This document shows positions 1 through 64,000 of a DNA stretch of 64,000 nucleotides, one piece after another. The notes beneath the pieces are model-generated. The model searched no databases. It was not told where the DNA came from and was given only the letters and a program-made list of their open reading frames with translations. The stretch lies in NCBI RefSeq assembly GCF_024223415.1, contig NZ_CP100500.1. One strand, written 5' to 3'. Every line of letters starts with the position of its first letter. Position 1 is the first letter of the stretch. This DNA is from Escherichia coli. GTDB lineage: Bacteria; Pseudomonadota; Gammaproteobacteria; Enterobacterales; Enterobacteriaceae. The position numbers were made by a program, and so were the translations under genes.

Positions 1-1
1 T

Positions 2-619
2 GAACTCTGCGCCCGGCTGGAAAAAAAGATCGCTTCGTTGCGCGTCGGACCTGGCCTGAACCAGACGCCAGAAAACGAGATGGGGCCGCTGATCTCCGCC
101 GCACACCGCAGCAAAGTGTTGGGCTATATCGACAGTGGCGAAGCTCAGGGGGCTAACCTGCGTGTGGACGGGCGTGGCCTCAGAGTGAAAGGGCACGAGC
201 AGGGCTATTTCGTTGGGCCGACTCTGTTCGATAACGTCACCCCGGAGATGACCATCTATAAAGAAGAAATTTTCGGACCGGTGCTTTCTGTGGTGCGCGT
301 AGCAGATTACGCCAGCGCGGTGGATCTGATTAACCGACACGAATATGGTAATGGCTCGGCCATTTTCACCCGTGACGGTGGCTGCGCACGCCGCTTTTGT
401 GAAGAGGTGCAGGCGGGTATGGTGGGGGTCAACGTGCCGATCCCGGTGCCAATGGCATTCCACTGTTTCGGTGGCTGGAAACGTTCCATTTTTGGCGCGC
501 TCAATGTTCACGGGAACGATGGCGTGCGTTTCTACACCCGAATGAAAACCATCACTGCACGCTGGCCGGAAATGCAGCAGGAGACAGGTGCAGCGTTCTC
601 CATGCCGACGCTGGGCTGA
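2..619 (+). CDS. iolA: methylmalonate-semialdehyde dehydrogenase, C-terminal part (5' end lies outside the window)
   Basis: Reading frame is open from the window edge; aldehyde-dehydrogenase C-terminal sequence; directly upstream of iolD. Confidence 0.8.
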
Positions 620-630
620 CAGGGGGTTTT

Positions 631-2556
631 ATGCAAACCGAACGTATGACTATGGCCCAGGCGCTGGTCAGATTTCTTAACCAACAATATGTTAGCGTTG
701 ATGGTAAAGAAACGCCCTTTGTGGAGGGCGTGGCAACGATCTTTGGGCACGGTAACGTGCTCGGTATCGGCCAGGCGCTGGAGCAGGATCCTGGTCATCT
801 GCAGGTGATGCAAGGCTGTAACGAGCAGGGGATTGCCCATATGGCGACGGGATTCGCCAAACAGCATCGCCGTCAGCGTATTTTTGCTGTCACCTCATCC
901 GTTGGGCCTGGCGCTGCCAATATGGTGACGGCGGCAGCGACGGCCACGGCGAACCGCATTCCACTGCTGCTACTGCCAGGGGATATCTACGCCTGCCGCC
1001 AGCCTGACCCCGTGTTGCAGCAGATCGAGCAGTATCACGATCTCAGCATCAGTACCAACGATTGCTTCCGCCCGGTTTCCCGCTACTGGGACCGCATCAA
1101 CCGTCCTGAACAGCTTATGAGCGCGATGTTAAGTGCGATGCGAACGCTTACTGACCCCGCAAATACAGGAGCGGTGACCATTTGCCTACCTCAGGATGTG
1201 CAGGGGGAGGCCTGGGATTACCCCCTGAGTTTCTTTGCGCGTCGGGTGCATCATATTGAACGCCGTCCGCCTGACCCGCAGCGACTGGCGCAGGCTCATG
1301 CATTGATTTCCCGCAAGCGCCGTCCACTGGTGGTGTGCGGCGGTGGCGTGCGTTACTCCGGTGCGCATGAGGCGTTACGGGAATTTGTTGAAGTGCTGCA
1401 ATTGCCGTTTGCCGAAACCCAGGCCGGTAAGGGGGCGCTGGTAAGTGACCACCCGCTTAATCTGGGCGGGGTGGGCGTGACGGGCGGAATGGCTGCCAAC
1501 CAGCTTGCGCCGCAGGCTGACTTAGTGATTGGCATCGGCACGCGCCTGACGGATTTTACTACCGGCTCTAAGGCGCTCTTTTCTCATCCCGACGTCGAGT
1601 TCCTGCTGCTGAACGTGGCTGAGTTTGACTCCCTGAAGCTGGATGCCACCGCGCTCATTGCCGATGCCCGAACTGGTCTGACAGCGTTGACCCACGCACT
1701 GAAAGATTATCGTAGTGGCTGGGGGGAGGCGATTGCCCATGCGAAATCCGCTTGGCACGATGAATGCTGTCGACTGTGGGAACGCCAGTGGCATCCTGAC
1801 GACGTTCCCGAAGTGGCAGGGCACCTTGATGCACAGCTAATGGAATACGGTGAAACGCTCAACACACACCTGACCCAGACGCGGGTGTTGGGGCTCATTA
1901 ACCAGCATATTGAGGATAACGCCATTGTGGTGGGGGCGGCCGGATCGCTGCCAGGGGATTTGCAACGCCTCTGGCAGGTTAAAACGCCTGACAGTTACCA
2001 TCTGGAGTATGGTTACTCCTGCATGGGGTATGAGGTCGCAGCGGCTATTGGTGCGAAGCTGGCAAAACCTCAGCAGCCGGTGTATGCCATGGTAGGCGAT
2101 GGTTCGTACATGATGCTGCACTCAGAGCTGCAAACTGCCGTACAGGAGGGAATTAAGGTCACCATTCTGCTGTTTGATAACGCCAGCTTCGGCTGCATTA
2201 ATAACCTGCAGATGGGGCACGGAATGGGGAGTTTTGGCACAGAAAATCGTTACCGTAATCCGAAAACAGGTCAGCTTGACGGGCCGTTGGTGAAGGTCGA
2301 TTTTGCGCAAAACGCGGAAAGCTACGGTTGCCGCGCATGGCGGGTACATAATGAGAAAAGCCTGCTGGCGGCGCTGGAAGCCTCGCGCGCTCACCCGGGA
2401 CCGACGCTCCTCGATATCAAAGTGCTACCAAAAACCATGACCCATGATTACGCGTCATGGTGGCGAACCGGCAACGCACAGGTGGCAGAGTCGCCAGCAG
2501 TGCGCCAGGCCGCCGAGCAAACACAGGCTCAGGTGAAAAAAGCTCGTCAGTATTGA
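631..2556 (+). CDS. iolD: 3D-(3,5/4)-trihydroxycyclohexane-1,2-dione hydrolase (TPP enzyme)
   Basis: 641-aa ORF with thiamine-pyrophosphate enzyme architecture; GGGGG RBS 5 nt upstream of ATG; iol context. Confidence 0.85.
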
Positions 2557-2607
2557 GTTTTCCTGTCGTAACGAAATTTTCATTTCATTTTTCTTTTTTC
2601 CCCTCAC

Positions 2608-2638
2608 CCATCCCCTCTCCCAACGGGAGAGGGGATGG
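2608..2638 (+). terminator. GC-rich hairpin (CCATCCCCTCTCC / GGGAGAGGGGATGG) followed by T-rich tract
   Basis: Perfect 13-14 bp stem directly after the iolD stop; a second CCCTCC/GGAGGG hairpin follows at 2651-2677. Confidence 0.4.
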
Positions 2639-2840
2639 TACAGTTTTTATTCCCTCCCCCCCTTGTAATGGAGGGACATATCTTCCTCGGCGTTGTGAGA
2701 TTGATAACAAAATTTATCTAATACATCTCAAAAGTGTTAACTGGCACTCAAAATATAATTTTCACTATTTATAAAAATGAAATAAATGTTTTATTTGTAG
2801 TGTCGTTAGTTCACCGCATTCATCAACACCGGGAGCCGTT

Positions 2841-3827
2841 ATGTTTAACATTGCTTTACTGGGCGCTGGCCGAATTGGCCAGGTACATGCAGCTAACATC
2901 GCCAGCCATAGTGCGACCACGCTCTGGTCTGTGGTAGACCCGAATCAGGAGTTCGCCACGCGTCTAGCGACACAGTATCAGGCGCGCCAGCAGAGCCTGG
3001 ATGAGGCGATGACCGATCCGAACGTTCATGCCGTATTGATCGCCTCCGCGACCGACACCCACGCGGATCTGATTGAAATGGCCGCCCGTTACGGCAAAGC
3101 CATTTTCTGTGAAAAACCGGTACACCTTGATCTTGCCCGCGTACGCGACTGCCTGAAAGTGGTCAAAGAGTATGACGTACCGCTGTTTATCGGTTTTAAC
3201 CGCCGCTTTGACCCACAGTTCCGTCGCGTGAAAACCGACACTCAGGCCGGGCGTATCGGCAAACCGGAATCACTGCTGATCATCTCCCGCGATCCGTCTC
3301 CACCGCCTGCGGAGTACGTGCGTGTTTCCGGCGGCATGTTCCGTGATATGACCATCCACGACTTTGACATGGCACGCTTCATCATGGGTGAAGAGCCGGT
3401 GTCGGTGTATGCCCAGGGCAGCAATCTGGTGGATCCGGCGATTGGCGAAGCGGGAGATATCGACACCGCATTTATCGTTCTGAAATATGCCTCCGGCGCG
3501 ATGGCGACCATCGTCAACAGTCGCCGTTCTTCATACGGCTACGACCAGCGCCTGGAGCTACACGGTTCCGAAGGGCTGCTGTGCGCGGGCAATATCCTTG
3601 AAAACCAGGTGCAGCACTACGGCAAACAGGGTTGCACCAGCGCGCTGCCGGAACACTTCTTCCTGCAACGCTACAAATCCGCTTACGCAGCGGAATGGGA
3701 GCACTTTGTTGCGGTTCTGCGCGGCGAAGCGGTGCCTGATTGCAGCGGCGATGATGGTGAACGTGCGCTGTACCTCGCGGATAAAGCGCTGGAATCACTG
3801 CGTTGCCAGCGTGAGATCGTCCTCTAA
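2841..3827 (+). CDS. iolG: myo-inositol 2-dehydrogenase (Gfo/Idh/MocA family)
   Basis: N-terminal Rossmann motif LLGAGRIGQVHA; 328 aa; iol context. Confidence 0.8.
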   Translation: MFNIALLGAGRIGQVHAANIASHSATTLWSVVDPNQEFATRLATQYQARQQSLDEAMTDPNVHAVLIASATDTHADLIEMAARYGKAIFCEKPVHLDLARVRDCLKVVKEYDVPLFIGFNRRFDPQFRRVKTDTQAGRIGKPESLLIISRDPSPPPAEYVRVSGGMFRDMTIHDFDMARFIMGEEPVSVYAQGSNLVDPAIGEAGDIDTAFIVLKYASGAMATIVNSRRSSYGYDQRLELHGSEGLLCAGNILENQVQHYGKQGCTSALPEHFFLQRYKSAYAAEWEHFVAVLRGEAVPDCSGDDGERALYLADKALESLRCQREIVL

Positions 3828-3858
3828 ACACAACAACCCTACACAGAGAGACATAATA

Positions 3859-4788
3859 ATGAAAAAACTGATCTTAGCCGCCCTAATCGCCATGACATCC
3901 GGGGCCGCCATAGCCGAAAACGAGCAAATTGTTTTCAGTACGCCAAACCTGGCCATGCCGTTTGAAGTTCACATGCAGCGCACGGCGGTGAAAGCCGCAA
4001 AAGAGATGGGGGTGAAACTTCAGGTACTGGACGGTCAGGGCAGCTCACCGAAGCAGGTGGCTGACCTGGAAAACGCCATCACCCGTGGTGCGCAGGGCTT
4101 TATCGTCTCCCCGAACGATGTGAACGCGGTCTCCAGTGTGGTAGATGAAATTCAGGATACGAAGCTGCCGGTCGTTACGCTTGACCGCTCTGTCGACAGC
4201 CAGAAAAAAGTGCCGCACTTTGGTGCCAACAACTACAAGGGCGGCCAGGCGATTGGCGACTTCGTCAAAACCAAATTCCCCAACGGCGCGGAGATCATTC
4301 TGTTGACCGGTCAACCGGGTTCCTCCTCCAACATTGAACGCACCAAAGGGATCCGTGACAGCCTGAAGGCTGGCGGGGATATGTACAAGATCGTCGCCGA
4401 TCAGACCGGCAACTGGATGCGCTCGGAAGGGATGCGCATTGTCGAAAGCGTTTTGCCGTCGCTGCCAAAACGTCCTCAGGTGATCCTCTCTGCCAACGAT
4501 GATATGGCGCTGGGGGCGATTGAAGCGCTGCAGAGTCAGGGTGTGAAACCGGGTGAAATCCTGGTCACCGGTTTTGATGCGGTACCGGAAGCACTGGCCC
4601 GCGTGCGCGACGGCTGGCTGGCGGTTACGGCGGATCAGCGTCCCGGCTTTGCGGTGACCACGGCGATGAGCCAACTGGTGGCTAACGTGCGTGAGAAAAA
4701 AACTATCACCGGGGCGGACTATCCGCCGACGCTGATCACCAAAGAGAACCTGCAACAGGCTGAGCGTATTGCTGAGGCCGGTAACTGA
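3859..4788 (+). CDS. periplasmic sugar-binding protein of an ABC transporter
   Basis: Signal peptide MKKLILAALIAMTSGAAIA then periplasmic binding protein fold; start chosen at ATG 3859, not the long track ORF that overlaps iolG. Confidence 0.8.
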   Translation: MKKLILAALIAMTSGAAIAENEQIVFSTPNLAMPFEVHMQRTAVKAAKEMGVKLQVLDGQGSSPKQVADLENAITRGAQGFIVSPNDVNAVSSVVDEIQDTKLPVVTLDRSVDSQKKVPHFGANNYKGGQAIGDFVKTKFPNGAEIILLTGQPGSSSNIERTKGIRDSLKAGGDMYKIVADQTGNWMRSEGMRIVESVLPSLPKRPQVILSANDDMALGAIEALQSQGVKPGEILVTGFDAVPEALARVRDGWLAVTADQRPGFAVTTAMSQLVANVREKKTITGADYPPTLITKENLQQAERIAEAGN

Positions 4789-4839
4789 TTTGTCTGGAGC
4801 CGCCGTACGGGCGGCTCCCCATAAATAAGGAGCAGGCTG

Positions 4840-6062
4840 ATGTCGCAACCCTTACTGAAAGTAACCGACCTGGCAAAAAGCTTTTCCGGCGTATGGGCGC
4901 TGAGCAGCGCCCAGCTCACCGTCGGCACGGGTGAAATTCACGCTTTGCTGGGCGAAAACGGCGCTGGGAAATCCACGCTGTTGAAGGCACTCGCGGGCGC
5001 ACAGCCACAAACGCGCGGGGAGATCTGGTTCAATGGCGAAACGCTGCCGGTGGACGACTCCCCGGTAGAACGGCAGAACAAGGGCATTATCACCATCTAT
5101 CAGGAATTCAACCTGCTGCCCAATATGACCGTTGCGGAAAACATGTTTCTCGGACGCGAACCGCGTAAACGTAACCTGATCGTCGACGAAAAAGCGGTCA
5201 ATCAGGAAGCGCAGGTGATTCTCGATTATCTGCAGCTGAATGTCGCACCCACCACGCCAGTCGCCCGTCTGAGCGTGGCCCAGCAGCAGATGGTGGAGAT
5301 TGCCCGGGCGCTGACCCTCAATGCCAGGCTGATCATCATGGATGAACCCTCCGCCGCCCTGAGTGACAGCGAGGTGGAAAGCCTGCACCGCGTGGTGCGG
5401 GAGCTTAAAAACCGCGGCGTGAGCATTATTTACGTTACTCACCGTCTGCATGAAGTTTTCCAGCTTTGCGATCGTTTCACCGTTTTCCAGGATGGCCGTT
5501 TCACCGGCACCGGCGCAGTGACGGAGACGAACGTAGAGCAGTTGATCCGCCTGATGGTAGGGCGTGATGTGGCCTTTAACCGCCGCCCTGCCAGCGAAAC
5601 CCACCATGAAGACAAACCTGTCCGTTTGTCGGTGAAGGGGTTAAGCCGGGAAAAACCGCCGCTGGATCCACACGGCATCGCCCTGCATGACATCAGTTTT
5701 CACGTCCATGCAGGGGAAGTTCTGGGTATCGCTGGGCTGGTGGGGGCTGGTCGTACTGAGGTAGCGCGCTGCCTGTTTGGCGCCGACGCCTTTACCACCG
5801 GCAGCTTTGAGCTGGACGGCGTGCCGTACCAGCCGCGTGACCCACTTTATGCGCTGGAGCAAGGGCTGGCGCTGGTGCCGGAAGATCGCAAAAAAGAGGG
5901 GGCGGTGCTGGGTCTGTCGATTCGCGACAACCTGTCGCTCTCCTGCCTCTCCTCGCTGTTGCAGTGGCGCTGGTTTGTGAATACCCGCAAAGAGGACGAC
6001 CTGATTGAGTCCTACCGCCAGGCGCTGCAGATCAAAATGGTCAACAGCACGCAAGAGGTGCG
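4840..6062 (+). pseudogene. sugar ABC transporter ATP-binding protein, 5' part, interrupted by prophage insertion
   Basis: Walker A GENGAGKST, first signature and second Walker A present; homology stops after ...STQEVR at the prophage end; the 3' part resumes at 43682. Confidence 0.85.
6057..6062. repeat. target-site duplication, left copy (GGTGCG; exact length 5 or 6 bp)
   Basis: Both prophage junctions share the octamer AGGTGCGT; duplicated bases flank the element. Confidence 0.6.
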
Positions 6063-6140
6063 TGATGCGCCGCGCGATAAATGCGCTCTATCTTGTGCGA
6101 TAAATGACAACCAATCGGCGTTTCATTATTTGAAAAAGAA
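6063..6140. repeat. prophage end on the gin side (attR-like) with transposase-binding-type motifs
   Basis: TGATGCGCCGCGCGATAAATG...GCGATAAATG plus CGTTTCATTATTTGAAAAAG resembling the Mu end consensus; mirrored at the other end. Confidence 0.6.
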
Positions 6141-6700
6141 TTACATTTCAGGTTGCGTTATGACTGTCCCAGCGGGGTGATAGCGGTAGATCGTTGACAG
6201 TCCAATATCATAGATAATTACCAGCCGCTTTCTGTCATACCCTTTCTGGAGCAATCTTGCGATCTGCTCATGCTGCTCCTTCGTCAGTTTCGGGCGACGC
6301 CCTCCAACTCTCCCTTGTGCTCGCGCAGCAGTCAGTCCTGCCAGCGTGCGCTCAACTATCAGTTCACGTTCCATTTCTGCCAGTGCACCCATCATATGAA
6401 AAAAAGAACCTTCCCATCGGAGTGCTGGTATCGATTAAATCCGTCAGACTGCGAAAATTGACACCTTTTGCGCGTAGCTCTTCTGTGAGCGAAATGAGGT
6501 GTTTCATTCTTCTACCCAACCGTTACAGCTTCCAGACCACCAATGTATCCCCTCTTTTAAGGCACCTTAAAGCGCGTTTCAGGCCTGGTCGTTGCGACTT
6601 AGTTCCGCTCATTTGTCCTCAAAAATTTGTTCACATCCTGCGCACATTAATACATTGCGTTTTGGTCATTTGTTGACACACGTATGTAGCCAATCAGCAT
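6141..6700 (-). pseudogene. gin: Gin/Pin-family serine DNA invertase, inactivated
   Basis: Translation gives MLIGYIRVSTNDQN, CAGCEQIFEDK, RPGLKRAL..GDTLVVWKL, HLISL..GRFFF and the C-terminal HTH in different frames; in-frame TAA, a 7-A homopolymer frameshift (6399-6405) and further indels. Confidence 0.8.
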
Positions 6701-6770
6701 CAAAAACACTCCCTTTTGAGTGGTTAAAGTAGTGAGATAATGTGGGGAAGATTTGAGAGATAACCCGCCC

Positions 6771-6803
6771 CCGCAATATCGCATTTAACTATATTGTGAG
6801 GGC
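6771..6803. repeat. 33-bp inverted repeat, copy A
   Basis: CCGCAATATCGCATTTAACTATATTGTGAGGGC; 31 of 33 identical to the reverse complement of 7437-7469. Confidence 0.7.
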
Positions 6804-6815
6804 GCGTGATACCGT

Positions 6816-7430
6816 TCAGCCAGCAAGCGCCAGTGGCGCTTCCGGCCAGCTGATTTCAGGTGCCTTGCTGATATCCAGTGCGTTCAGATCGTCGATATAA
6901 TCCAGCACGGCATTCAGTTTTGCCGTTTCTTCTGGTGTCAGACTGCGACCTGCCCGCAACTTAAGGTTGATGAGGTCGATGGACTTCATCGCCTGATCCA
7001 CCCGTTCCTGGCGTTGCTGTCTGGCAACCTCCAGCTCTTCGGCTTGCTGCCGTTCTGTATCGGTTACCCACGCCTCACCGTTCCAGGTATCCCATGGTGT
7101 GGCAGGCTGTTTTGTCGTTGTCCCTTCCGGGTAGTCACCTGGTTGGGTAATCTGGACCGGATTACCGTTCTCTGTGCTGTATACCGTCTCTCCACGATGA
7201 TCGGGGACATACTCCCACCCGTCCAGCGTGGACGTCCGGCAAATCACGTAACCCGGCATTGCCTCTGGCGGGGCATCGGCGCATGAATGTGCCGGGGTAC
7301 CCACCCCCAGGGCCAGATACTCCACAGAGGATGAGGTGTATTCCCGGGTTTCCTCATCATAGTGATATACAGTGATATCGCCTGCGAAAGTGGCGATACC
7401 GTTTTCATCCAGAACTGCAGTGTTACTCAT
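6816..7430 (-). CDS. tail fibre assembly protein (Mu U-like)
   Basis: 204-aa tail fibre assembly protein sequence; start ATG overlaps the tail-fibre stop (TAATG). Confidence 0.8.
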   Translation of the reverse strand: MSNTAVLDENGIATFAGDITVYHYDEETREYTSSSVEYLALGVGTPAHSCADAPPEAMPGYVICRTSTLDGWEYVPDHRGETVYSTENGNPVQITQPGDYPEGTTTKQPATPWDTWNGEAWVTDTERQQAEELEVARQQRQERVDQAMKSIDLINLKLRAGRSLTPEETAKLNAVLDYIDDLNALDISKAPEISWPEAPLALAG

Positions 7431-9268
7431 TAAACTGCCCTCACAATATAATTAAAAGCGATATTGCGCGGTCTGATCGCTATCCATCTGTCTTTTTCAT
7501 TACTCACCAGCTTACCGGCTCTGGCTATTGCCCATCTGTCAACTGGTTTTGTGCCGTACAGGATGCCGTTACCGGTTCTGGGTTGATCAGGGGTTATGTT
7601 TATGATGTCGTTATCATGTGATGCAAATGAAATCCCTGCCTGAATATCTGCACCTCCCGCTACGCCGTGGTACGCCTGTATGGAGGTACAAATATATGTT
7701 GCTTCCTGTGTGGATAACAATAAGCGTCCCCTGTCAATCATTCGCAGGTCATCCCATCCACGAATAAATTCCCCGCGCAAATCTGGTAGCCTGAGGTCAG
7801 GGTAGGCCACCGCCAGTTTTGGGTATTTTGTACGCGTGAATGCGGCACCGTTGCACTGTAACCACCCCTCAGGTGGTCTTGACGAAGGCCACGGAACGGG
7901 TACGCCAACTGGCAGCGTCGAGCCTTCTCCTAAACCAAGGTAATCAAGAATATCTTTTATGCTTTGTTTACCCATGATGACGCGGGCAACAGACGAAAAA
8001 ACAGGGGCGTCTGTGATCTGAGCCCAGCGATGAGTGTGGGCTGCCGAGGCTTTGCTGTTGGCAAGGTCATACGCAGCTTTAACAGCTTTTGGTGTGGCCG
8101 CCAGCATTTCGGAATTGCTGTTTGTGGCGCTGCTTAGCTGTACGATGCCTTTGCGTCCGGTGGTTGCATCCTGTCCTGTATACTTGCTCGTCAGCATATC
8201 GTGTAAGGCTTTAACCGCTTTGGGGGTGGCGGCCTCAGTCTCTGACTCACTGTTTGTGGCACTGCTCAGCTGTACGGTGCCTTTTGCCGTCAGCGAGGCT
8301 GATGGCACACCTGTTATCTGATTCCACGGGTGGGTGTGGCTGGCGGGTGCTTTACCGGCTGCAAGGTCATATGCAGCCTTGACGGCTTTTGGTGTGGCCG
8401 CCAGCGTTTCGGAATTGCTGTTTGTGGCGCTGCTCAGCTGTACGATGCCTTTGCGTCCGGTGGTTGCATCCTGTCCTGTATACTTGCTCGTCACCATATC
8501 GTGTAAGGCTTTAACCGCTTTGGGGGTGGCGGCCTCAGTCTCTGACTCACTGTTTGTGGCACTGCTCAGCTGTACGGTGCCTTTTGCCGTCAGCGAGGCT
8601 GATGGCACACCTGTTATCTGATTCCACGGGTGGGTGTGGCTGGCGGGTGCTTTACCGGCTGCAAGGTCATATGCAGCCTTGACGGCTTTTGGTGTGGCCG
8701 CCAGCGTTTCGGAATTGCTGTTTGTGGCGCTGCTCAGCTGTACGATGCCTTTGCGTCCGGTGGTTGCATCCTGTCCTGTATACTTGCTCGTCACCATATC
8801 GTGTAAGGCTTTAACCGCTTTGGGGGTGGCGGCCTCAGTCTCTGACTCACTGTTTGTGGCACTGCTCAGCTGTACGGTGCCTTTTGCCGTCAGCGAGGCT
8901 GATGGCACACCTGTTATCTGATTCCACGGGTGGGTGTGGCTGGCGGGTGCTTTACCGGCTGCAAGGTCATATGCAGCCTTGACGGCCTTCGGTGTGGCGG
9001 CCAGTGTTTCAGAAGTGCTGTTTGTGGCGCTGCTCAGTTGGGTGAATCCTTTTTCTGTCAGTGTCGCGTCAGGGTGGTTACGGGAACGTGCGTGTTCAGC
9101 CAGTGACTGTGCGACTTCCTCCGTTTTCTTCTTCAGCCATTTCGTCCTGTTTGCCAGTTGCCGGGGGGCTCGATTTGATATCCCGTCTGCACCACCCAGA
9201 ACCGGATCTGATGTCTCCAGTTGATAGATATTTTCTTCCCACTTTTCTGTTTCATTCAGGTTTCCCAT
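7430..9268 (-). CDS. tail fibre protein (Mu S-like) with internal 100-aa repeats
   Basis: Repeated SSATNS..ETLAATPKAVKAAYDLA..HTHPW motifs; GGGAG RBS before ATG at 9268. Confidence 0.85.
   Translation of the reverse strand: MGNLNETEKWEENIYQLETSDPVLGGADGISNRAPRQLANRTKWLKKKTEEVAQSLAEHARSRNHPDATLTEKGFTQLSSATNSTSETLAATPKAVKAAYDLAAGKAPASHTHPWNQITGVPSASLTAKGTVQLSSATNSESETEAATPKAVKALHDMVTSKYTGQDATTGRKGIVQLSSATNSNSETLAATPKAVKAAYDLAAGKAPASHTHPWNQITGVPSASLTAKGTVQLSSATNSESETEAATPKAVKALHDMVTSKYTGQDATTGRKGIVQLSSATNSNSETLAATPKAVKAAYDLAAGKAPASHTHPWNQITGVPSASLTAKGTVQLSSATNSESETEAATPKAVKALHDMLTSKYTGQDATTGRKGIVQLSSATNSNSEMLAATPKAVKAAYDLANSKASAAHTHRWAQITDAPVFSSVARVIMGKQSIKDILDYLGLGEGSTLPVGVPVPWPSSRPPEGWLQCNGAAFTRTKYPKLAVAYPDLRLPDLRGEFIRGWDDLRMIDRGRLLLSTQEATYICTSIQAYHGVAGGADIQAGISFASHDNDIINITPDQPRTGNGILYGTKPVDRWAIARAGKLVSNEKDRWIAIRPRNIAFNYIVRAV
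7437..7469. repeat. 33-bp inverted repeat, copy B (inside the last codons of the tail-fibre gene)
   Basis: GCCCTCACAATATAATTAAAAGCGATATTGCGC; partner of 6771-6803. Confidence 0.7.
7985..9000 (-). repeat. in-frame tandem repeat, 300-bp unit, about 3.4 copies
   Basis: Near-identical 95-aa antisense ORFs at 8034, 8334, 8634 and 8934 reveal the 300-bp period; sense strand encodes repeated 100-aa units. Confidence 0.7.
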
Positions 9269-9270
9269 AA

Positions 9271-9849
9271 TCAACTTCTCCCGTGGTTATAACTGCCATC
9301 ATGGATGGCGGTATTGTTATAGCGAATGGCCACAGACTGATACTCCAGGCTGGCCAGATGGCAGCGGGCCGGTGCAAATGCAGTGAGCGTCTGACGCAGC
9401 ATCGCGGCCTGATCGTTAGTAATGGGCTGTTTCAGAATAACGCGATAAACCGCCCAGCCTGCTGTATCTCCATGAACAAACAGTCCGTTATGGCTGCGAT
9501 TGCCGTCGTAACTGAGACGACCTGTGCCTTCAATCAGATCCACTTCACCAAAGCCAAAACGGCGGATAACTTCCCGGATTGACCACGGCGTCCCTTTATA
9601 CCGGTGCAGTTCGATGGCTGCTTTTATAAGCATGCGGCGAACATCGTCCGATTCCGCCAGCTCCCAGCCATCGCCAGACAGTGAGAACTGCTCGCCCAGC
9701 CATGGCAGCGCGGAACTGTCGACGATATCGACGAGAAAGACCATCAGTACGCTCAGGTCGATGTTATCCAGCCGTCCTGCCAGTCTTCCCAGCGTCCTGA
9801 GACTGATATCACCCTCAAGCGGTGGCGGGAGTTGTAATGGCTCAGTCAT
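9271..9849 (-). CDS. baseplate/tail protein (P2 gpI-like, Mu gp48-like)
   Basis: 192 aa; position between baseplate J and tail fibre. Confidence 0.75.
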   Translation of the reverse strand: MTEPLQLPPPLEGDISLRTLGRLAGRLDNIDLSVLMVFLVDIVDSSALPWLGEQFSLSGDGWELAESDDVRRMLIKAAIELHRYKGTPWSIREVIRRFGFGEVDLIEGTGRLSYDGNRSHNGLFVHGDTAGWAVYRVILKQPITNDQAAMLRQTLTAFAPARCHLASLEYQSVAIRYNNTAIHDGSYNHGRS

Positions 9850-10945
9850 CAGACACTCCAGTCATGTTAAGTGTGATCGCCGTACAGTTTGCCCATTCGT
9901 TTTCTGCCACCACCCTCAGTGCCGGTGTCACCAGCTCAACCTGGTACACCCCGGAAACGGACAATGCACTGATAATCTGGCTGGGGACAATATCACGCCC
10001 CAGCGCGGTGGCACGTGATGCCACCCAGTTCTGTATGGCGCTGTTAGCGTTGTCCTTTACCAGCCTTGCATCCTGGTCACGATAGATCGTAATCCTGGCT
10101 TCAATGGTGTAATCCACCTTCACTGGTGTTTTAGCCCGCACGGTATCAGTGAGTGGTCTGACTTTTTCGTCCGAACAGAAACTCTCTACCAGCGTCAGAA
10201 CACCGCTGTCCGGCAGGCCGGTGCTCAGCAGCGGATAAATTTCTACTGTGCCGGGAACCGGGGAAAGTACAGCAACATCGACAATGCCGGGATGGGCCTG
10301 CATGGCATGAAAGCGGTATGCGCCACGGCTTCCGGCATTGGTGAATGACTCCGGGGCCAGCCTGATACGCTCCCGGAGCCTGTCATCGTCTTCCTGTTCT
10401 GAACCGCCGGAGCTGGCCGTCAGATTGCTCACCAGCAGGTCGACGTTATCAATCTCATCGAGTAACTGACTGACCTGCGCAGGTTGCCAGCCGTTACCAG
10501 CAGTACCGGGTTCGGTACAGGTGGCCGTGACATTGACCAGTAGCAATCCGGCCTTCAGTACCACATCTGTATCGGTGGCAAAAATAACGCTGTCGGAAGC
10601 GCTGACGCGGGTGCCTGCCGGGATCAGCACATCAATGGCCAGTGCCTCATCCACAGAGAACTGGAGCGTGGTGGTGGCAGGCTGCGCGGCAAGGCGGTAT
10701 ACACCGACCAGTTCACCGAGGTAATCAATCATCGGCTCACGGGCAAAGGCGACAAGATTCTGCTTTGCTGCCTCCTGTACCGCAACCCTGACCAGCATTT
10801 CGCGATAGGCCCACAGGTCAATCAGCAGACGTTCTGCCTGTGCCGGGTACAACGTTTTGCCGGTATCCGCTTCATATTTCGCAATTATTTCTGCCGTGAT
10901 TTTATCGGCATCGCGTTCAATAAAATCGGGTTCTGTCAGCGCCAT
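9842..10945 (-). CDS. baseplate J-like protein (Mu gp47-like)
   Basis: 367 aa; baseplate J family sequence and position. Confidence 0.85.
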   Translation of the reverse strand: MALTEPDFIERDADKITAEIIAKYEADTGKTLYPAQAERLLIDLWAYREMLVRVAVQEAAKQNLVAFAREPMIDYLGELVGVYRLAAQPATTTLQFSVDEALAIDVLIPAGTRVSASDSVIFATDTDVVLKAGLLLVNVTATCTEPGTAGNGWQPAQVSQLLDEIDNVDLLVSNLTASSGGSEQEDDDRLRERIRLAPESFTNAGSRGAYRFHAMQAHPGIVDVAVLSPVPGTVEIYPLLSTGLPDSGVLTLVESFCSDEKVRPLTDTVRAKTPVKVDYTIEARITIYRDQDARLVKDNANSAIQNWVASRATALGRDIVPSQIISALSVSGVYQVELVTPALRVVAENEWANCTAITLNMTGVSDD

Positions 10946-11283
10946 AGCAGCTCCTGAGTCCGGGTCTGTCCGTCTGAGCCTTTCCAGCTCACCCGGAGCG
11001 TAAGATGTTCGCCGTCGACGGCGGGTTTAACCGACATAAGCTGGCAGCGGGGTTCCCAGCGCCGGATGGCATCGACGGATTCGCGCACCACATGCGGAAT
11101 GGCCCGGTCTACAGGCCAGTCGATATAAAGATGCAGATTGCTGCCGAACTCCGGGCGATGCGGGTCGCTGCCGCGGGGAGTCCGCAGGATAATTTGAATC
11201 GCCTGCCGGATATCATCCAGCCCCCGGACAATTTCGCCGGGAGCCTGCAGGGCTGGTTGCCAGAATACTGAGGTGGTTTTCAT
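10936..11283 (-). CDS. baseplate protein, GPW/gp25 family (Mu gp46-like)
   Basis: 115 aa; family-typical sequence; overlaps J start. Confidence 0.8.
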   Translation of the reverse strand: MKTTSVFWQPALQAPGEIVRGLDDIRQAIQIILRTPRGSDPHRPEFGSNLHLYIDWPVDRAIPHVVRESVDAIRRWEPRCQLMSVKPAVDGEHLTLRVSWKGSDGQTRTQELLWR

Positions 11284-11339
11284 GGGGGCAGTATTGCCCC
11301 CGGGAAGTAAGCGCCGATATTAAAGGCGTTTAAGAAGGT

Positions 11340-11867
11340 TCAATGGGAATGGTGATTAGAGTTCTGACCATCAGCAAATATGTCACCCGTTGCATGGGCG
11401 CTTCCGTTGATTTCCAGATCACCATTGAGTGTCGCGTTGCCGTTGATTGTGGTAACTCCCGTGAGGTCAATGTCTTTCCCTTTGAGAGAGATATCAGCGG
11501 CAACCTCCACCACGATACGCTCAATACCTCCTCTGACCGTCAGCGTATGGGTCGCGCGGTTATAACTGAACTCCGCGCCATCAGCGTATTTCGTACCCCG
11601 GACGCTTTTATCACTGAACGGCGGTTTATCGACGTCTGAGTACACCGCGCCCAGAATAACACCGTCCTCGCCGTTGGCATCGAGCAGCACCTCAACCTGC
11701 TCCCCCACGTCAGGGAGCCAGTAATCCTTGTTATCCTGGGTATTGCGCTGCAGCACGTTAAGCCAGTTTGTGCGCAGGTTATCGCATTCAGGCAGACGAA
11801 CGCGGGCCTGAACCCTGTCGGCATCAACGGCACTGACCGTACCGACCTGACGAGTGACACCAGTCAT
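11340..11867 (-). CDS. baseplate assembly/spike protein (gpV-like, Mu gp45-like)
   Basis: 175 aa; N-terminal OB-like region then Gly/Asn-rich C-terminus. Confidence 0.75.
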   Translation of the reverse strand: MTGVTRQVGTVSAVDADRVQARVRLPECDNLRTNWLNVLQRNTQDNKDYWLPDVGEQVEVLLDANGEDGVILGAVYSDVDKPPFSDKSVRGTKYADGAEFSYNRATHTLTVRGGIERIVVEVAADISLKGKDIDLTGVTTINGNATLNGDLEINGSAHATGDIFADGQNSNHHSH

Positions 11868-13018
11868 TTTTTCTTCTCCTTAATCACCGTCGATGTACTG
11901 CCATCCGGGTGATAAACCGTGAGTTTCTGAGTTTTTTGTTTTTTCCCTCTTGTGACTGGCCCCCGTGCCACTTCCAGCTCTGTGGTGTAGCCGCTGTTAC
12001 GGTCAAACGCATGGCGGGCAGTGGTTATGAGCCATGGCCCGGATAACTGCCCAAAACCCACCAGTTCAATTTTGTTGCCTGCTGTCAGTTGAGGCGTTCC
12101 CGTCAGCGTCAGGGAGCCGTTCTGCTGGTATTCGTTATGTCTGGCCAGTGCTGAATCCGCTTTAATCCGGGCACTGTCCGGGTCGCTGACGCGGCTGTTA
12201 ACTTTAAGTGAGTCAGCGCTGGTAACCTTACCACCTTTGAGCTTTTTGTCGCTTTCACGGGTACCACCATCAGCTTCGTAGACGATCAGTTTTTTACTGC
12301 TGCTTTTCTGGTGTTTTACCTTTGCAGATTTATAGACCCGGTTGATGGTGTCACGCAGGGAAAAGCGGGCCACATCCTGCGGTTTTAACTGCCTGACCGG
12401 CTCCTGACTGCGCAGTGTGGCCAGATGAGAAAAAATCAACTGGTCACTGACCACTTTCACTGCATAACCATACTCGCTGGCCAGCCGGCGCAGAAAACCC
12501 ACGTCGGTTTCAGCATACTGGGTCACCCGGTCGATTCTGATGGACTCAATGCTGCCCACCAGTTTCAGTCGGTGCTTTCTGGCAATCCGCCCCGCAACAG
12601 CTGCCAGAGTGGTGTTCTCAAAACCACGGCTGGATTTAGTCCGCAGAGCACTGTTAACCGAGGTGGCCACCCCACGGATAGCGACAACGGACGCGGGCGA
12701 ACTCACTTCGATCTCGTCTATTGAGAATGTACCGCAGGACAGCAGTTTCTCGCCCTGATAACCCATTTTCAGCGTCAGCGTGTCACCCTTGCCCGGATAC
12801 CACTTATCCAGCCAGCGGCCATCGGTGTCGTCCAGCTCCACCTCAATGGTATCGGACTCATTTTTGATGTTATCGCTCCAGACCACACGGGTGACATAAG
12901 GCGCGATATCAGAGGTGATGTTTTTCTGCAGATACCACATAGTGAACACCGGCGTCAGCACCTCGCTGACGCCGGTTAACGCTGATGTGGCTTGCGCAGT
13001 GCTGTTTATCTCAGCCAT
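11864..13018 (-). CDS. tail/baseplate hub protein (P2 gpD-like, Mu P-like)
   Basis: 384 aa; conserved position after tail protein X. Confidence 0.75.
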   Translation of the reverse strand: MAEINSTAQATSALTGVSEVLTPVFTMWYLQKNITSDIAPYVTRVVWSDNIKNESDTIEVELDDTDGRWLDKWYPGKGDTLTLKMGYQGEKLLSCGTFSIDEIEVSSPASVVAIRGVATSVNSALRTKSSRGFENTTLAAVAGRIARKHRLKLVGSIESIRIDRVTQYAETDVGFLRRLASEYGYAVKVVSDQLIFSHLATLRSQEPVRQLKPQDVARFSLRDTINRVYKSAKVKHQKSSSKKLIVYEADGGTRESDKKLKGGKVTSADSLKVNSRVSDPDSARIKADSALARHNEYQQNGSLTLTGTPQLTAGNKIELVGFGQLSGPWLITTARHAFDRNSGYTTELEVARGPVTRGKKQKTQKLTVYHPDGSTSTVIKEKKK

Positions 13019-13221
13019 GGGGCAATATCCTCTTCTGTACGGGCATCTTCAGCCTCAATAACCGGGATCAGTAACAACAACCCGGAGGGCAGCACCGGCG
13101 TGATAGCCACGTGCGGATTGGCTGCAATAATCCGGGGATAGCCCAGCGGGTCACCGTAGTACTGCCATGCCAGCGAATCCCAGCGCTCTCCGTCACGGGT
13201 AATATGTTCAAGAAACATCAC
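13006..13221 (-). CDS. tail protein X-like
   Basis: 71 aa; small protein between gpU-like and gpD-like genes. Confidence 0.7.
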   Translation of the reverse strand: MMFLEHITRDGERWDSLAWQYYGDPLGYPRIIAANPHVAITPVLPSGLLLLIPVIEAEDARTEEDIAPWLR

Positions 13222-14102
13222 ACACTCCTCGTCAGTATTCTGGCGGCCATTGCACTTAATCGCGGAGACATGCGGTTGAATGCTGTGCCGGCGGCGTTAA
13301 GCTGCCCGGAAACGGTATCCAGAGCACCTGCAATATTTCTTTTGTCCACACCACTCAGCGCAGACTGTGCCTGCTGTATATACGTGGCTGCTTCGCTGGC
13401 TGTTCTGGCCAGACTGATGGCATCGGGCATGGATTCAGAGAGTGCATTAAATGCCGGCACACTTTTCCCCAGAGCGCCGGATATATTACCCAGTCCGCTC
13501 ATCAGTCCCGGCACACGGGTCAGCGCGACAACGGGGTTATCCTTCATTTTCTGCGCCACCCGAACGGCACTGATGGTGGTCTGGAGTACAGACTGCGCCT
13601 GTTTCGCATAGTTGACACCGTTGCGGATGAACTGTGCCCCCCCGGAAGGCGATGGAACGGCACCAGATACGGCCCCGGCACCGGGAACCTGCCTGCGTAT
13701 TGCCGGTGGTTTCAGGGGATTCTTCGGGTCACCGGTGTATTCCCGGAGAGACACGGTTGCGCTGACAGCCAGTACGTTGCCGGTACTGTCAGTCTGCTCG
13801 CTGGTTGCAGTCACATCGGTAATCACGAACCAGGCGCGATAGTCACCGTTGCCGAAGACCAGCGCCAGTGCCTGATGGGCTTTCATGGCTGCCCGAAGTC
13901 TCGCCAGCTCCACGTCGGGCACACAATAATGCTGATGGAAGACCAGACTTATCTGGATTTCGTCCAGCCTGTCGCCGACGAACTGCAGACCGGGCTTACT
14001 CCCGATGCGGGCATGCTCCGCATAATCGACGCCAGACGTGGCCTCGAAGCCGTCCCAGTAGGTAATCAGCTCAAACTCAATATCACCCAGTACGGCAAAC
14101 AT
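13218..14102 (-). CDS. tail protein (P2 gpU-like / Mu N-like)
   Basis: 294 aa; immediately downstream of the tape measure gene. Confidence 0.65.
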   Translation of the reverse strand: MFAVLGDIEFELITYWDGFEATSGVDYAEHARIGSKPGLQFVGDRLDEIQISLVFHQHYCVPDVELARLRAAMKAHQALALVFGNGDYRAWFVITDVTATSEQTDSTGNVLAVSATVSLREYTGDPKNPLKPPAIRRQVPGAGAVSGAVPSPSGGAQFIRNGVNYAKQAQSVLQTTISAVRVAQKMKDNPVVALTRVPGLMSGLGNISGALGKSVPAFNALSESMPDAISLARTASEAATYIQQAQSALSGVDKRNIAGALDTVSGQLNAAGTAFNRMSPRLSAMAARILTRSV

Positions 14103-17100
14103 CAGCGGTACTCCTTACGTTGTTTCTGAGCCAGCAGACGCTCCAGCATTTTTTCCAGCTCATGCAGACTCATATTCAGGGCACCAGTCAGTCCTGCAGG
14201 CGCTGTGGTTTCCCTGCCATTGAGGAAAAACTGAGGATTAAAGCTGACCTGGATACCACCAGACGTTCCACCGCCGGTTGCAGCTGCACCACGGCCTGAA
14301 TATCCGGCAGCCAGGATTTCAGGCGAGGGGATACGGGGAATATCCGGTGCCATCTCATTTGCCAGACGTTGCCCTGGTAAAATCGATGCCCGGGTGGAGA
14401 GCGGAATAGCGGGCATGGAAGACAAACTATTGATTACGGCTCCGATCGCATTTTTAGCAGACGACATAAACCCATTGATATCGGGCAACGGCATACTGAA
14501 GCGAACACCTGAAGTGTTATCCCGTATTTCTGGCCCCTGAATGCTCACGGGCATTTTGGGGAGCAGTTCACTGGCCATTCGCTGCCCGGCCAGAGCTGCA
14601 AGCGGAGTAGTCCGCTGCAGGCCAATGGCGGCCCCCTGCGCGATATTGTCGCCAAAGACCATAAACACGCGGCTCGGCGAATGAATGCCCAGCTTTTCGC
14701 TGAACCAGCCACTGATGCTGTCACCCATTCCGGTTACACTGGATTTGAGCGACTCCCATTTGTTTTTGATACCGTTAATCAGACCATCGACAAGATGGCC
14801 ACCGAAGTCGGTAAACTTTGCCGGCAGATCAACACCAAGATATTTCATCGCAGCTGCAAAGGCTTTATAGAGCAGACCTGCCGGCGACCAGTTAATCAGC
14901 AACTTACCAGTTCCCACAATGCCGCCGTTAAAGGCTTCCTGAATGTCAGCCCAGCACTGTTTAAACCAGCTACTGATGCTGTCACCCATTCCGGTTACAC
15001 TGGATTTGAGCGACCCCCATTTGTTTTTGATACCGTTAATCAGACCGTCGACAAGATGGCCACCGAAGTCGGTGAACTTTGCCGGCAGAGCAACGCCGAA
15101 ATATTTCAGCGCAGCTGCAAAGGCTTTATAGAGCAGGCCTGCCGGCGACCAGTTAATCAGCAACTTACCAGTTCCCACAATGCCGCCGTTAAAGGCTTCC
15201 TGAATGTCAGCCCAGCACTGTTTAAACCAGCTACTGATGCTGTCACCCATTCCGGTTACACTGGATTTGAGCGACCCCCATTTGTTTTTGATACCGTTAA
15301 TCAGACCGTCGACAAGATGGCCACCGAAGTCGGTGAACTTTGCCGGCAGAGCAACGCCGAAATATTTCAGCGCAGCTGCAAAGGCTTTATAGAGCAGGCC
15401 TGCCGGCGACCAGTTAATCAGCAACTTACCAGTTCCCACAATGCCGCCGTTAAAGGCTTCCTGAATGTCAGCCCAGCACTGTTTAAACCAGCTACTGATG
15501 CTGTCACCCATTCCGGTTACACTGGATTTGAGCGACCCCCATTTGTTTTTGATACCGTTAATCAGACCGTCGATAAGATGGCCACCGAAGTCGGTGAACT
15601 TTGCCGGCAGAGCAACGCCGAAATATTTCAGCGCAGCTGCAAAGGCTTTATAGAGCAGACCTGCCGGCGACCAGTTAATCAGCAGCTTACCAGTTCCCGC
15701 GATACCGCCGTTAAAGGCTTCCTGAATGTCAGCCCAGCGCTGTTTAAACCAGCCACTGACTGCCCCCCAGTTGCGGTAGATAAGGTAAGCTGCTGCCGCG
15801 ACAGCGGTGATAACGAGACCGATGGGATTCATCATCAGCGCCCGGCCAATCCAGAGAACGGCACGCCCGGCGATCATAATGCCGCGAACCAGTCCCCCGG
15901 AGAGCACACCACCCAGTGTTCTGACTCCTCTGGCGACGGCACCAAAGCCGGTCACCAACCAGCGAAGCTTACCGCCTTCCCCCAGTGCAAGCGTCAGACG
16001 AAGCCAGTTGGTCCGGAGTAAAACAGCAGTTTTCCAGACGTTCACAAAGGGGGAAATAAGGAGATTCAGCCCCAGTTTGAGACCAATAGTCGCTATCTTA
16101 ATCGCAAGGAGCGCACTGATGAGCTTAAAAGCCCCACTGACAAATTGCGGGTGAGTCGCCACCCAGTGTTTTGCCCCCTGAATGACTGGGATCAGCTCCT
16201 GAGTCAGAGAAATAAAAGAAGGGGCGAGCTGATCGCCCAGCGTAATAGCCAGATCGCGACTGCTGACCATAAGCGCTTTAGTGGCTTCAAGGGGAGATTT
16301 CAGCCGCTGATCGTAAGCACTGGCAAGCAAATCGTTATCCGCAGCCCTGAGAGCACCGGCACGGATCTCGCGATATCTGTCCATGTTGGCCAGCATCGGG
16401 CGGATAAATGCCATGACCTGCATATCCGCGAACATATCGCCCAGACCAAAGTTTTTCGCCAGAGCCTGAAGTGCCTCATCTCTTGCCGTATCATTCTTTA
16501 TTTTCATGGCGGATTTGAAGCCGGCCAGCGCTTCGGGGCTTTTGGCATTGAGGTAACGTTCTATAACACTCAACATCCCTTCAATCGGAGAGATCCCCGC
16601 AGCCTTATAACTCGCAACAGAACCCTGCAAATCAATACCCAGATCAGCAAACTGTTTCTGAGTATCGCGGGCAAAAATTTTGGTAAGAAAGTTTTTAAAA
16701 TTATTGGCTGCTTCGTCGGTGGAGCCCGCACCGATTTTTGCTACCTGGAGACTGGCCCCGATTTCAGCAACAGCCTCTTTTCCACTGGCAATACCCGCCA
16801 TCATTGGGGCCAGGGACTGCATCCACTTGACCTGATCCGGGATTTCAAATGACCCCTGGTCACCGGCATAAGCCATAATATTCTGGACGGCACTAAAATC
16901 TCTGGCGGCACCTTTCAGGGAGTTTTGCCAGACTGCGGCCACTTTTGCCCAGTCCTGAGATGACGTGCGTGTTGCCGTTGCCGCGCGGGCAATATCCGGC
17001 ATCAGAAAACCGATATCTGACAAGTTATCAATATTGTCGCTGATGAGCGAACCCACCGCCTCCTGCAGTTCATCCTGATACTGATTGTATTTTAGCGCCC

Positions 17101-17575
17101 AGCCTTTTATCTGTCCGGCAAGTGCATCCCGCGTTTTATTGTCATATTTTGCGGTGATCGACATATCAATCATTTTGTCCTGAAAAGACATGGACTGCTG
17201 AACGGCAGGGGAAACCGTATGATAAACAGTCTGTGCCATGCCATACGCTTCAATCCCCTGACCATACAGCGCCATGCGGTTAGCTTTCAGCGCATCACTG
17301 GTGGCTGATGCCGCTGACAGACGGCGCTGCTGGCGCTCAATTTGCTCCATGGTGCGGCTTACCCGCAGCAGCTCGCTGTTGAGATGCTGCATCCGGGAAG
17401 AGCCCAGTTGACCATAACGTTCTGTTGCACGGGTTAAAGCGTTCTGACGTTCCTGCAGGCGGCGTGAGGTATCGCTCAGGGAATCAAGCGCACGGCGGGT
17501 ACCGCTCATTGCAGAACGGAATGTGCTGCCAATCATCCCGCCGATAACAACGCCGACTGAAAACTGTCCCGACAT
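14102..17575 (-). CDS. tail tape measure protein with five tandem 87-aa repeats
   Basis: About 1157 aa; coiled-coil N-terminus, hydrophobic core, repeated WFKQCWADIQEAFNGG... unit; start taken at ATG 17575 with GGAGG RBS (track ORF extends to 17635). Confidence 0.85.
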   Translation of the reverse strand: MSGQFSVGVVIGGMIGSTFRSAMSGTRRALDSLSDTSRRLQERQNALTRATERYGQLGSSRMQHLNSELLRVSRTMEQIERQQRRLSAASATSDALKANRMALYGQGIEAYGMAQTVYHTVSPAVQQSMSFQDKMIDMSITAKYDNKTRDALAGQIKGWALKYNQYQDELQEAVGSLISDNIDNLSDIGFLMPDIARAATATRTSSQDWAKVAAVWQNSLKGAARDFSAVQNIMAYAGDQGSFEIPDQVKWMQSLAPMMAGIASGKEAVAEIGASLQVAKIGAGSTDEAANNFKNFLTKIFARDTQKQFADLGIDLQGSVASYKAAGISPIEGMLSVIERYLNAKSPEALAGFKSAMKIKNDTARDEALQALAKNFGLGDMFADMQVMAFIRPMLANMDRYREIRAGALRAADNDLLASAYDQRLKSPLEATKALMVSSRDLAITLGDQLAPSFISLTQELIPVIQGAKHWVATHPQFVSGAFKLISALLAIKIATIGLKLGLNLLISPFVNVWKTAVLLRTNWLRLTLALGEGGKLRWLVTGFGAVARGVRTLGGVLSGGLVRGIMIAGRAVLWIGRALMMNPIGLVITAVAAAAYLIYRNWGAVSGWFKQRWADIQEAFNGGIAGTGKLLINWSPAGLLYKAFAAALKYFGVALPAKFTDFGGHLIDGLINGIKNKWGSLKSSVTGMGDSISSWFKQCWADIQEAFNGGIVGTGKLLINWSPAGLLYKAFAAALKYFGVALPAKFTDFGGHLVDGLINGIKNKWGSLKSSVTGMGDSISSWFKQCWADIQEAFNGGIVGTGKLLINWSPAGLLYKAFAAALKYFGVALPAKFTDFGGHLVDGLINGIKNKWGSLKSSVTGMGDSISSWFKQCWADIQEAFNGGIVGTGKLLINWSPAGLLYKAFAAAMKYLGVDLPAKFTDFGGHLVDGLINGIKNKWESLKSSVTGMGDSISGWFSEKLGIHSPSRVFMVFGDNIAQGAAIGLQRTTPLAALAGQRMASELLPKMPVSIQGPEIRDNTSGVRFSMPLPDINGFMSSAKNAIGAVINSLSSMPAIPLSTRASILPGQRLANEMAPDIPRIPSPEILAAGYSGRGAAATGGGTSGGIQVSFNPQFFLNGRETTAPAGLTGALNMSLHELEKMLERLLAQKQRKEYR
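14640..15750 (-). repeat. in-frame tandem repeat, 261-bp unit, about 4.5 copies
   Basis: Antisense ORFs at 14685, 14943, 15204 and 15465 are near-identical; sense strand repeats an 87-aa unit. Confidence 0.7.
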
Positions 17576-17650
17576 AGTGGTTAACCTCCGGGGAAGGTGA
17601 AAAGACGTGAGGGGATAACGCAGAACAGCCGCCACTGGCGGCTGTCTGTA

Positions 17651-17735
17651 CTACGATTTGTCGCCGTACTCGCTTTTGATTTGCTCTTCAGCCTGCTCCA
17701 GCCACATCTCCAGATCGTCAGTATCGAGGGCATCA
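17651..17735 (-). other. frameshift extension of the tail assembly chaperone (+1, equivalent to -2, frame)
   Basis: Overlapping ORF 17651-17908 is offset by +1 from the chaperone frame; a GGGGG run lies just before the chaperone stop. Confidence 0.5.
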
Positions 17736-18068
17736 ATCTCCCCCGGCTGAAACCGGAACCATCTCGCCAGCAGCCCCTGCGCCTGCGTCAGCGCCCTGGT
17801 TGCTCTCACCCATCCCCGTGATGAGCTGAAATCGTTTCTGTAACTGCAGGTAATCAGCCAGATCCATATTGTCGAGATCTTCCGGGAGAAGACCAGTACT
17901 GCGGGCAATCAGCGGTTCGTCCCAGTCTGCCGGGTTTTTGCTGATTTTGCGCACCTGCTTCAGGTCTTTTACCGTCAGGCGTTTCAGTTCAACCTGCTCA
18001 ATTCTGGTGCCTGCAGCAGTGGTGAAGGGATAAGACAATTTAAAAGTATCGGATGGGGTCTGTGACAT
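17733..18068 (-). CDS. tail assembly chaperone (P2 gpE-like)
   Basis: 111 aa; sits between tube and tape measure genes as in P2/Mu tails. Confidence 0.7.
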   Translation of the reverse strand: MSQTPSDTFKLSYPFTTAAGTRIEQVELKRLTVKDLKQVRKISKNPADWDEPLIARSTGLLPEDLDNMDLADYLQLQKRFQLITGMGESNQGADAGAGAAGEMVPVSAGGD

Positions 18069-18165
18069 GATTGTGCTCCTGTGTAAGTTCAGGGCAGTAT
18101 GTCGGGAGAAGCGCGTGACGGATATTAAAGGAGATTAAGAAGAAGGGGCCGGAGCCCCTGTGATG

Positions 18166-18447
18166 TCAGCAAGTGCGAAAACCCTTGCAGTTACGCAGGA
18201 AAGCGATGAGAAGCGTCTTTCCCTCAGATTTGCCGGTGCCGGAGAACCAGTGGTCAGGCGGCTCCCATGCTTCAATCAAATCGGCCAGTTTGCGGGCCTT
18301 TGAACGTGTGCAGTCAATCGGGTCATTCGTTTTCTGTGTATTAAACAGCGTTTCAACCCCGGGAATATCCAGGATTGCAAACCACGTACCGTTTGACATG
18401 CCCAGTGACGCACAGCGCCCCCCTTTGTCAGTCAGTTCAACGCTCAC
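18166..18447 (-). CDS. hypothetical protein
   Basis: 93-aa ORF with GTG start and GGAGG RBS 6 nt upstream, between tube and chaperone genes. Confidence 0.5.
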   Translation of the reverse strand: MSVELTDKGGRCASLGMSNGTWFAILDIPGVETLFNTQKTNDPIDCTRSKARKLADLIEAWEPPDHWFSGTGKSEGKTLLIAFLRNCKGFRTC

Positions 18448-18449
18448 CG

Positions 18450-18971
18450 TCAGCCTCCGATATTGATACGGTAGTCAGTCAGTTGATCAACGCCACCGAC
18501 GCGGAAGATGTTAGCCAGGTAGTCCAGTTGCAGCAGCTCTTCACCATCCAGTACCTGTCTGATATACGTGCAGGTGAAGCTACTGGAGAACTCGGCGTTC
18601 TCGTGCTGTTTGAACGTCCCCAGCGGGTTCTTCTTGAACATAATCGTCAGGAAGGTGACCAGCGGGATTTCGTCAATCAGCCCCTGCGAGCTGTAGCGCT
18701 GGACGCTGGAGCGACACTGCAGTGCCAGAGACCTGTACGGGTTCGCGACAGACAGCATCGCATCGCGGTAAAAGCTGTTCCATTTGATTTCGCCTTCCAG
18801 TTTGTCAAAACCAGCCGGGAGTTCCACCTTACCCACCATCCCCAGCGCCTTGTGTTCCTGCATAATCATGGAGACATCGGGGAGTTTAACTTCCTCAGCC
18901 CGTCCCAGCAGGTTAGTACCATCCAGATAGATGTTGGCATTCGTGATGCGGTTTATCTCAATCTTTGACAT
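18450..18971 (-). CDS. major tail tube protein (Mu M-like)
   Basis: 173 aa; start overlaps sheath stop (ATGA). Confidence 0.8.
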   Translation of the reverse strand: MSKIEINRITNANIYLDGTNLLGRAEEVKLPDVSMIMQEHKALGMVGKVELPAGFDKLEGEIKWNSFYRDAMLSVANPYRSLALQCRSSVQRYSSQGLIDEIPLVTFLTIMFKKNPLGTFKQHENAEFSSSFTCTYIRQVLDGEELLQLDYLANIFRVGGVDQLTDYRINIGG

Positions 18972-20398
18972 CAGTTGCCCCCTTTCAGGGTTAACAGGTA
19001 TTCCGAGGTGATCTCAGTCTCATACGTCAGTCGCTCCAGCGGTGGCGGCGGCGTGTATTTGTAGCTCAGCAACAGGTGACCGGCTGCCAGTTCCGTCTCC
19101 GGATTACGGGCCGGATCAAACCAGCAGTTGAAACCCAGCAGCGCACCATCACTAATCATCTTTCGACCGTAGGCGTTGACCGACTCCGTCAGTGCATCAA
19201 TCAGCGCCTGAGTAATCGGCATGTCGATGTACTGCTGACTGAAGTAACGAATGGACTCGTTGATCACATCACCGGTGCGGCGAACGTTCTCAAAGTTACG
19301 CATATGGGTGACCGTTGGCCATGCTGCCGTCCGGTTACCCCACAGACGAAGGCCGCTGCCATAACTGCTGAATACCGTGGTGATCCCCTGTTCGTTAAGC
19401 AGGTTCACCTCACTCTGCGGGTCATCAATCATCGCGGACAGCTGGCGCTCCACACCGGTGATCCCCAGAATCTCCTGATTGGAGGACGACCACCAGTAGC
19501 CCTTGTCCAGATCGACTCTGGCACGCAGACCTGCTGCACGCTGGCTGAGCGGCTCCAGACGCTCCGTGTTTGTCACCGGGTCATATACCTTCACATGCGG
19601 ATAGCACAGACGGACGCGGTCGGAGCTGGTATTGAAGTTAATGGTGCCTTCCGGGCCACGACCTGCCAGAGCCTGTGCAAAGGTGGTACCGACAGGCGCA
19701 TCAATGTAGGTTACCGCGCCCAGCTTCTCTGTCATGGCGATAAGCTCAACTGCGACACTCTTCTGGGTGCAGAACACCGGCGCAATCAGAATTTTGGCAA
19801 AATAGCCGTACAGGTTGAAGCTGTCGTTAAGCAGCTTCATGCCGGTTCGGTTTCCGGCGCTGTTCACCCCGCCGATGATGTCCGCCGCAGTCACCTTCGA
19901 CGGGTCCGCGTACTCATAGCTCACCTTCACGCTGCCACTGGCCTCAATAGCCTTGCCCAGGTTCGTGAGCACACCCGTCTGCGCATCAACACGGTAGTCC
20001 GTGTTCGCCGTGTGGGTGGTGCTGCCTTCACTGTTTTTCACCACCACATTAGCGACAACCGGATGCGCCAGTCTGGCCTGCCCTGTCGATTTGTCAAAGG
20101 TAACCACTTCACCCTGGATCGCCGTTTTATGTTTCGCCGGGTCGAGGACGTTAATGACCAGAACGGTGCCTGCACCATGGTCATAAATCGCATCCAGCGC
20201 CTGCGGAATGGTAAAGCCGGTGAACTGGCTGCCAAATGCCGCTGCGTCTTTCTCAGACAGGCACTGTACCAGCGTATTGACGTCCCCCATCGGGGCGGTA
20301 CCAATCAGGCCAATAACGGCAGATTTCACCGTTTTAACCGGGCGGGCTCCGTTTTCCACCTCAATGGTTTCGACGCCATGCAGATAGTTAGCTGCCAT
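18971..20398 (-). CDS. tail sheath protein (Mu L-like)
   Basis: 475 aa contractile sheath family. Confidence 0.85.
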   Translation of the reverse strand: MAANYLHGVETIEVENGARPVKTVKSAVIGLIGTAPMGDVNTLVQCLSEKDAAAFGSQFTGFTIPQALDAIYDHGAGTVLVINVLDPAKHKTAIQGEVVTFDKSTGQARLAHPVVANVVVKNSEGSTTHTANTDYRVDAQTGVLTNLGKAIEASGSVKVSYEYADPSKVTAADIIGGVNSAGNRTGMKLLNDSFNLYGYFAKILIAPVFCTQKSVAVELIAMTEKLGAVTYIDAPVGTTFAQALAGRGPEGTINFNTSSDRVRLCYPHVKVYDPVTNTERLEPLSQRAAGLRARVDLDKGYWWSSSNQEILGITGVERQLSAMIDDPQSEVNLLNEQGITTVFSSYGSGLRLWGNRTAAWPTVTHMRNFENVRRTGDVINESIRYFSQQYIDMPITQALIDALTESVNAYGRKMISDGALLGFNCWFDPARNPETELAAGHLLLSYKYTPPPPLERLTYETEITSEYLLTLKGGN

Positions 20399-20642
20399 GG
20401 GAGTCCTCCGTTTTCACTTCGCTGTCACTGCTGCTTCTGCGCTTTGGTGACTGCACAGCCGGTGCGCCGGCGGGTTTAGTCTCTTCTGGTACCGGCGTCA
20501 GGTGCTTCAGTGCCACCAGTACCTTCACATAGTCATGCTCCTCCGGCAGGGAAACAGTCTTCCCCGGCCAGAGCAGGATTTCGGTTCCGTCCGACAGCGT
20601 GACGCCGCTGGCCGGGCCGGAATAGCGGTATGCTTTCATCAC
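20388..20642 (-). CDS. small Mu-like virion protein
   Basis: 84-aa ORF directly upstream of the sheath gene. Confidence 0.55.
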   Translation of the reverse strand: MMKAYRYSGPASGVTLSDGTEILLWPGKTVSLPEEHDYVKVLVALKHLTPVPEETKPAGAPAVQSPKRRSSSDSEVKTEDSHGS

Positions 20643-21103
20643 TCGCTTTCCTCATAGTTCACTTCGGTTAACAGCGGGCCGGACGGTAAATCGCTGTCTT
20701 CGATAAAGACGCTTTCAGTCGCGAAGTCGAGGGCGTATTGCCACAGCCCCCTGACTTCACCGATAAACACCTCGCGGGTCAGCCAGATACGACGGCGGCA
20801 GCCGGGCGGGGTGTAGCCACCGAGAATGCGGCGGACAGCATCCAGGACATTAATCGCCCCTTTTTTACCGTTGAGCTGGCGGAAGACCACCGTGACGCAG
20901 AGCTGGATAGTCTGAGGCTGGATCACCGCACCGGTATCATCCGGCCTGTCAAAGCGCGAACCGGCATAGCTCAGCAGCAACGCGCCAACCGGATGGTTCA
21001 GGCGATATTCAGCCGGTTTCTCCGGGAAGTACTCCACCTGCAGTTGCGGCAGCTTCTCGCGTAACCGGGCCAGTACCGCATCAAGGACGGGCAGAACGTT
21101 CAT
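20639..21103 (-). CDS. Mu gp37-like head-tail joining protein
   Basis: 154 aa; conserved position. Confidence 0.6.
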   Translation of the reverse strand: MNVLPVLDAVLARLREKLPQLQVEYFPEKPAEYRLNHPVGALLLSYAGSRFDRPDDTGAVIQPQTIQLCVTVVFRQLNGKKGAINVLDAVRRILGGYTPPGCRRRIWLTREVFIGEVRGLWQYALDFATESVFIEDSDLPSGPLLTEVNYEESE

Positions 21104-21549
21104 CAGTATTTCTCCAGTAAACCGTCACGACCGCCGAAAGTGGCCGGGCGACTGCGTACACGAAACTCTCCTGGCTCAGGCACATCTTTCTGAGTGGACG
21201 GCAGCCCCAGCGTGAGCCTGTTATCACGTAACTCCCTGAGTTGCCGCAGCGCTTCTTTGTGGTCATCCTTCACCGTATCCGGGAGGTCACCTTCCGGGCG
21301 GCGGGCGTAGAGCCGGTAACGGACCAGCGTGATGGCAATGTCCCGCAGAACGGTCGGTATCTCCGCCAGCGGCAGGATATAGCGTCCGCGCAGATGGGCA
21401 TCAATCAGCTCGTCGGCATAGCGGATACAGCTGTCCACCACACGGGTATTCACTGTTGCAGGCGAGTCGAAGTCCATATCTTCACTGGTGAGCTCGATCA
21501 GCGTTCGTTCCGGCACCTGCGCAAGCAAATCCTCCAGGGTGCAGTACAT
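21103..21549 (-). CDS. Mu gp36-like protein
   Basis: Start set at ATG 21549 (MYCTLEDLL...), immediately after the stop of the upstream gene. Confidence 0.6.
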   Translation of the reverse strand: MYCTLEDLLAQVPERTLIELTSEDMDFDSPATVNTRVVDSCIRYADELIDAHLRGRYILPLAEIPTVLRDIAITLVRYRLYARRPEGDLPDTVKDDHKEALRQLRELRDNRLTLGLPSTQKDVPEPGEFRVRSRPATFGGRDGLLEKY

Positions 21550-21550
21550 C

Positions 21551-21886
21551 TCACACCCCGCGCAGGATACGGATGATGTCGCCTTCGGCCTTTGCCTCAT
21601 CCAGTGCAATGCCACAGGATTTACCACTGTCAGCCTGAGGAACAGCCCTTGATTTGGCATCAGACTGTACCAGTGCCCCTCTGGAAACTGCCGCTCCCGT
21701 TTCAACTGCAAGGATCCCAGTCACACTCACCGGGGTCAGATCACCTGCACGGGCATCCACCTGGGCGACACCGACGGCAACGGCACCCTGCTTACATGCG
21801 CCGTTATCTGCTCCCACAAACCTCTGCTGAGTAAGTGCAGTACTGGCTGTGACTGTCATGGTCAGAGTGACCTGCTGTGTAGTCAT
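21551..21886 (-). CDS. small Ala/Val-rich head-associated protein
   Basis: 111-aa ORF between major head and gp36-like genes. Confidence 0.5.
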   Translation of the reverse strand: MTTQQVTLTMTVTASTALTQQRFVGADNGACKQGAVAVGVAQVDARAGDLTPVSVTGILAVETGAAVSRGALVQSDAKSRAVPQADSGKSCGIALDEAKAEGDIIRILRGV

Positions 21887-21896
21887 AGACTTCTCC

Positions 21897-22850
21897 TTAC
21901 TTCACTATATTTGTAACGAGATAACCGGCATCCCCGCCCACGACCGCCACCTTATAGATGTCGGTATAACGGCAGTACTTCACCTTTCCGCCCACTCCAT
22001 CGTATTTATCTGCCACCGGCATCCCCTTACGTCGCAGGGTATACCCGAACGATGGTTCATTTTCGTCGGCACTTTCGGCACCTTCTCGCGGTGGAGTGAC
22101 ATAGAAGAGCATGAGATTATCTCCCCAGATGTCCACCGGATATTTGTTCCGGTTGCCTGCATCAGTCATGGATGCCATGGAAACAGGCTCACCCACAATG
22201 ACCTTGTCCAGACCAAAAAGCTCCCTGAGGATTTGCGGGGTGATCCGTTTTCTCTCATTAAGTCCCAGAGCAGTGGTGATGGCTGGATGATATCTCAGCA
22301 GGGGCATCACACTGGCTCCCATGACCATCAGATTGGGTCTGACCCCGATCTTACTTCGCACAGCTTCAATGCCTCCCTCAATGACCTCAACAGGATCACC
22401 ATGGCCTCCTTCCCAGCGTTCAACAGACGTCATCGTCTTTACCGAAGATGCCGGGTACACTTTTTTGTCCTGCGCAAGACGGGCAGCAATAAGCTCACGG
22501 CGAAGATGAATGCCATTTGTCACCCGCCGGATTGCCTTGGCCTCTTCGTTGAACATTGACTCCGTCTGTTCACGGTAGTCCACAGGTGCAGCAAGATCGT
22601 GCTCATGCAACACCAGATCCAGCGTACTGCTCTTTTCCCTGATCAGAACATTACTGTCTGCCCCCACAGCACGGACGGTATCAACTTCCACAAACGCTGA
22701 TCTCCCGAAAACGGGGACCGTTACCGCTTCTTTGTCCGTATACACAACCGGAAATATATGTTCTCCGATGAAGGCTGCATTCCTGTAGCCACGCGCGATG
22801 CTGGTCATAACAGGATCAACAACGCGTTTACTTTTTAAGTAATCAGACAT
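21897..22850 (-). CDS. major head subunit (Mu T-like)
   Basis: 317 aa; Mu-type major capsid protein sequence. Confidence 0.85.
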   Translation of the reverse strand: MSDYLKSKRVVDPVMTSIARGYRNAAFIGEHIFPVVYTDKEAVTVPVFGRSAFVEVDTVRAVGADSNVLIREKSSTLDLVLHEHDLAAPVDYREQTESMFNEEAKAIRRVTNGIHLRRELIAARLAQDKKVYPASSVKTMTSVERWEGGHGDPVEVIEGGIEAVRSKIGVRPNLMVMGASVMPLLRYHPAITTALGLNERKRITPQILRELFGLDKVIVGEPVSMASMTDAGNRNKYPVDIWGDNLMLFYVTPPREGAESADENEPSFGYTLRRKGMPVADKYDGVGGKVKYCRYTDIYKVAVVGGDAGYLVTNIVK

Positions 22851-22859
22851 GCTTTCTCC

Positions 22860-23975
22860 TTACAGGCAGCGTGTGACAGCAGCCTCATAGCTGATGCCTT
22901 CTTTTTTCGACAGTTCCACAGCCTTCTGGTGCAGTGCCAGACGGTCAGGGTCGGCTTCTGCAAACTCCGTCACATCCACTTTCACCGTGTCGCCGACACG
23001 CTCCTTCGTGGCCTGTTCGGCGAAGTTCATCACCGGCTCCCCGTCGGAGAGCAGCGAACGGAAGGCGGTGGCCAGCGGTGTGCGGCTTTCCCCCTCAGCA
23101 AACTCCACCGGCTTGTCGCCACCGGCGACGGCATCCAGCAGGGCAACCACCACGGAGGAGGCGCGGGGAGCCAGACGGCCCTCTGCGACCAGTTTTTCTG
23201 CAAAGGCCACATTGTCCTTATGCAGTTGCTCCTGTCTGACCTGTGCATCACGCGCATCGCGATCAGCAGCCTGCTGCTTCAGGCGGCGGTTCTCCGCCTG
23301 AAGGGCTTCAATCTCTTCTTTTGTCATCGATGATTCCTCGTTACTTGCGGAAGACGGCACCTGGCCTGTCTCACTGAATTGCGCACCTGCTGCATCCTGC
23401 GACGGTGTGTCGCGGTACGCCTCTTCGCGCAGACTGTTGAGCTGCCATTCCGGCAGAACTTTTTCTGCTTCGTCCAGACTGAAGCGGGCGATCAGAAAAT
23501 CGCGCAGCTTTCCCCACAGTGAGGCATTCGTGATGGCCTGCCAGTCGGCGAACTCCACCACACCTTCTTCCTGCTCACTGAAGGAGACCTGTTTCAGCCC
23601 CTTGACGGAAGGTGGCTGTGCCCCGAGAAAGCCCACATGGCGCAGGTAGAGCACGCCGGGCTTCGGATTGGACGGTGAATCCGGGAGGTAGAAAGAGGCA
23701 GACACTTTTTTGAATCGTCCGTCGGTGACCATCTCAGCAAACTGCGGGTCCAGCTGGGCAGGCTCTGCCATCAGATCGACGCCGCTGAGCGACAGGGCTT
23801 TCACCCAGCCCCACGCCGGGTCTTCCGTTCTGGGATGACCAATCACGAGTGGTGCTTCATGGACGGACGGGTCATAGGCTTTCACGCAGGCGGCAAGATC
23901 GTCTGGCGTGAACGGCAGTTTTTTGCCGTGCATATCGGTATGAGTACCGGCTTTAAAAATGTGAATGGCTGACAT
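22860..23975 (-). CDS. head maturation protease / scaffold (Mu I-like)
   Basis: 371 aa; protease N-domain plus coiled-coil, acidic C-terminal scaffold region. Confidence 0.8.
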   Translation of the reverse strand: MSAIHIFKAGTHTDMHGKKLPFTPDDLAACVKAYDPSVHEAPLVIGHPRTEDPAWGWVKALSLSGVDLMAEPAQLDPQFAEMVTDGRFKKVSASFYLPDSPSNPKPGVLYLRHVGFLGAQPPSVKGLKQVSFSEQEEGVVEFADWQAITNASLWGKLRDFLIARFSLDEAEKVLPEWQLNSLREEAYRDTPSQDAAGAQFSETGQVPSSASNEESSMTKEEIEALQAENRRLKQQAADRDARDAQVRQEQLHKDNVAFAEKLVAEGRLAPRASSVVVALLDAVAGGDKPVEFAEGESRTPLATAFRSLLSDGEPVMNFAEQATKERVGDTVKVDVTEFAEADPDRLALHQKAVELSKKEGISYEAAVTRCL

Positions 23976-24189
23976 TTTGCTGTCCCGCGTTATGTTGTCG
24001 GAGACAGTTTGTGAGAAATGCGGGCCCGGCGATTTTAATCTGCTTTAGAAAACATCAGGGGAGAAGGACAGGGAAAGCAATGTGGTGAACCGGAGGCAGT
24101 TATAAAACAGAGGCTGTAAAGCCTTTATAAAGGTAATACAGCCCCTCATTCGCTGGCAATGATAAATCACCCGCCTGAAGAGAGAAAAC

Positions 24190-24648
24190 TCAGCGACGGG
24201 CCGCTGATTCAAGATGGCGGACAATGGTATCGAGGATGGGGATTACCACTTCAGGCTGTAGTTCTCCATCCCCCGTCACCGGCAGGAACGGGCGGGCCGG
24301 AAGTTCAACAGACTCATTACGCCCCGTTTTACCCCCGAACTGGTGAATGGCACCGTAAACAACGTTGGTCCCCACAACCGCCTGCCGGTCGTCATGGTCG
24401 GTTGATACTGACCCCATCAGACGCCCGGTATCCTGCAGTGTCTGTCCGTCACGTTCTTCCGCTGCCAGCGAGGGCATCCACCCCGGACGCCCCTCATCAA
24501 GAAAGTTAAACTGTGTTTCCGCCAGCAGGGTTCCGGCGATTTTGCGCATCGCGGGCTCCATGTCTGTGGCAGCCAGATCCAGCGCACGGAGGCTCCGGCG
24601 CAGGGATTTATCATTAATGGTGATACTGACCAGGTTATCGGAAGCCAT
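24190..24648 (-). CDS. virion morphogenesis protein (Mu G-like)
   Basis: 152 aa; position between F and I. Confidence 0.7.
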   Translation of the reverse strand: MASDNLVSITINDKSLRRSLRALDLAATDMEPAMRKIAGTLLAETQFNFLDEGRPGWMPSLAAEERDGQTLQDTGRLMGSVSTDHDDRQAVVGTNVVYGAIHQFGGKTGRNESVELPARPFLPVTGDGELQPEVVIPILDTIVRHLESAARR

Positions 24649-24650
24649 TG

Positions 24651-25472
24651 TTATCCTCTCAGTTCCTGTTGTGCCAGTGTCTGAAGCGTACCCTGATAGC
24701 GGGCCAGGTCGGGACGGTATGCTGCCCCCGGTGCATAAGACCAGCCGACGTCGGTGGTCACCTTCGTGGTGCCGGTATTAAAGGTGGCCACGTTCCGCAT
24801 TTCGCCGGTTTTCTCTGAGACCAGTTTCAGTTCCTGGCCCATGGCAGAGCCGGAGCTGATAACCTTCAGGCCACGGGCACGTACATCCGCCGCACTCAGG
24901 GCAATTACACTACAGCGGCAGCGCCAGCCGTTCGGCGGGTAAAATGCCTGCCAGAACGGGTCATCCCAGCGCAGCACCAGACCATGCAGCGCCAGATGGC
25001 TCCTGCGGGTATGGCTGTCGTTGATGCCGGTATACATCCAGTACGGCCTGTCGTCGACGTTTTCCATCTGCTCCGCCCAACGACCGGCGCTGTAGAGTAC
25101 GGACATATTGGTGCGAAAGATGGTATCGAGCCGCCACGGACTGCCCTGCTGAATGGTGACCGGCTCACCCGTTACCGGGTCAGTCGTGTCACGCGGTCCC
25201 CACCATCCCCTGCGCTTCAGCGCCGGCTCCAGCTCCTGCCGGAACCAGCGATCGGTTTTTCCTTCATCAACAGCCTGCTGCAGTGTCCCGCGAATATCTT
25301 CCAGAATATCCAGGCGGGTCACTTTAGCGACGGTAAAGGCGCGGGCATGGGCTTCCTGCCACATTTCTTCCTGGTCCCAGGTAATCTGATACCCTTTGGA
25401 CTTCAGGTAGCTGACTGCCCGCTTCGGGGGAAGCGTCATGCAGTACGCCAGTTCAGCCGTTGTCACGCTCAT
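24651..25472 (-). CDS. minor head morphogenesis protein (Mu F-like)
   Basis: About 273 aa; start at ATG 25472 overlapping the portal gene end. Confidence 0.75.
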   Translation of the reverse strand: MSVTTAELAYCMTLPPKRAVSYLKSKGYQITWDQEEMWQEAHARAFTVAKVTRLDILEDIRGTLQQAVDEGKTDRWFRQELEPALKRRGWWGPRDTTDPVTGEPVTIQQGSPWRLDTIFRTNMSVLYSAGRWAEQMENVDDRPYWMYTGINDSHTRRSHLALHGLVLRWDDPFWQAFYPPNGWRCRCSVIALSAADVRARGLKVISSGSAMGQELKLVSEKTGEMRNVATFNTGTTKVTTDVGWSYAPGAAYRPDLARYQGTLQTLAQQELRG

Positions 25473-26949
25473 GCAGATGCCCCCAGATATTTGCCACAAA
25501 GAGAATGCGGGCCAGCCGCTCCTGCAGATCGTCCGTGTTCATCTGAGGGTAGAGCTCCGCCAGTTCGCCCAGCAGCTCAGACGGGTTAACCCCGTTTTCG
25601 ACCCGTCTGAACAGAGGTGCCAGGACGGGTTCCAGCGTGCCATTTAACACACCTCCGTTCATCAGAATGTCCAGCGCGTCGTCAAGCTGCTGCTGAGCCT
25701 GAATATCGGCATCAATCGCCTCGGCAAATGACAGCGGCAGCATGTTCTTCTCGCATTCTGACGGTGGTGTCTCGTCAATATCGCCGTCCTGCAGCTGGTA
25801 CTCACGCTTGAAGTATTGCGGGGTCAGACGCAGACCCGCCCGGGTGAGTTTTTCATCGCGGGTGGCACGGGTGTCATCAATGGCCTCCTGTTCCCACATG
25901 GCCCAGACCGGACACGGCACATCGCCGAAGTTCAGGGTGACCACCGTTCTTATGACCTGATTCACTGCCGCCTGAATGATGTCCGCATCCGCATCGCGGA
26001 TATCAGCCGTCACCTCCAGCCCGGCCTGTGCAGAGGCCTTGTTACTGTTCGCTTCCGTGGTCTGATTCTGACCGAGTAATGCAATGGAGATCTCACTGCG
26101 TGACAGTGTGATCAGCTCGCGGAATACCTCGCTGCTGTCCGCCTTGCCATCCGCTGCTTTGAGTTCGATGCTGCTGTCATCAGGGATGGCGGCCACCGCG
26201 TCCTCCACCATCTGCTCCATGGAGTCCAGCAGTTTTTCAATCTCTGCATCATTTGCACCCCTCGGGTGCTTACCGATGACCCAGGGGGAGCCAAACTTTT
26301 CGGCAAAGCGGAGCCAGAATTTCATCCCGCCTTTCTTGAAGGCGACCGGCCAGAAGCACATGGACAGGTCCGGGAAACCGTAAGGATTGTCATACGAGGC
26401 ATCCTGTGCCGGCACCACGAATTTTGACGGTGACAGCAGCTCACCCTCCACACCCGCATCACGAGCCCGGAAGCGCAGGCAGTTGTCCGTATCAAACTGA
26501 AACCACTCAGGCGGTTTGCCGACAATATCCGTCACCGTCCACGCCCTGACCGAACGGCCCCACATGATTTCACAGGGCTGATACCCGTAGAGCACGGCAT
26601 CGCTCATCTCACCGATGATGCGGGACAGATCCAGATCGTCGAGCATGTCGCGGATGAAACGGAAGACCCGGGCAGAAGCGTGACCGCGCTCCAGTCCACG
26701 CTCCAGTGATTTGAGCGCTGCTTTACGTCTGCGGATACAGCCCCCGACCAGCGGGTCGGTGCGCAGTTCGCGGTAGATACGGATATCCCGTCCCTGAGCC
26801 TTGAGAATGGGATCAGGATTGGGCAGATACATGCCCAGAGCGTAAAAATCAATGGCTCGACTGCGGGAGGCAATCTGCGCGGTCAGTGATTTTTTGGGTT
26901 CGGCGAACGCCACGAACTCATCGGGTGAAACCCAGATGCCTTTTGCCAT
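25453..26949 (-). CDS. portal protein (Mu H-like)
   Basis: 498 aa; follows the large terminase gene. Confidence 0.85.
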   Translation of the reverse strand: MAKGIWVSPDEFVAFAEPKKSLTAQIASRSRAIDFYALGMYLPNPDPILKAQGRDIRIYRELRTDPLVGGCIRRRKAALKSLERGLERGHASARVFRFIRDMLDDLDLSRIIGEMSDAVLYGYQPCEIMWGRSVRAWTVTDIVGKPPEWFQFDTDNCLRFRARDAGVEGELLSPSKFVVPAQDASYDNPYGFPDLSMCFWPVAFKKGGMKFWLRFAEKFGSPWVIGKHPRGANDAEIEKLLDSMEQMVEDAVAAIPDDSSIELKAADGKADSSEVFRELITLSRSEISIALLGQNQTTEANSNKASAQAGLEVTADIRDADADIIQAAVNQVIRTVVTLNFGDVPCPVWAMWEQEAIDDTRATRDEKLTRAGLRLTPQYFKREYQLQDGDIDETPPSECEKNMLPLSFAEAIDADIQAQQQLDDALDILMNGGVLNGTLEPVLAPLFRRVENGVNPSELLGELAELYPQMNTDDLQERLARILFVANIWGHLHERDNG

Positions 26950-28265
26950 CAGAATCCCTCCAGCATGCGGGCGGCTTCACGGCGGCGGCGCGAACGCGCC
27001 ACTACCGGCCCTGACGGTCCGTCAGTGGCGTTAATAGCCAGAAAACAGGCCCATGTACGGTCGGCGTGACCTGCTGCATCACTTTCCGCCACAAAGCGAG
27101 GCGCTCCGGTAGGTCCGGTGATCTTACGGAGCTTATGCAGATCACTGCGCAGTACCACATCTCCCGCGGGAATACGCAGGCGGCGGTCCTCAAACATCTC
27201 CCTGCCACGGGTCGCGAGGGTGAGCTTGTTCGGGCTGTTAAATATCACCCCCTCCACACGACTCCTGCCGTGGCGCTCCTGAGCATCTTCCACAGGCTTT
27301 TCCCCCATTCCTGTCTGATCCATACAGCAGCGCAGCACGCGATAACGGAAAAATACGTCATCCAGCAAAGCATCCTGCTCAGCAAAGGTGGCCCGTTTAC
27401 GGGTGATGATTTCCCGGGTCCAGTAGACATCCCCCACCTGTTCAAGCACCCAGATGACAAACAGGTCATTACGAACAGCAATATCCACCCCCACAAAGCA
27501 GGGGCCACCCGTATAGTGCACCGGCAGCCCGGCAGCATCGTGCTCCACGCCGTCAATCAGTTCAAACGTCAGCCAGGCCGATGCCTCATCCAGCCACTTC
27601 AGTTCAAACTCCTGTGCCCAGGCGTCATCATCGTTGAGCGCCTGTCGCATCTGTGCAATATCACGCGGAAGGCCGTCGCGCACGGCACGGTAAATATCCA
27701 CGATGTGACGTGACCAGACATTTTCAAGGGCGTTGCTGGTCATCAGTTCATAAAACTTGTTTCCCTTGCCGTTCGGCGTCGATGTCACACGCAGTCTGTA
27801 GCCGTTGGAAATGACCGGAAACAGAGCGGTCCAGATTTTGCGACTGTCGGCATGGAAGGCGAACTCATCCAGAAAGACGTTAGCCGCAAACCCACGGGCC
27901 GTGTCGGCATTGGCCGGCAGGGCCGTGATACGGGAGCCACCGGGTAACTCCACCTCAAGCATGGTATAGCGTTCGCCACTTTCGGCCCTGTAATAACTCT
28001 CCATTTCACGGGCTGCCATCCGGTAGGCGCTGCAGTGTTTTTTCACCCCCTCCACCATGGCTTCTTTTGCCTGGCGCTCCCCGCGCGAGAGGATCACCCA
28101 GCGTGTACGTCCCCCTGAGGCCTCCGTTTCAAAACAGTCATCAACCAGCTCCAGCGTGGTGGTGAACGTCTTGCCCGTCTGACGGGCAAACATACCAATC
28201 TTGAAACGGGCACGATCCAGAAACCACGACTGCTGATAGGGATACAGCTGAATGGCCGCTGTCAT
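26949..28265 (-). CDS. terminase large subunit
   Basis: 438 aa; Walker A-like ARQTGKT near the N-terminus, nuclease-like C-terminus. Confidence 0.8.
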   Translation of the reverse strand: MTAAIQLYPYQQSWFLDRARFKIGMFARQTGKTFTTTLELVDDCFETEASGGRTRWVILSRGERQAKEAMVEGVKKHCSAYRMAAREMESYYRAESGERYTMLEVELPGGSRITALPANADTARGFAANVFLDEFAFHADSRKIWTALFPVISNGYRLRVTSTPNGKGNKFYELMTSNALENVWSRHIVDIYRAVRDGLPRDIAQMRQALNDDDAWAQEFELKWLDEASAWLTFELIDGVEHDAAGLPVHYTGGPCFVGVDIAVRNDLFVIWVLEQVGDVYWTREIITRKRATFAEQDALLDDVFFRYRVLRCCMDQTGMGEKPVEDAQERHGRSRVEGVIFNSPNKLTLATRGREMFEDRRLRIPAGDVVLRSDLHKLRKITGPTGAPRFVAESDAAGHADRTWACFLAINATDGPSGPVVARSRRRREAARMLEGF

Positions 28266-28816
28266 GAGATCACCCCGTAAATCTGTTCCCGCACCATCTT
28301 CAGGGTTTCCAGACTCAGGCGGGTGTCGCCGGACTTCGCCTGTTTTTCCAGAGCATTCATCCGTGCCTCAATTTTTGCCAGCACCTCGGCCCGGAATCGC
28401 TTGTGGGTCACCGAAGCACGGACAAGAGTGGCTATGCTTTCCGAAGCAGTGGCCAGCAGTTTTGCGCGTTTTGCAGGATCATCACTTTCTCCGATTTCCT
28501 GCAGACGCATCAGAACATCCAGCATCTCGGTCTGAATCAATGCCATCATCCCGGCAGAACGATCGTCCGCCTCGTCACCGGCTTCCTGCGCCATCAGACG
28601 CGCGGCCTCGGTGGCGGCGCGGATGCGGGCCAGTTGTCGCTCCATTTTGTACCCGAACCGCTGCAGGGAGGAACGGGTGATGACGTATCCCTTCTCCTTC
28701 AGCAGGGCTTCCAGCCGGGCGTAGCCGCTGAAGTTATTCTCCGTCAGGGCTCGCTCCAGCCAGCGGCTCACCTCTGTCGGGAGGGTATCAATGCTGCTGC
28801 GACGTCCCATAATCAC
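28262..28816 (-). CDS. Mu gp27-like protein (terminase small subunit candidate)
   Basis: 184 aa; overlaps the large terminase start. Confidence 0.65.
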   Translation of the reverse strand: MIMGRRSSIDTLPTEVSRWLERALTENNFSGYARLEALLKEKGYVITRSSLQRFGYKMERQLARIRAATEAARLMAQEAGDEADDRSAGMMALIQTEMLDVLMRLQEIGESDDPAKRAKLLATASESIATLVRASVTHKRFRAEVLAKIEARMNALEKQAKSGDTRLSLETLKMVREQIYGVIS

Positions 28817-29124
28817 TCACTCCAGTACTTTTCCGGGCGGGCAATACCCGGGCCGCATTCCACGGTGTATTCCACAATATCCACACCAAGGCGACTCAGA
28901 TCGGCAAACCAGTCACCGGAAGGTCTCTTCTCCAGCTCCACCATTTTGCGATCTGCCAGATAATCAAGCTCCCGGCGCAGCTCCAGTTGCGTGGTGTCCG
29001 GGTAGATGGCGCGGGACACTTCCAGCAGCAACGTCTCGCTGGCGGTGTAAGGGCGGGTTTTGTTAAGGGCAACCAGCAGACTCCAGCGCAGGGATTCACG
29101 GCGTACCCGGGTAATATCGACCAT
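28813..29124 (-). CDS. hypothetical phage protein
   Basis: 103-aa ORF in the operon, overlapping stop/start codons. Confidence 0.5.
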   Translation of the reverse strand: MVDITRVRRESLRWSLLVALNKTRPYTASETLLLEVSRAIYPDTTQLELRRELDYLADRKMVELEKRPSGDWFADLSRLGVDIVEYTVECGPGIARPEKYWSE

Positions 29125-29450
29125 TATTGACCTCCGGTATTGCGGTACTGCTGTACCACTTCCAGTTTGTTGTAAAGCGCGTCCAGTTTGGCCTCGATGA
29201 CTGTCTGGCCACGGATATAATCCTCGCGACGGACATAATTCAGCGGTAAATCCGCTTTAAATCGCATCAATTCTTTTTCCAGCTCGCCCCAACTGGAGGC
29301 GGACTGCTGCAGTGACTGCTCAAGAGAGGCAAAACGTGCAGCCTGACGTTCCTCCGCTTTACTGAACAGCCATTTGGCCATACCGCCAACAAAGCTCATG
29401 AAGGTGATGAGAAAGCCCACCACCGTCCAGAATTCAACCTGCAGTGTCAT
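29124..29450 (-). CDS. membrane protein with N-terminal TM helix (Mu gp25-like)
   Basis: 108 aa; hydrophobic N-terminus then charged coiled-coil. Confidence 0.55.
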   Translation of the reverse strand: MTLQVEFWTVVGFLITFMSFVGGMAKWLFSKAEERQAARFASLEQSLQQSASSWGELEKELMRFKADLPLNYVRREDYIRGQTVIEAKLDALYNKLEVVQQYRNTGGQ

Positions 29451-30100
29451 TTATGTAATCCTTCCCGTTCATCCAGCAACGCGTTTATCTGGTTCCGCCA
29501 GCGACGACATTGTCCTGCGTTGTCGATGATGTTGGCGAGAACGTCACGCTGGGAGACACCCGAATCGCGTAACCGGGTATCAGCGGTTTCAGGTTGCCCG
29601 GTCGCTGCGCCAGTGCCGGTGCCAGCGGTGGCAGTTGCGTCTGAATGACCGGTGTCGACGGATGCGTTGTCATATCCGAGTGCGGCGTTGTACTGGCGCA
29701 CGAAACCGCGAGTAAACACGCACTCAATGGGATGGCTCTTACCTTTTTCATCAATCCAGCGCTGTGTGACATCGTTAATTTGCCCCTGTAGTTGTTTGTT
29801 CCGGCTCTCCAGTTGAGCAATCTGCTCAAGGTAACTGGCTTCAGCCCGTTGCCCGGCGGCTACCTGCTCCTGATACCGTTTTGCCCATGCTCGCAATGCA
29901 GCGTTCTCAAGCATTGCCTGCTCCGTTTTGTATGTGTCGAATGCTGACTGCAACTCACTGATCGCCTTATCGCCGTTGCGCGTGGCGTTTTCATGCCCGC
30001 TTTTGTAGCCCAGGTAATAAAGTCCAATCAGAAAAGCATTTATGAGCACTGCCAGCAGCAGACTGCGCCACGGCAGATTTTTTAGCAGGTTAGTCCACAC
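29447..30100 (-). CDS. inner-membrane spanin candidate (Rz-like)
   Basis: N-terminal TM helix, long coiled-coil, sits after the endolysin; contains an embedded lipoprotein ORF. Confidence 0.6.
   Translation of the reverse strand: MWTNLLKNLPWRSLLLAVLINAFLIGLYYLGYKSGHENATRNGDKAISELQSAFDTYKTEQAMLENAALRAWAKRYQEQVAAGQRAEASYLEQIAQLESRNKQLQGQINDVTQRWIDEKGKSHPIECVFTRGFVRQYNAALGYDNASVDTGHSDATATAGTGTGAATGQPETADTRLRDSGVSQRDVLANIIDNAGQCRRWRNQINALLDEREGLHK
29485..29751 (-). CDS. outer-membrane spanin candidate (Rz1-like lipoprotein), embedded in the Rz-like gene
   Basis: MKKVRAIPLSACLLAVSC lipobox-type signal then proline-rich sequence, in the +1 frame inside 29447-30100. Confidence 0.5.
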   Translation of the reverse strand: MKKVRAIPLSACLLAVSCASTTPHSDMTTHPSTPVIQTQLPPLAPALAQRPGNLKPLIPGYAIRVSPSVTFSPTSSTTQDNVVAGGTR

Positions 30101-30824
30101 AGCTGCCGCCCCCCCATGTCAGATAACGGGGGGCCAGTTCGTGCAGGATGCGCTGCGGATAATGACGGTTCTCCCGCCAGCTGGCAGCATTGCGTCCGGC
30201 ATTCACCGTGGCGACATGTCCGAACCAGCGCTGACTGTCCAGCCCCAGATTTGCGGCGAGCCGCTGGTCACGACGCACCCAGCCCGGGCCACCGTTATAG
30301 CCCGACAGTGTCATGGCCATACGCTCGCAGTCACTGGCGGCGCTGATGCGCTGCCACAGCCAGCGGTCATAGCTGACCAGCGCCCGGATGGCCCATGCCG
30401 GATTAAACGGCTCACGACTGCTCAGCGCCGGCATCAACTGGCTTATCCAGTCAGCGGTGGCGGGCATAAACTGCGCCAGCCCCTGAGCGCCCACCGGCGA
30501 GACCGCATCAGGCCGCCAGCCGCTTTCCTGATGCAGTTGCGCGGCGAAATCGGCCACCGGCGCAGACAGCCCCCATTCAAGCCGGGCATTACGGATCACA
30601 TCATCGCGATACTGCAGCGCAGCCTGCGGAGGCTGCGCTGCGCGGGCCTGACTGAAGAAGCCGCCACACCAGAGCAACATTGCGACAAAGAATACCCATG
30701 CCATATGAACCAGAAAGGTCCCGACACGGACTGACAGGCGTTCGGTTCTGATGAAGACCAGAAAGGCTTCGAAAGCCAGTTTCAGGGACATGCATACAAT
30801 CCAGGTGCTCTGTGGCCAGTTCAT
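30090..30824 (-). CDS. endolysin, lytic transglycosylase type, with N-terminal membrane anchor/SAR-like segment
   Basis: SLT-like catalytic region (..EWGLSA..QLHQESGW..); hydrophobic N-terminus; true start may be ATG 30704. Confidence 0.75.
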   Translation of the reverse strand: MNWPQSTWIVCMSLKLAFEAFLVFIRTERLSVRVGTFLVHMAWVFFVAMLLWCGGFFSQARAAQPPQAALQYRDDVIRNARLEWGLSAPVADFAAQLHQESGWRPDAVSPVGAQGLAQFMPATADWISQLMPALSSREPFNPAWAIRALVSYDRWLWQRISAASDCERMAMTLSGYNGGPGWVRRDQRLAANLGLDSQRWFGHVATVNAGRNAASWRENRHYPQRILHELAPRYLTWGGGSCVD

Positions 30825-30826
30825 GA

Positions 30827-31177
30827 TTAAAGCCCCATCGCAACAGCCAGACAGACAGCTGCAACAATCAGTGCACGGCGGATTAACGCAGCAGAAAAAA
30901 CCAGGTGAAGGCCGGTCTGTACGGGCCAGCGCCCCTCAGCCATGAGGCGCTCGTCATGCTTCAGGTACTGCCCCGGACGGGCCTTCGGGAAGAGTGAGCG
31001 GTCCAGCCAGTAGCCGAGCACGGCGGCGAGGGAGATGAGAGAGAGCTTGTACACCACCACCGGCAACTGCTGGGGCGAGACCAGCGCGATGATGAGGAGT
31101 AGCAGCACGGCCGCAACAAGCCATCCACGCAGGCGGGTTTTTTGTACGTCAGCGATAAGGGAAGTGAATGGTTTCAT
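30827..31177 (-). CDS. holin-like membrane protein, first gene of the leftward late operon
   Basis: 116 aa with 2-3 predicted TM helices directly upstream of the endolysin. Confidence 0.55.
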   Translation of the reverse strand: MKPFTSLIADVQKTRLRGWLVAAVLLLLIIALVSPQQLPVVVYKLSLISLAAVLGYWLDRSLFPKARPGQYLKHDERLMAEGRWPVQTGLHLVFSAALIRRALIVAAVCLAVAMGL

Positions 31178-31308
31178 GAAAATGTCTCCTTGTTGTGTGG
31201 AGACAGCATGGCAAAAGCGTGGCGCGGAGGATTTTAAAGCGCGTTAAGAGAGAGGCGTGTTCGGGGTATGCAGAATACACGCTGGATCACTCACAAAGGA
31301 GATACAGA

Positions 31309-31857
31309 ATGACAGTCACACCGAAGCCGACCATCACCGTCAGAGTGTCCGGGCCTGTGGGCAGCGGTAAAAGTTACGTTCTGACGCGTATAAAAGAGAT
31401 GGTGAAAAAGGAATTTGGAAAAAGCGTCATTGTCGATGCCGCAGTTGTGGACGACGAGCGTATCTGTCGGACGAATGAGCTGCTTCAGGAGCAACTCATG
31501 AAGGTGTTACGCAAACTCACCGGTCAGACAACAAAATGTTTTTCAGCCCCGGAGTACGGGATACAGGAACACATCCCGGTGAACATGCCCCCCGTTAACC
31601 AGCCTCCCCGGTTCTTCGACGAATACATTCTGACACCGGAAAATAAAGCTGAGCATGAAGAGATCAAAGCGGCGTTGTTCCGGGAAATCAGGAAGATTGC
31701 TGAAATGCAGCTGGAGGGCGGGCTGGACAGAGTGATGGCGAGAGGAGAATGGGAATCGCTGTTTGAAAGAGTTTCCCCGGAATTGCTTCCCCTCGCACTG
31801 GCTATCGGGATTATGCAGACAGCGGATAAACCTCACTTACGTTCATTAAACACGTAA
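31309..31857 (+). CDS. small P-loop NTPase/kinase-like protein, unknown function
   Basis: Walker A GPVGSGKS at residues 14-21, hhhhDD-type VIVDAAVVDDE; AAGGAG RBS 7 nt before ATG; opposite strand to the flanking late genes. Confidence 0.6.
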   Translation: MTVTPKPTITVRVSGPVGSGKSYVLTRIKEMVKKEFGKSVIVDAAVVDDERICRTNELLQEQLMKVLRKLTGQTTKCFSAPEYGIQEHIPVNMPPVNQPPRFFDEYILTPENKAEHEEIKAALFREIRKIAEMQLEGGLDRVMARGEWESLFERVSPELLPLALAIGIMQTADKPHLRSLNT

Positions 31858-32237
31858 CGCATAATCCGGGATACGCATTCAGCGATGACTGCATTTTCAC
31901 CGGTTTTTACTGCATCCAGAAGTGACTCTTTAAATGGTACGGGCCGGGGCTGCAGAAAGGTCGGCATGGCATTGAGCAGACAGAGCGTTTTTTCCGTGAG
32001 GACGACATCAGCCGCTCCCACAGCCAGCAACTGAGAGTAACGAATATAGCTGTTATCCCGAAGCCATATCAGCGTATCAATAAAATACCGGCACTTTTTC
32101 TGATCGTGATCAACCTGGTCCGGGATATCGAAAAAACCAGAATAAATCAAAACCTGAGGAGCCGGATGCGTGTTCAGTAATCGGCAGAATATTTTGCCGG
32201 TGAGTACATAAAAATCATCATTTAAGGAGTGCATCAT
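31833..32237 (-). CDS. hypothetical protein (134 aa)
   Basis: ORF convergent with the P-loop gene (25-nt 3' overlap) and divergent from the next gene; weak RBS; coding status uncertain. Confidence 0.4.
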   Translation of the reverse strand: MMHSLNDDFYVLTGKIFCRLLNTHPAPQVLIYSGFFDIPDQVDHDQKKCRYFIDTLIWLRDNSYIRYSQLLAVGAADVVLTEKTLCLLNAMPTFLQPRPVPFKESLLDAVKTGENAVIAECVSRIMRYVFNERK

Positions 32238-32451
32238 GAATCCCCGATTAACGTTAACAGAACATCAGCGCCGTGCCGAAGCAGTGAACAATGTTCTGGA
32301 AGATATTATCCGGTTACATCGCGGAGAACTGAGTGTCTGTCGTGCCACTGTTCATTTTCAGGAAATACAAAAGCAGTTTGATACTTCTGTTTTTGCAGAA
32401 GGGATCACTTATGCCCTGGACCAGATAAGGTCAGAAAATCGCCCCGGATAA
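32236..32451 (+). CDS. small hypothetical protein (71 aa)
   Basis: AAGGAG RBS 6 nt upstream of ATG; start overlaps the start of the divergent ORF by 2 nt. Confidence 0.5.
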   Translation: MNPRLTLTEHQRRAEAVNNVLEDIIRLHRGELSVCRATVHFQEIQKQFDTSVFAEGITYALDQIRSENRPG

Positions 32452-32643
32452 TCCCTAAACCACATTAACAGAAATCACTTCATCCCTGCCGCATCATGAA
32501 AGAACGACCAGCCCGGTGCTTCGGACCCACCAGGCTGGCCATCGTCCCACAGGAATGCGCTGTGAGCCGACCGGGGTTCAGTCAGTCTCGCGAGACCAGA
32601 CTAGCCTGCCATATTTTTAATAATTGTAAAAGGCTTACAGATT

Positions 32644-33408
32644 ATGAAAATGCAGACATTACCCATCGTTCCATGGATTGGTGGCAAACGTCGCCTGGCA
32701 AAACACATCCTGCCGCTGTTTCCGGCGCATGAATGTTACGTGGAGCCGTTCTGCGGCGCAGCAGCGCTCTATTTTCTTAAGACACCTGGTAAGCTCGAAG
32801 TCATTAACGATATCAATGGTGAACTGGTAAATCTGTATCGGGTGGTAAAACATCATCTGGAAGAATTTGTCCGCCAGTTCAAATGGGCGCTGGTCAGCCG
32901 GCAGATCTACAAATGGCTGCAGATCACCCCGACAGAAACACTGACGGATATCCAGCGTGCAGCACGGTTCTACTACCTCCAGAAGCAGGCGTTTGGCGGC
33001 AAGGTGGCAGAGCACAGCTTCGGCACCTCCACCACATCCCCGCCACGCTTCAACCTGCTGCGTATCGAGGAAGAACTGTCAGCGGCACACCTGCGGCTTT
33101 CCAGAACGGTGATAGAACACATGGACTGGCAACAGTGCATTGAGCGCTATGACCGTCCGCACACGCTGTTCTACTGTGACCCGCCGTATCTGGGTACAGA
33201 AGGCTATGGTGTGGATTTTCCTGAAGGGAACTACTCGCGGCTGGCAGAGCTGGCCCGGTGCATCAGAGGAAAGATGATAATTTCGGTGAACGACATCCCG
33301 CAGATGCGCGAGGTGTTCACTGGACTGAACATACAGACAGTGAACATCAACTACAGTCTGGCAGGCAAATCAACTCCACGCCGTGAGCTGGTGATCTGCA
33401 ATTTCTAA
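32644..33408 (+). CDS. DNA N6-adenine methyltransferase (Dam-like)
   Basis: Motifs FCGAAALYF and DPPY; 254 aa; no partner nuclease gene adjacent. Confidence 0.85.
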   Translation: MKMQTLPIVPWIGGKRRLAKHILPLFPAHECYVEPFCGAAALYFLKTPGKLEVINDINGELVNLYRVVKHHLEEFVRQFKWALVSRQIYKWLQITPTETLTDIQRAARFYYLQKQAFGGKVAEHSFGTSTTSPPRFNLLRIEEELSAAHLRLSRTVIEHMDWQQCIERYDRPHTLFYCDPPYLGTEGYGVDFPEGNYSRLAELARCIRGKMIISVNDIPQMREVFTGLNIQTVNINYSLAGKSTPRRELVICNF

Positions 33409-33526
33409 AAGCCATAACCGGAAAGTACAGTGCTTTCCGGTAAGCCCGCCGATTTCTGCCATGCTACTGACGGCGTTTTCTGAAAGCATCCAGATCAACC
33501 ACCTGTCCTTTCTGTCCAGGTCAGAA

Positions 33527-33865
33527 TCAGCCTGCGAGTTTGCCTGGTTTGGGTTGAATGAAGACTTTGCCGACCTCAAGAATTGCCCTCCGTTGTTCGG
33601 GGCTCATCTCGTCGAATGCATCCATTAACTCTTTCTTTTCTTGTGACATATAAGGTGCAACAACAGGCTGACTCCGCACCCCAGTAACTACATACAAAAC
33701 ATCTACACCGATTTCTGATAGTGCAGATAACTGCACTGCAGTAGGAGAAGTGCGATCTTTTTCCCAATCAATAAAAGTTCTCTTTGCCACACCGATAGCA
33801 TCAGCCAACCCTTGCTGTGTAAGAGATAGACGCTCTCTTTCTTCTTTAATACGTAACCCGATCAT
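33527..33865 (-). CDS. XRE-family HTH regulator, prophage repressor candidate (c-like)
   Basis: Cro/CI-type HTH (LTQQGLADAIGVAKRTFIDWEKDR); divergent from the early operon; start set at ATG 33865 so it does not overlap the Ner-like gene. Confidence 0.65.
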   Translation of the reverse strand: MIGLRIKEERERLSLTQQGLADAIGVAKRTFIDWEKDRTSPTAVQLSALSEIGVDVLYVVTGVRSQPVVAPYMSQEKKELMDAFDEMSPEQRRAILEVGKVFIQPKPGKLAG

Positions 33866-33965
33866 GTGAGTTTTTCTGCACTCTTTAAGTTGACTGGTGA
33901 GATAATCTGCACCATAATCTATCACACATAAGGCAAACATCATTGCATCAACAAAGGAGACAACG
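33866..33965. promoter_or_regulatory. divergent early control region between repressor and Ner-like gene
   Basis: 100-bp AT-rich spacer with repeated CTGCAC motifs; geometry matches the Mu c/ner switch. Confidence 0.4.
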
Positions 33966-34154
33966 ATGACTGCAGAACAAGTCAAAGCTCTCTTCCGCCA
34001 GCGCGGGATCACTTTCACCCGCTGGGCAGAAGAAAACGGCTACAACCGCAATGAGGTATACCGCGTTCTCAATGGGCAGAGCAAAGCACGTTACGGTAAA
34101 TCCCATGAAATCGCCGTGAAACTGGGGCTGAAATCAACAGCTCAGGCAGCCTGA
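33966..34154 (+). CDS. Ner-like small DNA-binding protein
   Basis: 62 aa; residue pattern parallels Mu Ner; AAAGGAG RBS. Confidence 0.55.
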   Translation: MTAEQVKALFRQRGITFTRWAEENGYNRNEVYRVLNGQSKARYGKSHEIAVKLGLKSTAQAA

Positions 34155-34206
34155 ATATTTTGATTCTTTGTAAAAGGTTATCACATATCGCAAAAGAGGT
34201 ATGCAG

Positions 34207-34515
34207 ATGAGTAAGACGAATGTTTCAAGCTCCGGCAGTCGCATCCTCCGGGTACTCAAAGCGCTGCGCGGTCATGCCCTGAACGGTATTTCCAATGGTG
34301 AACTGGCGGCAGCACTGCACGAGTCACCGGCAAACATCAACCGGGCACTCAACACCCTCATTGAAGAAGGACTGGCCCTGAAACTGGAAAACGGGCGTTT
34401 CGCACCGGGCATCCAGTTGCTGCAGATCGCCATGGCCCACAGTAACGAGATGGCACGTGCACAGGATCGCATTAACGAAATCAACCAACGTGTCATTTCA
34501 GGTAGTCGTTTGTAA
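34207..34515 (+). CDS. winged-helix DNA-binding protein, hypothetical
   Basis: About 102 aa; HTH-like ISNGELAAALHESPANINRALNTL. Confidence 0.5.
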   Translation: MSKTNVSSSGSRILRVLKALRGHALNGISNGELAAALHESPANINRALNTLIEEGLALKLENGRFAPGIQLLQIAMAHSNEMARAQDRINEINQRVISGSRL

Positions 34516-34525
34516 GGAGTAATCA

Positions 34526-35443
34526 ATGGGACGCACCAAATCACCGGTTAACACTGAACTGAACGCCGAGGTACCGCTGTCGGATGATCTCAACGTCAGC
34601 CTGAATGCCATGACACAGCATCGCATGGAGATCATGCAGCAGTTTGGTGATGGACTGCCTTATGAACGTGATCGCATCGTTCACGAAGCACGTTTTTATA
34701 TGGCGCAGAGTGCTGAATCTATGCTGGAAGCGGGTAAACGGCTGATCATCTTAAAAGAAAATGAGCCACACGGGGACTTTGTTGGAATTGTAGAAGAACA
34801 ACTTGGTTTGCACGTGCGCGCAGCACAACGAATGATGAAAGCATCTTTGAAATACCTTTCACCAAAACTAGAGCCAAAAGCGACAACGTTGTCGCTTTTG
34901 GGTAAGGCAAAATTATTTGAACTTGTTGCTGAAGACGATGAAGACCTTGCCGAACTGGCCGACGGCGGCACAGTTGCCGGCCTGACGCTTGATGATGTTG
35001 ATCGCATGTCAGTACGTGAACTTCGCCAGGCCCTGCGTGAAGCGCGCGAAACTAACGCAGCTCAGCAACAGGTGCTTGCCGGAAAGGACGAAAAAATCAA
35101 CGAACTGGCCACAAAACTGGAGAAGAAATCCCGTATTCAACCGCCTGAGCCTGATGAAGAGGTGAAGAAGCTGCGGGCGGAAGTGACCGCATTAGCGGTT
35201 GAGGCGGAATCTGCCATCGCCGTCCGGCTCTCCGGTGCCTTTGAAACCCTGTGTGAATACTGCAGTAAAAACATGATTGATACCCCCAGAGATTTCATGG
35301 CCGGTCTGGTCTGCCAGATTGAACGCAGTGTTCATGCATTGCGTGAGACGTTCGACCTTGATGCCGCACCATCGGGTAACGATGCCCCCGCCTGGCTGAC
35401 CGAACCGGAGCCTGAAATCAACCGACCGGAGGGCATGCAGTAA
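34526..35443 (+). CDS. hypothetical early protein (305 aa)
   Basis: ORF in the early operon; acidic coiled-coil regions. Confidence 0.55.
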   Translation: MGRTKSPVNTELNAEVPLSDDLNVSLNAMTQHRMEIMQQFGDGLPYERDRIVHEARFYMAQSAESMLEAGKRLIILKENEPHGDFVGIVEEQLGLHVRAAQRMMKASLKYLSPKLEPKATTLSLLGKAKLFELVAEDDEDLAELADGGTVAGLTLDDVDRMSVRELRQALREARETNAAQQQVLAGKDEKINELATKLEKKSRIQPPEPDEEVKKLRAEVTALAVEAESAIAVRLSGAFETLCEYCSKNMIDTPRDFMAGLVCQIERSVHALRETFDLDAAPSGNDAPAWLTEPEPEINRPEGMQ

Positions 35444-35760
35444 TGAACACGGATAACACACAAAATATCCTGATGGACAGCCCGGAAGCACTGGGGCACG
35501 CACTGTGTAATCTGCTGCCGGAGATGGTGCAGGGTTTCCGCGTGGTGACACCTTCCGGTGAAATCTGCGTACCCGCACAGGAGGCGCATCCGTTTGTACT
35601 GACGATGGAAGTGATGCTGATGCAGCAGATAAGACGTCTGCAGCATCAGTCAGCATTGCGCCCGGCAGTTGCGCCGCAACCGGTAAATAACGTGGTGAAA
35701 ACCTGCGATGGCGAAACACTGTACGACCTCGCCAGAAAAATTGCCGCCAGAATCGGATAA
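35443..35760 (+). CDS. hypothetical early protein (105 aa)
   Basis: ATGA stop-start overlap with the upstream gene. Confidence 0.5.
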   Translation: MNTDNTQNILMDSPEALGHALCNLLPEMVQGFRVVTPSGEICVPAQEAHPFVLTMEVMLMQQIRRLQHQSALRPAVAPQPVNNVVKTCDGETLYDLARKIAARIG

Positions 35761-35775
35761 CAGGGAAGACAAGCT

Positions 35776-37545
35776 ATGACCCCGGCACTGACTGAAAAAC
35801 TTGTTGAAACAGCCCGCGCGGCACGTAATGCAGGGCATGGTAAACGCGGTGCAATATACGACGCTGCCTGTGCTGAACTTGGCATGTCCCGCGCCACTCT
35901 GCTGCGCAGGCTGAAGGAGGTCTCTGTGACTGATAAACGCAAAAAACGCGCCGATGCCGGACGCAGCACCCTGACCCGCGACGAAGCCGCGCTGATATCT
36001 GCCACACTACGTGAGGCCACCCGCAAGAACGGTAAGCGTCTCTATTCCATCGCGGATGCAGTGGAAACCCTGCGGGCTAACGGCTTTATCTCCGCAGGCA
36101 GAACAGATGAAACCACCGGTGAGTTTTTCCCGTTGTCCGAAGATGCCATCAGTCGTGCCCTGCGTAACTATGGCCTGCACCCGGAACAACTGGATGCCCC
36201 TGCACCGCATACCGAAGTGGCCAGTCTGCACCCCAATCATGTCTGGCAGATTGACGCCTCACTCTGCACGCTTTACTACCTGAGCAATGGACATAAAGGG
36301 CTGCAGGTGATGGACAGCGCGAAATTCTACAAGAACAAGCCCGCTAACCTTGCCCGTATCGCCAGTGACCGCGTGTGGAGTTACGAGATTACCGACCATG
36401 CCAGCGGCTGGATTTACGTTGAGTATGTGACGGGTGCGGAATCCGGTGAGAACCTGTGTTCTGTGCTTATCAACGCCATGCAGGAGCGTGGCGGCGCAGA
36501 CGTGCTGCACGGCGTGCCAAAAATACTCTATCTCGACCCCGGCTCGGCAAACACCGCGGGTATGACGAAAAACATGTGCCGCTCACTGGGCATCGACCTG
36601 ATAGCGCACAAGCCGCATAACGCCCGCGCCACCGGACAGGTGGAAAAGGCGCGTGACATTATCGAACGCAAGCTGGAGCCGGGTCTGAAGTTCCGGCCGG
36701 TTCACAGTCTGGAAGAACTCAACGCGCTGGCCGCGAAATGGCGCAGCCACTTTAACGCCACGGCTGTTCACAGCCGCCACGGTAAAACCCGCACGGATAT
36801 CTGGCTGAAGATTACTGCTGAGCAGCTGAAAAAAGCGCCTTCCGTTGAGGTATGTCGTGAACTGGCTGTGGCGGCACCAGAACTCCGCAAAGTCACGCCA
36901 AAACTTCGTGTCTCGTTCCGGGGCACTGAATTTGACGTATCAACGGTACCGGGCGTACTGGTCGGTGAAAAACTGATGATTACCCGTAACCCGTGGCGCA
37001 GCGATGTGGCACAGGTGGTTCTGACCGGTGAGGACGGCCACGAGACGTTCTTCCTGGTCGAAGAGGTCAGAAAGAACGAGTTTGGCTTTGCTGAAGGCGC
37101 GGCGGTATTTGGCGAAAGTTACAAAGCCCTGCCGGAAACCCCGGCGCAGATGGCGGCAAAAGAAACCGAAGCGCTGGTCACCGGTACAGACAACGCCGCA
37201 GATGCAGCTGCCGCACGCAAGGCGAAGGCGCTGCCGTTCGGCGGGCGGCTTGACCCGTATAAACATATTGATGACGCCACACTTCCGGCCTGTATACCGA
37301 AGCGTGGTCAGGCCTCTGACGTACGCGGACCGCGCACTGAACAGCGTCCCATGACTCATGTGGAGGCCGCGAAAGCCCTGCGCGGGAAGTTTAGCGCAAA
37401 CGGCCTGACCTGGACGCCGGAACATTACCGCCAGTTAACGGCACAGTACCCGGACGGCGTACCGGAAGCCGCACTGGATGAAGTCATGGCCACGCTGACC
37501 ACGCCGGCCCGCAGCAGCGTTATCAGCATTGTTAACGGCAACTGA
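35776..37545 (+). CDS. DDE transposase (Mu A-like)
   Basis: 589 aa; N-terminal HTH, integrase-core-like region (HVWQIDASL...), followed by the B-like ATPase. Confidence 0.85.
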   Translation: MTPALTEKLVETARAARNAGHGKRGAIYDAACAELGMSRATLLRRLKEVSVTDKRKKRADAGRSTLTRDEAALISATLREATRKNGKRLYSIADAVETLRANGFISAGRTDETTGEFFPLSEDAISRALRNYGLHPEQLDAPAPHTEVASLHPNHVWQIDASLCTLYYLSNGHKGLQVMDSAKFYKNKPANLARIASDRVWSYEITDHASGWIYVEYVTGAESGENLCSVLINAMQERGGADVLHGVPKILYLDPGSANTAGMTKNMCRSLGIDLIAHKPHNARATGQVEKARDIIERKLEPGLKFRPVHSLEELNALAAKWRSHFNATAVHSRHGKTRTDIWLKITAEQLKKAPSVEVCRELAVAAPELRKVTPKLRVSFRGTEFDVSTVPGVLVGEKLMITRNPWRSDVAQVVLTGEDGHETFFLVEEVRKNEFGFAEGAAVFGESYKALPETPAQMAAKETEALVTGTDNAADAAAARKAKALPFGGRLDPYKHIDDATLPACIPKRGQASDVRGPRTEQRPMTHVEAAKALRGKFSANGLTWTPEHYRQLTAQYPDGVPEAALDEVMATLTTPARSSVISIVNGN

Positions 37546-37555
37546 GGAGGGAAAC

Positions 37556-38722
37556 ATGCTGGTACTGAAGCAGCAACTGAAAGAGGCCCGTATTCCACAG
37601 GCGGTGGCGGCGAGAGCTGTCGATGTTTCTGAGGCCACGCTGGCCCAGATTGTGAATCATAACGCGTGGCCCCGCACCAGCCCCGGAGAAGTGCGCCGGC
37701 GTCTTGCGTCCTGGCTGGAAAGTCAGGGGATTGATACAACGAAGAGTTTTGATGCTGTACAGGGCGCGGCCACGCCCCGTACAGCGAGTACCACAGATAA
37801 AACGAGCCTCAGTGAGGAAGAGAATATGTTACTCAAAAAACAGGTGTTATTTCCAGCAACCAAAAAAGCGTTTGGTCTTTTCCGTGACCCGTTCGCCGAC
37901 GAAGCCATGCAGGGTTCTGATGATGTGTTCACCACCCCGGACATTCGCTACGTGCGTGAGGCGCTGTACCAGACAGCCCGTCATGGTGGGTTTATGGCCG
38001 TCATCGGTGAGTCCGGTGCGGGTAAATCCACGCTGCGCCGCGACCTGACTGAACGTATTAACCGCGAGAATGCGCCGGTAATTGTTATCGAGCCATACAT
38101 CATTGCCATGGAAGACAACGATGTGAAAGGGAAAACCCTGAAGGCTGCAGCGATTGCCGAAGCCATTATCAGTACCATCGCACCACTGGAAAGCATCAGA
38201 CGCAGTCAGGACGCCCGCTTTCGCCAGTTGCATCGCGTCCTGAAAGGCAGCAGCCAGGCGGGGTTCAGCCACGTTCTGGTGATTGAGGAGGCCCACAGTC
38301 TGCCCATTCCGACACTGAAACACCTCAAACGCTTTTTTGAGCTGGAGTCCGGTTTCAAAAAACTGCTGTCCATCGTGCTGATTGGCCAGCCGGAACTGGC
38401 GACAAAACTGTCTGAACGCAATATGGAAGTCCGTGAAGTCGTTCAGCGCTGTGAGGTGGTCGAACTTCTGCCTCTGGACAATAACCTTGAAGAATTTCTG
38501 ACGTTCAAACTGCAACGGGCCGGTAAACAACTGACGGACATTATGGACGCCAGCGCAGTGGATGCCATACGTGCCCGCCTGAGCAATCCGGGAAGTCATC
38601 GTAAAAATATGGTCAGCCTGCTGTATCCGCTGGCCGTCAGTAACCTGGTAATAGCCGCCATGAATCTGGCCGCTGAAATCGGGGTTCCACAGGTCAACGC
38701 TGACGTTGTCAAAGGAGTTTAA
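37556..38722 (+). CDS. transposition ATPase (Mu B-like, AAA+)
   Basis: Walker A GESGAGKST, Walker B HVLVIEEAH; GAGGAGG RBS before ATG 37556. Confidence 0.85.
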   Translation: MLVLKQQLKEARIPQAVAARAVDVSEATLAQIVNHNAWPRTSPGEVRRRLASWLESQGIDTTKSFDAVQGAATPRTASTTDKTSLSEEENMLLKKQVLFPATKKAFGLFRDPFADEAMQGSDDVFTTPDIRYVREALYQTARHGGFMAVIGESGAGKSTLRRDLTERINRENAPVIVIEPYIIAMEDNDVKGKTLKAAAIAEAIISTIAPLESIRRSQDARFRQLHRVLKGSSQAGFSHVLVIEEAHSLPIPTLKHLKRFFELESGFKKLLSIVLIGQPELATKLSERNMEVREVVQRCEVVELLPLDNNLEEFLTFKLQRAGKQLTDIMDASAVDAIRARLSNPGSHRKNMVSLLYPLAVSNLVIAAMNLAAEIGVPQVNADVVKGV

Positions 38723-38724
38723 TA

Positions 38725-38994
38725 ATGAAATCCACCACAGGTATCAACCAGCAAATCAGCAAAGTGCAGTCAGCCATTATGGCGCTTAAGGCGACGAACA
38801 CGGATGTACAAAGCATCACCATCAGGGGTAACAAACCTGTCATCCGCGTTTCCCGGAGTGCGCATTGCATGCGCATGCTTGAGCAGGGAAAGGCCTGTTA
38901 TCTGTATACCGGACATGACCACAGGGGATATTTCCGTCAGGGCGTTTTCGAACTGCACGGCTGTCGCGTCGTGTGGCCGGAATCTTTGTGGTAA
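38725..38994 (+). CDS. hypothetical early protein (kil-position)
   Basis: 89-aa ORF between B and gam. Confidence 0.5.
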   Translation: MKSTTGINQQISKVQSAIMALKATNTDVQSITIRGNKPVIRVSRSAHCMRMLEQGKACYLYTGHDHRGYFRQGVFELHGCRVVWPESLW

Positions 38995-39021
38995 TCAGCA
39001 CAACCGGAGAAATCATAAAAT

Positions 39022-39552
39022 ATGGCAAAAAGTACAAAAGGGGCAAAACGTATCAAGGCCGCAGCGGCACTCTGGGTACCAGGGACACGCGAAGAGGTCA
39101 TTGAGGGAATCAGACTACTCGGTGACGCACAACGTGAACTGGTCAGGGCTGAAACAGAAATGAATGACGCCATTGGCGATATCACCGCACGTTATGCCCC
39201 GCTCACCGAGAGCCTGAAAAAACGCATGGCCGAACTGCAGTCCGGTATTCAGACATGGTGTGAGGCACACCGTGATGAACTGACCGGCAACGGGAAGGTG
39301 AAGTTCGCTAACCTCACCACCGGCGAGGTGCAGTGGCGAAACCGTCCGCCATCAGTCAGTATCCGTGGGGCGGATAATGTTATTGAATTACTGAGACGTC
39401 TGGGGCTTGAGCGCTTTATTCGTGTAAAAGAGGAAATAAATAAAGACGCTATCCTGAATGAAAAAGAGGCCGTGAAAAATATTCCCGGTATTTCCATTAA
39501 AAGCGACATTGAGGATTTTTCAATAATTCCTTTTGAGCAGGATGTGCAGTAA
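39022..39552 (+). CDS. gam: host-nuclease inhibitor Gam
   Basis: Closely parallels Mu Gam along its length (..SIRG.D.V.E.L.RLGL.RFIR.K.EINK.AIL.. and C-terminal IEDFSIIPFEQ). Confidence 0.85.
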   Translation: MAKSTKGAKRIKAAAALWVPGTREEVIEGIRLLGDAQRELVRAETEMNDAIGDITARYAPLTESLKKRMAELQSGIQTWCEAHRDELTGNGKVKFANLTTGEVQWRNRPPSVSIRGADNVIELLRRLGLERFIRVKEEINKDAILNEKEAVKNIPGISIKSDIEDFSIIPFEQDVQ

Positions 39553-39649
39553 ACACACCACGTTAATTATTTAATAAAAACATTTTCTTTTTTATTCCGG
39601 CGTCAGCGCCGCGGGCTTCTGCACGCCGGAAACAGAGGAGAATTAAATC

Positions 39650-39844
39650 ATGATATTTAAATGTATTCAGTGCGAGAGGGATATAACAGCCCTGCGTTTT
39701 CACAGCGCCATCGCCGTGATGTCCGGTAAATACCACATCCCTGCGGTACGCGTCACCCTGGTCTGTCCGTACTGCAGCCAGCATTTTTCGGCAGACGTGC
39801 CCGTCATGGAATTCTCCCGCCCTGACAGGGAGGACGCGCAATGA
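39650..39844 (+). CDS. Com-like zinc-finger protein candidate
   Basis: CxxC...CxxC (CIQC..CPYC) in 64 aa; stop overlaps the start of the next ORF (ATGA). Confidence 0.5.
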   Translation: MIFKCIQCERDITALRFHSAIAVMSGKYHIPAVRVTLVCPYCSQHFSADVPVMEFSRPDREDAQ

Positions 39845-40113
39845 TTACCCCACAGGAAGCACGACAGCGCACCCGAACCCTTGTTGAACACTATGTCAAC
39901 GAGTGTGAATGTCGCGACCTCACCGATGTGAAGCACGTCCTGACGGCGCTAATCAGCATGGCCACACAGGCCATTGTGGCAACCAACGGAAAGGCGGCTG
40001 CCCTGCAGGTACTGATGAACACACTCACCCACACGGCAGAGCATGAGGTGCCGTACCGGATGGAAACCACTGCAGAAGGCGGCCTGCACATCACCGTCAG
40101 CCGGAAGCACTGA
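39841..40113 (+). CDS. hypothetical protein (90 aa)
   Basis: Translationally coupled to the Com-like ORF. Confidence 0.5.
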   Translation: MITPQEARQRTRTLVEHYVNECECRDLTDVKHVLTALISMATQAIVATNGKAAALQVLMNTLTHTAEHEVPYRMETTAEGGLHITVSRKH

Positions 40114-40122
40114 GGGTGCGGC

Positions 40123-40419
40123 ATGACACGAAACACCGAACTCACCCGCACCGCCCTCTACCGTCTGGCCCTGCAGCGTTTCGGGCCGGATGCACAGGCC
40201 CTGAAACTGACAGAAGAGGCCGCTGAACTGGCGGCCAGTGCTGCCCGCAACCTGAACGGACAGGGCAGCGAAAGTGACCTCGCGGCAGAGCTGGCAGACG
40301 TGGAAATCATGACAGAGCAACTGCGCCTTCAGGGGATGGACCGGCTGATTGACTTCCACAAACAGAAAAAACTGGAACGTCTGGCTGCACGACTGGGCGT
40401 GATTTACACGAACGAGTAA
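40123..40419 (+). CDS. MazG-like nucleotide pyrophosphohydrolase candidate
   Basis: EExxE ... ExxD acidic motif pattern (EEAAELAAS ... AAELADVE) in a 98-aa all-alpha protein. Confidence 0.5.
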   Translation: MTRNTELTRTALYRLALQRFGPDAQALKLTEEAAELAASAARNLNGQGSESDLAAELADVEIMTEQLRLQGMDRLIDFHKQKKLERLAARLGVIYTNE

Positions 40420-40645
40420 CCGGGAGGCATTCAATGGCTGACATACTCAGGGAAATCACCGCATGGACACTGATTCTTACTGGTCTGGCGACATGCCTCA
40501 GTGCGGGAGCAGCCCTGGCTGCCCTGCTGATGCACATAACAACACAGTGGTTATGAGAAAAGCTTAAAGCAGCATACAGCCTGAAAGAGCTGTCCGACGC
40601 TGTCCGGGCATGGAAACGGCAGAAAAATACCGGAGATACAGAACA

Positions 40646-41329
40646 ATGACAGACCAGAATAAACACATTGAGAAACTGAAAAAGTTGCTGGCGCTGGCCG
40701 CATCCGGCAACCCGCATGAGGCTGCTCTGGCACTGCGCCGCGCCCGTAAACTGATGGATGTTCACGGCATCACACATTCCGACATCGCCATGAGTGATAT
40801 TGATGAAACCATCAGTCACTACTGGCCGACAGGCAGCCTCCGTCCGCCGCGCTACATGCCAGGGCTGATGAACATCATCCGCGAGGCATTTGGTGTTAAC
40901 TCCATCATTCACCCCGGCACATATCCGGGTGTGGGGTTCTACGGCAAACGGGAACGGGCCGCACTGGCCGCGTACACCTGGGAAGTGCTGGCCCGTCAGC
41001 TGAAAAAGGCGCGTCAGCAGTATATCAGTGCACAGAACAAAAGAATAAAAACCGCCACCCGCACCAGCCGTGGAGACCAGTTTGCTGAAGGCTGGGTGCT
41101 GGCCGTTATCAGTGAAATACAGTCCTTCGCCCTGACCAATGACGAACGTGAACTGATGCAGCAGTGGCTGGAACATAAATACCCGCAGACGCAAACCACC
41201 AGGGCGCGTAAACCGGGAAGAAGTCGCAATGGCGACGCCTCGCGCTATGCGGGGTTTCGAGAAGGGCAGAACGTCAGACTGCACCGACCGGTCAGTGGGC
41301 GGGAACAGCAGAAACTGGAGGCCAGATGA
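40646..41329 (+). CDS. hypothetical early protein with conserved N-terminal helical domain
   Basis: Start at ATG 40646; N-terminal IEKLKKLLALAASGNPHEAALALRRARKLM. Confidence 0.55.
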   Translation: MTDQNKHIEKLKKLLALAASGNPHEAALALRRARKLMDVHGITHSDIAMSDIDETISHYWPTGSLRPPRYMPGLMNIIREAFGVNSIIHPGTYPGVGFYGKRERAALAAYTWEVLARQLKKARQQYISAQNKRIKTATRTSRGDQFAEGWVLAVISEIQSFALTNDERELMQQWLEHKYPQTQTTRARKPGRSRNGDASRYAGFREGQNVRLHRPVSGREQQKLEAR

Positions 41330-41556
41330 TGACGTTATCAGGTAACAGCCGGAAATTAAAAGCCTGCCGAATATCTGCCAGATACCTTTTTGCCCGCGCC
41401 TTTTTTAAGAACGTCAGGCCGGGGATCACAATTGGTGTTATTGCCGGACGCGAACAGGTTGAAAAATACATGTCAGGTGCATGGTGGAATAAAGACCCTG
41501 TCATTGCTGCCCGTAATATTCATATCAGTTGGGGAGATATTCAGAATGACTGCTGA
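41326..41556 (+). CDS. hypothetical small protein
   Basis: 76-aa ORF; weak support. Confidence 0.35.
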   Translation: MMTLSGNSRKLKACRISARYLFARAFFKNVRPGITIGVIAGREQVEKYMSGAWWNKDPVIAARNIHISWGDIQNDC

Positions 41557-41761
41557 ATCTGTTGTATGTGCCCTGTTCTGGTATTGTTTTGTCGGTTGGT
41601 GTACTGCTGAACTGCACCGCCGTTCAGGGTTTTATTCACGTTACAGTGGTGCCGGTTACTGGATTAGCTGGTCGGTGATGTTCCTGTGCTGGCCTGTGGC
41701 ATTTCCTTTATATGTCGATTATATCGGTGATGCAGGCAGAAGGAGCAACGATGATGACTAA
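41546..41761 (+). CDS. small membrane protein
   Basis: GGGGAG RBS; two hydrophobic helices in 71 aa. Confidence 0.45.
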   Translation: MTAESVVCALFWYCFVGWCTAELHRRSGFYSRYSGAGYWISWSVMFLCWPVAFPLYVDYIGDAGRRSNDDD

Positions 41762-42203
41762 ACAACGTCTTATCCAGCTTATCCATATTGCCCGTAATGA
41801 ACTGGGTATGGATGAAGACACCTACCGCCAGATGTTACAGGGGCTGACCGGTAAAGCCTCAACCAAAGGAATGGATACCACACAACTAAACTGCGTGCTG
41901 GAATCCATGAAAAGGAAAGGCTTTCGCGTTAAGCCTGCCGGAAAAGCCAGCTCCGGTTTACCGCTGGATAACCATCCGCAGTCCAGGAAAATCCGTGCGC
42001 TATGGCTTGAAATGGCTGCTGCCGGCATTGTTCGTGACCGTTCAGAAAATGCATTAGCGCGGTGGATCAAGCGGGAAACGGGCATCAGCGCCCTGCGCTG
42101 GCTCAATACTGAACAGGCAAGCAGTGTTATTGAGAAACTGAAGAAGTGGCAGCACAGAGCTGCGGGAGTAAAACATGAGCGACCTGAATCAGTTTCGAAG
42201 TAA
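41751..42203 (+). CDS. gemA: GemA-like regulatory protein (Mu gp16 family)
   Basis: AGGAG RBS before ATG 41751; GemA-family N-terminal sequence; directly upstream of mor. Confidence 0.7.
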   Translation: MMTKQRLIQLIHIARNELGMDEDTYRQMLQGLTGKASTKGMDTTQLNCVLESMKRKGFRVKPAGKASSGLPLDNHPQSRKIRALWLEMAAAGIVRDRSENALARWIKRETGISALRWLNTEQASSVIEKLKKWQHRAAGVKHERPESVSK

Positions 42204-42573
42204 AGGGCCGGAACTCCTGGTGGAGCTGGCACAGCATACCTCTGAGACCGTTCGCGAGATTATTGATATTGAGCCCGCAATTGCCGACCAGATTGGTCAG
42301 GCCGTCGCGAACCGAATGATGCAGGTCTGGGGCGGGCAAAACGTTTATTTCCCGATGGGCATGGTATGGAAGGTCAGTCAGCGCGACCGGGAAATCTTCA
42401 GGGAGTTTAACGGACGCAACCACCACGAACTGGCCCGCAAGTTTGGTGTTTCGCTTCAGTGGGTCTACAGCGTGGTTAAGCGGGTCAGAAAAGAAGAACT
42501 GGATCGGATGCAGGGCAGGTTGTTTGATGAAGATCTGCCAGAGGAGACGAAAGACGTTAACAAATCCAGATAA
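42175..42573 (+). CDS. mor: Mor-family transcriptional activator
   Basis: 132 aa; C-terminal ..FNGRNHHELARKFGVSLQWVYSVVKR.. parallels Mu Mor (..FNGRNVSELTTRYGVTFNTVYKAIRR..). Confidence 0.75.
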   Translation: MSDLNQFRSKGPELLVELAQHTSETVREIIDIEPAIADQIGQAVANRMMQVWGGQNVYFPMGMVWKVSQRDREIFREFNGRNHHELARKFGVSLQWVYSVVKRVRKEELDRMQGRLFDEDLPEETKDVNKSR

Positions 42574-42618
42574 TTCCTGCTTGTTAAAGTCCTTTCAAAA
42601 ATCTCCTTATTGTATAAA

Positions 42619-42650
42619 AGCACGGTAGACCCCGTACCGTGCTTTTTTTA
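42619..42650 (+). terminator. rho-independent terminator
   Basis: AGCACGGTA-loop-TACCGTGCT stem followed by 7 T. Confidence 0.6.
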
Positions 42651-42687
42651 TGCTCTCTCTTTAGTATTCAGGATGCAGGGAGAAAAT

Positions 42688-43320
42688 ATGTTTGACGTTT
42701 CGTTGTTAAATCTGCCATGGGCAACACTGGTGACCCTGACCAGTGGCTATATTGGGTATTTTATTGCGAATGTGGGACTGAAGGATCACCACAAGCCCAT
42801 TGAGGTGACTTTTTCTTCGCTGATTTTTGGCCTGACAGCAATGATGGCTTACCAGGCTGTTATGTGGGCAGGTCTGAATGCCTGGCTGGCAACACCACCA
42901 GCACTTCTGTGTGCCGTTACATGCGGTGCGTGGTGGCGCAGGTACGGTCGCAAATGGATGTACAGATTACTGTGGAATAATGATATTTCATGGTCTGACG
43001 ATACCAGCTCAGCATGGCAGGCAATGTTTGATCAAACAGGCTTCAGCGTTACCGAGGTCAGAGTGATTCTTCGCGATGGTTCCGGTATGATGTCACGGCT
43101 GCCAGGGAACTTTGAACAGTGGCCTAACGGTCCGTTTACCCTGGGGAATAAAGGCGATATGGTTCTTTACGTCACGCACAGCAGCCCTTCAGGCAGTAAC
43201 GAATGGGAAGAGTATAAAGGCGTGGTTGATAAGTACTGGGGAGCTCTGGCAACCTATATTCCAGCAGATCAGATTGCCAGAGTGGAGATCAGGCGCGTTC
43301 GTGCAACGAACGATGAATGA
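42688..43320 (+). CDS. membrane protein of unknown function (moron candidate)
   Basis: 210 aa; 2-3 N-terminal TM helices plus soluble C-terminal domain; downstream of the mor terminator, about 360 bp from the prophage end. Confidence 0.6.
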   Translation: MFDVSLLNLPWATLVTLTSGYIGYFIANVGLKDHHKPIEVTFSSLIFGLTAMMAYQAVMWAGLNAWLATPPALLCAVTCGAWWRRYGRKWMYRLLWNNDISWSDDTSSAWQAMFDQTGFSVTEVRVILRDGSGMMSRLPGNFEQWPNGPFTLGNKGDMVLYVTHSSPSGSNEWEEYKGVVDKYWGALATYIPADQIARVEIRRVRATNDE

Positions 43321-43599
43321 TGTTTATTTTTTCCCTGGGGCAGGGGCTGCCGGCATAGTGGTTTTATTGGCAGAGGAAGACGATTCTCCTTTTCTACCGG
43401 AATCGCGCTCGAACGTCACGATGTGCTTGCTTTTGGGATTTTCTGAGTAATCCAGGCTATCATGCTTATTGTTTTGAGTAGTCATTGGAATCATCCTTTT
43501 TGTTGCGGGTCATGTTTCAGCAAACTCGATTCTAAGTTGCCAGGAAGGATGATTTCAATGCCCGACTTATCTATCGTATAGCGGAAAAGAATTTCAGTT

Positions 43600-43681
43600 C
43601 TGTTCACCAGAACCCATGTTAACCCACTCCAATTCGTTATTTATCTCACGGATCCCCCTTCATTTATCTCATGTCTGATCA
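43600..43681. repeat. prophage end distal to gin, with transposase-binding-type motifs
   Basis: Reverse complement reads TGATCAGACATGAGATAAATG...GTGAGATAAATA, mirroring the other end (TGAT, 9 nt, GATAAATG, 15 nt, GATAAAT). Confidence 0.55.
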
Positions 43682-43687
43682 GGTGCG
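43682..43687. repeat. target-site duplication, right copy (GGTGCG)
   Basis: Matches 6057-6062. Confidence 0.6.
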
Positions 43688-44012
43688 TAAGCTCTCTGGC
43701 GGCAACCAGCAGAAAGTTATCCTCGCGCGCTGCATGGCGCTCAATCCACGGGTGTTGATTGTCGATGAGCCGACGCGTGGCATCGACGTTGGAACCAAAT
43801 CGGAAGTGCACCAGGTGTTGTTTGATATGGCGAAAAAGGGCGTGGCGGTGATCGTGATCTCCTCCGATCTGCTTGAAGTGATGGCGGTGTCTGACCGGAT
43901 CATCACCCTTAGTGAAGGCCGGTTAACTGGCGAGATCCACGGTGACGACGCTAACGAAGAACGGCTGATGACGATGATGGCTATCAACCACAACGCCCTG
44001 AACGCGGCATAA
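43682..44012 (+). pseudogene. sugar ABC transporter ATP-binding protein, 3' part
   Basis: Begins in frame with the second ABC signature (LSGGNQQKV) and Walker B (LIVDEPT); continues the ORF broken at 6062. Confidence 0.85.
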
Positions 44013-44023
44013 CGGAGTTTCTC

Positions 44024-45052
44024 ATGACGCAGATGATTCCTAAAACGCAGGTCCCGGTAAAACGCGTCGGACGCATCGATCCCATTGCCTTCTTCGAGCG
44101 CTTCGGGGTACTGATTTTCATGATCCTGCTGCTGATCTTCTTTCAGTCGCAGAACAGTAATTTTTTCTCTGAACGCAATATTTTCAACATCCTGACCGAA
44201 GTCTCCATCTACGGGATCATGGCCGTGGGGATGACCTTCGTCATTCTGACCGCTGGGATCGACCTCTCCGTGGGCTCTATTCTGGCAGTGTGCGCCATGA
44301 CAGCGGCGTACGTGATCAAAGGCGACAATTTCACCACAGTCGATCCGAACGCTTGGGGCGGTATGAGCTGGCTGATTGGGCTGGGGATTTGTCTGACCAT
44401 GGGTACAGCGATTGGCTTCCTGCACGGTCTGGGCGTCACTCGCCTGCGCCTACCACCGTTCATCGTCACCCTTGGCGGGATGACCATCTGGCGTGGTCTG
44501 ACGCTCGTGATTAACGACGGTGCGCCGATTGCCGGCTTCGATCAGGGTTATCGCTGGTGGGGACGAGGGGAATTGCTCGGCATCTCCATTCCGATCTGGA
44601 TCTTCGCCATCGTTGCCATTGGTGGTTATCTGGCACTGCATAAAACCCGTTGGGGGCGCTTCGTCTATGCCATCGGTGGCAACCCGGAGGCGGCACGTCT
44701 GGCTGGGGTAAACGTGAAGCGTGTGCTGGTTAGCGTCTATGTGCTGATTGGCTGTCTGGCGGGGCTGGCGGGCTTCATCCTGAGCGCTCGTCTGGGGAGC
44801 GCTGAGGCGGTTGCCGGGATCTCCTTTGAGCTGCGTGTTATTGCCTCGGTGGTTATTGGCGGCACGTCGTTGATGGGGGGATATGGGCGCATCGGCGGCA
44901 CTATCATCGGCTCCATCATCATGGGCATTCTGATTAATGGCCTGGTACTGATGAACGTCTCGGCCTACTACCAGCAAATTATCACCGGATTAATTATCGT
45001 TCTGGCGGTGGCATTCGACACCTATGCCAAGAGCCGTCGCGGCGCACTGTGA
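44024..45052 (+). CDS. sugar ABC transporter permease
   Basis: 342 aa; multiple TM helices; RbsC-type permease sequence. Confidence 0.85.
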   Translation: MTQMIPKTQVPVKRVGRIDPIAFFERFGVLIFMILLLIFFQSQNSNFFSERNIFNILTEVSIYGIMAVGMTFVILTAGIDLSVGSILAVCAMTAAYVIKGDNFTTVDPNAWGGMSWLIGLGICLTMGTAIGFLHGLGVTRLRLPPFIVTLGGMTIWRGLTLVINDGAPIAGFDQGYRWWGRGELLGISIPIWIFAIVAIGGYLALHKTRWGRFVYAIGGNPEAARLAGVNVKRVLVSVYVLIGCLAGLAGFILSARLGSAEAVAGISFELRVIASVVIGGTSLMGGYGRIGGTIIGSIIMGILINGLVLMNVSAYYQQIITGLIIVLAVAFDTYAKSRRGAL

Positions 45053-45060
45053 GGATCACG

Positions 45061-46194
45061 ATGAAAGAGGTTCGTATTGGATTGATTGGCACCGGGTATA
45101 TTGGCAAGGCGCATGCCATTGCCTATGCCCAGGCACCGACGGTGTTCAATCTGCGCGGCAAACTGGTGCGCGAGATGGTGGCTGAGGTGAACCCGGCGCT
45201 GGCGGCAGAACGCGCGCAGGCGTTTGGCTTCAATCGCTCAACCGGAGACTGGCGGGTGCTCGTGGCCGACCCGGCCATTGATGTGGTGGATATTTGCTCC
45301 CCTAACCATCTTCACAAAGAGATGGCGCTGGAGGCGATCCGCCACGGCAAGCACGTCTATTCGGAAAAGCCGCTGGCACTGAATGCCCACGACGCGCGTG
45401 AGATGGTCGACGCTGCGAAGCGGGCAGGGGTGAAAACGCTGGTGGGTTTCAATTACATGAAAAACCCGACGGCACAGTTGGCGAAAGAGATTATTGCGCG
45501 CGGCGAAATTGGTGAGGTGATCCACTTCTACGGAACCCACAACGAAGACTATATGGCCGACCCGCTTTCCCCTATTCACTGGCACTGTTTTAAAGAGACC
45601 GCCGGACTGGGGGCTCTGGGTGACTTGGCGGCACATATCGTCAATATGGCCCAGTATCTGGTGGGAGAGATTGAGCAGGTCTGTGGCGATCTGAAAATTG
45701 TGGTGCCGGCACGTCCGGCAAAGGCCGGATCGTCGGAAATGGTCACCGTGGAAAATGAAGATCAGGCCCACGCGATGGTGCGCTTTGCGGGCGGGGCGCA
45801 GGGCGTCATTGAAACTTCCCGCGTCGCCTGCGGCCGCAAGATGGGGCTGTCATATGTCATTACTGGTACCAAAGGAGCGATCAGTTTTACCCAAGAGCGG
45901 ATGGCAGAGATAAAGCTCTATCTACATGATGATCCGGTGAACCGTCAGGGGTTCCGGACACTGTTGGTCGGTCCGGCACACCCGGATTACGGCGCGTTTT
46001 GCATGGGCGCAGGTCATGGTATCGGCTTTAACGATCAAAAAACGGTGGAAGTGCGTGATCTGGTAGACGGCATTGCCACCGACGCACCGATGTGGCCGGA
46101 CTTCGAAGAGGGCTGGAAGGTCTCGCGCGTGCTGGATGCCATCGCACTCTCACACCAGCAGGGCCTCTGGCTGAACGTGAATGACATTGTCTGA
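45061..46194 (+). CDS. Gfo/Idh/MocA-family oxidoreductase (inositol dehydrogenase-like)
   Basis: Rossmann motif GLIGTGYIGKAH; GAGGA RBS before ATG 45061. Confidence 0.8.
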   Translation: MKEVRIGLIGTGYIGKAHAIAYAQAPTVFNLRGKLVREMVAEVNPALAAERAQAFGFNRSTGDWRVLVADPAIDVVDICSPNHLHKEMALEAIRHGKHVYSEKPLALNAHDAREMVDAAKRAGVKTLVGFNYMKNPTAQLAKEIIARGEIGEVIHFYGTHNEDYMADPLSPIHWHCFKETAGLGALGDLAAHIVNMAQYLVGEIEQVCGDLKIVVPARPAKAGSSEMVTVENEDQAHAMVRFAGGAQGVIETSRVACGRKMGLSYVITGTKGAISFTQERMAEIKLYLHDDPVNRQGFRTLLVGPAHPDYGAFCMGAGHGIGFNDQKTVEVRDLVDGIATDAPMWPDFEEGWKVSRVLDAIALSHQQGLWLNVNDIV

Positions 46195-46206
46195 AGAGGG
46201 TTCAAC

Positions 46207-48111
46207 GTGGAAAAGCAGTTTGATGTGATATGCATGGGCCGCGTGGCGGTAGACCTCTACAGCCAGCAAATTGGTGCCCGCCTGGAGGATGTGTCGAGCT
46301 TCGCCAAATATCTCGGCGGCTCGTCCGGCAACGTGGCGTACGGTACCGCGCGTCAGGGCTTACGCTCGTCAATGCTGGCGCGCGTTGGCGATGAACATAT
46401 GGGGCGCTTCCTGCGGGAAGAGTTAAACCAGGTGGGCTGCGATACCAGCCATCTGATCACCGATAAAGAACGCCTTACGGCGCTGGTGCTACTCGGCATT
46501 AAAGACCGGGACACCTTTCCTCTGATTTTTTATCGCGATAACTGCGCGGATATGGCGATTACTGCCAGCGATGTGGACGAAAGCTACATTGCCTCCGCAC
46601 GGTGTATTGCCATCACCGGGACTCACCTTTCTCACCCGCAGACCCGCGAGGCGGTGCTGACGGCGCTGAATTACGCCCGCCGTCACGGCGTGCGCACGGT
46701 GCTGGACATCGACTACCGTCCGGTGCTGTGGGGACTAACCTCTCTAGGAGACGGCGAAACGCGTTTTATCGTTGCCGAACAGGTTACCCGTGAACTTCAG
46801 GAGGTGCTACACCTTTTCGACGTCGTTGTCGGCACCGAAGAGGAGTTTCACATTGCGGGGGGCAGCACCGATACGTTGCAGGCGCTGGCGCAGGTGCGCC
46901 ACGTCAGCAAGGCGACACTGGTTTGCAAGCGCGGCGCGCTGGGCTGTTCGGTGTATACCGATGCCATTCCACCTCGGCTGGATGACGGTCTGACGGTGAC
47001 CGGCGTGCGTGTGGAGGTGCTTAACGTCCTTGGCGCGGGAGATGCGTTTATGTCTGGCCTGCTGCGCGGTTACCTGAACGACGAGGGCTGGGAGCAGGCG
47101 TGCCGCTACGCCAACGCCTGTGGGGCGCTGGTGGTCTCGCGCCACGGCTGTGCACCGGCGATGCCGAGCAAAATTGAGCTGGATGATTACCTCTCCCGCG
47201 CCGCGCTCGTTCCGCGCCCGGACATTGACCCGCGTCTTAACCATCTGCACCGGGTGACCACCCGCCGCCGCGAATGGCCGGAGCTGTGCGTGATGGCGTT
47301 CGATCACCGCAGTCAACTGGAAGATATGGCGCTGCAGTGCGGCGCGTCGCTTAAGCGTATTCCGGCGCTGAAACAGCTGATCCTGCAGGCCAGCCGAGAG
47401 GCGGCAAGCTCTGCCGGGCTGGAGGGGAAAGCCGGCCTGCTGTGCGATGGCACCTTTGGTCAGGATGCGCTGAACGCCATTACCGGCGAAGGGTGGTGGA
47501 TTGGTCGTCCCATTGAACTGCCAGGCTCGCGTCCGCTGGAGATGGAGCACGGTAACATTGGTACCCAGCTTATCAGTTGGCCGCAGGAGCATGTGGTGAA
47601 GTGCCTGGTCTTTTTCCATCCGGAAGATGCCCACGGCTTGCGTCTGGAGCAGGAGCAGAAAATCGCCGAGGTGTACCACGCCTGCTGTCAGTCCGGACAT
47701 GAACTGCTGCTGGAGGTGATATTACCCGCCACTATGCCGCGCAGTGACGAACTTTATCTGCGTGCCATTTCCCGCTTCTACAACCTTGGCATTTACCCCG
47801 ACTGGTGGAAACTGCCGCCGCTCTCCGCCGAAGGCTGGACGGCACTGAGCGAGATTATCGCGCGCCGGGACCCGCACTGCCGCGGCGTGGTGATCCTCGG
47901 TCTGGATGCTCCGGCGGAACAGCTGCGTGCCGACTTCAAAGCTGCCGCGGGGCAGGCGCTGGTGAAAGGCTTCGCCGTGGGGCGCACGCTGTTTGGCGAT
48001 GCCTCCCGCGCATGGCTGAAACACGATATTGACGATGCGCAGCTGGTGGCGCGCATCCGGGACAACTACCTGCAGCTTATCGCCTGGTGGCGCGAGCGCG
48101 GACACGCATAA
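46207..48111 (+). CDS. iolC: 5-dehydro-2-deoxygluconokinase (PfkB kinase with C-terminal extension)
   Basis: 634 aa; PfkB motifs (GGxxxN, VLGAGDAF); GTG start with AGAGGG RBS. Confidence 0.8.
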   Translation: MEKQFDVICMGRVAVDLYSQQIGARLEDVSSFAKYLGGSSGNVAYGTARQGLRSSMLARVGDEHMGRFLREELNQVGCDTSHLITDKERLTALVLLGIKDRDTFPLIFYRDNCADMAITASDVDESYIASARCIAITGTHLSHPQTREAVLTALNYARRHGVRTVLDIDYRPVLWGLTSLGDGETRFIVAEQVTRELQEVLHLFDVVVGTEEEFHIAGGSTDTLQALAQVRHVSKATLVCKRGALGCSVYTDAIPPRLDDGLTVTGVRVEVLNVLGAGDAFMSGLLRGYLNDEGWEQACRYANACGALVVSRHGCAPAMPSKIELDDYLSRAALVPRPDIDPRLNHLHRVTTRRREWPELCVMAFDHRSQLEDMALQCGASLKRIPALKQLILQASREAASSAGLEGKAGLLCDGTFGQDALNAITGEGWWIGRPIELPGSRPLEMEHGNIGTQLISWPQEHVVKCLVFFHPEDAHGLRLEQEQKIAEVYHACCQSGHELLLEVILPATMPRSDELYLRAISRFYNLGIYPDWWKLPPLSAEGWTALSEIIARRDPHCRGVVILGLDAPAEQLRADFKAAAGQALVKGFAVGRTLFGDASRAWLKHDIDDAQLVARIRDNYLQLIAWWRERGHA

Positions 48112-48122
48112 TGGAGACGACA

Positions 48123-49013
48123 ATGAGTGTACAACTGGGCATCAACCCGCTGACGTGGACGAACGATGATCTGCCTTCACTGGGCGCGGAGACATCTCTG
48201 GAGACCTGCCTGAGTGAAGGGAAAGAGGCCGGTTTTGCCGGCTTCGAACTGGGCAATAAATTCCCGAGAGAAGCGCGCCTGCTCGGCCCCATTTTGCAGC
48301 GCCACGACCTGCAGTTGGTCTCCGGCTGGTATTCCGGCCGCCTGTTGGAACGCAGTGTAGAGGACGAGATTGCTGCTGTGCAGTCGCATCTGACGCTGCT
48401 GCGAGAGCTGGGTGCAAAAGTACTGGTTTTTGCGGAAGTGAGTGGCTGCATTCACGGTGAGCAGCAGACGCCGGTTCACCTGCGCCCACGTTTCCCGCAG
48501 GAATGCTGGAAAGAGTATGGTGAGAAACTCACCGTGTTCGCCCGCTATACGCAGCAACAGGGGGTACAGATTGCTTACCACCATCATATGGGCACGGTGA
48601 TTGAGTCCGCTCAAGACGTGGACAACCTGATGCTCCACACGGGTGAGGAGGTTGGTTTACTGCTGGATACTGGCCACCTGACCTTTGCCGGGGCCGATCC
48701 GCTGGCGGTGGCACAGCGATGGGCATCGCGCATCAATCATGTTCACTGCAAAGATGTGCGCGCCGACGTGCTGGCGGACGTCAAAAACCGTAAAACCAGC
48801 TTCCTCGACGCGGTGCTGAGCGGCGTGTTTACCGTGCCGGGTGACGGCTGCGTGGATTATCCGCCGATTATGCAACTGCTGAAAACGCAGGATTATCACG
48901 GTTGGCTGGTGGTGGAGGCTGAACAGGACCCGGCGATCGCCCATCCGCTGACCTACGCCCGTCTGGGATATAACAATCTGAGCCGCCTGGCGCGCGACGC
49001 CGGGCTTATCTGA
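48123..49013 (+). CDS. iolE: inosose dehydratase (xylose-isomerase-like TIM barrel)
   Basis: About 296 aa; start at ATG 48123 just after the iolC stop. Confidence 0.8.
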   Translation: MSVQLGINPLTWTNDDLPSLGAETSLETCLSEGKEAGFAGFELGNKFPREARLLGPILQRHDLQLVSGWYSGRLLERSVEDEIAAVQSHLTLLRELGAKVLVFAEVSGCIHGEQQTPVHLRPRFPQECWKEYGEKLTVFARYTQQQGVQIAYHHHMGTVIESAQDVDNLMLHTGEEVGLLLDTGHLTFAGADPLAVAQRWASRINHVHCKDVRADVLADVKNRKTSFLDAVLSGVFTVPGDGCVDYPPIMQLLKTQDYHGWLVVEAEQDPAIAHPLTYARLGYNNLSRLARDAGLI

Positions 49014-49022
49014 GGAGGTGAC

Positions 49023-49844
49023 ATGTCACGTCTGTTATCACGCTGGCAACAGCCGAACGCTGAGGGGCGGACTCAGTCTGTCACGCCGGAAAGCGCCGGA
49101 TGGGGATATGTTGGCTTTGAGGCCTATGAACTTGAGGAAGGGCAGCAACTGACGCTGCCCGCTGTCAGTGAAGAGCGCTGTCTGGTGCTGGTGGCCGGGC
49201 GCGCTTTCATCAGCACTCCTTCTGCACAGTTTATTGATATCGGGGAGCGGATGAGCCCGTTCGAGCGCATCAAACCTTGGGCGGTTTACGTCACCCCGCA
49301 GGAGGCAGTGCAGGTGAAGGCGCTGACGAAACTGGAGCTGGCAGTCTGTACCGCTCCGGGAAAAGGGACATACCCGACGCGGTTGATTGCACCTCAGGAT
49401 ATCGATGGCGAAGCGCGCGGTAACGGCCACAACCAGCGTTATGTGCATAATATTTTGCCGGAAGACAAGCCCGCTGACAGCCTGCTGGTCGTCGAGGTCT
49501 GGACCAACGAAGGCTGTACCAGTTCGTACCCGAGCCATAAACACGATACGAATAACCCGCCTCAGGAGAGCTATCTGGAGGAGACCTATTACCATCGCCT
49601 CAACCCGGAACAGGGGTTCTGCATGCAGCGGGTGTATACCGATGACCGCACACTTGATGAATGTATGGCGGTCTATAACCGTGACGTGGTCATGGTGCCG
49701 AAAGGGTACCACCCGGTGGCGACGATGGCCGGGTATGACAGTTATTACCTTAACGTGATGGCCGGACCAGTACGTAAATGGATATTCACCTGGGAAAAGG
49801 AACACTCATGGATAAACACAGAGTATTCTGCCATTTCTTTATAA
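49023..49844 (+). CDS. iolB: 5-deoxy-glucuronate isomerase
   Basis: 273 aa; IolB-type sequence; last gene of the cluster. Confidence 0.8.
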   Translation: MSRLLSRWQQPNAEGRTQSVTPESAGWGYVGFEAYELEEGQQLTLPAVSEERCLVLVAGRAFISTPSAQFIDIGERMSPFERIKPWAVYVTPQEAVQVKALTKLELAVCTAPGKGTYPTRLIAPQDIDGEARGNGHNQRYVHNILPEDKPADSLLVVEVWTNEGCTSSYPSHKHDTNNPPQESYLEETYYHRLNPEQGFCMQRVYTDDRTLDECMAVYNRDVVMVPKGYHPVATMAGYDSYYLNVMAGPVRKWIFTWEKEHSWINTEYSAISL

Positions 49845-49859
49845 ACTGAGTACCTAAGC

Positions 49860-49886
49860 TAAAAAAGGGGAATGACTCCCCTTTTG
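49860..49886 (+). terminator. rho-independent terminator after iolB
   Basis: AAAAGGGGA-loop-TCCCCTTTT hairpin. Confidence 0.55.
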
Positions 49887-50588
49887 TATAATATGACTCG
49901 ACAATGTTATTTCAAAGTCTGAGTGATGATTTTTCTCTCAGGCAGTATGTTCCTCAATAAGGATGAGAATGTATTCTGTTCATTGGCATATGCATTTATA
50001 TTCTAATGAGCTGAATTTTATAAAGGTTGTGGCTATTCTGGAGTATAAATATTTTTTTTCATTAGACATGAAAGTCTATATGATGGTGTATTAATATTTT
50101 TAGCAATTATGAACGGTTTGTCATGAACCAGTGACCAATTCGTTATGGTGGTGTGCGGTTATATGGTACCTGCTTATGGTGTTATGTTTTTGTCACGTTT
50201 TTGCTGGGGGGTAACATATGTATTGTTTATTTTATATGGTTTATTAAAAAGCTATGAACTCTTTTCAGAGTAATCTCTCACAGTTTTTTTTAATGTTTTA
50301 AAGTTGGTAGTGGTTTGTTATTTTATTTAACTATGTGTTCTTGAAAAAGAACAATGTTTTAAGTGTTGGTTTTTTATCCTTATGATTTTTTAAATGAACT
50401 ATTCAACAATTTACGCTGTGCTGTCCTACAGTTAAAGAGCGTTAATGTAATATCAAATGTAATTATTACGGACAGGCTGAAATCTGGTTGTGTACATCAG
50501 TTGGTGCAAAAAGGCTTATCAAAGTACTGAAATAATAGTAAGTACAATAATAATGATGAATATTGCTACATGGAGATTGGATTTGCCC

Positions 50589-51494
50589 CTATATTTCCAG
50601 ACACCTGTTATCACTTAACCCATTACTGGCTTGCTGCCGTAGATATTCCCGTGGCGAGCGATAACCCAGTGCACTATGCGGATGCCATTCGTTATAATGC
50701 TCGAACGCCTCTGCAAGGTTCTTTGCTGCCGTTAACCCGTCTGGTTTGGGCATGACACTGATGTAGTCACGCTTTATCGTTTTCACGAAGCTCTCTGCTA
50801 TGCCGTTACTCTCCGGACTCCGCACCGCCGTGCTCTTCGGTTCAAGCCCCAACATCCGGGCAAACTGCCGTGTTTCATTAGCCCGGTAGCATGAACCATT
50901 ATCCGTCAGCCACTCTACTGGAGACGCCGGAAGCTCGTTGCCGAAGCGGCGTTCCACCGCTCCTGGCATGACGTCCTGTACTGTTTCACTGTTGAAGCCG
51001 CCCGTAGTGACCGCCCAGTGCAGTGCCTCACGGTCACAGCAGTCCAGCGCGAACGTGACTCGCAGTTTTTCTCCGTTATCACAGCGGAACTCGAACCCGT
51101 CAGAGCACCATCGCTGATTACTTTCTTTCACAGCCACTCTGCCTGTATGTGCCCGTTTCGATGGCGGTACAGCAGGTTTTCGCTCAAGCAACAGCGCATT
51201 CTGGCGCATGATCCGGTAAACACGTTTGGCATTGATCGCAGGCATACCATCAAGTTCGGCCTGTCTGCGAAGCAGCGCCCATACCCGACGATAACCATAC
51301 GTGGGCAGCTCTCCGATAACATGGTGTATACGGAGAAGCACATCCGTATCATCAGTGTGACGACTGCGGCGGCCATCCATCCAGTCATCGGTTCGTCTGA
51401 GAATGACGTGCAACTGCGCACGCGACACCCGGAGACAACGGCTGACTAAGCTTACTCCCCATCCCCGGGCAATAAGGGCGCGTGCGCTATCCAC
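50589..51494 (-). CDS. insD: IS2 transposase OrfB (DDE domain)
   Basis: 301-aa IS3-family integrase-core sequence. Confidence 0.85.
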
Positions 51495-51817
51495 TTTTTT
51501 GCCCGTCCATATTCAACGGCTTCTTTGAGGAGTTCATTTTCCATCGTTTTCTTGCCGAGCAGGCGCTGGAGTTCTTTAATCTGCTTCATGGCGGCAGCAA
51601 GTTCAGAGGCAGGAACAACCTGTTCTCCGGCGGCGACAGCAGTAAGACTTCCTTCCTGGTATTGCTTACGCCAGAGAAATAACTGGCTGGCTGCTACACC
51701 ATGTTGCCGGGCAACGAGGGAGACCGTCATCCCCGGTTCAAAGCTCTGCTGAACAATTGCGATCTTTTCCTGTGTGGTAAGCCGTCTGCGTTTCTCCGGT
51801 CCTAAGACATCAATCAT
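51452..51817 (-). CDS. insC: IS2 OrfA (HTH protein)
   Basis: [12 protein letters not shown]... HTH/leucine-zipper protein overlapping OrfB. Confidence 0.85.
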
Positions 51818-52030
51818 CTGCTCTCCAATGACTAGTCTAAAAACTAGTATTAAGACTATCACTTAAATAAGTGATACTGGTTGTCTGGAGATTCAGGGGG
51901 CCAGTCTAGAGATATAAAGAGCGTCTAGCTCCGGATATATCTTTGACACTACGACAGTACTTGCAAAACGGGGTTGGTAATGCTGCCAACTTACTGATTT
52001 AGTGTATGATGGTGATTTTAAGGTGCTTGC

Positions 52031-52306
52031 GTGGCTTCCATTTCCATCAGATGTCCTTCCTGCTCCGCTACTGAAGGCGTGGTGCGTAACGGCAAAAGCA
52101 CTGCCGGACATCAGCGCTATCTCTGCTCTCATTGCCGTAAAACATGGCAACTACAGTTCACTTACACCGCCTCTCAGCCCGGTACGCACCAGAAAATCAT
52201 TGATATGGCCATGAATGGCGTCGGATGTCGCGCCAGTGCACGCATTATGGGCGTTGGCCTCAACACGGTTTTACGTCACTTAAAAAACTCAGGCCGCAGT
52301 CGGTAA
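52031..52306 (+). CDS. insA: IS1 InsA
   Basis: 91-aa zinc-finger protein typical of IS1. Confidence 0.85.
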
Positions 52307-52728
52307 CCTCGCGCATACAACCGGGCAGTGATGTGATTGTCTGCGCTGAAATGGACGAACAGTGGGGCTACGTCGGTGCTAAATCACGTCAGCGCTGGCT
52401 GTTTTACGCGTATGACAGGATACGGAGGACGGTTATGGCGCACGTATTCGGTGAACGCACTCTGGCCACACTGGAGCGTCTTCTGAGCCTGCTGTCGGCC
52501 TTTGACGTGGTGATATGGATGACGGATGGCTGGCCACTGTATGAATCCCGCCTGAAGGGAAAGCTGCACGTAATCAGCAAGCGATATACGCAGCGAATTG
52601 AGCGGCATAACCTGAATCTGAGGCAGCACCTGGCACGGCTGGGACGGAAGTCGCTGTCGTTCTCAAAATCGGTGGAGCTGCATGACAAAGTCATCGGGCA
52701 TTATCTGAACATAAAACACTATCAATAA
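52225..52728 (+). CDS. insB: IS1 InsB (expressed as an InsAB' frameshift fusion)
   Basis: Overlapping -1 frame ORF with IS1 transposase sequence. Confidence 0.8.
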
Positions 52729-52743
52729 GTTGGAGTCATTACC

Positions 52744-53432
52744 AGGAACGAGTACAGGAAAAATTCAGTTCTTTTTTAATTGCCTTTAAAGATGGTGTCA
52801 TCGGAGGGATACTGTCAGGTATTACCACAACGCTGTTAAATATATTCCTGACGACGGAAAGAATGATTGTCCGGCTTATCAGGGAAATGTGGAACAACCT
52901 CGTTCAGGCCTTTAAAGTCCTGGTATTTAACCCGGAGGGATTATCGCCGGGGCAGTTAGCCAAAGCGGTCACTAAACTGATAGCAGCAGGTGTGGCTGTT
53001 GCCGGTGGGGTGATGATAAATGAGGCGATGGCGCAGATCCTTATTTTTCCATTTGGTTCAGAGCTTGCTGCCTTTTGTGGTGCGCTGACGACAGGTATTC
53101 TCGGGCTGGTGATGAATTATTATCTCGAATATAGCGAGGTTATGCAGCGGGTATGGGCATTTCTGGACAAATTTAAGGACAAATTCCAGCGGTCACTGGA
53201 ATACTTTCAGGCAGTCAATGCTGAACTTGATCGCTATCTTGTGGAACTTACTGCACTGGAATTTTCTGTTGATGCTGCCGCGTTAAATCATTTTTCACTT
53301 CATCTGGATAGCGTAAACAGTGAGATAGAGCGCGGACTTCTGCTGAGAGAAGAAGTCAGCCGACGAGGGATTGCGTTGCCGTTTGAGTCAGGAAATGTGG
53401 CTTCTGTTCGTGACTGGTTAAATAAGCGATGA
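52744..53432 (+). pseudogene. 3' fragment of a gene truncated by IS1
   Basis: Reading frame is open from the IS1 boundary; no start codon or RBS until internal ATG 52863. Confidence 0.5.
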
Positions 53433-53695
53433 AATTACACCCTCCATTTCCCTGTAACCAGTGTGGGGCCTGTTGTCGTCATGTCAACAGGGCGGGTGAA
53501 ACGCAATGTCTGGATCGTGGTGACGGTATTTGCCGTCACTATCAGACTGATTCTCATTTGTGTGCAATTTATGATAAACGCCCACAGATTTGCCGGGTTG
53601 AAGACCAGTATTTACTGAATTATCAGTCTCAGTACAGCTGGCAGGAGTTTATTGCATTAAACCAGGCCGCCTGCCTTATTCTGAATAAACTGTAA
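53429..53695 (+). CDS. small Cys-rich protein (CxxCxxCC motif)
   Basis: 88 aa; CNQCGACC ... CAIY pattern typical of small metal-binding proteins. Confidence 0.5.
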   Translation: MKLHPPFPCNQCGACCRHVNRAGETQCLDRGDGICRHYQTDSHLCAIYDKRPQICRVEDQYLLNYQSQYSWQEFIALNQAACLILNKL

Positions 53696-53834
53696 TGCCA
53701 TTAATGGCGGCGTCAGGACAGAAACTGAGAGAACATAAAACAGTAAAATGTCATTCCGTTCAGCAGCCAGCGTTGCTTTCTCCGGCTGCTGTTATTGTAA
53801 GGCATTTTCGTTAAGAACGCAGAAGGAGAGGATC

Positions 53835-54032
53835 GTGAGATTGCTGTTAAAAGGGCTCGTCGGAATGGCGCTGGTCTGGCTTGTTATTGGTTTCGGGATG
53901 GAGTTATTTTTTCTCGCCGATCGGGTTCATCCGGCATTAAGAGTAATCGTTGGCCTGGGGATGTTATTCCTGATGATAATGATTGCGGGTGGTATGTGCG
54001 GTTCTCTTCTGTCACGAAAGAAAACATCATGA
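53835..54032 (+). CDS. small membrane protein
   Basis: GTG start with GGAGAGG RBS; two hydrophobic helices. Confidence 0.35.
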   Translation: MRLLLKGLVGMALVWLVIGFGMELFFLADRVHPALRVIVGLGMLFLMIMIAGGMCGSLLSRKKTS

Positions 54033-54166
54033 CGTTCCTGTTTACGCCGTTACATTTGTGGCGGCGGATGATACCTGTTTTATGATTATTCAGAAAAATG
54101 TATTTACCTGTCACGGCATGTTCAGCGAGCGGCGCCGGACAGAAATATCGCTTTTACTCAATTATT

Positions 54167-55771
54167 ATGAAAATTAATCTTCCATTCATACACTGGCCAC
54201 GGATTAGCAATGATAAGCGCCTCGTGTTATCAGTGGTTGTCTTTATCCTTTTTAATCTCCTTGTATCCTCAGGAGCGCATCTGATTTACCGGATATTATT
54301 CTTTATCCTGGCGCTTCTTATTATTAAGGCAATGAAATCGCTTACGTTGCGTTTGATTCTTGCCTTCCCGTTCACATTACTGACTGCTGCAGATATCAGT
54401 ATCAGCCTGTATTCATGGTGTACATTTGGCACAACATTTAATGATGGTTTTGCAATCAGTATCCTTCAGACAGATCCTGATGAAGTAATAAGAATGTTCA
54501 GGATGTATGTTGTTTATGTTATCGCATTTATTATCCTCTTTTTATTGTTCTTCTGTTCAGCAATAAATAAAACGTCCTCATTGCCATCGGAAAAGGTCAC
54601 GGTAATTACATTTTTATTGTTAATTACAGTAACGTTATATTCTTCCTTCCAGTTTGCGTTGAAGAAACAGTATCAAATAAATGAAGTTGATCCTTACATA
54701 GTCGCTTCCCGGTTTGCCACATATACCTCTTTCTTTAATCTGAACTATTTTGCACTGGCCGCAAAGGAGCATCAGAGATTAATGACGATTGCTGATACCA
54801 TACCTCACTACGATCTGGTGATTACGGATAACAACACTGACGTATTTGTTCTGGTGATTGGTGAATCTGCAAGGACTGATAACATGTCCATTTACGGGTA
54901 TTCGCGCCCTACCACACCAGAGCTTCAGAAACAGAAATCACGACTGAAACTGTTCACTCAGGCAATCAGCGGGGCACCTTATACCGCTCTTGCGGTACCG
55001 CTGGCATTATCTGCTGATACCGTGCTGCATCATGATGTTCGCCGTTACCCCGATAATATTATCAACATGGCGAATCAGGCGGGGTTCGATACCTGGTGGC
55101 TCAGTGCGCAGTCCGCTTTCCGACAGAACGGAACGGCTGTGGCCAGTATCGCCATGCGGGCCAGAAACAGAATTTATGTCAGAGGCTATGATGAATTACT
55201 GCTCCCACACCTGGCTGAAGCACTGAACAGTAATCCGGGGAGCAGGAAACTGATTGTTCTGCATCTGACGGGCAGCCATGAGCCAGTCTGCAGTAACTGG
55301 CCCAGAGATAAAGCCGTGTTTAAACCGCTGGATACAGAAGAAGTCTGCTACGATAATTCCATTCATTATACCGACAGTTTGTTGGGACAGGTTTTCACCA
55401 TGCTGGAAACGCGTCAGGCATCCGTCATGTATTTTTCAGATCATGGCCTGGAGTATGACCCGACAAAAGAGCATGCCTATTTTCATGGCGGAATAAAACC
55501 CAGCCAGCAGGCTTATCATGTTCCGATGTTTATCTGGTACAGCCCGGCACTGGGAGAGCATGTCGATCGCCAGACGGTGAACAGCGTTTTTTCCACTGCG
55601 TATAATGATTATCTGATTAATGCATGGATGGGCGTAACCAGACCGGCTCAACCGAAAACGCCGGAGGAGGTGATTACCCGCTGGCAGGGGAAATCCGTGG
55701 TTTTTGATGCCAGTCATAACGTGTTTGATTACAAAGTATTACGAAAGAACTTTAATGAACTCCAGGAATAA
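54167..55771 (+). CDS. phosphoethanolamine transferase family protein (sulfatase-like)
   Basis: N-terminal multi-TM region then sulfatase-type domain (VIGESARTD ... LHLTGSHEP ... SDHG); start at ATG 54167 is approximate. Confidence 0.7.
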   Translation: MKINLPFIHWPRISNDKRLVLSVVVFILFNLLVSSGAHLIYRILFFILALLIIKAMKSLTLRLILAFPFTLLTAADISISLYSWCTFGTTFNDGFAISILQTDPDEVIRMFRMYVVYVIAFIILFLLFFCSAINKTSSLPSEKVTVITFLLLITVTLYSSFQFALKKQYQINEVDPYIVASRFATYTSFFNLNYFALAAKEHQRLMTIADTIPHYDLVITDNNTDVFVLVIGESARTDNMSIYGYSRPTTPELQKQKSRLKLFTQAISGAPYTALAVPLALSADTVLHHDVRRYPDNIINMANQAGFDTWWLSAQSAFRQNGTAVASIAMRARNRIYVRGYDELLLPHLAEALNSNPGSRKLIVLHLTGSHEPVCSNWPRDKAVFKPLDTEEVCYDNSIHYTDSLLGQVFTMLETRQASVMYFSDHGLEYDPTKEHAYFHGGIKPSQQAYHVPMFIWYSPALGEHVDRQTVNSVFSTAYNDYLINAWMGVTRPAQPKTPEEVITRWQGKSVVFDASHNVFDYKVLRKNFNELQE

Positions 55772-55867
55772 TTCATTAAAGTAATTTACTTCGCTATCCT
55801 TTTTCCAGTTACTCACAAAGAAAAATATTCAGAAAATAATTCCCGGGTTGGCAGCCCGGGATGATTA

Positions 55868-56143
55868 CTATTTTAATGGATTGTTAATCTTTGCATATTC
55901 AAACGGGCTGATACATTGTTCTCTGTTCGCATCCAGAAAATCTGCCCACCACTGTAGCATCAGTCGACGTTCTTCCAGATGTTCTGCTTTATGGATATAC
56001 GCAGCACGTACACCATTACGCTCCTGATGACTCATCTGACGTTCCACTGCATCGCGGGACCACAAACCTGATTTAATCAATGCACTGCACGCCATCGCCC
56101 GGAATCCATGGCCACAGACCTCTTCCTGCGTATTGTATCTCAT
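55868..56143 (-). pseudogene. C-terminal remnant of a tyrosine integrase
   Basis: ..GHGFRAMA..RQMSH..R..YIH..LQWWADFLD.. parallels the C-terminus of the intact integrase at 59068-60252; no N-terminal domain. Confidence 0.6.
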
Positions 56144-56451
56144 CAGTCTCAGTGCGTTATTGACCGTATTTTAACTAACGAGCTTGTGCCTGATTACCAA
56201 TAATTATCAGTTCATATTTTATGCAGACTTGTGCCAATCACTTGTTTTGAAAGAGGTTCTAAGATTCGTTGCATGCATTCTTGACCCTCAATGGTAATGT
56301 CTCGTTAAATATGATAGATATTAGCCGTAATTTTATTTTAGCGGGGTCGGTAAATTGGGGTGGAATTAGTCGATAAAAATATTAGAATACACTATTTTGC
56401 AGGCAAAATAGTGATATGATACATTTTTGTGTAAATTTATAAGGAGATAAG

Positions 56452-57375
56452 ATGGATAAGTTAAGGGCGCTAATTAGCCGAGCATCTAAGCTTTATAACA
56501 GGAATATAGATCATCTTCCAATAACTTTAGAACTAATCGAGTATTCAATGGGGCTTTTGGATAAGAAAGCAAGTTACGGTTATTTTGGTTCATTTGAAGG
56601 GAAAAAAGAAATAGACTACTATGCATTCTTTAGTAATAACGAGATCTCAAGACCTATTAGAGATGATTTATATATCAGAGATGTAAGTATCTATAAGAAA
56701 TTAAGTGACAACTTGTTTGTCGATTTAAAACAGTTCCGTTCTGTCTGGAGTTCAGATAAATCAATAGTAGCAAATAAAATTATATATACATCAGTTATGT
56801 CAGTTGCCTGCGCTTTTGATTTGTGGAAGAAAGGTAGTAGAAAAACACCTGGTACATTTTTTGAGATTTATATTGCTGCTCTATTGAAAGTAATGCTTCC
56901 GAATGAAGTTTTTTCAAAGCATATCCCATTGATTGATTCGATGAAAAATGATGAGGGGCTTAGAGATTCGGCGAATATTTCTACTGATCTGGTAATAAAA
57001 AGCCGCGCAAATGTTAATCGCGGAGTAGTTATCCCATTAAAAATAACAACAAGAGAGCGTATTGTTCAGCCATTTGCTCATCAACGAATTCTGGATTCAT
57101 ATTTTGGGAATGGTTTTTTTCATTCTTTCTTGGCATGCATTAGTGAAACTCAACAAGATAAGTTTAATCGAGAAGTAAACCATATATGTGTTCCTGGAAC
57201 AATACGATTGTATCAGAAATATTTATCAAGTATTGCGGGAATATATTATTGTGATATTCCAGAGAGATATTTACAAGCTGATTTGACCAGTATAATACCG
57301 GTCAAATCAATGGGGGAGTTTTTGTCAGATATAAATGATTTTTTTATGGAAATAGCTGAATCTGATCCTCATTAG
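56452..57375 (+). CDS. hypothetical protein, candidate restriction endonuclease
   Basis: 307-aa ORF in AT-rich DNA, convergent with and overlapping the cytosine-5 methyltransferase gene by 32 bp; no recognisable family by eye. Confidence 0.6.
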   Translation: MDKLRALISRASKLYNRNIDHLPITLELIEYSMGLLDKKASYGYFGSFEGKKEIDYYAFFSNNEISRPIRDDLYIRDVSIYKKLSDNLFVDLKQFRSVWSSDKSIVANKIIYTSVMSVACAFDLWKKGSRKTPGTFFEIYIAALLKVMLPNEVFSKHIPLIDSMKNDEGLRDSANISTDLVIKSRANVNRGVVIPLKITTRERIVQPFAHQRILDSYFGNGFFHSFLACISETQQDKFNREVNHICVPGTIRLYQKYLSSIAGIYYCDIPERYLQADLTSIIPVKSMGEFLSDINDFFMEIAESDPH

Positions 57376-58468
57376 TCTTCTCAACAGGGTTTTGATAGTT
57401 GCTTTTTTCATAATTTTGTTTATTAAGACATTTAATAATTGCTGTTCCTGCCGCTTTAGCTACTGGCGGCGGAACAGCATTCCCAATTTGTAATCTTATG
57501 GCATCTCTTTTACCATAAAACCGATAGTCAACAGGGAATCCTTGTAACATTGCACCCTCTCTAAGAGTTATAGCTCTGTTCTGAGAAGGATGTCCATATC
57601 TGCCTCTGGTGAAGCTATCAAATCCCGCAGTAATTGTTGGACATTGTTTATCCCATTCAAGCCTCCCGTACACGTCAGGCCATCCGCCGGAGTTAGTATC
57701 AACATTTTGATGGCATTTTAGTCTCAAATCATGCGGAATATCCTTCCACCCCCCTCCGGGGGGAACATAAGAGAACCTTTCTTCATTAAGTTTAGTTATT
57801 TTACACTTAATATGATTAGGTATCTCGCAATGTTCACTATAATCGTCAGGAGGGGGAGGAAGATTACCAATAACATCTTTGATAGTAAGTTCGTTATCAA
57901 CTTTCTCCAGTTTAGGATAATCGCAGTTCTCAGATTTATCTATTCCGATCATAATAAAGCGCCCTCTCTTCTGGGCAACGCCAAAATCTGAAGAGCAAAT
58001 GAAAAAAGTGAATATGTTATATTTAAATAATTTCTCTTTTACTTCTCTTATTAAATCCTGTCCTCTCTTTTGTCCAAAAATTTCGACATTTTCAAACAGA
58101 AAAGCCCGGGGGTTTAGCTCATTTACCAGTCTGGAATATTCCAGTACTAACTTATTTCTTTCATCATTTAACAGATGAGCTCCTTTTCTTTGTTTGGAAA
58201 AGCCCTGACATGGCGGCCCGCCGCTAAAAAGATCCAGTCGGGAGTTTATTCCCGCTTTGTCTAAAAGAAACTTACCGCTAATAACCGAAGCATCTAATTG
58301 AAGACAATGCCCTCCAAGATTATTATTATATGTTTTCACGGCATCCTCATTGATATCAAATGCTAATTTGATATCGAACCCCGCTTGCTTAAGCCCAAGG
58401 GACATTCCTCCAGCACCACAGAAGCCTTCAATGCATGTAAGTTTTTGAACAGTATCAGCTTTACTCAT
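57344..58468 (-). CDS. DNA cytosine-5 methyltransferase
   Basis: Motif I FCGAGG, motif IV PPCQGFS, motif VI ENV, motif VIII QKRGR, motif X GNAV. Confidence 0.85.
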   Translation of the reverse strand: MSKADTVQKLTCIEGFCGAGGMSLGLKQAGFDIKLAFDINEDAVKTYNNNLGGHCLQLDASVISGKFLLDKAGINSRLDLFSGGPPCQGFSKQRKGAHLLNDERNKLVLEYSRLVNELNPRAFLFENVEIFGQKRGQDLIREVKEKLFKYNIFTFFICSSDFGVAQKRGRFIMIGIDKSENCDYPKLEKVDNELTIKDVIGNLPPPPDDYSEHCEIPNHIKCKITKLNEERFSYVPPGGGWKDIPHDLRLKCHQNVDTNSGGWPDVYGRLEWDKQCPTITAGFDSFTRGRYGHPSQNRAITLREGAMLQGFPVDYRFYGKRDAIRLQIGNAVPPPVAKAAGTAIIKCLNKQNYEKSNYQNPVEKTNEDQIQLFP

Positions 58469-59067
58469 GTTAACTCACTTAATGCTCATTAATCTTCCTA
58501 GTATAACGATATTTATCAAACAAAACCATAGCTACATTTTAAACTAAAAGTAGCTAATAAGAACGATTGAATGACTTAATTTATATAAATAAGATATCCA
58601 GTATTGATACATCATGTGTTCAGCATGATGTATGTGCAACTGAAGCATCATTCGAAGTTTTCCTCAATATTCATATTCTGCATATATGCTATTCCAGATA
58701 ACTGGCCTGCCATTCGATATTATGACGAAGCCTGATTATGCTAATGCATCATACGCTATAACCCGGTATTTATGGCCACAGATATTTTGGATTGTGTCAT
58801 CTCCTGTAACCTTAAGGGGGGGATTGACGGTGTTTTATCTGCTTGCCCTGTGAGTACATGCATTTCCATAACATTCAGGCTATTTTCACCTACCGGAATC
58901 TGAAGTTCAGTCAGTATGCCTGCAACCTGTTTATGGTGTTGAACAGGGTTCAATAGCAGAATTTGGGCTTCTGGAGTGAGTTCAGAATGTGTTGGTAAAT
59001 CAAGCCACAATAAAACCGTTCAGTGGTCTGACTGGATGGCTCGTTATTATATCCACAGAGCTCTCAT

Positions 59068-60252
59068 TTATAGTGCGCACCTGGAGAGCGAATCAATGTA
59101 ATCTGCGTACCATTGCATCATTTCACGACGACCATCCAGGTACTGCGCATGGTTATAGGTACCCCTGATGGAATTTTTATCCACATGAGCTAACTGCATT
59201 TCAATCCAGGCAGAATTAAAGCCCTGTTCGTGCAGAATGGTACTCATGGTGTGACGAAAACCATGACCGGTTGCCCTGCCATCGTAACCGATACGTTTGA
59301 GCACCATATTGATGCTGGCTTCGCTCATTGGCTTGTTGATATCACAACGTCCCGGAAAAACCAGCCGGTATTGCCCGGAGAAAGTTTTGAGCTGCAGCAG
59401 AATGTCAGTGGCCTGTCGTGACAGTGGTACGACATGTTTACGTCGCATTTTCATGCGGCTTTCAGGGATTGTCCACAGGGCATTATCAAAATCAATTTCT
59501 GACCATTCAGCGAACCGTAGCTCAATGGTTCTGAGACCTGTCAGAAGCAGAAGATTTGTCGCCATGCGGGTAACAGGACTGCCATGATATTCAGCGAGCT
59601 TCCGGATAAAAGCTGGGAGCTCATCTGCTCTCAGGTGAGGGAAATGCGCCGCTTTTGGTGCCGCCAGTGTACTGGTCAGTTCAGATGCCGGATTGACAGT
59701 GGCTCGTCCGGTGGCGATGGCATAACGAAAAATCTGATTACAGTATTGGCGTACCTTACGAAGTTTCTCCAGCGAGCCACGTTTTTCTATGCGGCGCAGA
59801 ATTTCCAGCATTTCCAGCGGGAGGATATCAGTAACGCTTCGTTTGCCCAGATACGGAAAAATATCTTTATCCAGAGCCTCCAGTACGCTTCTGGCGTAAC
59901 TTTCAGACCATGACAAAGATTTATGCTGGTGCCATTCCGTAGCGAGGGCATGGAACGTATTGGTGGCAGAGATTTTCTGAGTGAGTTTTTCCTTTCGCTT
60001 CTTTTCGCCCGGGTCACCACCTTCGGAGATGATTTTTCGGGCATCGTCGCGTTTGATTCTGGCCTCAGCAAGGGAGACGTCGGGATAGACGCCGAGGGCC
60101 AGTTTTTTCTCTTTTCCTGCTATCCGGTATTTAAGCCGCCAGTAGCGGGCTCCCGTGGTTTTTACCAGCAGATATAAACCACGTTCGTCAGAGAGTTTAT
60201 AGTCTTTTTCTTTAGGTCTGGCTGTTTCGACCTGTCTGGCTGTAAGTGCCAT
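59068..60252 (-). CDS. P4-type tyrosine integrase
   Basis: MALTARQVETARPKEKDYKLSDERGLYL... N-terminus and HxxR...Y catalytic region; AGGAG RBS; adjacent to the tRNA-Phe 3' end. Confidence 0.85.
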   Translation of the reverse strand: MALTARQVETARPKEKDYKLSDERGLYLLVKTTGARYWRLKYRIAGKEKKLALGVYPDVSLAEARIKRDDARKIISEGGDPGEKKRKEKLTQKISATNTFHALATEWHQHKSLSWSESYARSVLEALDKDIFPYLGKRSVTDILPLEMLEILRRIEKRGSLEKLRKVRQYCNQIFRYAIATGRATVNPASELTSTLAAPKAAHFPHLRADELPAFIRKLAEYHGSPVTRMATNLLLLTGLRTIELRFAEWSEIDFDNALWTIPESRMKMRRKHVVPLSRQATDILLQLKTFSGQYRLVFPGRCDINKPMSEASINMVLKRIGYDGRATGHGFRHTMSTILHEQGFNSAWIEMQLAHVDKNSIRGTYNHAQYLDGRREMMQWYADYIDSLSRCAL

Positions 60253-60320
60253 ATGGGGGCTCCTGAAACTGACTGAACACAATGAGCCCCCACCGGTGCC
60301 CCCAATGAACGCTTGATTGA

Positions 60321-60410
60321 GAGAGAGTTCAGTAGAGTTCGGTGGAGTTCAGGATGTTCAGATTGCTTGTAACGATGTGATTATACTTGAGTTTCGTGGA
60401 GTTCGGGAGA
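60321..60410. repeat. phased GAGTTC-type direct repeats (candidate integrase arm-type sites)
   Basis: GAGTTC at 60325, 60335 and 60345 with 10-bp spacing, further GTTC variants to 60407, between int and tRNA. Confidence 0.4.
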
Positions 60411-60428
60411 TGAATCTGGAAGTGAAAG

Positions 60429-60504
60429 TGGTGCCCGGACTCGGAATCGAACCAAGGACACGGGGATTTTCAATCCCCTGCTCTACCGACTGAGCTATCC
60501 GGGC
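60429..60504 (-). tRNA. pheV: tRNA-Phe (anticodon GAA)
   Basis: 76-nt sequence identical to E. coli tRNA-Phe with CCA end; named pheV from yqgA/speC synteny. Confidence 0.95.
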
Positions 60505-60609
60505 AACGGGGCGAATTAAACCTGATTCGCCTCGTCTCGTCAATCAAATTTCTTCAATTTACTGCAGACTGCACAATCTATCATCACTTTGCCGCTATTG
60601 CACGCATTG

Positions 60610-61317
60610 TCAGGCAAACCAGGCGGTCCAGGCGGCGGAAAGCGGCATTGCCAGAAGGAGTGCTGGAAGCATGTTGACCACCGGGAACATTTTAATGCCA
60701 CAGATGCGTAATCCGGTTGCCAGCAGCAATAAACCGCCTACGGCGCTGAAGTCTGCCATCATCGACGGTGTGGTCAGCGGTAATATCAGCGCGGCAGCCC
60801 ACGCCAGCGTTAACTGGATGATCAGTAATGGGATACTAATCACCGATACCGCAATACCCAGCGAGCAGGCGAAGATCATCGCCGTAAAGAAATCAAGAAA
60901 TGACTTGGCGATTAAAATACTCGGATCGCCGGTCATCCCTTCGTTCATCGCCCCGAAGATCCCGGTGCCGCTGGCGCAAAACAGGACAATAATCGCGACA
61001 TAATTCTGAATAAAAGATTCATGCGCTGGCTTCTTACGTGAGTGACGAAACAGATTTTGTGCTTTGGCGACCGCTGTATTGACGCCTTTCTCCAGCAGAC
61101 AAATTTCGCCGATTAATGCTCCGAGTAAGGTTGCTAAAACCATCGCTGGAAGGTTGGCGCATTTCACCACCAGTAAAATACCAATCCCCAGCGATGCCAG
61201 ACCAAAAATTGATGTCATGGAGACGCGGATACGTTCCGGTAAGCGTTGGCTAAGCAGTGCACCGAGCATGCCACCCAGTAATATTGCACTTGCGTTGATA
61301 AAAGGGCCGATGACCAC
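60610..61317 (-). CDS. yqgA: inner membrane protein YqgA-like
   Basis: 235 aa; multi-TM; conserved position between speC and pheV. Confidence 0.8.
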   Translation of the reverse strand: MVIGPFINASAILLGGMLGALLSQRLPERIRVSMTSIFGLASLGIGILLVVKCANLPAMVLATLLGALIGEICLLEKGVNTAVAKAQNLFRHSRKKPAHESFIQNYVAIIVLFCASGTGIFGAMNEGMTGDPSILIAKSFLDFFTAMIFACSLGIAVSVISIPLLIIQLTLAWAAALILPLTTPSMMADFSAVGGLLLLATGLRICGIKMFPVVNMLPALLLAMPLSAAWTAWFA

Positions 61318-61715
61318 AAGAGTTCCTGTTAACTGTATTGTTTGATTTTCTTATTATGAACTTTTTGCCTTGTTGATGGCTTGTCTGGTCGCAAAGTCCT
61401 GGCTTGCACGTCTTAGCGAAAGGTGCCATGATTGCGCGAATTTTCTCCTCTCTGTACGGAGTTTGCCCGATGCACGCCATCTCCTTACATTCTCTCGCTT
61501 ATCGCCGTTTCGCGCGAAACCCTTCTCTTTTTATGCTACTGCTCATGCGGTGAAGTTAACGCACGTTCACTGCAGGACAACAGTAAAATCAGAGCGTTTC
61601 TGCTTTTACTGATGTCTGGCGGTCGGAGCTGGTGACCAGTTTGACCCATATCTCATGGGGCAGGGTTTTACACCTTGTCCGGTATTCTTACTTCCCCGAA
61701 ACGGGTTTTGCGCTT

Positions 61716-63851
61716 ATGAAATCAATGAATATTGCCGCCAGTAGTGAACTGGTATCCCGACTTTCTACTCATCGCCGCGTGGTGGCGTTGGGAGATACTG
61801 ATTTTACGGACGTCGCGGCAGTCGTCATTACCGCTGCGGATAGTCGCAGTGGCATTCTTACGTTGCTTAAGCGCACCGGTTTTCATCTACCGGTGTTTTT
61901 GTATTCCGAACATGCTGTTGAATTACCTGCGGGCGTTACGGCGGTAATCAACGGCAACGAGCAGCATTGGCTGGAGCTGGAATCCGCAGCCTGTCAGTAT
62001 GAAGAGAATTTGCTGCCACCGTTTTATGACACGCTGACGCAGTACGTTGAGATGGGCAACAGCACCTTTGCTTGCCCTGGGCATCAACATGGTGCGTTTT
62101 TTAAAAAGCATCCTGCCGGACGCCATTTTTACGATTTCTTTGGTGAGAACGTCTTTCGCGCCGATATGTGTAACGCTGACGTAAAATTGGGCGATCTGCT
62201 TATTCATGAAGGATCGGCGAAAGATGCGCAGAAATTCGCAGCCAAAGTCTTTCATGCCGATAAAACCTATTTTGTACTGAACGGCACATCGGCAGCGAAT
62301 AAAGTGGTGACGAATGCGCTGTTAACGCGTGGCGATCTGGTGCTCTTCGACCGTAACAACCATAAGTCGAATCATCACGGCGCGCTGATTCAGGCGGGGG
62401 CGACGCCGGTCTATCTGGAAGCTTCACGCAACCCGTTTGGTTTCATTGGCGGTATTGATGCGCACTGTTTTAATGAAGAGTATCTGCGCCAGCAAATTCG
62501 CGACGTTGCGCCAGAAAAAGCCGACCTGCCGCGCCCGTTTCGCCTGGCGATTATTCAGCTGGGAACCTATGACGGCACTGTCTATAACGCCCGTCAGGTG
62601 ATCGATACCATTGGGCACCTGTGTGATTACATTCTGTTTGATTCCGCGTGGGTCGGTTACGAACAGTTTATCCCGATGATGGCGGATAGCTCGCCGCTGC
62701 TGTTAGAACTTAACGAAAACGATCCAGGGATCTTTGTGACTCAGTCGGTGCACAAACAGCAGGCGGGATTCTCACAGACGTCGCAGATCCATAAAAAAGA
62801 TAACCATATCCGCGGACAGGCGCGTTTTTGCCCGCATAAGCGATTGAATAACGCCTTTATGTTCCATGCTTCTACCAGCCCTTTCTATCCGCTGTTTGCT
62901 GCACTGGATGTTAACGCCAAAATTCATGAAGGGGAGAGTGGGCGTCGGCTGTGGGCTGAGTGCGTTGAGTTGGGTATTGAGTCGCGCAAGGCTATTCTTG
63001 CGCGCTGTAAGCTGTTCCGCCCGTTTATCCCGCCCGTTGTTGATGGCAAATTGTGGCAGGATTATCCGACATCAGTGTTAGCCAGCGACCGCCGTTTTTT
63101 CAGTTTTGAGCCGGGGGCGAAGTGGCACGGCTTTGAAGGATATGCCGCGGATCAGTATTTTGTTGATCCGTGCAAGCTGTTACTCACTACACCAGGTATC
63201 GATGCCGAAACCGGCGAATATAGCGACTTTGGCGTTCCGGCGACGATTCTGGCGCACTATCTGCGTGAGAACGGCATTGTGCCGGAGAAGTGCGATCTCA
63301 ACTCCATTCTGTTCTTATTAACTCCGGCGGAAAGCCACGAGAAGCTGGCACAACTGGTGGCGATGCTGGCGCAATTTGAACAGCATATTGAGGATGACTC
63401 GCCGCTGGCTGAGGTGTTGCCGAGCGTTTATAACAAATATCCGGTGCGCTATCGCGACTACACCCTGCGCCAGTTGTGTCAGGAGATGCACGATCTGTAT
63501 GTCAGTTTCGACGTCAAAGACCTACAAAAAGCGATGTTCCGCCAGCAGAGTTTCCCGTCAGTGGTGATGAACCCCCAGGATGCGCATAGCGCTTATATTC
63601 GCGGTGACGTGGAGTTGGTGCGGATTCGTGATGCCGAAGGGCGAATTGCGGCAGAAGGGGCGTTGCCTTATCCACCTGGCGTGCTTTGCGTGGTACCCGG
63701 GGAAGTCTGGGGTGGGGCGGTTCAACGTTATTTCCTTGCACTGGAAGAAGGGGTGAATTTGTTGCCGGGATTTTCGCCGGAGCTGCAAGGTGTTTATAGC
63801 GAAACCGATGCGGATGGCATGAAACGGTTGTACGGTTATGTGTTGAAGTAA
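61716..63851 (+). CDS. speC: ornithine decarboxylase, constitutive
   Basis: 711-aa protein starting MKSMNIAASSELVSRL..., near-identical to E. coli SpeC. Confidence 0.9.
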   Translation: MKSMNIAASSELVSRLSTHRRVVALGDTDFTDVAAVVITAADSRSGILTLLKRTGFHLPVFLYSEHAVELPAGVTAVINGNEQHWLELESAACQYEENLLPPFYDTLTQYVEMGNSTFACPGHQHGAFFKKHPAGRHFYDFFGENVFRADMCNADVKLGDLLIHEGSAKDAQKFAAKVFHADKTYFVLNGTSAANKVVTNALLTRGDLVLFDRNNHKSNHHGALIQAGATPVYLEASRNPFGFIGGIDAHCFNEEYLRQQIRDVAPEKADLPRPFRLAIIQLGTYDGTVYNARQVIDTIGHLCDYILFDSAWVGYEQFIPMMADSSPLLLELNENDPGIFVTQSVHKQQAGFSQTSQIHKKDNHIRGQARFCPHKRLNNAFMFHASTSPFYPLFAALDVNAKIHEGESGRRLWAECVELGIESRKAILARCKLFRPFIPPVVDGKLWQDYPTSVLASDRRFFSFEPGAKWHGFEGYAADQYFVDPCKLLLTTPGIDAETGEYSDFGVPATILAHYLRENGIVPEKCDLNSILFLLTPAESHEKLAQLVAMLAQFEQHIEDDSPLAEVLPSVYNKYPVRYRDYTLRQLCQEMHDLYVSFDVKDLQKAMFRQQSFPSVVMNPQDAHSAYIRGDVELVRIRDAEGRIAAEGALPYPPGVLCVVPGEVWGGAVQRYFLALEEGVNLLPGFSPELQGVYSETDADGMKRLYGYVLK

Positions 63852-63857
63852 GAATAA

Positions 63858-63895
63858 AAAAAACGGGTCGCCTTCTGGCGACCCGTTTTTCTTTG
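63858..63895. terminator. bidirectional rho-independent terminator
   Basis: AAAACGGGTCGCC-loop-GGCGACCCGTTTT with A-run before and T-run after; between convergent speC and the next gene. Confidence 0.6.
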
Positions 63896-63902
63896 CGTAA
63901 TT

Positions 63903-64000
63903 AGTGGCTAACCGTCTGTGTACCTGTCGGGACACGAACGTGTTTATATTTGAACATCGCCATGAACGCGAAGGCCAGAACCACGGAGTAACCAGCGAAA
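63903..64000 (-). CDS. nupG: 3' end of a membrane transporter gene, likely nucleoside permease (5' part outside the window)
   Basis: Hydrophobic C-terminal peptide ...FAGYSVVLAFAFMAMFKYKHVRVPTGTQTVSH; classical nupG-speC linkage; symbol is tentative. Confidence 0.5.

Follow-up and report, generated by a model that had tools for sequence, protein, structure and literature searches.

An IS1 element without a target duplication joins DNA from two places in a genomic island of Escherichia coli, which marks a deletion or rearrangement that truncated a gene. On one side of the element is the noncoding DNA that follows an inositol (iol) cluster, and on the other side is the 3' part of a gene for a 523-aa protein that has been matched to a candidate phage defence system. 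The joint is most likely a secondary deletion scar in a mosaic island and not an original acquisition boundary, and an IS1-associated deletion in some form is its very probable origin. Two routes would lead to such a deletion, and we commit, tentatively, to a one-step adjacent deletion by intramolecular transposition of IS1 over recombination between two IS1 copies.

The window is the whole stretch of DNA analyzed here (64 kb; 64,000 nucleotides). In it, a tRNA-Phe gene at positions 60429 to 60504 is followed by yqgA (DUF554) and then by speC (the latter identified by alignment to strain E14), which places the island at pheV. IS2 and IS1 lie 67 bp apart inside this pheV island. The features of the region are listed below; the coordinates given in an initial annotation of the sequence were all exact.

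49860 to 49888: intrinsic terminator hairpin of iolB, an inverted repeat (GGGGA-loop-TCCCC) with flanking A and T runs, invariant in four strains
49887 to 50577: AT-rich noncoding spacer, 691 bp, 30.5% GC
50573 to 50577: GAGAT target duplication of IS2, left copy
50578 to 51908, minus strand: IS2 (IS3 family), apparently intact, 1,331 bp
51909 to 51913: GAGAT target duplication of IS2, right copy
51909 to 51975: native iol-flank spacer, continued, 67 bp, cut off by IS1
51976 to 52743, plus strand: IS1 (IS1F-like isoform), apparently intact, 768 bp, no target duplication
52744 to 53432, plus strand: 3' remnant of the 523-aa gene, codons 296 to 523
53429 to 53695, plus strand: intact gene for an 88-aa CxxCxxCC (YkgJ-type) cysteine-cluster protein (Pfam PF03692, E = 1.8e-5)

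AT-rich spacer downstream of iolB

About 690 bp of AT-rich sequence with no credible ORF had been described after iolB, and this description holds, as the 691-bp block has no conserved reading frame, no Rfam match, and no protein homologue. Its longest ORF is 55 aa. Positions 49845 to 50577 correspond to the initial 733 bp of a 1,168-bp unannotated spacer in iol-bearing relatives. In ATCC 8739, EC15, and TUM9803, iolB is followed by this spacer (1,168 to 1,169 bp), a convergent gene for a 141-aa hypothetical protein, a MarR-family gene, and IS debris. A low-GC module (spacer, 31.5%; 141-aa gene, 36.6%; MarR gene, 37.1%) is found beside the high-GC iol operon, the genes of which have a GC content of 58.5% in the window (positions 43681 to 49844). 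The window retains the first 795 bp of the spacer, divided by IS2.

Positions 49845 to 50577 were matched in 46 of 5,426 complete E. coli genomes at 97% to 99% identity, with no annotated feature under the match. Chromosomal iolB with at least 99% identity was found in 46 genomes, at 50 places. These counts equal those for the AT-rich block, which thus appears to be a constant component of the iol island in chromosomes. No match to the spacer was obtained among 72,556 plasmids at blastn sensitivity, and a plasmid-borne iol cluster, the iolB of which is 86% identical, has different DNA downstream of iolB. A 24-mer from the block was absent from 100,044 species-representative genomes.

Four strains with ~99% identity over the block have four 1-nt homopolymer indels, which break the frames of its three longest ORFs (42, 43, and 55 aa), and a 471-bp part of the block is absent in the 33F4 lineage. 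A hidden gene was considered on the basis of EC15, in which a 1-nt deletion merges the 55-aa ORF and an 81-aa ORF into a 123-aa ORF, and was rejected; when compared with 5.8 billion proteins, this 123-aa ORF matched one 75-aa E. coli fragment only and had no homologue outside E. coli. A structured RNA or sRNA was also rejected, based on the lack of Rfam matches at E ≤ 1, the fold scores, and the presence of the iolB hairpin as the sole terminator-like signal detected. This hairpin consists of a 12-nt inverted repeat (49860 to 49871 and 49877 to 49888) with a T-run after it. The folding of the block was unremarkable, with z-scores of -0.7 for the plus strand and -2.1 for the minus strand (20 shuffles). 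Judged from its sequence, the AT-rich block is the noncoding flank of the E. coli chromosomal iol island with no detectable function, and it is best left unannotated.

IS2 is a private simple insertion

The perfect GAGAT duplication around IS2 had been taken to indicate a simple insertion, and the comparison with genomes free of the IS confirmed this. The 67-bp spacer segment between IS2 and IS1 is present in 46 genomes, 100% identical in most of them and always contiguous with the AT-rich block. At this empty site, no IS is present, and in each genome checked the two matches, to the AT-rich block and to the 67 bp, have exactly 5 bp in common, as exemplified by CP080260 (2764581 to 2765314 and 2765310 to 2765376). 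GAGAT occurs once at the empty site of ATCC 8739 (...CTACATGGAGATATAAAGAGC...), where the 67 bp occupy positions 12001 to 12067 of the locus. The occurrence of an empty site with a single GAGAT in 46 genomes identifies IS2 as a private simple insertion. None of the other genomes searched carries an IS2 at the window's site; in TUM9803, an IS2 is located ~1.2 kb further along.

IS2 orfA (51452 to 51862) and orfB (50589 to 51494) are on the minus strand and overlap by 43 nt, and the A6G slippery site lies in the overlap (minus strand CAAAAAAGTGG around positions 51484 to 51494). The element is 99.3% to 99.6% identical to annotated IS2/IS3-family copies, the copy in SFE8 being 99.6% identical. 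The insertion of IS2 into the AT-rich spacer would have been an event separate from that of IS1, and it may have come before or after it.

IS1 lacks a target duplication

The two ends of IS1, GGTAATGCTGCCAACTTACTGAT and GGTAATGACTCCAACTTATTGAT, form terminal inverted repeats (GGTAATG...) that match at 19 of 23 positions. The element contains insA (52031 to 52306; 91 aa) and, in the -1 frame, insB' (52225 to 52728), with the A6C slippery site (TTAAAAAACTC) near position 52288. The presence of both ends and of intact insA and insB' frames was counted toward an active element. The flanks of IS1, AACGGGGTT and AGGAACGAG, share nothing, and there is no direct duplication of 8 to 9 bp, in agreement with the initial annotation. 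A hidden duplication was sought by scanning the 30 bp on each side of the two ends for 5- to 11-bp repeats and was rejected, the only repeat being AGTAC at 51956 and 52751, which abuts neither end.

The closest full-length match to this IS1 was an IS1F-like copy linked to fecI (99.0% identity), with none higher in the 5,426 genomes; the identity to an IS1B copy was 93.1%. Nucleotides 1 to 459 are identical to those of the fecI-linked copy, and eight differences are located within nucleotides 460 to 573. At six of these eight sites the window IS1 is of the IS1A/B type, and the remaining two are private. The fecI-linked copy is a decayed pseudogene and is an outlier with respect to all other isoforms at nucleotides 531 to 573. 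The last 195 bp of IS1 are invariant among isoforms, and the isoforms themselves are mosaic. A chimeric IS1 was thus considered and rejected as proof of recombination between two copies, the mismatch map being suggestive and not diagnostic. The InsB of the window IS1, which has a private V71M change, was not on record in an exact look-up.

The truncated gene and its neighbors

An ORF open from the IS1 boundary had been noted as belonging to a truncated gene, and the gene could now be recognized. The reading frame runs uninterrupted from 52746 to a stop codon at 53432, with the first in-frame start codon at 52863, and it corresponds to residues 296 to 523 of a 523-aa protein with 227/228 identity. 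At the nucleotide level, the right flank of IS1 is equivalent to nt 884 to 1572 (the last 689 nt) of a 1,572-nt gene, intact copies of which are present in SFE8, E14, and 33F4, and the flank from 52742/52744 on is 98.4% to 99.7% identical to SFE8 and E14. The N-terminal 295 codons of the gene have been lost, and its 5' half and upstream partner genes are absent from the 64-kb window. Positions 52744 to 53432 are best annotated as a pseudogene fragment.

The gene order in SFE8 and E14 is as follows: outer-membrane protein (OMP), HTH-WYL-WCX regulator, 359-aa protein, 523-aa protein, 88-aa CxxCxxCC protein, small ORF, phosphoethanolamine transferase (ept), TPR protein, integrase, and tRNA-Phe. 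The 88-aa CxxCxxCC gene adjoins the truncated gene downstream in all related loci. In the window, a restriction-modification-like pair occupies the place of the TPR gene.

The full-length homologue in SFE8 (locus positions 5120 to 6691) matches the PADLOC candidate PDC-M40B (E = 2.6e-42; residues 11 to 424), and the upstream 359-aa protein matches PDC-M09A (E = 1.9e-22). The PDC systems have been described by their authors as candidates for phage defence (Payne et al., bioRxiv 10.1101/2024.01.29.577857). No Pfam family was identified in the 523-aa protein at E ≤ 0.01, and no relative was found in the PDB. A sub-threshold match to GmrSD_C (E = 0.015) and a DH...N...H motif near residues 110 to 150, within the portion lost from the window, hint at a possible nuclease domain in the N-terminal region, which we offer as a lead only. 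The protein has a weak His-Me/HNH-like signature in its N-terminal part and a membrane-spanning C-terminal half. The family is widespread in Gammaproteobacteria and conserved in length, and the cluster of intact proteins has ~2,000 members; the label "cobalamin adenosyltransferase," which is frequent in this family, is unsupported.

Other lesions in the 523-aa gene

An exact look-up, a procedure that selects broken genes by construction, placed the residual 189-aa ORF of the window (52863 to 53429) in several contexts across 82 blocks from public assemblies. At least seven independent lesions leave this same residual ORF, including that caused by the window's IS1 with its breakpoint at nt 883/884 of the gene. 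The others include (i) an IS-free deletion joint at nt 830; (ii) in CP025903, an IS1A-type copy in inverted orientation at nt 939, 57 nt further downstream and joined to a fimbrial operon; (iii) three frameshift alleles, of which one has lost a nucleotide at nt 969, one has gained a nucleotide at nt 791, and one has several indels; and (iv) a nonsense allele at codon position 289.

It is doubtful that inactivation of this PDC-M40B-type gene is recurrently selected for in E. coli: given the biased look-up and the ~2,000 intact cluster members, the lesions are an observation and not evidence of selection. If such selection were operating, the intact effector could carry a cost or be autotoxic, with the CxxCxxCC and ept genes downstream of it being retained.

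Sequences joined by IS1

The left flank of IS1 is native iol spacer. In ATCC 8739, EC15, TUM9803, and 33F4, the same sequence continues with 373 bp of spacer, the 141-aa gene, and the MarR gene, whereas the window lacks the next 373 bp of spacer and all that lies beyond. In 33F4, both flanks are found in one tRNA-Phe island, on the plus strand and in the orientation seen in the window, 103.4 kb apart. The iol cluster and spacer of 33F4 end at 5148157, the right flank aligns from ~5251568, and tRNA-Phe is located at 5257583. The intervening 103 kb contain IS elements, contact-dependent-inhibition genes, type VI secretion remnants, and a Qat anti-phage system, as well as a second integrase, a resistance region, and sucrose genes. 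In EC15, the iol, ept, and OMP genes are within one pheU island, ~32 kb across. Neither 33F4 nor EC15 has IS1 at the window's junction sites. Cutting out the interval between the flanks from a 33F4-like arrangement gives the structure of the window without any inversion, which points to a secondary deletion in a mosaic island.

These collinear comparators are at pheU. The window is at pheV; its iol cluster contains a Mu-like prophage and is separated from the tRNA gene by only 10.6 kb. A relative with the same Mu-like prophage insertion was sought as a pre-deletion comparator, and none was found. Two junction queries showed that neither IS1 junction is spanned by any of the 5,426 complete E. 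coli genomes, and no IS1 with a 9-bp duplication was present at either junction in these genomes. The junction 40-mers were also absent from the metagenome and species-representative collections.

The IS1 joint had initially been interpreted as a junction between differently acquired segments, and this interpretation stands only in part. The modules are indeed separable, as the iol module occurs without the ept module at tRNA-Arg in ATCC 8739, and the ept/PDC module occurs without iol at pheV or pheU in E14 and SFE8. However, both modules are collinear in one tRNA-Phe island in 33F4 and partly so in EC15.

If the joint were nevertheless a primary acquisition boundary, the iol segment would have interrupted the 523-aa gene on its arrival as an IS1-bounded composite, as a cointegrate, or as an imported recombinant tract, and the 5' half of the gene would lie past the left edge of the window. 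The two sides of the joint differ in GC content (58.5% versus 45%), each has been found alone at other tRNA loci, and the distal end of the island is outside the window, which stops short of it (the 3' repeat of tRNA-Phe was not found in the window). On the other hand, an inserted segment would need to be longer than 50 kb, the missing 5' half is nowhere in the 64 kb, and the modules are already collinear in the IS1-free arrangements of 33F4 and EC15. Moreover, the iol side stops arbitrarily within its own spacer, with the 141-aa and MarR genes gone, which resembles loss and not arrival. We thus consider an acquisition boundary at this position improbable.

Origin of the IS1 joint

The initial annotation had proposed an IS1-associated deletion or rearrangement, which is upheld by the absence of a duplication and by the origin of the flanks from two places. 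We find it hardly credible that the joint is an assembly artefact created by a mis-join of two contigs via the repeated IS1. Neither junction was present in any other sequence searched, and the InsB sequence is not on record, as such a mis-join might entail, but a random one would be unlikely to bring together two segments that belong to one type of island and to orient them correctly relative to each other, and the neighboring IS2, which is also a repeat, was resolved with a perfect duplication.

IS copies without a target duplication arise by adjacent deletion or by IS-IS recombination (PMC11708052). The two give an identical product, and therefore the sequence cannot separate them. We infer ancestral collinearity of the modules and a transpositional rather than a recombinational deletion. 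In the ancestral island, the iol module and the pheV-proximal module would have been co-oriented, the former with its 3' flank of AT-rich spacer, 141-aa gene, and MarR gene and the latter with the genes for OMP, the HTH-WYL regulator, the 359-aa, 523-aa, and CxxCxxCC proteins, ept, and integrase and with tRNA-Phe. An IS1 resident at one of the junctions would then have transposed intramolecularly (replicatively) into the other site, deleting the intervening DNA in one step. The deletion may have removed tens of kilobases, up to ~103 kb if the ancestor was 33F4-like, and would have left a single IS1 with nonmatching flanks. The regulator, the 359-aa gene, and codons 1 to 295 of the 523-aa gene would have been lost with it, leaving the candidate defence operon dead. 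Points against this account are the pheU location of the collinear comparators, the absence of IS1 with a 9-bp duplication from either junction in the 5,426 genomes, and the position of the distal island end outside the window, which leaves some likelihood to an IS1-bounded composite arrangement.

Alternatively, RecA-dependent homologous recombination could have taken place between an IS1 copy in the iol spacer and a second, directly repeated copy in the 523-aa gene, so that one, possibly hybrid, IS1 remained. This route is possible, with less confidence than the one-step deletion. In its favor, the nonmatching flanks belong to a single type of island and share one orientation there; missing duplications are often due to IS-IS recombination (PMC11708052); and the same gene has been struck independently by IS1 in another strain (CP025903). 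The mosaic IS1 sequence, fecI-like over nucleotides 1 to 459 and with mostly IS1A/B-like differences at 460 to 573, also fits a hybrid, but the divergence of the fecI pseudogene at 531 to 573 and the invariance of the last 195 bp make the pattern nondiagnostic. Furthermore, for this route IS1 must already have been inserted twice in one orientation, and no genome searched has either insertion.

By the adjacent deletion that we favor, a tRNA-Phe island would have been remodelled by IS: a single IS1 event would account for the loss of tens of kilobases, including a WYL-regulated candidate phage-defence operon, and for the placement of the inositol module beside the integrase-proximal genes.

Comparison with known systems

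The formation of deletions by IS1 is classically known from the gal region of E. coli. The window resembles IS1-promoted deletion in that one intact IS1 is located at a novel joint without an 8- to 9-bp duplication and in that the flanks are collinear but distant in a relative; it differs from the classical case in that the parental IS1 position was unobserved among the 5,426 genomes. IS2 agrees with simple transposition in its length, imperfect terminal repeats, A6G frameshift, and 5-bp duplication, only its insertion site being private.

In the full-length loci related to PDC-M40 and PDC-M09, the HTH-WYL-WCX regulator precedes the candidate genes, whereas the window keeps only residues 296 to 523, without the partner gene and the regulator.

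In Salmonella, the sRNAs RssR and STnc1740 are encoded in the iolB 3' untranslated region or intergenic region just downstream of iolB (PMC6288124). The AT-rich block is alike in position, being immediately 3' of iolB in an inositol island. However, the E. coli cluster is laid out differently, and the block has no Rfam match and tolerates indels and a 471-bp deletion, and its equivalence to RssR/STnc1740 is unsupported.

As a whole, the locus resembles other mosaic pheV and pheU islands, with a P4-type integrase beside tRNA-Phe and a cargo of ept, OMP, defence-like genes, iol, and IS debris. The same modules are found at both loci, and the window differs in the distance between iol and the tRNA gene, in its restriction-modification-like pair, and in its Mu-like prophage. 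The locus is fully explained by known IS biology as a case of ordinary island decay, with no new mechanism or element type.

Gene set and independent breakage of the 523-aa gene

An uncharacterised operon is located at positions 3049 to 6691 of the SFE8 comparison locus (L002), and an identical gene set is present in comparison locus L003 and in L011 of strain 33F4. Its members are as follows:
HTH-WYL-WCX regulator
359-aa protein (PADLOC candidate PDC-M09A)
523-aa protein (PADLOC candidate PDC-M40B)
88-aa CxxCxxCC protein

The length of the 523-aa family is conserved in Enterobacterales, Aeromonas, Pseudomonas, and bee-gut bacteria, and its widespread label, "cobalamin adenosyltransferase," is a name that no domain backs. 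The 523-aa gene is also broken, independently, in other E. coli strains (loci L015, L017, L018, L020, L021, and L023). In CP025903.1 (L018, 5170 to 5937), an inverted IS1A-type element breaks the gene 57 nt further 3' than the breakpoint in the window, and at position 5828 of L015 the break is an IS-free deletion joint; further broken alleles among other E. coli loci are due to a frameshift or nonsense change. A residual 189-aa ORF is common to all of these broken alleles.

Spacer ORF in EC15 and the pheU island of 33F4

In the spacer 3' of iolB, an A-run is one base shorter in EC15 (L005, 11792 to 12163) than in ATCC 8739 (L004, 11791 to 12163). This deletion joins the 55-aa and 81-aa spacer ORFs into a 123-aa ORF, in EC15 only; the positions of the IS2 insertion and of the IS1 junction both lie within this ORF. 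Homologues beyond E. coli were looked for and none were found, so the 123-aa ORF is probably meaningless.

The pheU island of the calf isolate 33F4 exceeds 115 kb (L009 to L011; CM147849.1, 5140000 to 5262000) and carries in tandem iol, contact-dependent-inhibition genes, the Qat anti-phage system, a second integrase, a resistance region (class 1 integron, floR, and sul2), and sucrose genes. The reading frame of the iol ABC ATPase gene in this island is interrupted by a stop.

Interval between ept and the integrase

The stretch of the window from ept (phosphoethanolamine transferase gene) to the pheV integrase (55805 to 59080) is without the TPR gene, whereas SFE8, E14, and 33F4 have this gene in the interval. 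In place of the TPR gene, the window has the following features:
55868-56143, integrase fragment
56452-57375, + strand, 307-aa ORF with no Pfam match
57344-58468, - strand, C5 cytosine DNA methyltransferase gene

The last two may constitute a restriction-modification pair.

Mu-like prophage in the iol cluster

6064-43680, Mu-like transposable prophage (37.6 kb) interrupting the iol-cluster ABC-transporter ATPase gene

The prophage encodes an rve transposase, an AAA_22 ATPase, Gam, GemA, a Dam-type methylase, and tail fibres, and its early region is 96% identical to Escherichia phage PhiKM. The iol clusters of ATCC 8739, EC15, and TUM9803 are uninterrupted, and this insertion was found in no other complete genome searched. 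Both prophage ends start with GAT, and repeated GATAAATG motifs are present at each end. The flanks are a perfect duplication, AGGTGCGT (6056 to 6063 and 43681 to 43688), of 8 bp, whereas the target duplication of phage Mu is 5 bp.

Follow-up and report, generated by a model that had tools for sequence, protein, structure and literature searches.

Is the phosphoethanolamine (PEtN) transferase gene in a pheV island of Escherichia coli a colistin-resistance gene of the mcr/EptA type, and do the small open reading frames (ORFs) beside it encode its partners? The gene lies in the window, the 64,000-nucleotide stretch of contig NZ_CP100500.1 (assembly GCF_024223415.1) that was analysed here. The sequence-only reading had placed it between an IS1-truncated gene and an integrase remnant, and this location is exact: IS1 ends at 52743, and what is left of the 3' end of a P4-type integrase gene begins at 55868. 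The features of the region are as follows.

50578-51908: IS2, just upstream of IS1 and 97% identical to K-12 IS2K.
51976-52743, plus strand: IS1, 768 bp, with terminal repeats GGTAATGCTGCCAACTTACTGAT ... and ... TTGGAGTCATTACC and the InsA and InsB ORFs.
52744-53432, plus strand: the final 228 codons of a 523-aa gene, a 3' fragment recognised by homology to the intact L001 gene at 7120-8691.
53429-53695, plus strand: YkgJ-family CxxCxxCC protein, 88 aa (Pfam PF03692, 25.8 bits against a cut-off of 23).
53835-54032, plus strand: small hydrophobic membrane protein, 65 aa; its GTG start codon follows a strong ribosome-binding site, AAGGAGAGG.
54167-55771, plus strand: YhbX-subfamily PEtN transferase, 534 aa from the probable start M24; databases give 54098-55771, 557 aa.
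55841-55861, no strand assigned: GC-rich, terminator-like hairpin between the convergent transferase gene and integrase remnant.
55868-56143, minus strand: P4-type tyrosine integrase remnant; of 420 aa the C-terminal 91 are left, and they match residues 330-420 of the L001 integrase at 95% identity.
56452-57375, plus strand: type II restriction enzyme (PADLOC REase_II, E 6.5e-132).
57344-58468, minus strand: C5-cytosine methyltransferase (PADLOC MTase_II, E 3.1e-99; Pfam DNA_methylase, E 1.2e-56).
59068-60282, minus strand: second P4-type integrase, intact, 43% identical to the truncated one.
60429-60504, minus strand: tRNA-Phe (pheV), the attachment end of the island.

Past pheV the sequence continues into core genes, yqgA and speC, that are 98% identical to their E. 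coli counterparts, and an Rfam search returned nothing but tRNA. A variable slot separates the transferase gene from the integrase, and here the type II restriction-modification pair (56452-58468, GC 0.32-0.42) fills it; megablast of the pair against 5426 complete E. coli genomes gave no match. Homology of the integrase remnant to the intact gene stops at 56119, and its match to Phage_integrase/PRK09692 is weak. The hairpin has a 7-bp stem, 6 of whose pairs are GC, and on the minus strand a T-rich tail comes after it; it is a consensus match only.

The transferase is a member of the sulfatase-like PEtN transferases with a multi-TM N-terminus and a catalytic domain, as had been proposed. Pfam Sulfatase matches residues 250-497 (E 1.1e-49). 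The AlphaFold model (pLDDT 93, pTM 0.91) has an N-terminal multi-helix membrane domain, with long helices at 15-33, 36-55, 59-87, 104-133 and 142-171 followed by bridging helices; a hydropathy scan agrees that a membrane domain precedes the catalytic domain. PDB sequence matches are EcEptC, NmEptA, CjEptC and MCR-1. In Foldseek searches the full-length model aligns with NmEptA (5FGN, TM 0.64) and MCR-1 (9NWW, TM 0.65). The catalytic domain has the sulfatase fold: it aligns with those of EcEptC, NmEptA and MCR-1 at TMt 0.71-0.78, and its best match is EcEptC (6A82, E 6e-20).

The active site is complete. In NmEptA, E240, T280, D452 and H453 are the zinc and nucleophile residues, and H383 and H465 form a second site (PMC10525099). 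Residue-by-residue alignment pairs E256, T296, H394, D448 and H449 of the transferase with NmEptA E240, T280, H383, D452 and H453, and H463 aligns with H465; the Thr nucleophile, the zinc ligands and the second-site His are thus all present. The donor-binding residues T110 and E114 correspond to T125 and E129. All catalytic residues (E256, T296, H389, H394, D448, H449 and H463) match both NmEptA and MCR-1, and E256, T296, H394, D448 and H449 are invariant or almost so in 50 YhbX-like proteins. The predicted fold, the catalytic residues and the dN/dS values given below make it likely that the transferase is an active enzyme; that it would transfer PEtN is a prediction from homology.

The overall architecture and active site shared with NmEptA and MCR-1 are what would speak for a lipid A PEtN transferase that raises polymyxin and colistin resistance in the manner of mcr or EptA. 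All family-level scores argue the other way. The NCBIfam models for MCR-1 to MCR-13 score 37 to 71 bits against cut-offs of at least 1075 (range 1075-1250), the EptA model 99 against 660 and the H. pylori-type EptA model 137 against 561. EptB (114 against 493) and CptA (142 against 404) also fall short. Identity to the K-12 enzymes is 25% for EptB, 24% for EptC, 28% for OpgE and 27% for EptA, in the last case over the catalytic domain only. The Pfam membrane domain EptA_B_N is not detected in the transferase, and BcsG shows no similarity (E 4.7). In a neighbour-joining tree the protein falls within a clade of YhbX, Leminorella and Hafnia proteins, apart from OpgE, EptC, EptB and EptA. A search of plasmids found a close form on a single record, a 62-kb circular 'non-mobilizable plasmid' that carries the 65-aa ORF and the transferase gene at 93% identity, and not on the many mcr plasmids. 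Four further matches in the plasmid collection, at about 65%, are records of 0.35-4.9 Mb with a YhbX-type copy and are not plasmids. The earlier statement that nothing pointed to an mcr/EptA type is borne out. Judged by its sequence, the transferase gene is not an mcr/EptA colistin-resistance gene, and it is highly improbable that it acts like one.

Comparison with the EptA, EptB, EptC, OpgE and MCR families had been proposed as the check, and high identity to a characterised housekeeping transferase as the refutation; none of these families reaches such identity, and the closest relative is YhbX. K-12 YhbX (b3173) is 65% identical over residues 42-557 (516 residues). YhbX is also the nearest representative among clusters at 50% identity, the second nearest standing at 43%. 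YhbX is a housekeeping protein in the sense of core: yhbX is present in 5159 of the 5426 complete genomes (95%), between argG and leuU. The transferase gene is not in that position. Its site is a pheV island, and in 95% of genomes core yhbX is found at a separate locus; the transferase is therefore a horizontally carried paralogue of core yhbX, in the YhbX subfamily, and not an orthologue. An identical protein is already in RefSeq (WP_112038141.1).

The relatives say little of function. In the parts of the YhbX literature consulted, including PMC4013655, no established function is reported, and the subfamily is absent from a review of PEtN transferases (PMC10525099), which a full-text search for 'yhbX' did not return. 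Literature searches on yhbX, yjgX, PDC-M09/PDC-M40 and pheV islands found no functional data. The neighbourhoods of more distant YhbX-like proteins gave no clue to an acceptor: the P0151 and P0152 contigs are too short, and the P0154 neighbourhood holds unrelated metabolic and transport genes. The Leminorella and Hafnia copies are not close to tRNA genes. No phage homologue of the transferase exceeds 32% identity. The K-12 leuX-island pseudogene yjgX was considered as the identity of the gene and rejected, at 31% identity against 65% for YhbX.

The transferase gene is found in 453 of the 5426 complete E. coli genomes (about 8%), always on the chromosome. It occurs at pheV or selC and always near an integrase; it is an ordinary, already-annotated and common component of the islands at these two sites. 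In 352 complete genomes a full block of WYL, PDC and YkgJ genes lies directly upstream in the same orientation, and about 100 genomes (453 against 352) have the transferase gene without the WYL block. The block without the transferase occurs in one genome, H82. At selC the 65-aa ORF and the transferase gene stand beside leoCBA, and the YkgJ and WYL/PDC genes are absent. In ETEC4077 the transferase gene is a frameshifted pseudogene adjoining an Ail/Lom gene, and in some strains IS1 is inserted in the 65-aa ORF. As some strains carry such pseudogene or IS1-hit versions, the transferase is dispensable.

In the window the reading frame is intact over the annotated 54098-55771. The start codon is probably ATG 54167 (M24), which gives a product of 534 aa; this start is favoured because dN exceeds dS in codons 1-23 between alleles and because the YhbX alignment opens just past M24. 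Codons 24-557 have a dN/dS of 0.11-0.25 between alleles, with dS up to 0.17, and are thus under purifying selection. These values bear on the idea that the gene is a silent or decaying passenger without current function, kept only through its closeness to the integrase. Its accessory distribution and the disrupted versions fit that idea, as do its GC content of 40% in surroundings rich in IS elements and the lack of a predicted promoter. The 65%-identical core paralogue in most complete genomes fits as well, although the window is silent on this strain's copy. Against it, no frame break is seen in this allele or in the others that were compared, selection has been purifying, and every catalytic residue is kept whereas the non-coding codons 1-23 have drifted. 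A passenger of this kind is improbable.

IS1 has cut a separate operon, and the small ORFs beside the transferase gene are mostly what is left of it. As IS1 ends at 52743, position 52744 is the first base past it; homology to L001 starts at window position 52742, which corresponds to L001 8001. The first usable start in the fragment that follows is an internal ATG at 52863, which gives 189 aa with two hydrophobic segments in a hydropathy scan. This 189-aa 'membrane ORF' is a fragment of the 523-aa gene and was rejected as a gene of its own. The intact 523-aa homologue matches PADLOC PDC-M40B over residues 11-425 (E 5.6e-43) and no Pfam family. The fragment in the window does not give this full-length match because IS1 removed the rest, leaving residues 296-523. 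The CxxCxxCC protein noted earlier upstream of the transferase is real, with cysteines arranged C9-x2-C12-x2-C15-C16. It scores under the YcgN equivalog cut-offs, and both RefSeq and the protein cluster call it a YkgJ family protein. Its ORF shares 4 bp (ATGA) with the end of the preceding PDC-M40B-like gene. With it ends the separate operon, which runs WYL regulator, PDC-M09A-like, PDC-M40B-like, YkgJ and is a candidate anti-phage system; no test of anti-phage activity was found in the literature on PDC-M09/PDC-M40. YkgJ as an accessory partner of the transferase, for example in redox or metal supply, was rejected on distribution: it is missing from the selC and ETEC4077 versions, which have kept the transferase gene.

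The order of genes invites another explanation, in which the transferase is a working part of one anti-phage operon (WYL, PDC-M09A-like, PDC-M40B-like, YkgJ, 65-aa ORF, transferase) that is dead in the window after IS1 insertion. The genes are contiguous and co-oriented, the full block is kept in the 352 genomes, and the upstream proteins match PADLOC candidate-defence models. A scan of the plus strand from 53695 to 54167 found no sigma-70-like promoter, so the stretch directly before the transferase gene lacks a promoter-like site; promoter and terminator scans gave no signal above shuffled expectation. Distribution speaks against such an operon. The transferase gene and the 65-aa ORF occur without those genes beside leoCBA at selC and beside Ail/Lom in ETEC4077, H82 has the block without the transferase, and YkgJ is missing wherever the WYL/PDC genes are missing. 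Neither the transferase nor YkgJ has a PADLOC match, and recombination breakpoints fall precisely at both sides of the 65-aa ORF. Membership of the transferase in this operon is accordingly quite unlikely.

The 65-aa ORF is the small gene that stays with the transferase. The earlier mention of small membrane ORFs stands in part: the 65-aa ORF from GTG 53835 is the small membrane gene, a 94-aa ORF from 53748 having been rejected in its favour, and the 189-aa ORF drops out as a gene fragment. Next to the transferase gene at selC the 65-aa ORF has 81.5% aa identity and a dN/dS of 0.31. Each of the 59 homologues for which a source is named comes from E. coli, and none has a Pfam domain. No homologue was found upstream of core yhbX. 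The 65-aa ORF is genetically linked to the transferase gene. The two form a conserved block of a small integrase-proximal islet at pheV or selC, whose order is tRNA, int, variable slot, transferase gene, 65-aa gene, variable slot and tia/Ail-like outer membrane protein gene. In the window tia and most of the WYL/PDC/YkgJ operon have been deleted.

It is probable that the gene encodes an intact inner-membrane PEtN transferase of the YhbX subfamily, a horizontally carried yhbX paralogue, and that the YkgJ and 189-aa ORFs come from a separate operon. If the enzyme works as NmEptA and MCR-1 do, its N-terminal helical domain would be the inner-membrane anchor. Zinc may be bound in its periplasmic domain through E256, T296, D448 and H449, with a second site at H394 and H463. 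T296 would attack phosphatidylethanolamine to form a PEtN-Thr intermediate, and the PEtN would then be handed to a periplasm-exposed envelope acceptor; there is no pointer to lipid A. The YkgJ and 189-aa ORFs would be the tail of the operon beheaded by IS1 and not partners of the transferase, which would function independently of these neighbours. Three observations were counted against this explanation. One is the missing sigma-70-like promoter, and another the pseudogene or IS1-hit versions in some strains; the third is the co-oriented arrangement directly downstream of WYL/PDC/YkgJ in the 352 genomes, which makes co-transcription, and some functional tie, possible.

A bolder proposal is that the transferase and its 65-aa partner are a self-contained envelope-remodelling module which changes a surface structure that phages or cationic peptides exploit, and that integrase-proximal islets retain the module for this reason. 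This could be a 'conversion' function analogous to prophage-encoded O-antigen modification. The proposal is rather unlikely. If true, it would account for the module's place as conserved anchor, with defence cargo in the slots on both sides (the type II restriction-modification pair here; Eleos/leoCBA or the WYL-PDC operon on the other side), and it would give a first handle on the acceptor of the YhbX subfamily.

In practice the result matters little: the gene can be struck off lists of suspected colistin-resistance determinants, and the idea of a Cys-rich partner can be dropped. However modest, the locus has two uses. Together with its dedicated small membrane protein, the island copy offers a handy natural gain-of-function allele for finding the acceptor of the YhbX subfamily, and the transferase gene marks a conserved anchor flanking variable, defence-rich slots beside P4-type integrases.

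Among known enzymes, NmEptA (LptA) and MCR-1 share with the transferase the full-length fold, the zinc ligands, the Thr nucleophile and, in the periplasmic helix, the Thr and Glu that bind the donor. They differ in sequence (19-21% identity) and belong to a separate clade, and the MCR and EptA scores lie far under the cut-offs; lipid A specificity is therefore not supported. EptC/CptA, EptB and OpgE belong to the same superfamily, and the EptC catalytic domain is the top structural match, but their identity is in the 24-28% range found for the four K-12 enzymes, and the CptA and EptB cut-offs are missed. YhbX, a putative PEtN transferase/hydrolase, has the same domain layout and catalytic residues and is the nearest representative in the same clade; it is core, whereas the transferase is accessory, with P4-type integrases next to it at pheV or selC. 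The yjgX gene of K-12 (KpLE2 at leuX) is likewise a PEtN-transferase-family gene convergent with a P4-type integrase beside a tRNA gene. It resembles the transferase over the catalytic domain alone, at 31% identity, and thus represents a different lineage. The literature puts it together with YhbX-like genes among the recurrent components of islands (PMC6174562). A yjgX deletion has been described as a false positive in a defensin screen. A parallel in layout is offered by the Tia pathogenicity island of ETEC (tia-leoCBA at selC): strain 28Eco12 shows the same integrase-proximal arrangement, with the 65-aa ORF and with the transferase at 96% aa identity. The difference lies in the slot upstream of the transferase gene, which holds leoCBA (PADLOC LeoA, LeoB and LeoC) in the Tia island and the WYL/PDC/YkgJ operon in the pheV islands.

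The window is a piece of E. coli chromosome. A sequence-only reading had placed a transferase of the phosphoethanolamine (PEtN) family at 52744-55771, between an IS1-truncated gene and an integrase remnant and with a small Cys-rich ORF upstream. All of these elements are present:

50578-51908: IS2
51976-52743: complete IS1 (768 bp) with terminal repeats, directly upstream of the 52744-55771 region
53429-53695: Cys-rich ORF (YkgJ), motif C9-x2-C12-x2-C15-C16
54098-55771 (+): transferase ORF, open for 557 codons; Pfam Sulfatase at residues 250-497 (E 1.1e-49)
55868-56143 (-): P4-type integrase remnant (last 91 residues of 420 aa), downstream of the transferase
within 56120-59080: low-GC (0.32-0.42) type II restriction-modification (R-M) pair
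60429-60504: tRNA-Phe gene (pheV)

Strain WS4437A-1 has an intact integrase gene, to which the remnant is 95% identical, and YkgJ scores above the Pfam CxxCxxCC cut-off (25.8 vs 23 bits). Beyond pheV lie yqgA and speC, 98% identical to E. coli. An Rfam scan found tRNA and nothing else.

The transferase is likely to be an active enzyme of YhbX type, carried as an accessory paralogue. As predicted from sequence comparison, T296 and Zn would take PEtN from phosphatidylethanolamine; the group would then be handed to a periplasmic acceptor. An AlphaFold model that used 50 homologues (pLDDT 93, pTM 0.91) places five long helices at the N terminus, ahead of the catalytic domain. It superposes full-length on Neisseria meningitidis EptA (5FGN, TM 0.64) and MCR-1 (9NWW, TM 0.65), and its best structural match is the periplasmic domain of E. 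coli EptC (E 6e-20). The residues of N. meningitidis EptA that bind Zn or form the PEtN-Thr intermediate are E240, T280, D452, H453, H383 and H465 (PMC10525099). These align with E256, T296, D448, H449, H394 and H463 of the transferase, residues that vary little or not at all among the YhbX-like proteins compared. Pseudogene alleles do exist, as expected of a decaying passenger, but the catalytic residues are intact and codons 24-557 are under purifying selection (dN/dS 0.11-0.25 between alleles of different strains), which makes decay improbable.

The first 23 codons of the annotated 557-aa ORF (54098-54166) evolve as non-coding DNA would. Because dN exceeds dS in them between alleles (0.20 vs 0.10; 0.14 vs 0.07) and the alignment with YhbX begins only after them, the true start is most likely ATG 54167, giving 534 aa. 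Some database entries use this start; the 557-aa RefSeq annotations probably carry 23 residues too many. A search upstream of the transferase showed no promoter-like site.

In undamaged islands, reading outward from pheV, a 420-aa integrase comes first, then the transferase, a 65-aa ORF, YkgJ, genes for proteins of 523 aa and 359 aa, an HTH regulator with WYL and WCX domains, and a gene for a tia-like outer membrane protein. Products of the 523-aa and 359-aa genes match two PADLOC candidate-defence models, PDC-M40B (E 5.6e-43) and PDC-M09A (E 3.9e-23) respectively. YkgJ shares a 4-bp overlap with the 523-aa gene and is a member of this candidate defence operon. In the window, IS1 has taken away all that lay distal to codon 295 in the 523-aa gene; the 189-aa membrane ORF is a gene fragment, and YkgJ is the orphaned last gene of the operon.

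The 65-aa ORF has a GTG start at 53835 behind a strong ribosome-binding site. The Tia island at selC also keeps it beside the transferase (81.5% identity, dN/dS 0.31); this island runs tia, leoC, leoB, leoA, 65-aa ORF, transferase, TPR gene, integrase, tRNA-Sec and lacks YkgJ and the WYL/PDC genes. Of 5426 complete genomes, 453 carry the transferase and 352 the whole WYL-to-transferase block; one has the WYL block but lacks the transferase. Functional coupling of the transferase to the operon, with which it is co-oriented, is unlikely, as this modular distribution counts against it. The transferase and 65-aa ORF are not part of the upstream operon; they form a conserved anchor with a variable slot on each side. 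Depending on strain, the slot between transferase and integrase is empty or is occupied by a TPR gene or by an MFS transporter with IS3.

In the window this slot holds the R-M pair and a second integrase, 43% identical to the truncated one. The older integrase gene has lost its 5' three-quarters to the pair. The restriction enzyme (PADLOC REase_II, E 6.5e-132) has 307 aa and the C5-cytosine (Dcm-type) methyltransferase 374 aa; their genes are convergent and overlap. The pair has no megablast match in the 5426 complete E. coli genomes; only the adjoining integrase is common in E. coli.

The selC version (L018, 1320-1502) and the pheV version (L030, 8767-8952) each carry another integrase remnant immediately beyond the tia-like gene, which suggests that the tia-to-integrase segment is a small islet of ~10 kb with more islands stacked behind. 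The sole close plasmid-collection record is a 62,375-bp circular 'non-mobilizable plasmid' of E. coli RHB40-C01 (CP057032.1), with the 65-aa ORF, transferase (93% aa) and MFS gene; it could represent an island that has excised, or be an artefact of assembly. No close phage homologues of the transferase were found, and neighbourhoods of distant YhbX-like genes were uninformative.

Elsewhere in the window, a high-GC (0.58-0.66) myo-inositol utilisation cluster (1-6180 and ~44000-49844) is split in two by phage genes. It encodes iolD, iolG, an ABC transporter, a bifunctional iolC/iolJ-type kinase-aldolase, iolE and iolB, each scoring above its NCBIfam equivalog cut-off. The 3' end of the ABC ATPase gene, near 6180, may be missing, since the 446-aa ORF covers only positions ~1-400 of ~500 in family models. 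Between the halves, ~6800-38700 looks like a transposable (Mu-like) phage inserted in the cluster, with Mu-type portal, large terminase, tail sheath, tape measure and tail fibre genes (-) and a DDE (rve) transposase and AAA+ ATPase at 35776-38722 (+). Between iolB and IS2, 49963-50570 is very AT-rich (GC 0.30) with short ORFs only.

The transferase gene is already known and annotated; the exact protein is WP_112038141.1, 'phosphoethanolamine transferase [Escherichia coli]', in a 90%-identity cluster of 2955 members. A 2024 pheV-island study does not mention it. Known and annotated without characterisation, it is ordinary for a genome scan. Identity with the K-12 island pseudogene yjgX was rejected (31% only). 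PEtN-transferase paralogues of K-12 repeatedly adjoin tRNA genes (yhbX/leuU, eptB/proK, yjgX/intB and leuX), and opgE adjoins ompX, a gene for an Ail/Lom-family outer membrane protein, mirroring the pairing of tia (also Ail/Lom-family) with the transferase on islands; these proximities could be old island insertions or coincidence.

A lipid A or colistin function is very improbable, as the transferase fails every EptA and MCR membership test. It falls under every curated cut-off (E. coli EptA 99 vs 660, EptB 114 vs 493, CptA 142 vs 404) and scores 37-71 against all MCR families, where cut-offs are 1075 or more. Identity to K-12 OpgE, EptA, EptB and EptC is 28%, 27%, 25% and 24%, and no similarity to BcsG was found. 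K-12 YhbX is 65% identical over residues 42-557 and is the nearest 50%-identity cluster representative; the runner-up reaches just 43%. In a neighbour-joining tree the transferase is sister to E. coli YhbX, in a clade with Leminorella (59%) and Hafnia (48%) proteins and outside which OpgE, EptC, EptB and EptA fall. The transferase is an accessory paralogue; core yhbX occupies a locus of its own, present in 95% of complete genomes.

Follow-up and report, generated by a model that had tools for sequence, protein, structure and literature searches.

The integrase end of a pheV genomic island in Escherichia coli, with a restriction-modification cassette between two integrase fragments

An intact integrase gene beside a tRNA-Phe gene, an intervening arm filled with phased repeats and a piece of a second integrase about 3 kb away together raise the question of what kind of element ends here, which proteins would read the repeats, and how the integrase pieces came to lie side by side. 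The locus belongs to a stretch of 64,000 nucleotides of the Escherichia coli chromosome (NZ_CP100500.1), referred to below as the window. A preliminary description of the locus had proposed a P4-type integrase next to the tRNA gene, GAGTTC repeats serving as integrase arm-type sites, and serial accretion of islands at this tRNA. The comparison covered 50+ related loci as well as phage P4 and the strain E. coli 55989.

The island end at pheV

The tRNA gene, tRNA-Phe (GAA), occupies 60429-60504 on the minus strand (ARAGORN; Rfam tRNA, 68 bits) and is pheV, with yqgA and speC as its flanking genes. Its last ~23 nt (60429-60451) form the att core, which is the attL direct repeat; attL/attR repeats of 23 nt and 19 nt have been described for GI-pheV (PMC11537424). 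Next to the core lies int1, which encodes an intact 394-aa tyrosine integrase of the P4/SXT type (59068-60252, minus strand, starting at a conserved ATG) and is transcribed away from the tRNA 3' end across a gap of 176 bp. The three expected Pfam domains were found (Arm-DNA-bind_3, PF13356, 8.6e-27; Phage_int_M, PF22022, 1.1e-30; Phage_integrase, PF00589, 7.3e-26), and the catalytic set R-K-H-x-x-R-H-Y is complete (R241, K272, H330, R333, H356, Y366), which bears out the earlier view of an intact P4-type integrase adjoining tRNA-Phe. Integrases with ~98% DNA identity adjoin tRNA-Phe in E. coli genomes, as seen among the 30 matches listed, and among relatives with 70% identity or more whose neighbouring tRNA gene could be identified, nearly all sit at tRNA-Phe, with a single one, at 70%, sitting at tRNA-Asn. 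The spacer after the int1 stop codon (58933-59067, minus strand) has ~65-73% identity to its homologue in E. coli 08-00022, in which a terminator-like hairpin is present.

Since the pheV tRNA gene, the intP4 gene beside it and yqgA as the conserved gene upstream, the features by which GI-pheV is recognized (PMC11537424), are all present, this region is the tRNA-proximal (attL) integrase end of a GI-pheV-type E. coli genomic island. The likeness to GI-pheV extends to the position at the pheV 3' end by yqgA, the intP4-type integrase as the first gene, the modular, IS-rich cargo and the often missing attR, which is lacking in 34% of GI-pheV (PMC11537424). The difference lies in the 394-aa integrase allele found here and in what comes after it, namely two integrase remnants and a restriction-modification (R-M) cassette of type II; the word "restriction" has 0 occurrences in the main text of PMC11537424.

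No second copy of the tRNA-Phe 3' end was found in the 64-kb window at up to 3 mismatches, even when the 22-nt deletion variant known from the literature was included, in agreement with the earlier failure to find a distal repeat by eye. The island cargo runs to position 1 of the window, and attR may therefore lie past the window edge.

Two kinds of repeats between the att core and int1

The first kind of repeat is the GAGTTC hexamer noted in the preliminary description, with exact copies at 60325, 60335, 60345 and 60399 (plus strand) and variants at 60354 (ATGTTCAG) and 60389 (GAGTTT). The positions and the 10-bp phasing given earlier proved exact. A hexamer tripled at exact 10-bp spacing occurs at this site alone in 64 kb, and any such triple was seen in 1 of 200 dinucleotide shuffles. 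The repeats fall into two clusters on the minus strand. Cluster I (60389-60424), a candidate excisionase (RDF) box I that includes the copies at 60399 and 60389, consists of four 10-bp units which in the sense of int each end in TC (CACTTC, TTCATC, GAACTC, AAACTC). Cluster II (60325-60359), a candidate box II, reads CTGAACAT, CTGAACTC, CCGAACTC and CTGAACTC in int-sense order at spacings of 9, 10 and 10 bp.

The spacer between the clusters (60370-60385, minus strand) is a candidate IHF bend site and/or Pint -10 box. In int-sense it contains TATAAT (60380-60385) overlapping AATCACATCGTTA (60370-60382), which departs from the IHF consensus WATCARNNNNTTR by one mismatch, and an AATCA/TATAAT-like element is found at the corresponding position in P4 and most relatives. 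A two-hexamer promoter scan returned no promoter. The int promoters of P4-type integrases are bound by IHF, and those integrases repress their own promoter (PMC7286903).

The second kind of repeat, absent from the preliminary description, is a GGGGGC triplet at the start of int1 (60254-60304, minus strand). Two int-sense copies of TGGGGGC (60298-60304 and 60286-60292) stand 12 bp apart, and an inverted GGGGGC copy (60254-60260) ends one base short of the int1 ATG. The exact arrangement GGGGGC-N6-GGGGGC has a single occurrence in the window, and a layout of two direct copies and one inverted copy was found in 38 of the 53 related loci as against 1.6 in shuffles.

The same order is found family-wide, with two 10-bp-phased clusters, then two direct repeats 12 bp apart, then an inverted repeat at the start codon; across 44 non-redundant related loci of seven tRNA types, the 4-mer autocorrelation reached z=28 at lag 10 and z=14 at lag 20. 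The attP-int region of P4 (NC_001609) likewise has a core, two 10-bp-phased clusters, two tandem 12-bp GGGGGC(A) repeats and an inverted copy over the start of int, and the P4 integrase carries an N-terminal arm-binding domain of the same type. P4 differs in its target, which is tRNA-Leu whereas it is tRNA-Phe here, and in its phased motif, RTCC instead of GAACTC; moreover, neither vis/alpA nor genes for P4 replication or helper exploitation are seen at the present locus. Further accounts of the P4 attP-int region are those of Pierson & Kahn 1987, Cali 2004 and Piazzolla 2006.

The "attP arm sequence repeat" annotated in the P4 record is the 12-bp GGGGGCA repeat, of which 60254-60304 is the positional homologue here; the phased RTCC units do not carry that label. 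In P4 the 12-bp repeats flank the core on either side, and in E. coli 55989 they occur at attL as well as at attR, whereas the phased units of these two elements are confined to the int-proximal arm. In the window, attR with its P arm is absent, and the GGGGGC copies of the int1 type are seen on the int-proximal arm.

Covariation across the related loci separates the two kinds of repeats. The type of the 12-bp repeat matches the signature of the Int N-domain in all 43 of the 43 classified loci whose N-domain could be read. Two Proteus loci (L059 and L071), whose N-domains are only 49% identical, differ in their 12-bp repeat and have the same phased repeat, along with 98% identity in the rest of Int and 89% in the AlpA-like gene; because the Int C-part is equally conserved, this pair alone cannot separate it from the RDF. 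E. albertii and P4, at the same tRNA, have different phased motifs with an Int C-part identity of 63% and an RDF identity of 31%, while E. albertii and locus L044 have the TCAAC motif in common with 40% in the Int C-part and 61% in the RDF. In Mantel tests on 13 loci, the similarity of the phased repeats correlated with that of the RDF at r = 0.76 (p=2e-4), of the Int C-part at 0.55 and of the Int N-part at 0.42, these covariation tests being based on few, phylogenetically related loci.

The preliminary description had taken the GAGTTC repeats for integrase arm-type sites, a reading in which the N-terminal domain of Int would bind them. They do lie between core and int, on the arm that should carry P' sites, and form direct repeats in helical phase; the phasing is conserved across the family, and int1 has an arm-binding domain. 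However, as arm-type sites they fail to covary with the N-domain, which is diverged in the Proteus pair under a constant phased motif and gives the weakest of the three Mantel correlations, and in P4 and E. coli 55989 they are seen on one arm only. With the P4 annotation pointing the same way, the GAGTTC repeats are probably not integrase arm-type sites, and we regard that reading as decidedly unlikely. The GGGGGC repeats have both properties, covarying with the N-domain and occupying both arms in P4 and 55989, and together with their layout and P4 homology this makes them the probable integrase arm-type sites of the P' arm.

Because the 12-bp repeats track the N-domain and the phased repeats track the AlpA/Vis-type excisionase, the GAGTTC repeats are more likely an array of excisionase boxes. 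According to PMC7498355, which names P4 Vis among the examples, the operators of RDF proteins consist of direct repeats spaced by roughly a helical turn, and the binding of Vis to P4 attP was documented by EMSA and footprints (PMC2603039). The GAGTTC repeats have the form of an RDF array, being several short direct repeats on an att arm at a spacing of about a helical turn, and their motif covaries with the RDF over the 13 related loci and in the contrasts among E. albertii, P4 and L044. Cali and colleagues reportedly found in 2004 that P4 Vis protects two boxes between core and int. No AlpA/Vis-like ORF was detected in the 64-kb window at E<=1e-3, so the proposed boxes are without a cognate protein in view; two relatives of the tRNA-Phe clade do carry an AlpA/Vis-like gene.

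In the mechanism that we propose, the direct and inverted GGGGGC copies would be bound by the N-terminal domain of Int, and the inverted copy over the start codon would allow Int to repress its own gene. The two GAGTTC-type clusters flanking the IHF-like site would be operator arrays for an AlpA/Vis-family excisionase, which would bend the arm for excision and help to repress int. A comparable arrangement is known from attL of KplE1, where the int promoter is overlapped by sites for Int and for the RDF, and both IntS and TorI repress int (PMC2951348). As here, the integrase gene of KplE1 faces the tRNA and the promoter is overlapped by Int arm-type and RDF sites, but the integrase family and the motifs are different, and binding is experimental in KplE1 whereas it is predicted here.

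The GGGGGC...GGGGGC...GCCCCC element might instead act as RNA, through a 5'-UTR hairpin sequestering the int ribosome-binding site. The inverted copy overlaps the Shine-Dalgarno/start region, an 8-bp stem GGGGGCUC/GAGCCCCC is possible, and the inverted pair covaries across clades; P4 Vis, moreover, is reported to bind RNA and to act post-transcriptionally. Yet a hairpin leaves unexplained both the fixed 12-bp direct copies and the far-arm copies of attP and attR, which are outside the int transcript, and the tracking of the Int N-domain by this type of repeat also argues against it. The single-sequence fold is mildly better than shuffles (z=-2.5) but pairs other segments, and Rfam contains no match to the element. 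We therefore consider an RNA role very unlikely and retain the GGGGGC copies as probable binding sites for Int.

Integrase remnants and the restriction-modification cassette

The C-terminal remnant of a second integrase, said earlier to lie in the same orientation as int1, is present at 55871-56185 on the minus strand (remnant B). The proposal had been made to depend on whether its short ORF aligns with integrase C-termini, and the 91-aa ORF (55868-56143) does align with that of int1 (40% identity, E=8e-14). Alignments identify remnant B as a well-kept 3' fragment of a pheU/pheV-type integrase of 420 aa. It matches residues 316-420 of a full-length pheU integrase at 88% identity, with one in-frame stop and with the HGFR motif and the catalytic Tyr retained. 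Identity switches sharply at its edge (56185/56186), and the DNA is ~93-100% identical to an integrase remnant in E. coli 08-00022. The first cargo gene past the remnants, which is kept after remnant B in other carriers and lies outside the recombination module, encodes an EptA/CptA-like phosphoethanolamine transferase (54098-55771, plus strand; Pfam Sulfatase), all NCBIfam matches being far under the curated cut-offs.

A further remnant had been overlooked. Remnant A (58586-58932, minus strand), located by tblastn, is the decayed 3' part of an integrase of the 420-aa type and covers approximately residues 288-400, with stops and a frameshift, 40% GC and ~60-70% DNA identity to reference integrases. 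The pheU integrase of STE15 gave a linked tblastn E of 8.9e-12, and integrases of E. albertii and Salmonella match as well. Neither remnant includes the box I Arg. The identity of remnant A to known integrases is uniformly ~65% and points to no particular source, which makes any order of events tentative.

Between the two remnants lies a 2.2-kb R-M cassette, which takes up most of the 3 kb and had also been overlooked. It behaves as a transferable block (56383-58590) whose extent is given by 82-84% DNA homology with the leuX islands of E. albertii and Salmonella, where the cassette directly follows an intact 420-aa integrase at tRNA-Leu(CAA), starting no more than a few bases from its stop codon. 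M, a 374-aa C5-cytosine DNA methyltransferase (57344-58468, minus strand; Pfam DNA_methylase, 1.2e-56; TIGR00675 dcm; PADLOC MTase_II, 3e-99), was found as the exact protein on 138 contigs. R is a 307-aa type II restriction endonuclease of the CCGG family, Kpn2I-like (56452-57375, plus strand; PADLOC REase_II, 6.5e-132), and its residues 1-299 align with PDB 6EKR, which we take to be Kpn2I, at E=3.7e-126 and an estimated identity of about two-thirds. The genes are convergent with 3' ends overlapping by 32 bp, and both are intact, each with the length of its cluster. The GC content of the cassette is 33-39% as against 49% for int1. No megablast match to the cassette was found in 5,426 complete RefSeq E. 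coli genomes.

By homology, the R-M pair is a Kpn2I-like type II system. Such a system would be expected to recognize TCCGGA. For Kpn2I itself, Lubys and colleagues reportedly described in 1999 an R gene and an M gene that run towards each other and overlap at their 3' ends, as the two genes do here. Small plasmids of Klebsiella, Enterobacter and E. coli carry R homologues of 64-66% adjoining a methyltransferase. The Kpn2I system (PMC6237814; PDB 6EKR) resembles the present one in the alignment of R with 6EKR and in having an m5C methyltransferase as M, but it resides on a small plasmid, whereas the pair described here is chromosomal, integrase-adjacent and without a controller (C) gene, no HTH ORF being found in the 122 bp of cassette upstream of M. 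In integrase-only defence islands and P4-like satellite hotspots (PMC10121019, PMC9122126), a defence system likewise adjoins a P4-type integrase beside a tRNA gene, and further mobility genes are missing from the vicinity; here, in contrast, remnant A, the presumed carrier integrase of the cassette, is dead, and the R-M pair sits inside a larger composite island.

Origin of the composite block

The block of tRNA, int1, remnant A, M, R and remnant B recurs with ~98% identity in other E. coli assemblies. The comparison with pheV and pheU islands suggested in the preliminary description found this same block at both sites, at pheV in seven of the related loci and at pheU in three. Because of this recurrence, the accretion is ancestral and did not happen in this genome alone. 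Serial accretion at tRNA-Phe is thus upheld in part, as the two same-orientation remnants fit it but the composite was not formed in this genome. The presence of the same island at pheV and pheU also lends indirect support to integration and excision by int1 at the att site, and we infer that the element may still be mobile.

Alternatively, both remnants could result from one insertion, in which the R-M cassette entered a single integrase pseudogene by a Campbell-type single crossover or with long target duplication, A and B being the target copies. The remnants flank the cassette as direct repeats, their residue coverage overlaps (~316-400), and E. coli 08-00022 has a single remnant (residues 272-405) directly after int1, which resembles the spacer and 5' part of A (65-73%) and the 3' part of B (93-100%). 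Long target duplication is reportedly one mode of R-M insertion, as described by Nobusato and colleagues in 2000 and Furuta and colleagues in 2010. However, remnant A stays at ~60-70% to reference integrases from end to end, with no switch from resident-like to foreign-like sequence. Furthermore, A and B are only ~55-65% identical, although a duplication would start from identical copies, and the match of the degenerate stretch 5' of remnant B is non-significant (E=0.3). A single insertion is therefore unlikely in our view, and an origin from successive islands is preferred.

The locus could also be viewed as a decaying, immobile island end whose repeats are due to chance or are non-functional relics, given that the window has neither attR nor an excisionase gene, that, of three integrase copies, only int1 is intact and the others are dead, and that attR is missing in the stated share of GI-pheV (PMC11537424). 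Decay, however, does not produce a layout whose position and phasing are kept over >40 diverged loci while the motif changes. The intact int1 with all its catalytic residues and the occurrence of the same island at both pheV and pheU also speak against relics. This view is already disfavoured by the comparative data, and we find it highly improbable.

The element is of a known kind, namely the ordinary integrase end of a pheV island with an R-M cassette between two dead integrase fragments. The complete explanation, which joins the attL end of GI-pheV to the proposed arm-site roles and an origin from successive islands, appears to us reasonably probable. From pheV onward, the island end comprises the att core, a 176-bp P' arm, int1, remnant A, the R-M cassette without controller, remnant B and the cargo. 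Islands would have arrived one after another at tRNA-Phe. Through later deletions, the displaced integrase genes would have lost their 5' two-thirds, and the att sites inside the composite would have disappeared. The resulting composite would then have been fixed and may have spread among E. coli as a single block.

The pheV locus and its intact integrase

The tRNA-Phe (GAA) gene lies on the minus strand at 60429-60504 and is neighbored by yqgA (60610-61317) and, beyond it, speC (61632-63851), which identifies the locus as pheV. Leftward of the tRNA, on the minus strand, are a non-coding att arm of 176 bp (60253-60428), the intact integrase gene int1 (59068-60252, encoding 394 aa when read from the conserved ATG), a spacer of 135 bp, and a decayed integrase fragment, remnant A (58586-58932). 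Next come a C5-cytosine methyltransferase gene, M (57344-58468, minus), an endonuclease gene, R (56452-57375, plus), which is convergent with M and overlaps it by 32 bp, and a well-preserved integrase fragment, remnant B (55871-56185, minus), followed by a phosphoethanolamine-transferase gene on the plus strand and more cargo. Proteins encoded in the window matched E. coli entries exactly. The locus is a member of the GI-pheV family (PMC11537424) with a P4-type integrase and a P4-type att arm, and contains no new kind of system.

As the preliminary description had stated, int1 is intact; its product carries all three P4-type integrase domains and a complete catalytic set, and looks functional from its sequence. 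Homology with the listed E. coli genomes bearing the same integrase stopped inside int1, about 12 bp from its 3′ end (59068-59082), and the last residues varied by lineage, with …DSLSRCAL in the window and …DSLSEQ in E. coli 08-00022. Cargo exchange has thus repeatedly used the stop-codon region as a recombination junction.

Two repeat classes in the att arm

GAGTTC repeats in the arm had been reported in the preliminary description and interpreted as arm-type sites of the integrase. The repeats were found as described, with exact copies at 60325, 60335, 60345, and 60399 and variants at 60354 and 60389. No other hexamer was repeated three times at exact 10-bp spacing in the 64 kb, and any such triple arose in only one of 200 dinucleotide-preserving shuffles. 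A GGGGGC triplet near the int start (60298-60304, 60286-60292, and 60254-60260) had been overlooked, and GGGGGC-N6-GGGGGC likewise had a single occurrence in the window. A promoter and terminator scan of 60200-60520 returned nothing, Rfam at a permissive threshold returned only the tRNA from 55500-60700, and the fold of the int leader RNA was unremarkable (z = -2.5), the expected hairpin not being formed.

Both classes were compared across 80 loci encoding int1 relatives with 43-81% identity. Among relatives at least 70% identical and with an identifiable adjacent tRNA, nearly all were located at tRNA-Phe and one at tRNA-Asn, while more distant relatives were located at tRNA-Arg, -SeC, -Thr, -Gly, and -Ser. 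All compared loci contained two clusters of short, 10-bp-phased direct repeats in the interval between the tRNA and int. The 4-mer autocorrelation summed over 44 non-redundant loci had peaks at lag 10 (215 observed vs. 25.6 expected, z = 28) and lag 20 (z = 14). The phased motif differed by clade, being GAACTC (GAGTTC read on the int-sense strand), NTCAAC, GTCTCY, GTCCAT, CATTACC, or ACGAT. The second conserved element was a direct pair of 6-8-mers with a 12-bp spacing (near -50 and -38) and an inverted copy ending just before the ATG; this layout was present in 38 of 53 loci, compared with 1.6 in shuffles.

Phage P4 has the same arm layout as the window and the relatives. Its record labels the TTGGGGGCATAA 12-mers 'attP arm sequence repeat': a tandem pair, an inverted copy overlying the int start, and a further two beyond the core. 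The phased RTCC units, which form two clusters in the core-int interval, carry no annotation. Both attL and attR of E. coli 55989 contained the 12-bp repeat type GYGGGTAT.

The type of 12-bp repeat corresponded to the signature of the integrase N-domain. In all 32 loci with the signature (Y/S)WR(M/L)KYR, the repeats were of the GGGG(G/C/T) type; GWR(F/Y)RY(R/Q) was paired with GTATAG in seven of seven, SWR(Y/F)DYQ with CGGTAT in three of three, and VWRLRYR with GGGCAT at a single locus. Two Proteus islands at tRNA-Ser, L059 and L071, have in common Int from residue 96 onward (98% identity), the adjacent AlpA-like protein (89%), and the phased motif GTCTCY, but differ in the N-domain (only 49% identity) and in the 12-bp repeat (GGGGTAC in L059, TGTATAG in L071). 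These islands (3830-4290) have exchanged the N-domain and the adjacent 12-bp repeats as one module.

The phased motif instead varied with the excisionase. An E. albertii element has the same tRNA target as P4 and 63% identity in the C-part of Int, but the excisionases are unrelated (31%) and the phased motifs differ. Compared with L044, another integrase relative, the E. albertii element has the TCAAC motif in common and an excisionase identity of 61%, with an Int C-part identity of only 40%. In a Mantel test of 13 loci, the similarity of the phased motif was correlated with the identity of the AlpA/Vis-type excisionase (RDF) at r = 0.76 (p = 2e-4), compared with r = 0.55 for the Int C-part and 0.42 for the Int N-part.

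The operators of RDFs consist of direct repeats spaced by one helical turn, P4 Vis being one of the examples cited (PMC7498355), and P4 attP is bound by Vis (PMC2603039). P4-type integrases repress their own promoters, where IHF also binds (PMC7286903), and the sites of Int and RDF overlap in KplE1 attL (PMC2951348). From the covariation and this analogy with the literature, the GGGGGC triplet is therefore a candidate set of arm-type sites and the GAGTTC arrays are candidate excisionase boxes; as such, the arrays would flank an IHF-like site at 60370-60382. The assignment of the GAGTTC repeats to the integrase is probably wrong, since the 12-bp repeats follow the N-domain and the phased arrays follow the excisionase.

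Integrase remnants and the restriction-modification cassette

The short ORF at 55868-56143, previously proposed to be the remnant of a second integrase, indeed aligned with integrase C-termini, having 40% identity with int1 (E = 8e-14) and 88% identity with residues 316-420 of a full-length pheU integrase. Remnant A, directly after int1, had been overlooked and was detected by tblastn with a 420-aa pheU integrase as query (linked E = 8.9e-12); it spans residues ~288-400 and contains stops and a frameshift. A Campbell-type or single insertion with target duplication was considered as the main origin of the remnants. This model was rejected because sliding identity revealed no switch along remnant A, which was evenly ~60-70% identical to reference integrases at the DNA level, and remnants A and B shared only ~55-65% identity.

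Ten draft assemblies contained the tRNA-to-remnant-B block at ~98% identity to the window, seven at pheV and three at pheU. The serial accretion of islands suggested in the preliminary description was supported as such, but it is therefore ancestral and not local to the genome of the window. In the simplest history, one island after another would have arrived at tRNA-Phe; later deletions would have cost the displaced integrases their 5′ parts and eliminated internal att sites, before the now fused block spread. In most carriers, an extra 1.38 kb directly follows the stop codon of remnant B (L003 10599-11975, corresponding to window 55847/55871). Its 347-aa product has no more than faint TPR-like matches in Pfam, and the segment is absent from the window and from L012, another draft carrier.

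An intact integrase followed by ~110-160 bp including a terminator and then by the 3′ third of a 420-aa-type integrase is an arrangement found twice over in the window. It recurs in E. coli 08-00022 (L001), where int1 is directly followed by one remnant of residues 272-405, and in Yersinia ruckeri (tRNA-Phe), Serratia (tRNA-Arg, with two remnants), Trabulsiella (tRNA-SeC), and Salmonella diarizonae. The downstream remnants were located at L001 5928-6401, L024 5278-5586, L029 5318-5593 and 5605-5784, L036 5469-5687, and L039 5275-5498. Their left breakpoint was invariably just past the intact integrase gene, while the right breakpoint varied from residue 272 to 346. Rather than random decay, this could be the footprint of a systematic replacement of integrase modules, although we consider this unlikely. 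A module of arm sites, int, and terminator would on arrival replace the att arm and 5′ two-thirds of the integrase already in place, and this module would thereby gain the cargo of the resident island. The swap of N-domain and arm sites in Proteus shows that exchange of such sub-genic modules does happen.

Most of the DNA between the remnants is occupied by a restriction-modification system that had previously gone unnoticed. Residues 1-299 of the endonuclease were aligned with PDB 6EKR (E = 3.7e-126, roughly two-thirds identity), which we take to be Kpn2I. Kpn2I recognizes T/CCGGA. It was placed in the CCGG family by the PfoI paper. Both genes matched PADLOC type II models. The plasmid-borne Kpn2I system has a controller gene, whereas the cassette in the window has none. 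Judged by its genes, the cassette is a controller-less Kpn2I relative in an integrase-adjacent defense position, of a kind known from E. coli islands and P4-like satellites (PMC10121019, PMC9122126).

The restriction-modification segment had no megablast match among 5,426 complete RefSeq E. coli genomes, and the exact M protein was present on 138 contigs. Cassettes homologous to window 56383-58590 were found in E. albertii and Salmonella enterica at 82-84% DNA identity. There, an intact 420-aa integrase gene adjoins tRNA-Leu(CAA), and its stop codon lies within a few bases of the cassette start. The cassette is thus a discrete unit travelling as the first cargo behind P4-type integrases, and its former integrase in the window is presumably remnant A. 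Its GC content is low (33-39%), and no terminal repeats or target duplications were found at either end. In two draft carriers, L010 and L011 (9094-9921), the endonuclease was called as a shortened 275-aa product with the methyltransferase intact, which suggests that restriction was lost and modification kept.

Extent, mobility, and significance of the island

Like the preliminary description, we found the tRNA 3′ end nowhere else in the window. Queries of 23 nt, a 22-nt deletion variant, and a 16-nt suffix, with up to three mismatches, matched only the tRNA itself. The window contained no second GGGGGC-N6-GGGGGC pair that could mark the far (P) arm, a scan of viral contigs for GGGGGC-N6-GGGGGC-N40-70-tRNA-Phe core gave 0 matches, and no attR was found in the flanks of the 80 related loci or in E. 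coli NT1N31, whose island is a 3-kb stump. No AlpA/Vis-like ORF was detectable in the 64-kb window. Without attR or such an ORF in the window, mobility would therefore rely on parts outside the view or in trans.

A myo-inositol catabolism and transport cluster (631-6180 and 43671-49844) is part of the island cargo, with genes for an IolD-like TPP enzyme, two IolG-like oxidoreductases, an IolC-like PfkB+DUF2090 protein, an IolE-like protein, and IolB. Since inositol-catabolism cargo runs to window position 1, the island reaches beyond the window start. A ~37-kb Mu-like transposable prophage (6300-43682) splits an ABC-transporter ATPase gene (flanks 4840-6180 and 43671-44012). It carries genes for tail fiber, baseplate J, tape measure, sheath, Mu-type portal, terminase, and a DDE transposase (35776-37545), and its 31000-43682 segment is 99% identical to prophages of many E. 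coli genomes. An IS3-family element in the 50589-52743 region (orfA 51452-51862, orfB 50589-51494) adjoins an IS1 (51976-52743), and the pair cuts short a 523-aa ORF (rest 52863-53432) that is whole in other carriers. The 557-aa phosphoethanolamine transferase (54098-55771) is related to EptA/CptA and far under every curated cut-off, including all MCR families.

The locus itself is of small import: GI-pheV, a family already very diverse, gains one composite variant, and the Kpn2I restriction-modification family gains one chromosomal, controller-less relative. The integrase-plus-remnant pattern, seen in five genera, is the only one here that might hide a more general mechanism. The comparative arm data are more useful than the locus, as P4-type island integrases are ubiquitous in the pathogenicity and defense islands of Enterobacterales and their att arms have rarely been dissected. 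The data provide a simple sequence rule, in which the repeats that follow the integrase N-domain are spaced by 12 bp and include a copy inverted across the start codon, and those that follow the excisionase form 10-bp-phased arrays. If this rule is borne out by binding, arm sites and excisionase boxes would be readable directly from sequence, and the need of an island for a trans-acting excisionase would become predictable.

Follow-up and report, generated by a model that had tools for sequence, protein, structure and literature searches.

Two convergent genes lie beside a P4-type integrase gene at a tRNA-Phe gene of Escherichia coli (contig NZ_CP100500.1). One of them, M, encodes a cytosine-5 methyltransferase; for the other, R, which encodes a protein of 307 residues, the preliminary description recognised no family. 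It was proposed that the two form a Type II restriction-modification (R-M) system with R as the nuclease, or else that R is a different methylation-coupled defence effector. We examined the pair within a window of 64,000 nucleotides, the whole stretch of DNA that was analysed. Our reading is that it is very probably a two-gene Type IIP R-M system of the Kpn2I family, which an integrase-only islet at tRNA-Phe carries as cargo.

The islet at tRNA-Phe

The features of the islet are collected in Table 1. The locus as first delimited, from position 56144, takes in about 300 bp of non-coding DNA 5' of R. As had been noticed earlier, R and M converge with a 32-bp overlap of their 3' ends and form an AT-rich block, the GC content of the pair being 33–39%, compared with 49–52% in adjacent genes and 53% in the window (R, 0.332; M, 0.391; integrase, 0.492; speC, 0.521; entire window, 0.532). 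In a sliding analysis, it was 0.32–0.42 over 56250–58750 and about 0.47–0.55 from 59000 on. The islet was also rightly called integrase-bounded, with an intact P4-type integrase on one side and an integrase remnant on the other.

Table 1. Features of the islet, with positions in the window
Feature	Position	Strand	Remarks
intB remnant	55871..56185	-	C-terminal residues 316-420 of a second P4-type integrase, 90% identity
R upstream region, conserved	56383..56451	+	SD AAGGAG (56441-56446); -10-like TAGAAT (56383-56388); promoter inferred
R gene	56452..57375	+	307 aa; from the ORF list
Hairpin	57279..57309	-	15-nt arms, in the 3' coding region of R; inverted repeat I2
R/M overlap	57344..57375		32 bp; convergent 3' ends
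M gene	57344..58468	-	374 aa; from the ORF list
M upstream region, conserved	58469..58590	-	SD-like AAGTGAG; -10-like TATACT (58505-58500); TTGATA (58519-58514); promoter inferred
Integrase remnant	58586..58932	-	P4-type, frameshifted, residues ~288-400; abuts the M upstream region
intA	59068..60282	-	intact P4-type tyrosine integrase, 404 aa; upstream of and co-oriented with M
tRNA-Phe (GAA), pheV	60429..60504	-	attachment site of the island

Beyond tRNA-Phe lie yqgA and speC, a gene content found also at another locus (L014); hence, the locus is pheV. IntA matched the PHROG 1 integrase (9.1e-76), and its sibling copies carry the domains Arm-DNA-bind_3, Phage_int_M and Phage_integrase. DNA 98% identical to intA adjoins tRNA-Phe in many E. 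coli genomes. The remnant between intA and M showed 34–44% identity by tblastn to residues 288–400 of two P4-type integrases, and positions 58728–58932 gave a 71% match to DNA that other genomes of E. coli have annotated as a partial integrase. Judged by these alignments, the remnant is what is left of the integrase that first lay upstream of M, and decay of that integrase has immobilised the islet here. In other strains, intB heads an eptA-like/leoABC island at pheU. Three integrase genes or remnants are thus stacked at pheV. No second tRNA-Phe 3' end (attR) was present within the window, so the outer border of the island either lies beyond the window or has degraded.

Identity and inheritance of R and M

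When R was compared with PDB sequences using phmmer, residues 1–299 matched entry 6EKR (E 3.7e-126), which is Kpn2I (bioRxiv 10.1101/694703, together with the Foldseek match below). The same residues matched positions 1–298 of the 301 in the PADLOC model PDLC03502 (REase_II; E 6.5e-132). PADLOC and PDB identify at once a protein for which no family had been recognised. Searches of R against Pfam, NCBIfam, and PHROGs gave no match, and this accounts for the missing assignment in the preliminary description. No homologue of R was found in the phage collection searched.

R is about 63–65% identical to Kpn2I (64.8% by blastp to the R protein of plasmid locus L002). The latter is the 6EKR chain save for two K-to-A positions, and L002 can thus in effect be taken as the Kpn2I system. 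The identity is 47% over residues 1–100 and 74% over residues 171–300, the catalytic and recognition half. The AlphaFold model of R (pLDDT 91.3, pTM 0.91) had 6EKR as its best Foldseek match (E 1.1e-37, TM 0.89/0.90), and PspGI, PfoI, Ecl18kI, and BsaWI ranked after it. A profile built from 25 sequences of the family reached only 6EKR among PDB sequences and no other CCGG-family enzyme; the link to the latter thus needed the fold search.

Across 25 R homologues, E138, D179, K197, R201, E202, R203, and Q211 are invariant. Kpn2I has Gln at the third catalytic position (PMC6344858), and the catalytic residues of R were assigned from this published residue together with motif spacing. The K197–Q211 spacing is 14, the same as that of K187–E201 in NgoMIV. 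By this assignment, R carries the permuted motif (P)D...K...(E/D/Q) and the Glu of the upstream helix, as D179, K197, Q211, and E138. The R-(D/E)R motif for reading of the CCGG core is likewise present, as R201-E202-R203, which follows just after K197 in the invariant block PLKITTRERIVQP. All 47 of the 47 family-invariant residues are retained in R, which is full length and has no extra domains. Homology and the modelled fold both place R, over its full length, in the Kpn2I family of Type IIP restriction endonucleases.

M matched Pfam PF00145 over its full length (1.5e-56), TIGR00675 (dcm) with 146.5 bits (cut-off 100.65), and PADLOC MTase_II (3.1e-99). The canonical C5-methyltransferase motifs reported earlier could all be located: I (FCGAGG, 16–21), IV (PCQ, 86–88), VI (ENV, 126–128), VIII (QKRGR, 166–170), IX (REGAMLQGFP, 303–312), and X (GNAV, 329–332). 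M is 80.3% identical to the methyltransferase of L002. In the core of the target recognition domain (TRD; residues 215–300), the identity is 92–93% to Kpn2I-type plasmids and 98% to the copy in Escherichia albertii. By sequence, M is a homologue of M.Kpn2I and, next to R and with complete catalytic motifs, its cognate methyltransferase. The profile searches that had been suggested for both proteins thus gave REase_II for R, and MTase_II and PF00145 for M; the family that R matches is that of a nuclease.

The 2.2-kb module at 56383–58590 corresponds to positions 7930–10147 of the E. albertii locus (L003) with 81.7% identity, while the flanks differ. The overlap is likewise 32 bp there (8893–8924). 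Against this copy (dS about 0.9), dN/dS was 0.14 for R and 0.05 for M; the values for R span 0.14–0.26. These ratios indicate that R and M are both under purifying selection. The convergent R-M pair was present in all family loci examined, among them plasmids, E. albertii, Halomonas, and sibling E. coli, a distribution which points to R and M being inherited together in different hosts as a single unit. As a two-gene module, the pair is self-contained and moves alone between contexts.

When 5,426 complete genomes of E. coli were searched with the DNA, none showed the pair on the chromosome; only two 6-kb plasmids matched, at 74%. Members of the protein clusters are recorded on up to 113 contigs for R and 138 for M. 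In a scan of 100,044 species representatives, the back-translated motif PLKITTRERIVQPF matched only 6, a number too small for architecture to be treated statistically. It may be noted that in NCBI, the identical proteins already bear the names 'type II site-specific deoxyribonuclease' (R) and 'DNA cytosine methyltransferase' (M). The R-M annotation is therefore known, and placing the 'unknown' protein as a Kpn2I-type enzyme is mostly an annotation settled.

Expression of the pair and a hairpin near the 3' end of M

No controller (C) gene was detected by tblastn with two plasmid C proteins in or near 55700–59200, and among the ORFs of at least 20 residues upstream of M (58300–59150), none was similar to these proteins. 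The pair is flanked by no other plausible small ORF either, and the M upstream region has no ORF bearing a C-box. Kpn2I-type control by C, in which an HTH gene divergent from M has a C-box at its 5' end, is thus absent at this locus. Nor was a C gene called in the E. albertii, Halomonas, and sibling E. coli loci; E. albertii and Halomonas have the C-less int-M-R order in common with this locus.

A consensus scan detected no sigma-70 promoter before R or M, and hence the promoter elements in Table 1 come from alignment only. The M upstream region is the end of the segment common to the window and E. albertii. The -10-like element of M sits where that of Kpn2I.M does in the alignment, while TTGACC, which we take to be the -35 of Kpn2I.M in the plasmid sequence, has not been conserved. 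The -10-like TAGAAT of R reads TATAAT in E. albertii. The Kpn2I.R promoter is weak and C-independent, and C.Kpn2I inhibits the M promoter by blocking recognition of the -35 (PMC6237814). By analogy with Kpn2I, a weak constitutive promoter presumably drives R. The M promoter here would keep its -10 and be without the TTGACC -35-like hexamer, the element that C.Kpn2I occludes, and read-through may also reach M from the integrase gene, its immediate upstream neighbour on that strand. Over-expression of M is conceivable without C, and restriction would then be leaky. That a well-studied C-dependent system is also found in nature C-less and integrase-linked is of modest wider interest.

On the M-sense strand, the hairpin in the 3' coding region of R lies 35–65 nt past the stop codon of M. 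As M-sense RNA, it has an MFE of -20.4 kcal/mol (z -4.1), and its G-U wobbles pair on this strand only. It is kept in seven distinct Enterobacterales members of the family, with 94.9% of cells paired and three pairs changed on both sides in their alignment. These properties make it a candidate 3' terminator or stabiliser of the M mRNA. The paper on Kpn2I regulation (PMC6237814) makes no mention of a hairpin. An intragenic hairpin with compensatory changes, common to the enterobacterial members, is likewise of modest wider interest.

One speculative idea, which we consider unlikely, is that the chromosomal C-less lineage has swapped the timing provided by a controller for two cis devices. In the first, M lies directly downstream of the islet integrase in the same orientation, and a burst of integrase transcription on entry into a new host would deliver early M. 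In the second, the M transcript would be terminated or stabilised by the hairpin within the R gene, which would also keep antisense read-through into R low. If true, the establishment circuit of an R-M system would be wired to the integration programme of the mobile element itself.

Predicted specificity, alternatives and known systems

Kpn2I is a member of the CCGG family with the target 5'-T|CCGGA (PMC6344858), and the target predicted for R is most likely the same, i.e., TCCGGA cut as T|CCGGA. R would be an Mg2+-dependent PD-(D/E)XK nuclease of this family, acting as a dimer by analogy with its orthodox Type IIP enzymes. The CCGG core would be read by the R201-E202-R203 helix motif, and cleavage would be carried out by the permuted active site D179...K197...Q211 plus E138. 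On the host chromosome, M would methylate a cytosine of this same site, and cleavage would then be confined to unmodified incoming DNA (phage, plasmids). Restriction of lambda-vir by Kpn2I has been observed in E. coli (PMC6237814).

TCCGGA occurs eight times in the window, as against 14.5 +/- 3.8 expected, which is not a clear depletion, and there is no such site inside the R-M module. The sequence of the window thus lends no support to the predicted specificity. Avoidance of TCCGGA and methylation-sensing promoters were also considered and dropped, the count being too weak.

Reading of the outer bases is the chief difference between members of the CCGG family (PMC6344858), and R is only 63–65% identical to Kpn2I, with 47% in the first 100 residues. 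An enzyme of the same family and mechanism that recognises another context around CCGG, e.g., different outer bases, is therefore conceivable, but we hold it to be quite improbable. The R and M specificities must match for the host to survive, and the TRD core of M is 92–93% identical to that of Kpn2I-type plasmids and 98% to that of E. albertii; R, for its part, is 74% identical to Kpn2I in residues 171–300 and keeps all family-invariant residues.

It is less likely still, and to be given little weight, that the system has decayed, leaving M as a functional orphan methyltransferase beside an inactive or silent relic of R. The islet is immobilised among integrase remnants, neither a C gene nor a consensus promoter was found, and the protein cluster holds several truncated R entries, most of them labelled partial and maybe from fragmented draft assemblies. 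Against this, R is full length with 47/47 family-invariant residues and a good SD, its dN/dS is 0.14–0.26, and neither the 32-bp overlap nor the 3' hairpin has been lost. That R is a different methylation-coupled defence effector and not a classical restriction enzyme is extremely improbable, since nothing was found in its favour beyond the silence of Pfam, NCBIfam, and PHROGs, while R shares full-length homology and fold with a characterised, crystallised Type IIP enzyme, has no extra domains, and belongs to a self-contained module travelling alone.

The reading as a Type II R-M system with the 307-residue protein as nuclease is thus the one supported, by homology to Kpn2I, by the conserved residues, and by the M.Kpn2I-like neighbour. 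It is probable that the strain has 5mC at TCCGGA and that it restricts unmodified DNA containing this site, which has a practical bearing on its transformation, its phage susceptibility, and the reading of its methylome.

Like the Kpn2I system of Klebsiella pneumoniae RFL2 (plasmid pKp4.3), the pair consists of a nuclease with the same fold and invariant catalytic and RER residues and a homologous C5 methyltransferase (80% identity, 93% in the TRD core); the genes converge with overlapping 3' ends, the same hairpin lies past the M stop, and the target is presumably TCCGGA as well. Unlike it, the pair has neither a C gene nor a conserved TTGACC before M, its overlap is 32 bp and not the 17 bp of plasmid Kpn2I-type systems, the first 100 residues of R are only 47% identical, and it is chromosomal and integrase-linked, while Kpn2I resides on a small ColE1-type plasmid.

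With the wider CCGG family (NgoMIV, Cfr10I, SgrAI, BsaWI, AgeI, PspGI, Ecl18kI, EcoRII-C, PfoI), R shares the PD-(D/E)XK fold, the permuted D...K...(E/Q) site, and the R-(D/E)R helix reading CCGG. It differs from them in having, like Kpn2I, a Gln where the third acidic residue would be, and by the 25-sequence profile, it has no detectable sequence similarity to members other than Kpn2I.

At integration hotspots of E. coli, there are integrase-only islands that carry defence genes (Hochhauser et al. 2023, PMC10121019). In contrast to these, the original integrase has decayed here, and pheV holds a stack of three integrase genes or remnants. In sibling strains, the adjacent slot holds other defence genes, namely the Mokosh type II MkoC. 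Like the cargo of such islands, the R-M pair is the first to follow a P4-type integrase at a tRNA gene, and among integrase-only islets at tRNA hotspots, it adds one more whose first cargo is an R-M pair.

The gene pair and its kinship to Kpn2I

Both ORFs of the pair, the 307-aa R and the 374-aa methyltransferase M, are full length and, as the preliminary description had it, convergent with a short overlap at their 3' ends. Its observation that the block is AT-rich was also borne out: R has a GC content of 0.33 and M one of 0.39, whereas the integrase reaches 0.49, speC 0.52 and the window as a whole 0.53, and sliding GC was 0.32-0.42 over the pair against about 0.47-0.55 past 59000. Some 6 kb left of the pair is a second strongly AT-rich patch (GC 0.30-0.36).

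Features of the islet and its surroundings (window coordinates)
Feature	Position	Strand	Remark
AT-rich patch	50000-50750		
IS1 copy	52031-52728		InsA/InsB ORFs
189-aa ORF	52863-53432		adjoins IS1
557-aa sulfatase-family protein	54098-55771		
intB'	55871-56185	-	C-terminal P4-type integrase remnant on R side; 91-aa ORF at 55868-56143
R -10 candidate	56383-56388		TAGAAT (TATAAT in E. albertii)
R Shine-Dalgarno	56441-56446		AAGGAG, good
R ORF	56452-57375	+	307 aa
Hairpin	57279-57309		in R 3' coding region
R/M overlap	57344-57375		convergent 3' ends, 32 bp
M ORF	57344-58468	-	374 aa
intC'	58586-58932	-	frameshifted P4-type integrase remnant
intA	59068-60282	-	intact P4-type integrase, 404 aa
tRNA-Phe	60429-60504	-	

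R had been described as having no recognisable family. When it was searched against Pfam, NCBIfam and PHROGs, no match was indeed obtained, but the PADLOC Type II REase model PDLC03502 matched it from end to end (E 6.5e-132), and PDB 6EKR covered residues 1-299 (E 3.7e-126). The latter is the Type IIP enzyme Kpn2I (bioRxiv 10.1101/694703), a member of the CCGG family that cleaves 5'-T|CCGGA (PMC6344858). R and Kpn2I are 63-65% identical overall and 47% identical over residues 1-100. An AlphaFold model of R (25 homologues as input; pLDDT 91.3) had 6EKR as its best structural match (TM 0.89), followed by PspGI, PfoI, Ecl18kI and BsaWI, all of them CCGG-family enzymes. The alignment of 25 R sequences contained 47 invariant columns, including E138, D179, K197, Q211 and the block PLKITTRERIVQP (R201-E202-R203). 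From their spacing and invariance, these residues appear to fit the permuted D...K...(E/D/Q) active site and the CCGG-reading R-(D/E)R motif of the family. The K197-Q211 spacing equals that of K187-E201 in NgoMIV, and the last catalytic position of Kpn2I is likewise Gln (PMC6344858).

For M, Pfam PF00145 was matched over model positions 2-324 of 324 (1.5e-56) and TIGR00675 above its cut-off. Motifs I, IV, VI, VIII, IX and X were located, in line with the canonical motifs noted earlier, and the protein is a complete C5 methyltransferase. It is 80% identical to the M of L002, a plasmid locus whose R is the 6EKR chain apart from two K-to-A positions; L002 is therefore effectively the Kpn2I system, and window M is the cognate partner of R. 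Since identity to that system reaches 93% in the core target-recognition region of M (residues 215-300) and 74% in residues 171-300 of R, the same target is predicted, and TCCGGA is probably the sequence recognised. The whole window holds 8 TCCGGA sites against 14.5 +/- 3.8 in shuffled sequences (at least 8 in 99 of 100 shuffles), a mild deficit, too slight for interpretation over a 64-kb stretch.

Two readings of the pair had been put forward: most simply, a Type II restriction-modification (R-M) system with the 307-aa protein as its nuclease, or else a different methylation-coupled defence effector. The homology and fold shared with Kpn2I, and the cognate M alongside, uphold the former, in favour of which the latter is rejected.

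Control regions and a hairpin past the M stop codon

In the Kpn2I system the controller C.Kpn2I is encoded divergently from M and keeps a strong M promoter repressed by preventing -35 recognition; the R promoter is weak and C-independent (PMC6237814). Unlike Kpn2I, the window pair lacks a C gene: neither plasmid C protein gave a tblastn match near it, and no small ORF in the interval from the integrase to M was similar to those proteins. A -10-like element upstream of M (TATACT in the window, TATAAT in E. albertii, TATCAT in the plasmids) aligns with the hexamer that may be read as the Kpn2I.M -10. The TTGACC read as the M -35 in Kpn2I-type plasmids is not conserved. An intrinsically weaker M promoter may need no repressor. 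When the minus strand between the integrase and M was scanned, no terminator-like site was found.

The regulatory layout differs among Kpn2I-family loci, L030 (2688-3501), L029 (5685-5927) and L022 (4478-4753) among them. C is divergent from M in plasmids and in the Pseudomonas locus L029. At L030 an HTH gene with the orientation of R abuts the R start, and a Vsr gene is close by; neither L031 nor the integrase-linked loci have C.

An inverted repeat with 15-nt arms lies 35-65 nt past the M stop codon, in the M sense. Its M-sense RNA has a folding energy of -20.4 kcal/mol (z -4.1). The hairpin is kept in seven distinct Enterobacterales family members, Kpn2I included (window, L003, L001, L002, L022, L025, L032), and is absent from the non-enterobacterial ones. 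Over the 14 stem pairs the cells are 94.9% paired, and three pairs are changed on both sides: a synonymous Leu TTG to CTG with Lys AAA to Arg AGA (L002, L032), Thr ACC to ACT with Pro CCG to CCA (Pantoea), and the outermost pair from A-U to U-A (window, E. albertii). G-U wobbles pair only in the M sense and become A-C mismatches on the R-sense strand. The hairpin may thus act within the M RNA, as a terminator or as a 3' stabiliser limiting antisense transcription into R; as only seven related sequences bear on it, this reading is suggestive and not proven. The Kpn2I regulation paper (PMC6237814) does not mention the hairpin.

The islet at tRNA-Phe and related loci

The integrase-bounded islet at tRNA-Phe proposed earlier was confirmed, with an intact P4-type integrase and remnants of others. 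Beyond the tRNA gene lie yqgA and speC, so the locus is pheV; the gene content of L014, a sibling E. coli, is concordant. Three integrases are stacked here (intA, intC' and intB'). The 122 conserved bp that precede M directly adjoin intC', which was the islet's own former integrase, and intA comes next. In E. coli SC418, intB is the leading gene of a pheU island that carries the eptA-like gene and leoABC. The simplest history would be serial (tandem) integration at tRNA-Phe followed by deletions, and the stacking suggests that these deletions immobilised the R-M islet.

In sibling E. coli L010 (1450-4965), L011 and L013, a 1171-aa Mokosh type II protein (PADLOC MkoC, E = 0) is encoded between R and the eptA-like gene. 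In others (L014 4123-5166; L007 6124-7344) the protein encoded instead has 347/406 aa and gave faint TPR matches only and none in PADLOC. In L007 this additional gene sits between the eptA-like gene and what is left of intB, segments that just 10 bp part in the window. The interval next to R has the look of a variable slot for defence genes. From the sibling spacing (523-aa, 88-aa and sulfatase-family genes), the 189-aa ORF beside IS1 looks like the C-terminal remnant of an IS-truncated 523-aa gene. The 557-aa sulfatase-family protein could bear on lipid A modification; its homologue in SC418, beside the pheU integrase and before leoABC, is annotated as a (frameshifted) phosphoethanolamine transferase.

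The wider R family comprised 444 proteins at E <= 1e-5, and R and M were convergent with overlapping 3' ends at all family loci examined. On small ColE1-type plasmids, namely L002 of Klebsiella grimontii (4.5 kb) and L001 of E. coli (6 kb), R and its convergent M are accompanied by a divergent HTH gene. Window 56383-58590 and E. albertii L003 7930-10147 are 81.7% identical and have only R, M and their short upstream regions in common. The E. albertii M has the orientation of a 420-aa P4-type integrase gene and starts out 133 bp beyond the stop codon of that gene, and the copy adjoins lptF/lptG plus adjacent ADH- and DUF87-family genes, a site that we take, from the K-12 map, to be leuX. E. albertii loci L003-L006 have the 82%-identical module behind another integrase. 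The int-M-R order recurs in Halomonas with a 100-bp gap and an R of 50% identity. With the Escherichia integrases, that of Halomonas shares no more than 26-28% identity. What the pair is linked to is therefore the position right after an integrase and not any one integrase lineage.

Many draft E. coli assemblies encode the same R and M proteins, at pheV as well as at pheU, under the NCBI names 'type II site-specific deoxyribonuclease' and 'DNA cytosine methyltransferase'. A search of 5,426 complete RefSeq E. coli genomes turned up no chromosomal copy of the pair, and the phages searched had none. The intA-M-R unit is at pheU (dsbD/cutA side) in L010, L012, L016 and L021, and at pheV (yqgA/speC side) in L014, L015 and L017-L020.

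Predicted function and comparison with Kpn2I

Comparison with the E. albertii copy (dS ~0.9) gave dN/dS values of 0.14 (R) and 0.05 (M), so purifying selection acts on both genes. In E. coli, lambda-vir is subject to restriction by Kpn2I (PMC6237814). M would methylate TCCGGA on the host chromosome, and R, probably as a dimer, would cleave unmethylated T|CCGGA of incoming DNA by means of D179/K197/Q211/E138 and Mg2+. A weak constitutive promoter would drive R. M would have a promoter of its own, perhaps supplemented by transcription running through from the integrase gene upstream. Type II R-M systems act as addiction modules stabilising their carrier DNA, and the pair would double as such a module for the islet.

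The pair is a Kpn2I-family nuclease with its cognate C5 methyltransferase, conserved and intact, which move jointly as a two-gene module without a C gene. It belongs to a known family, in which it is uncharacterised although its annotation is already correct; the lack of C, the linkage to an integrase and the hairpin are minor variations on the Kpn2I-type system.
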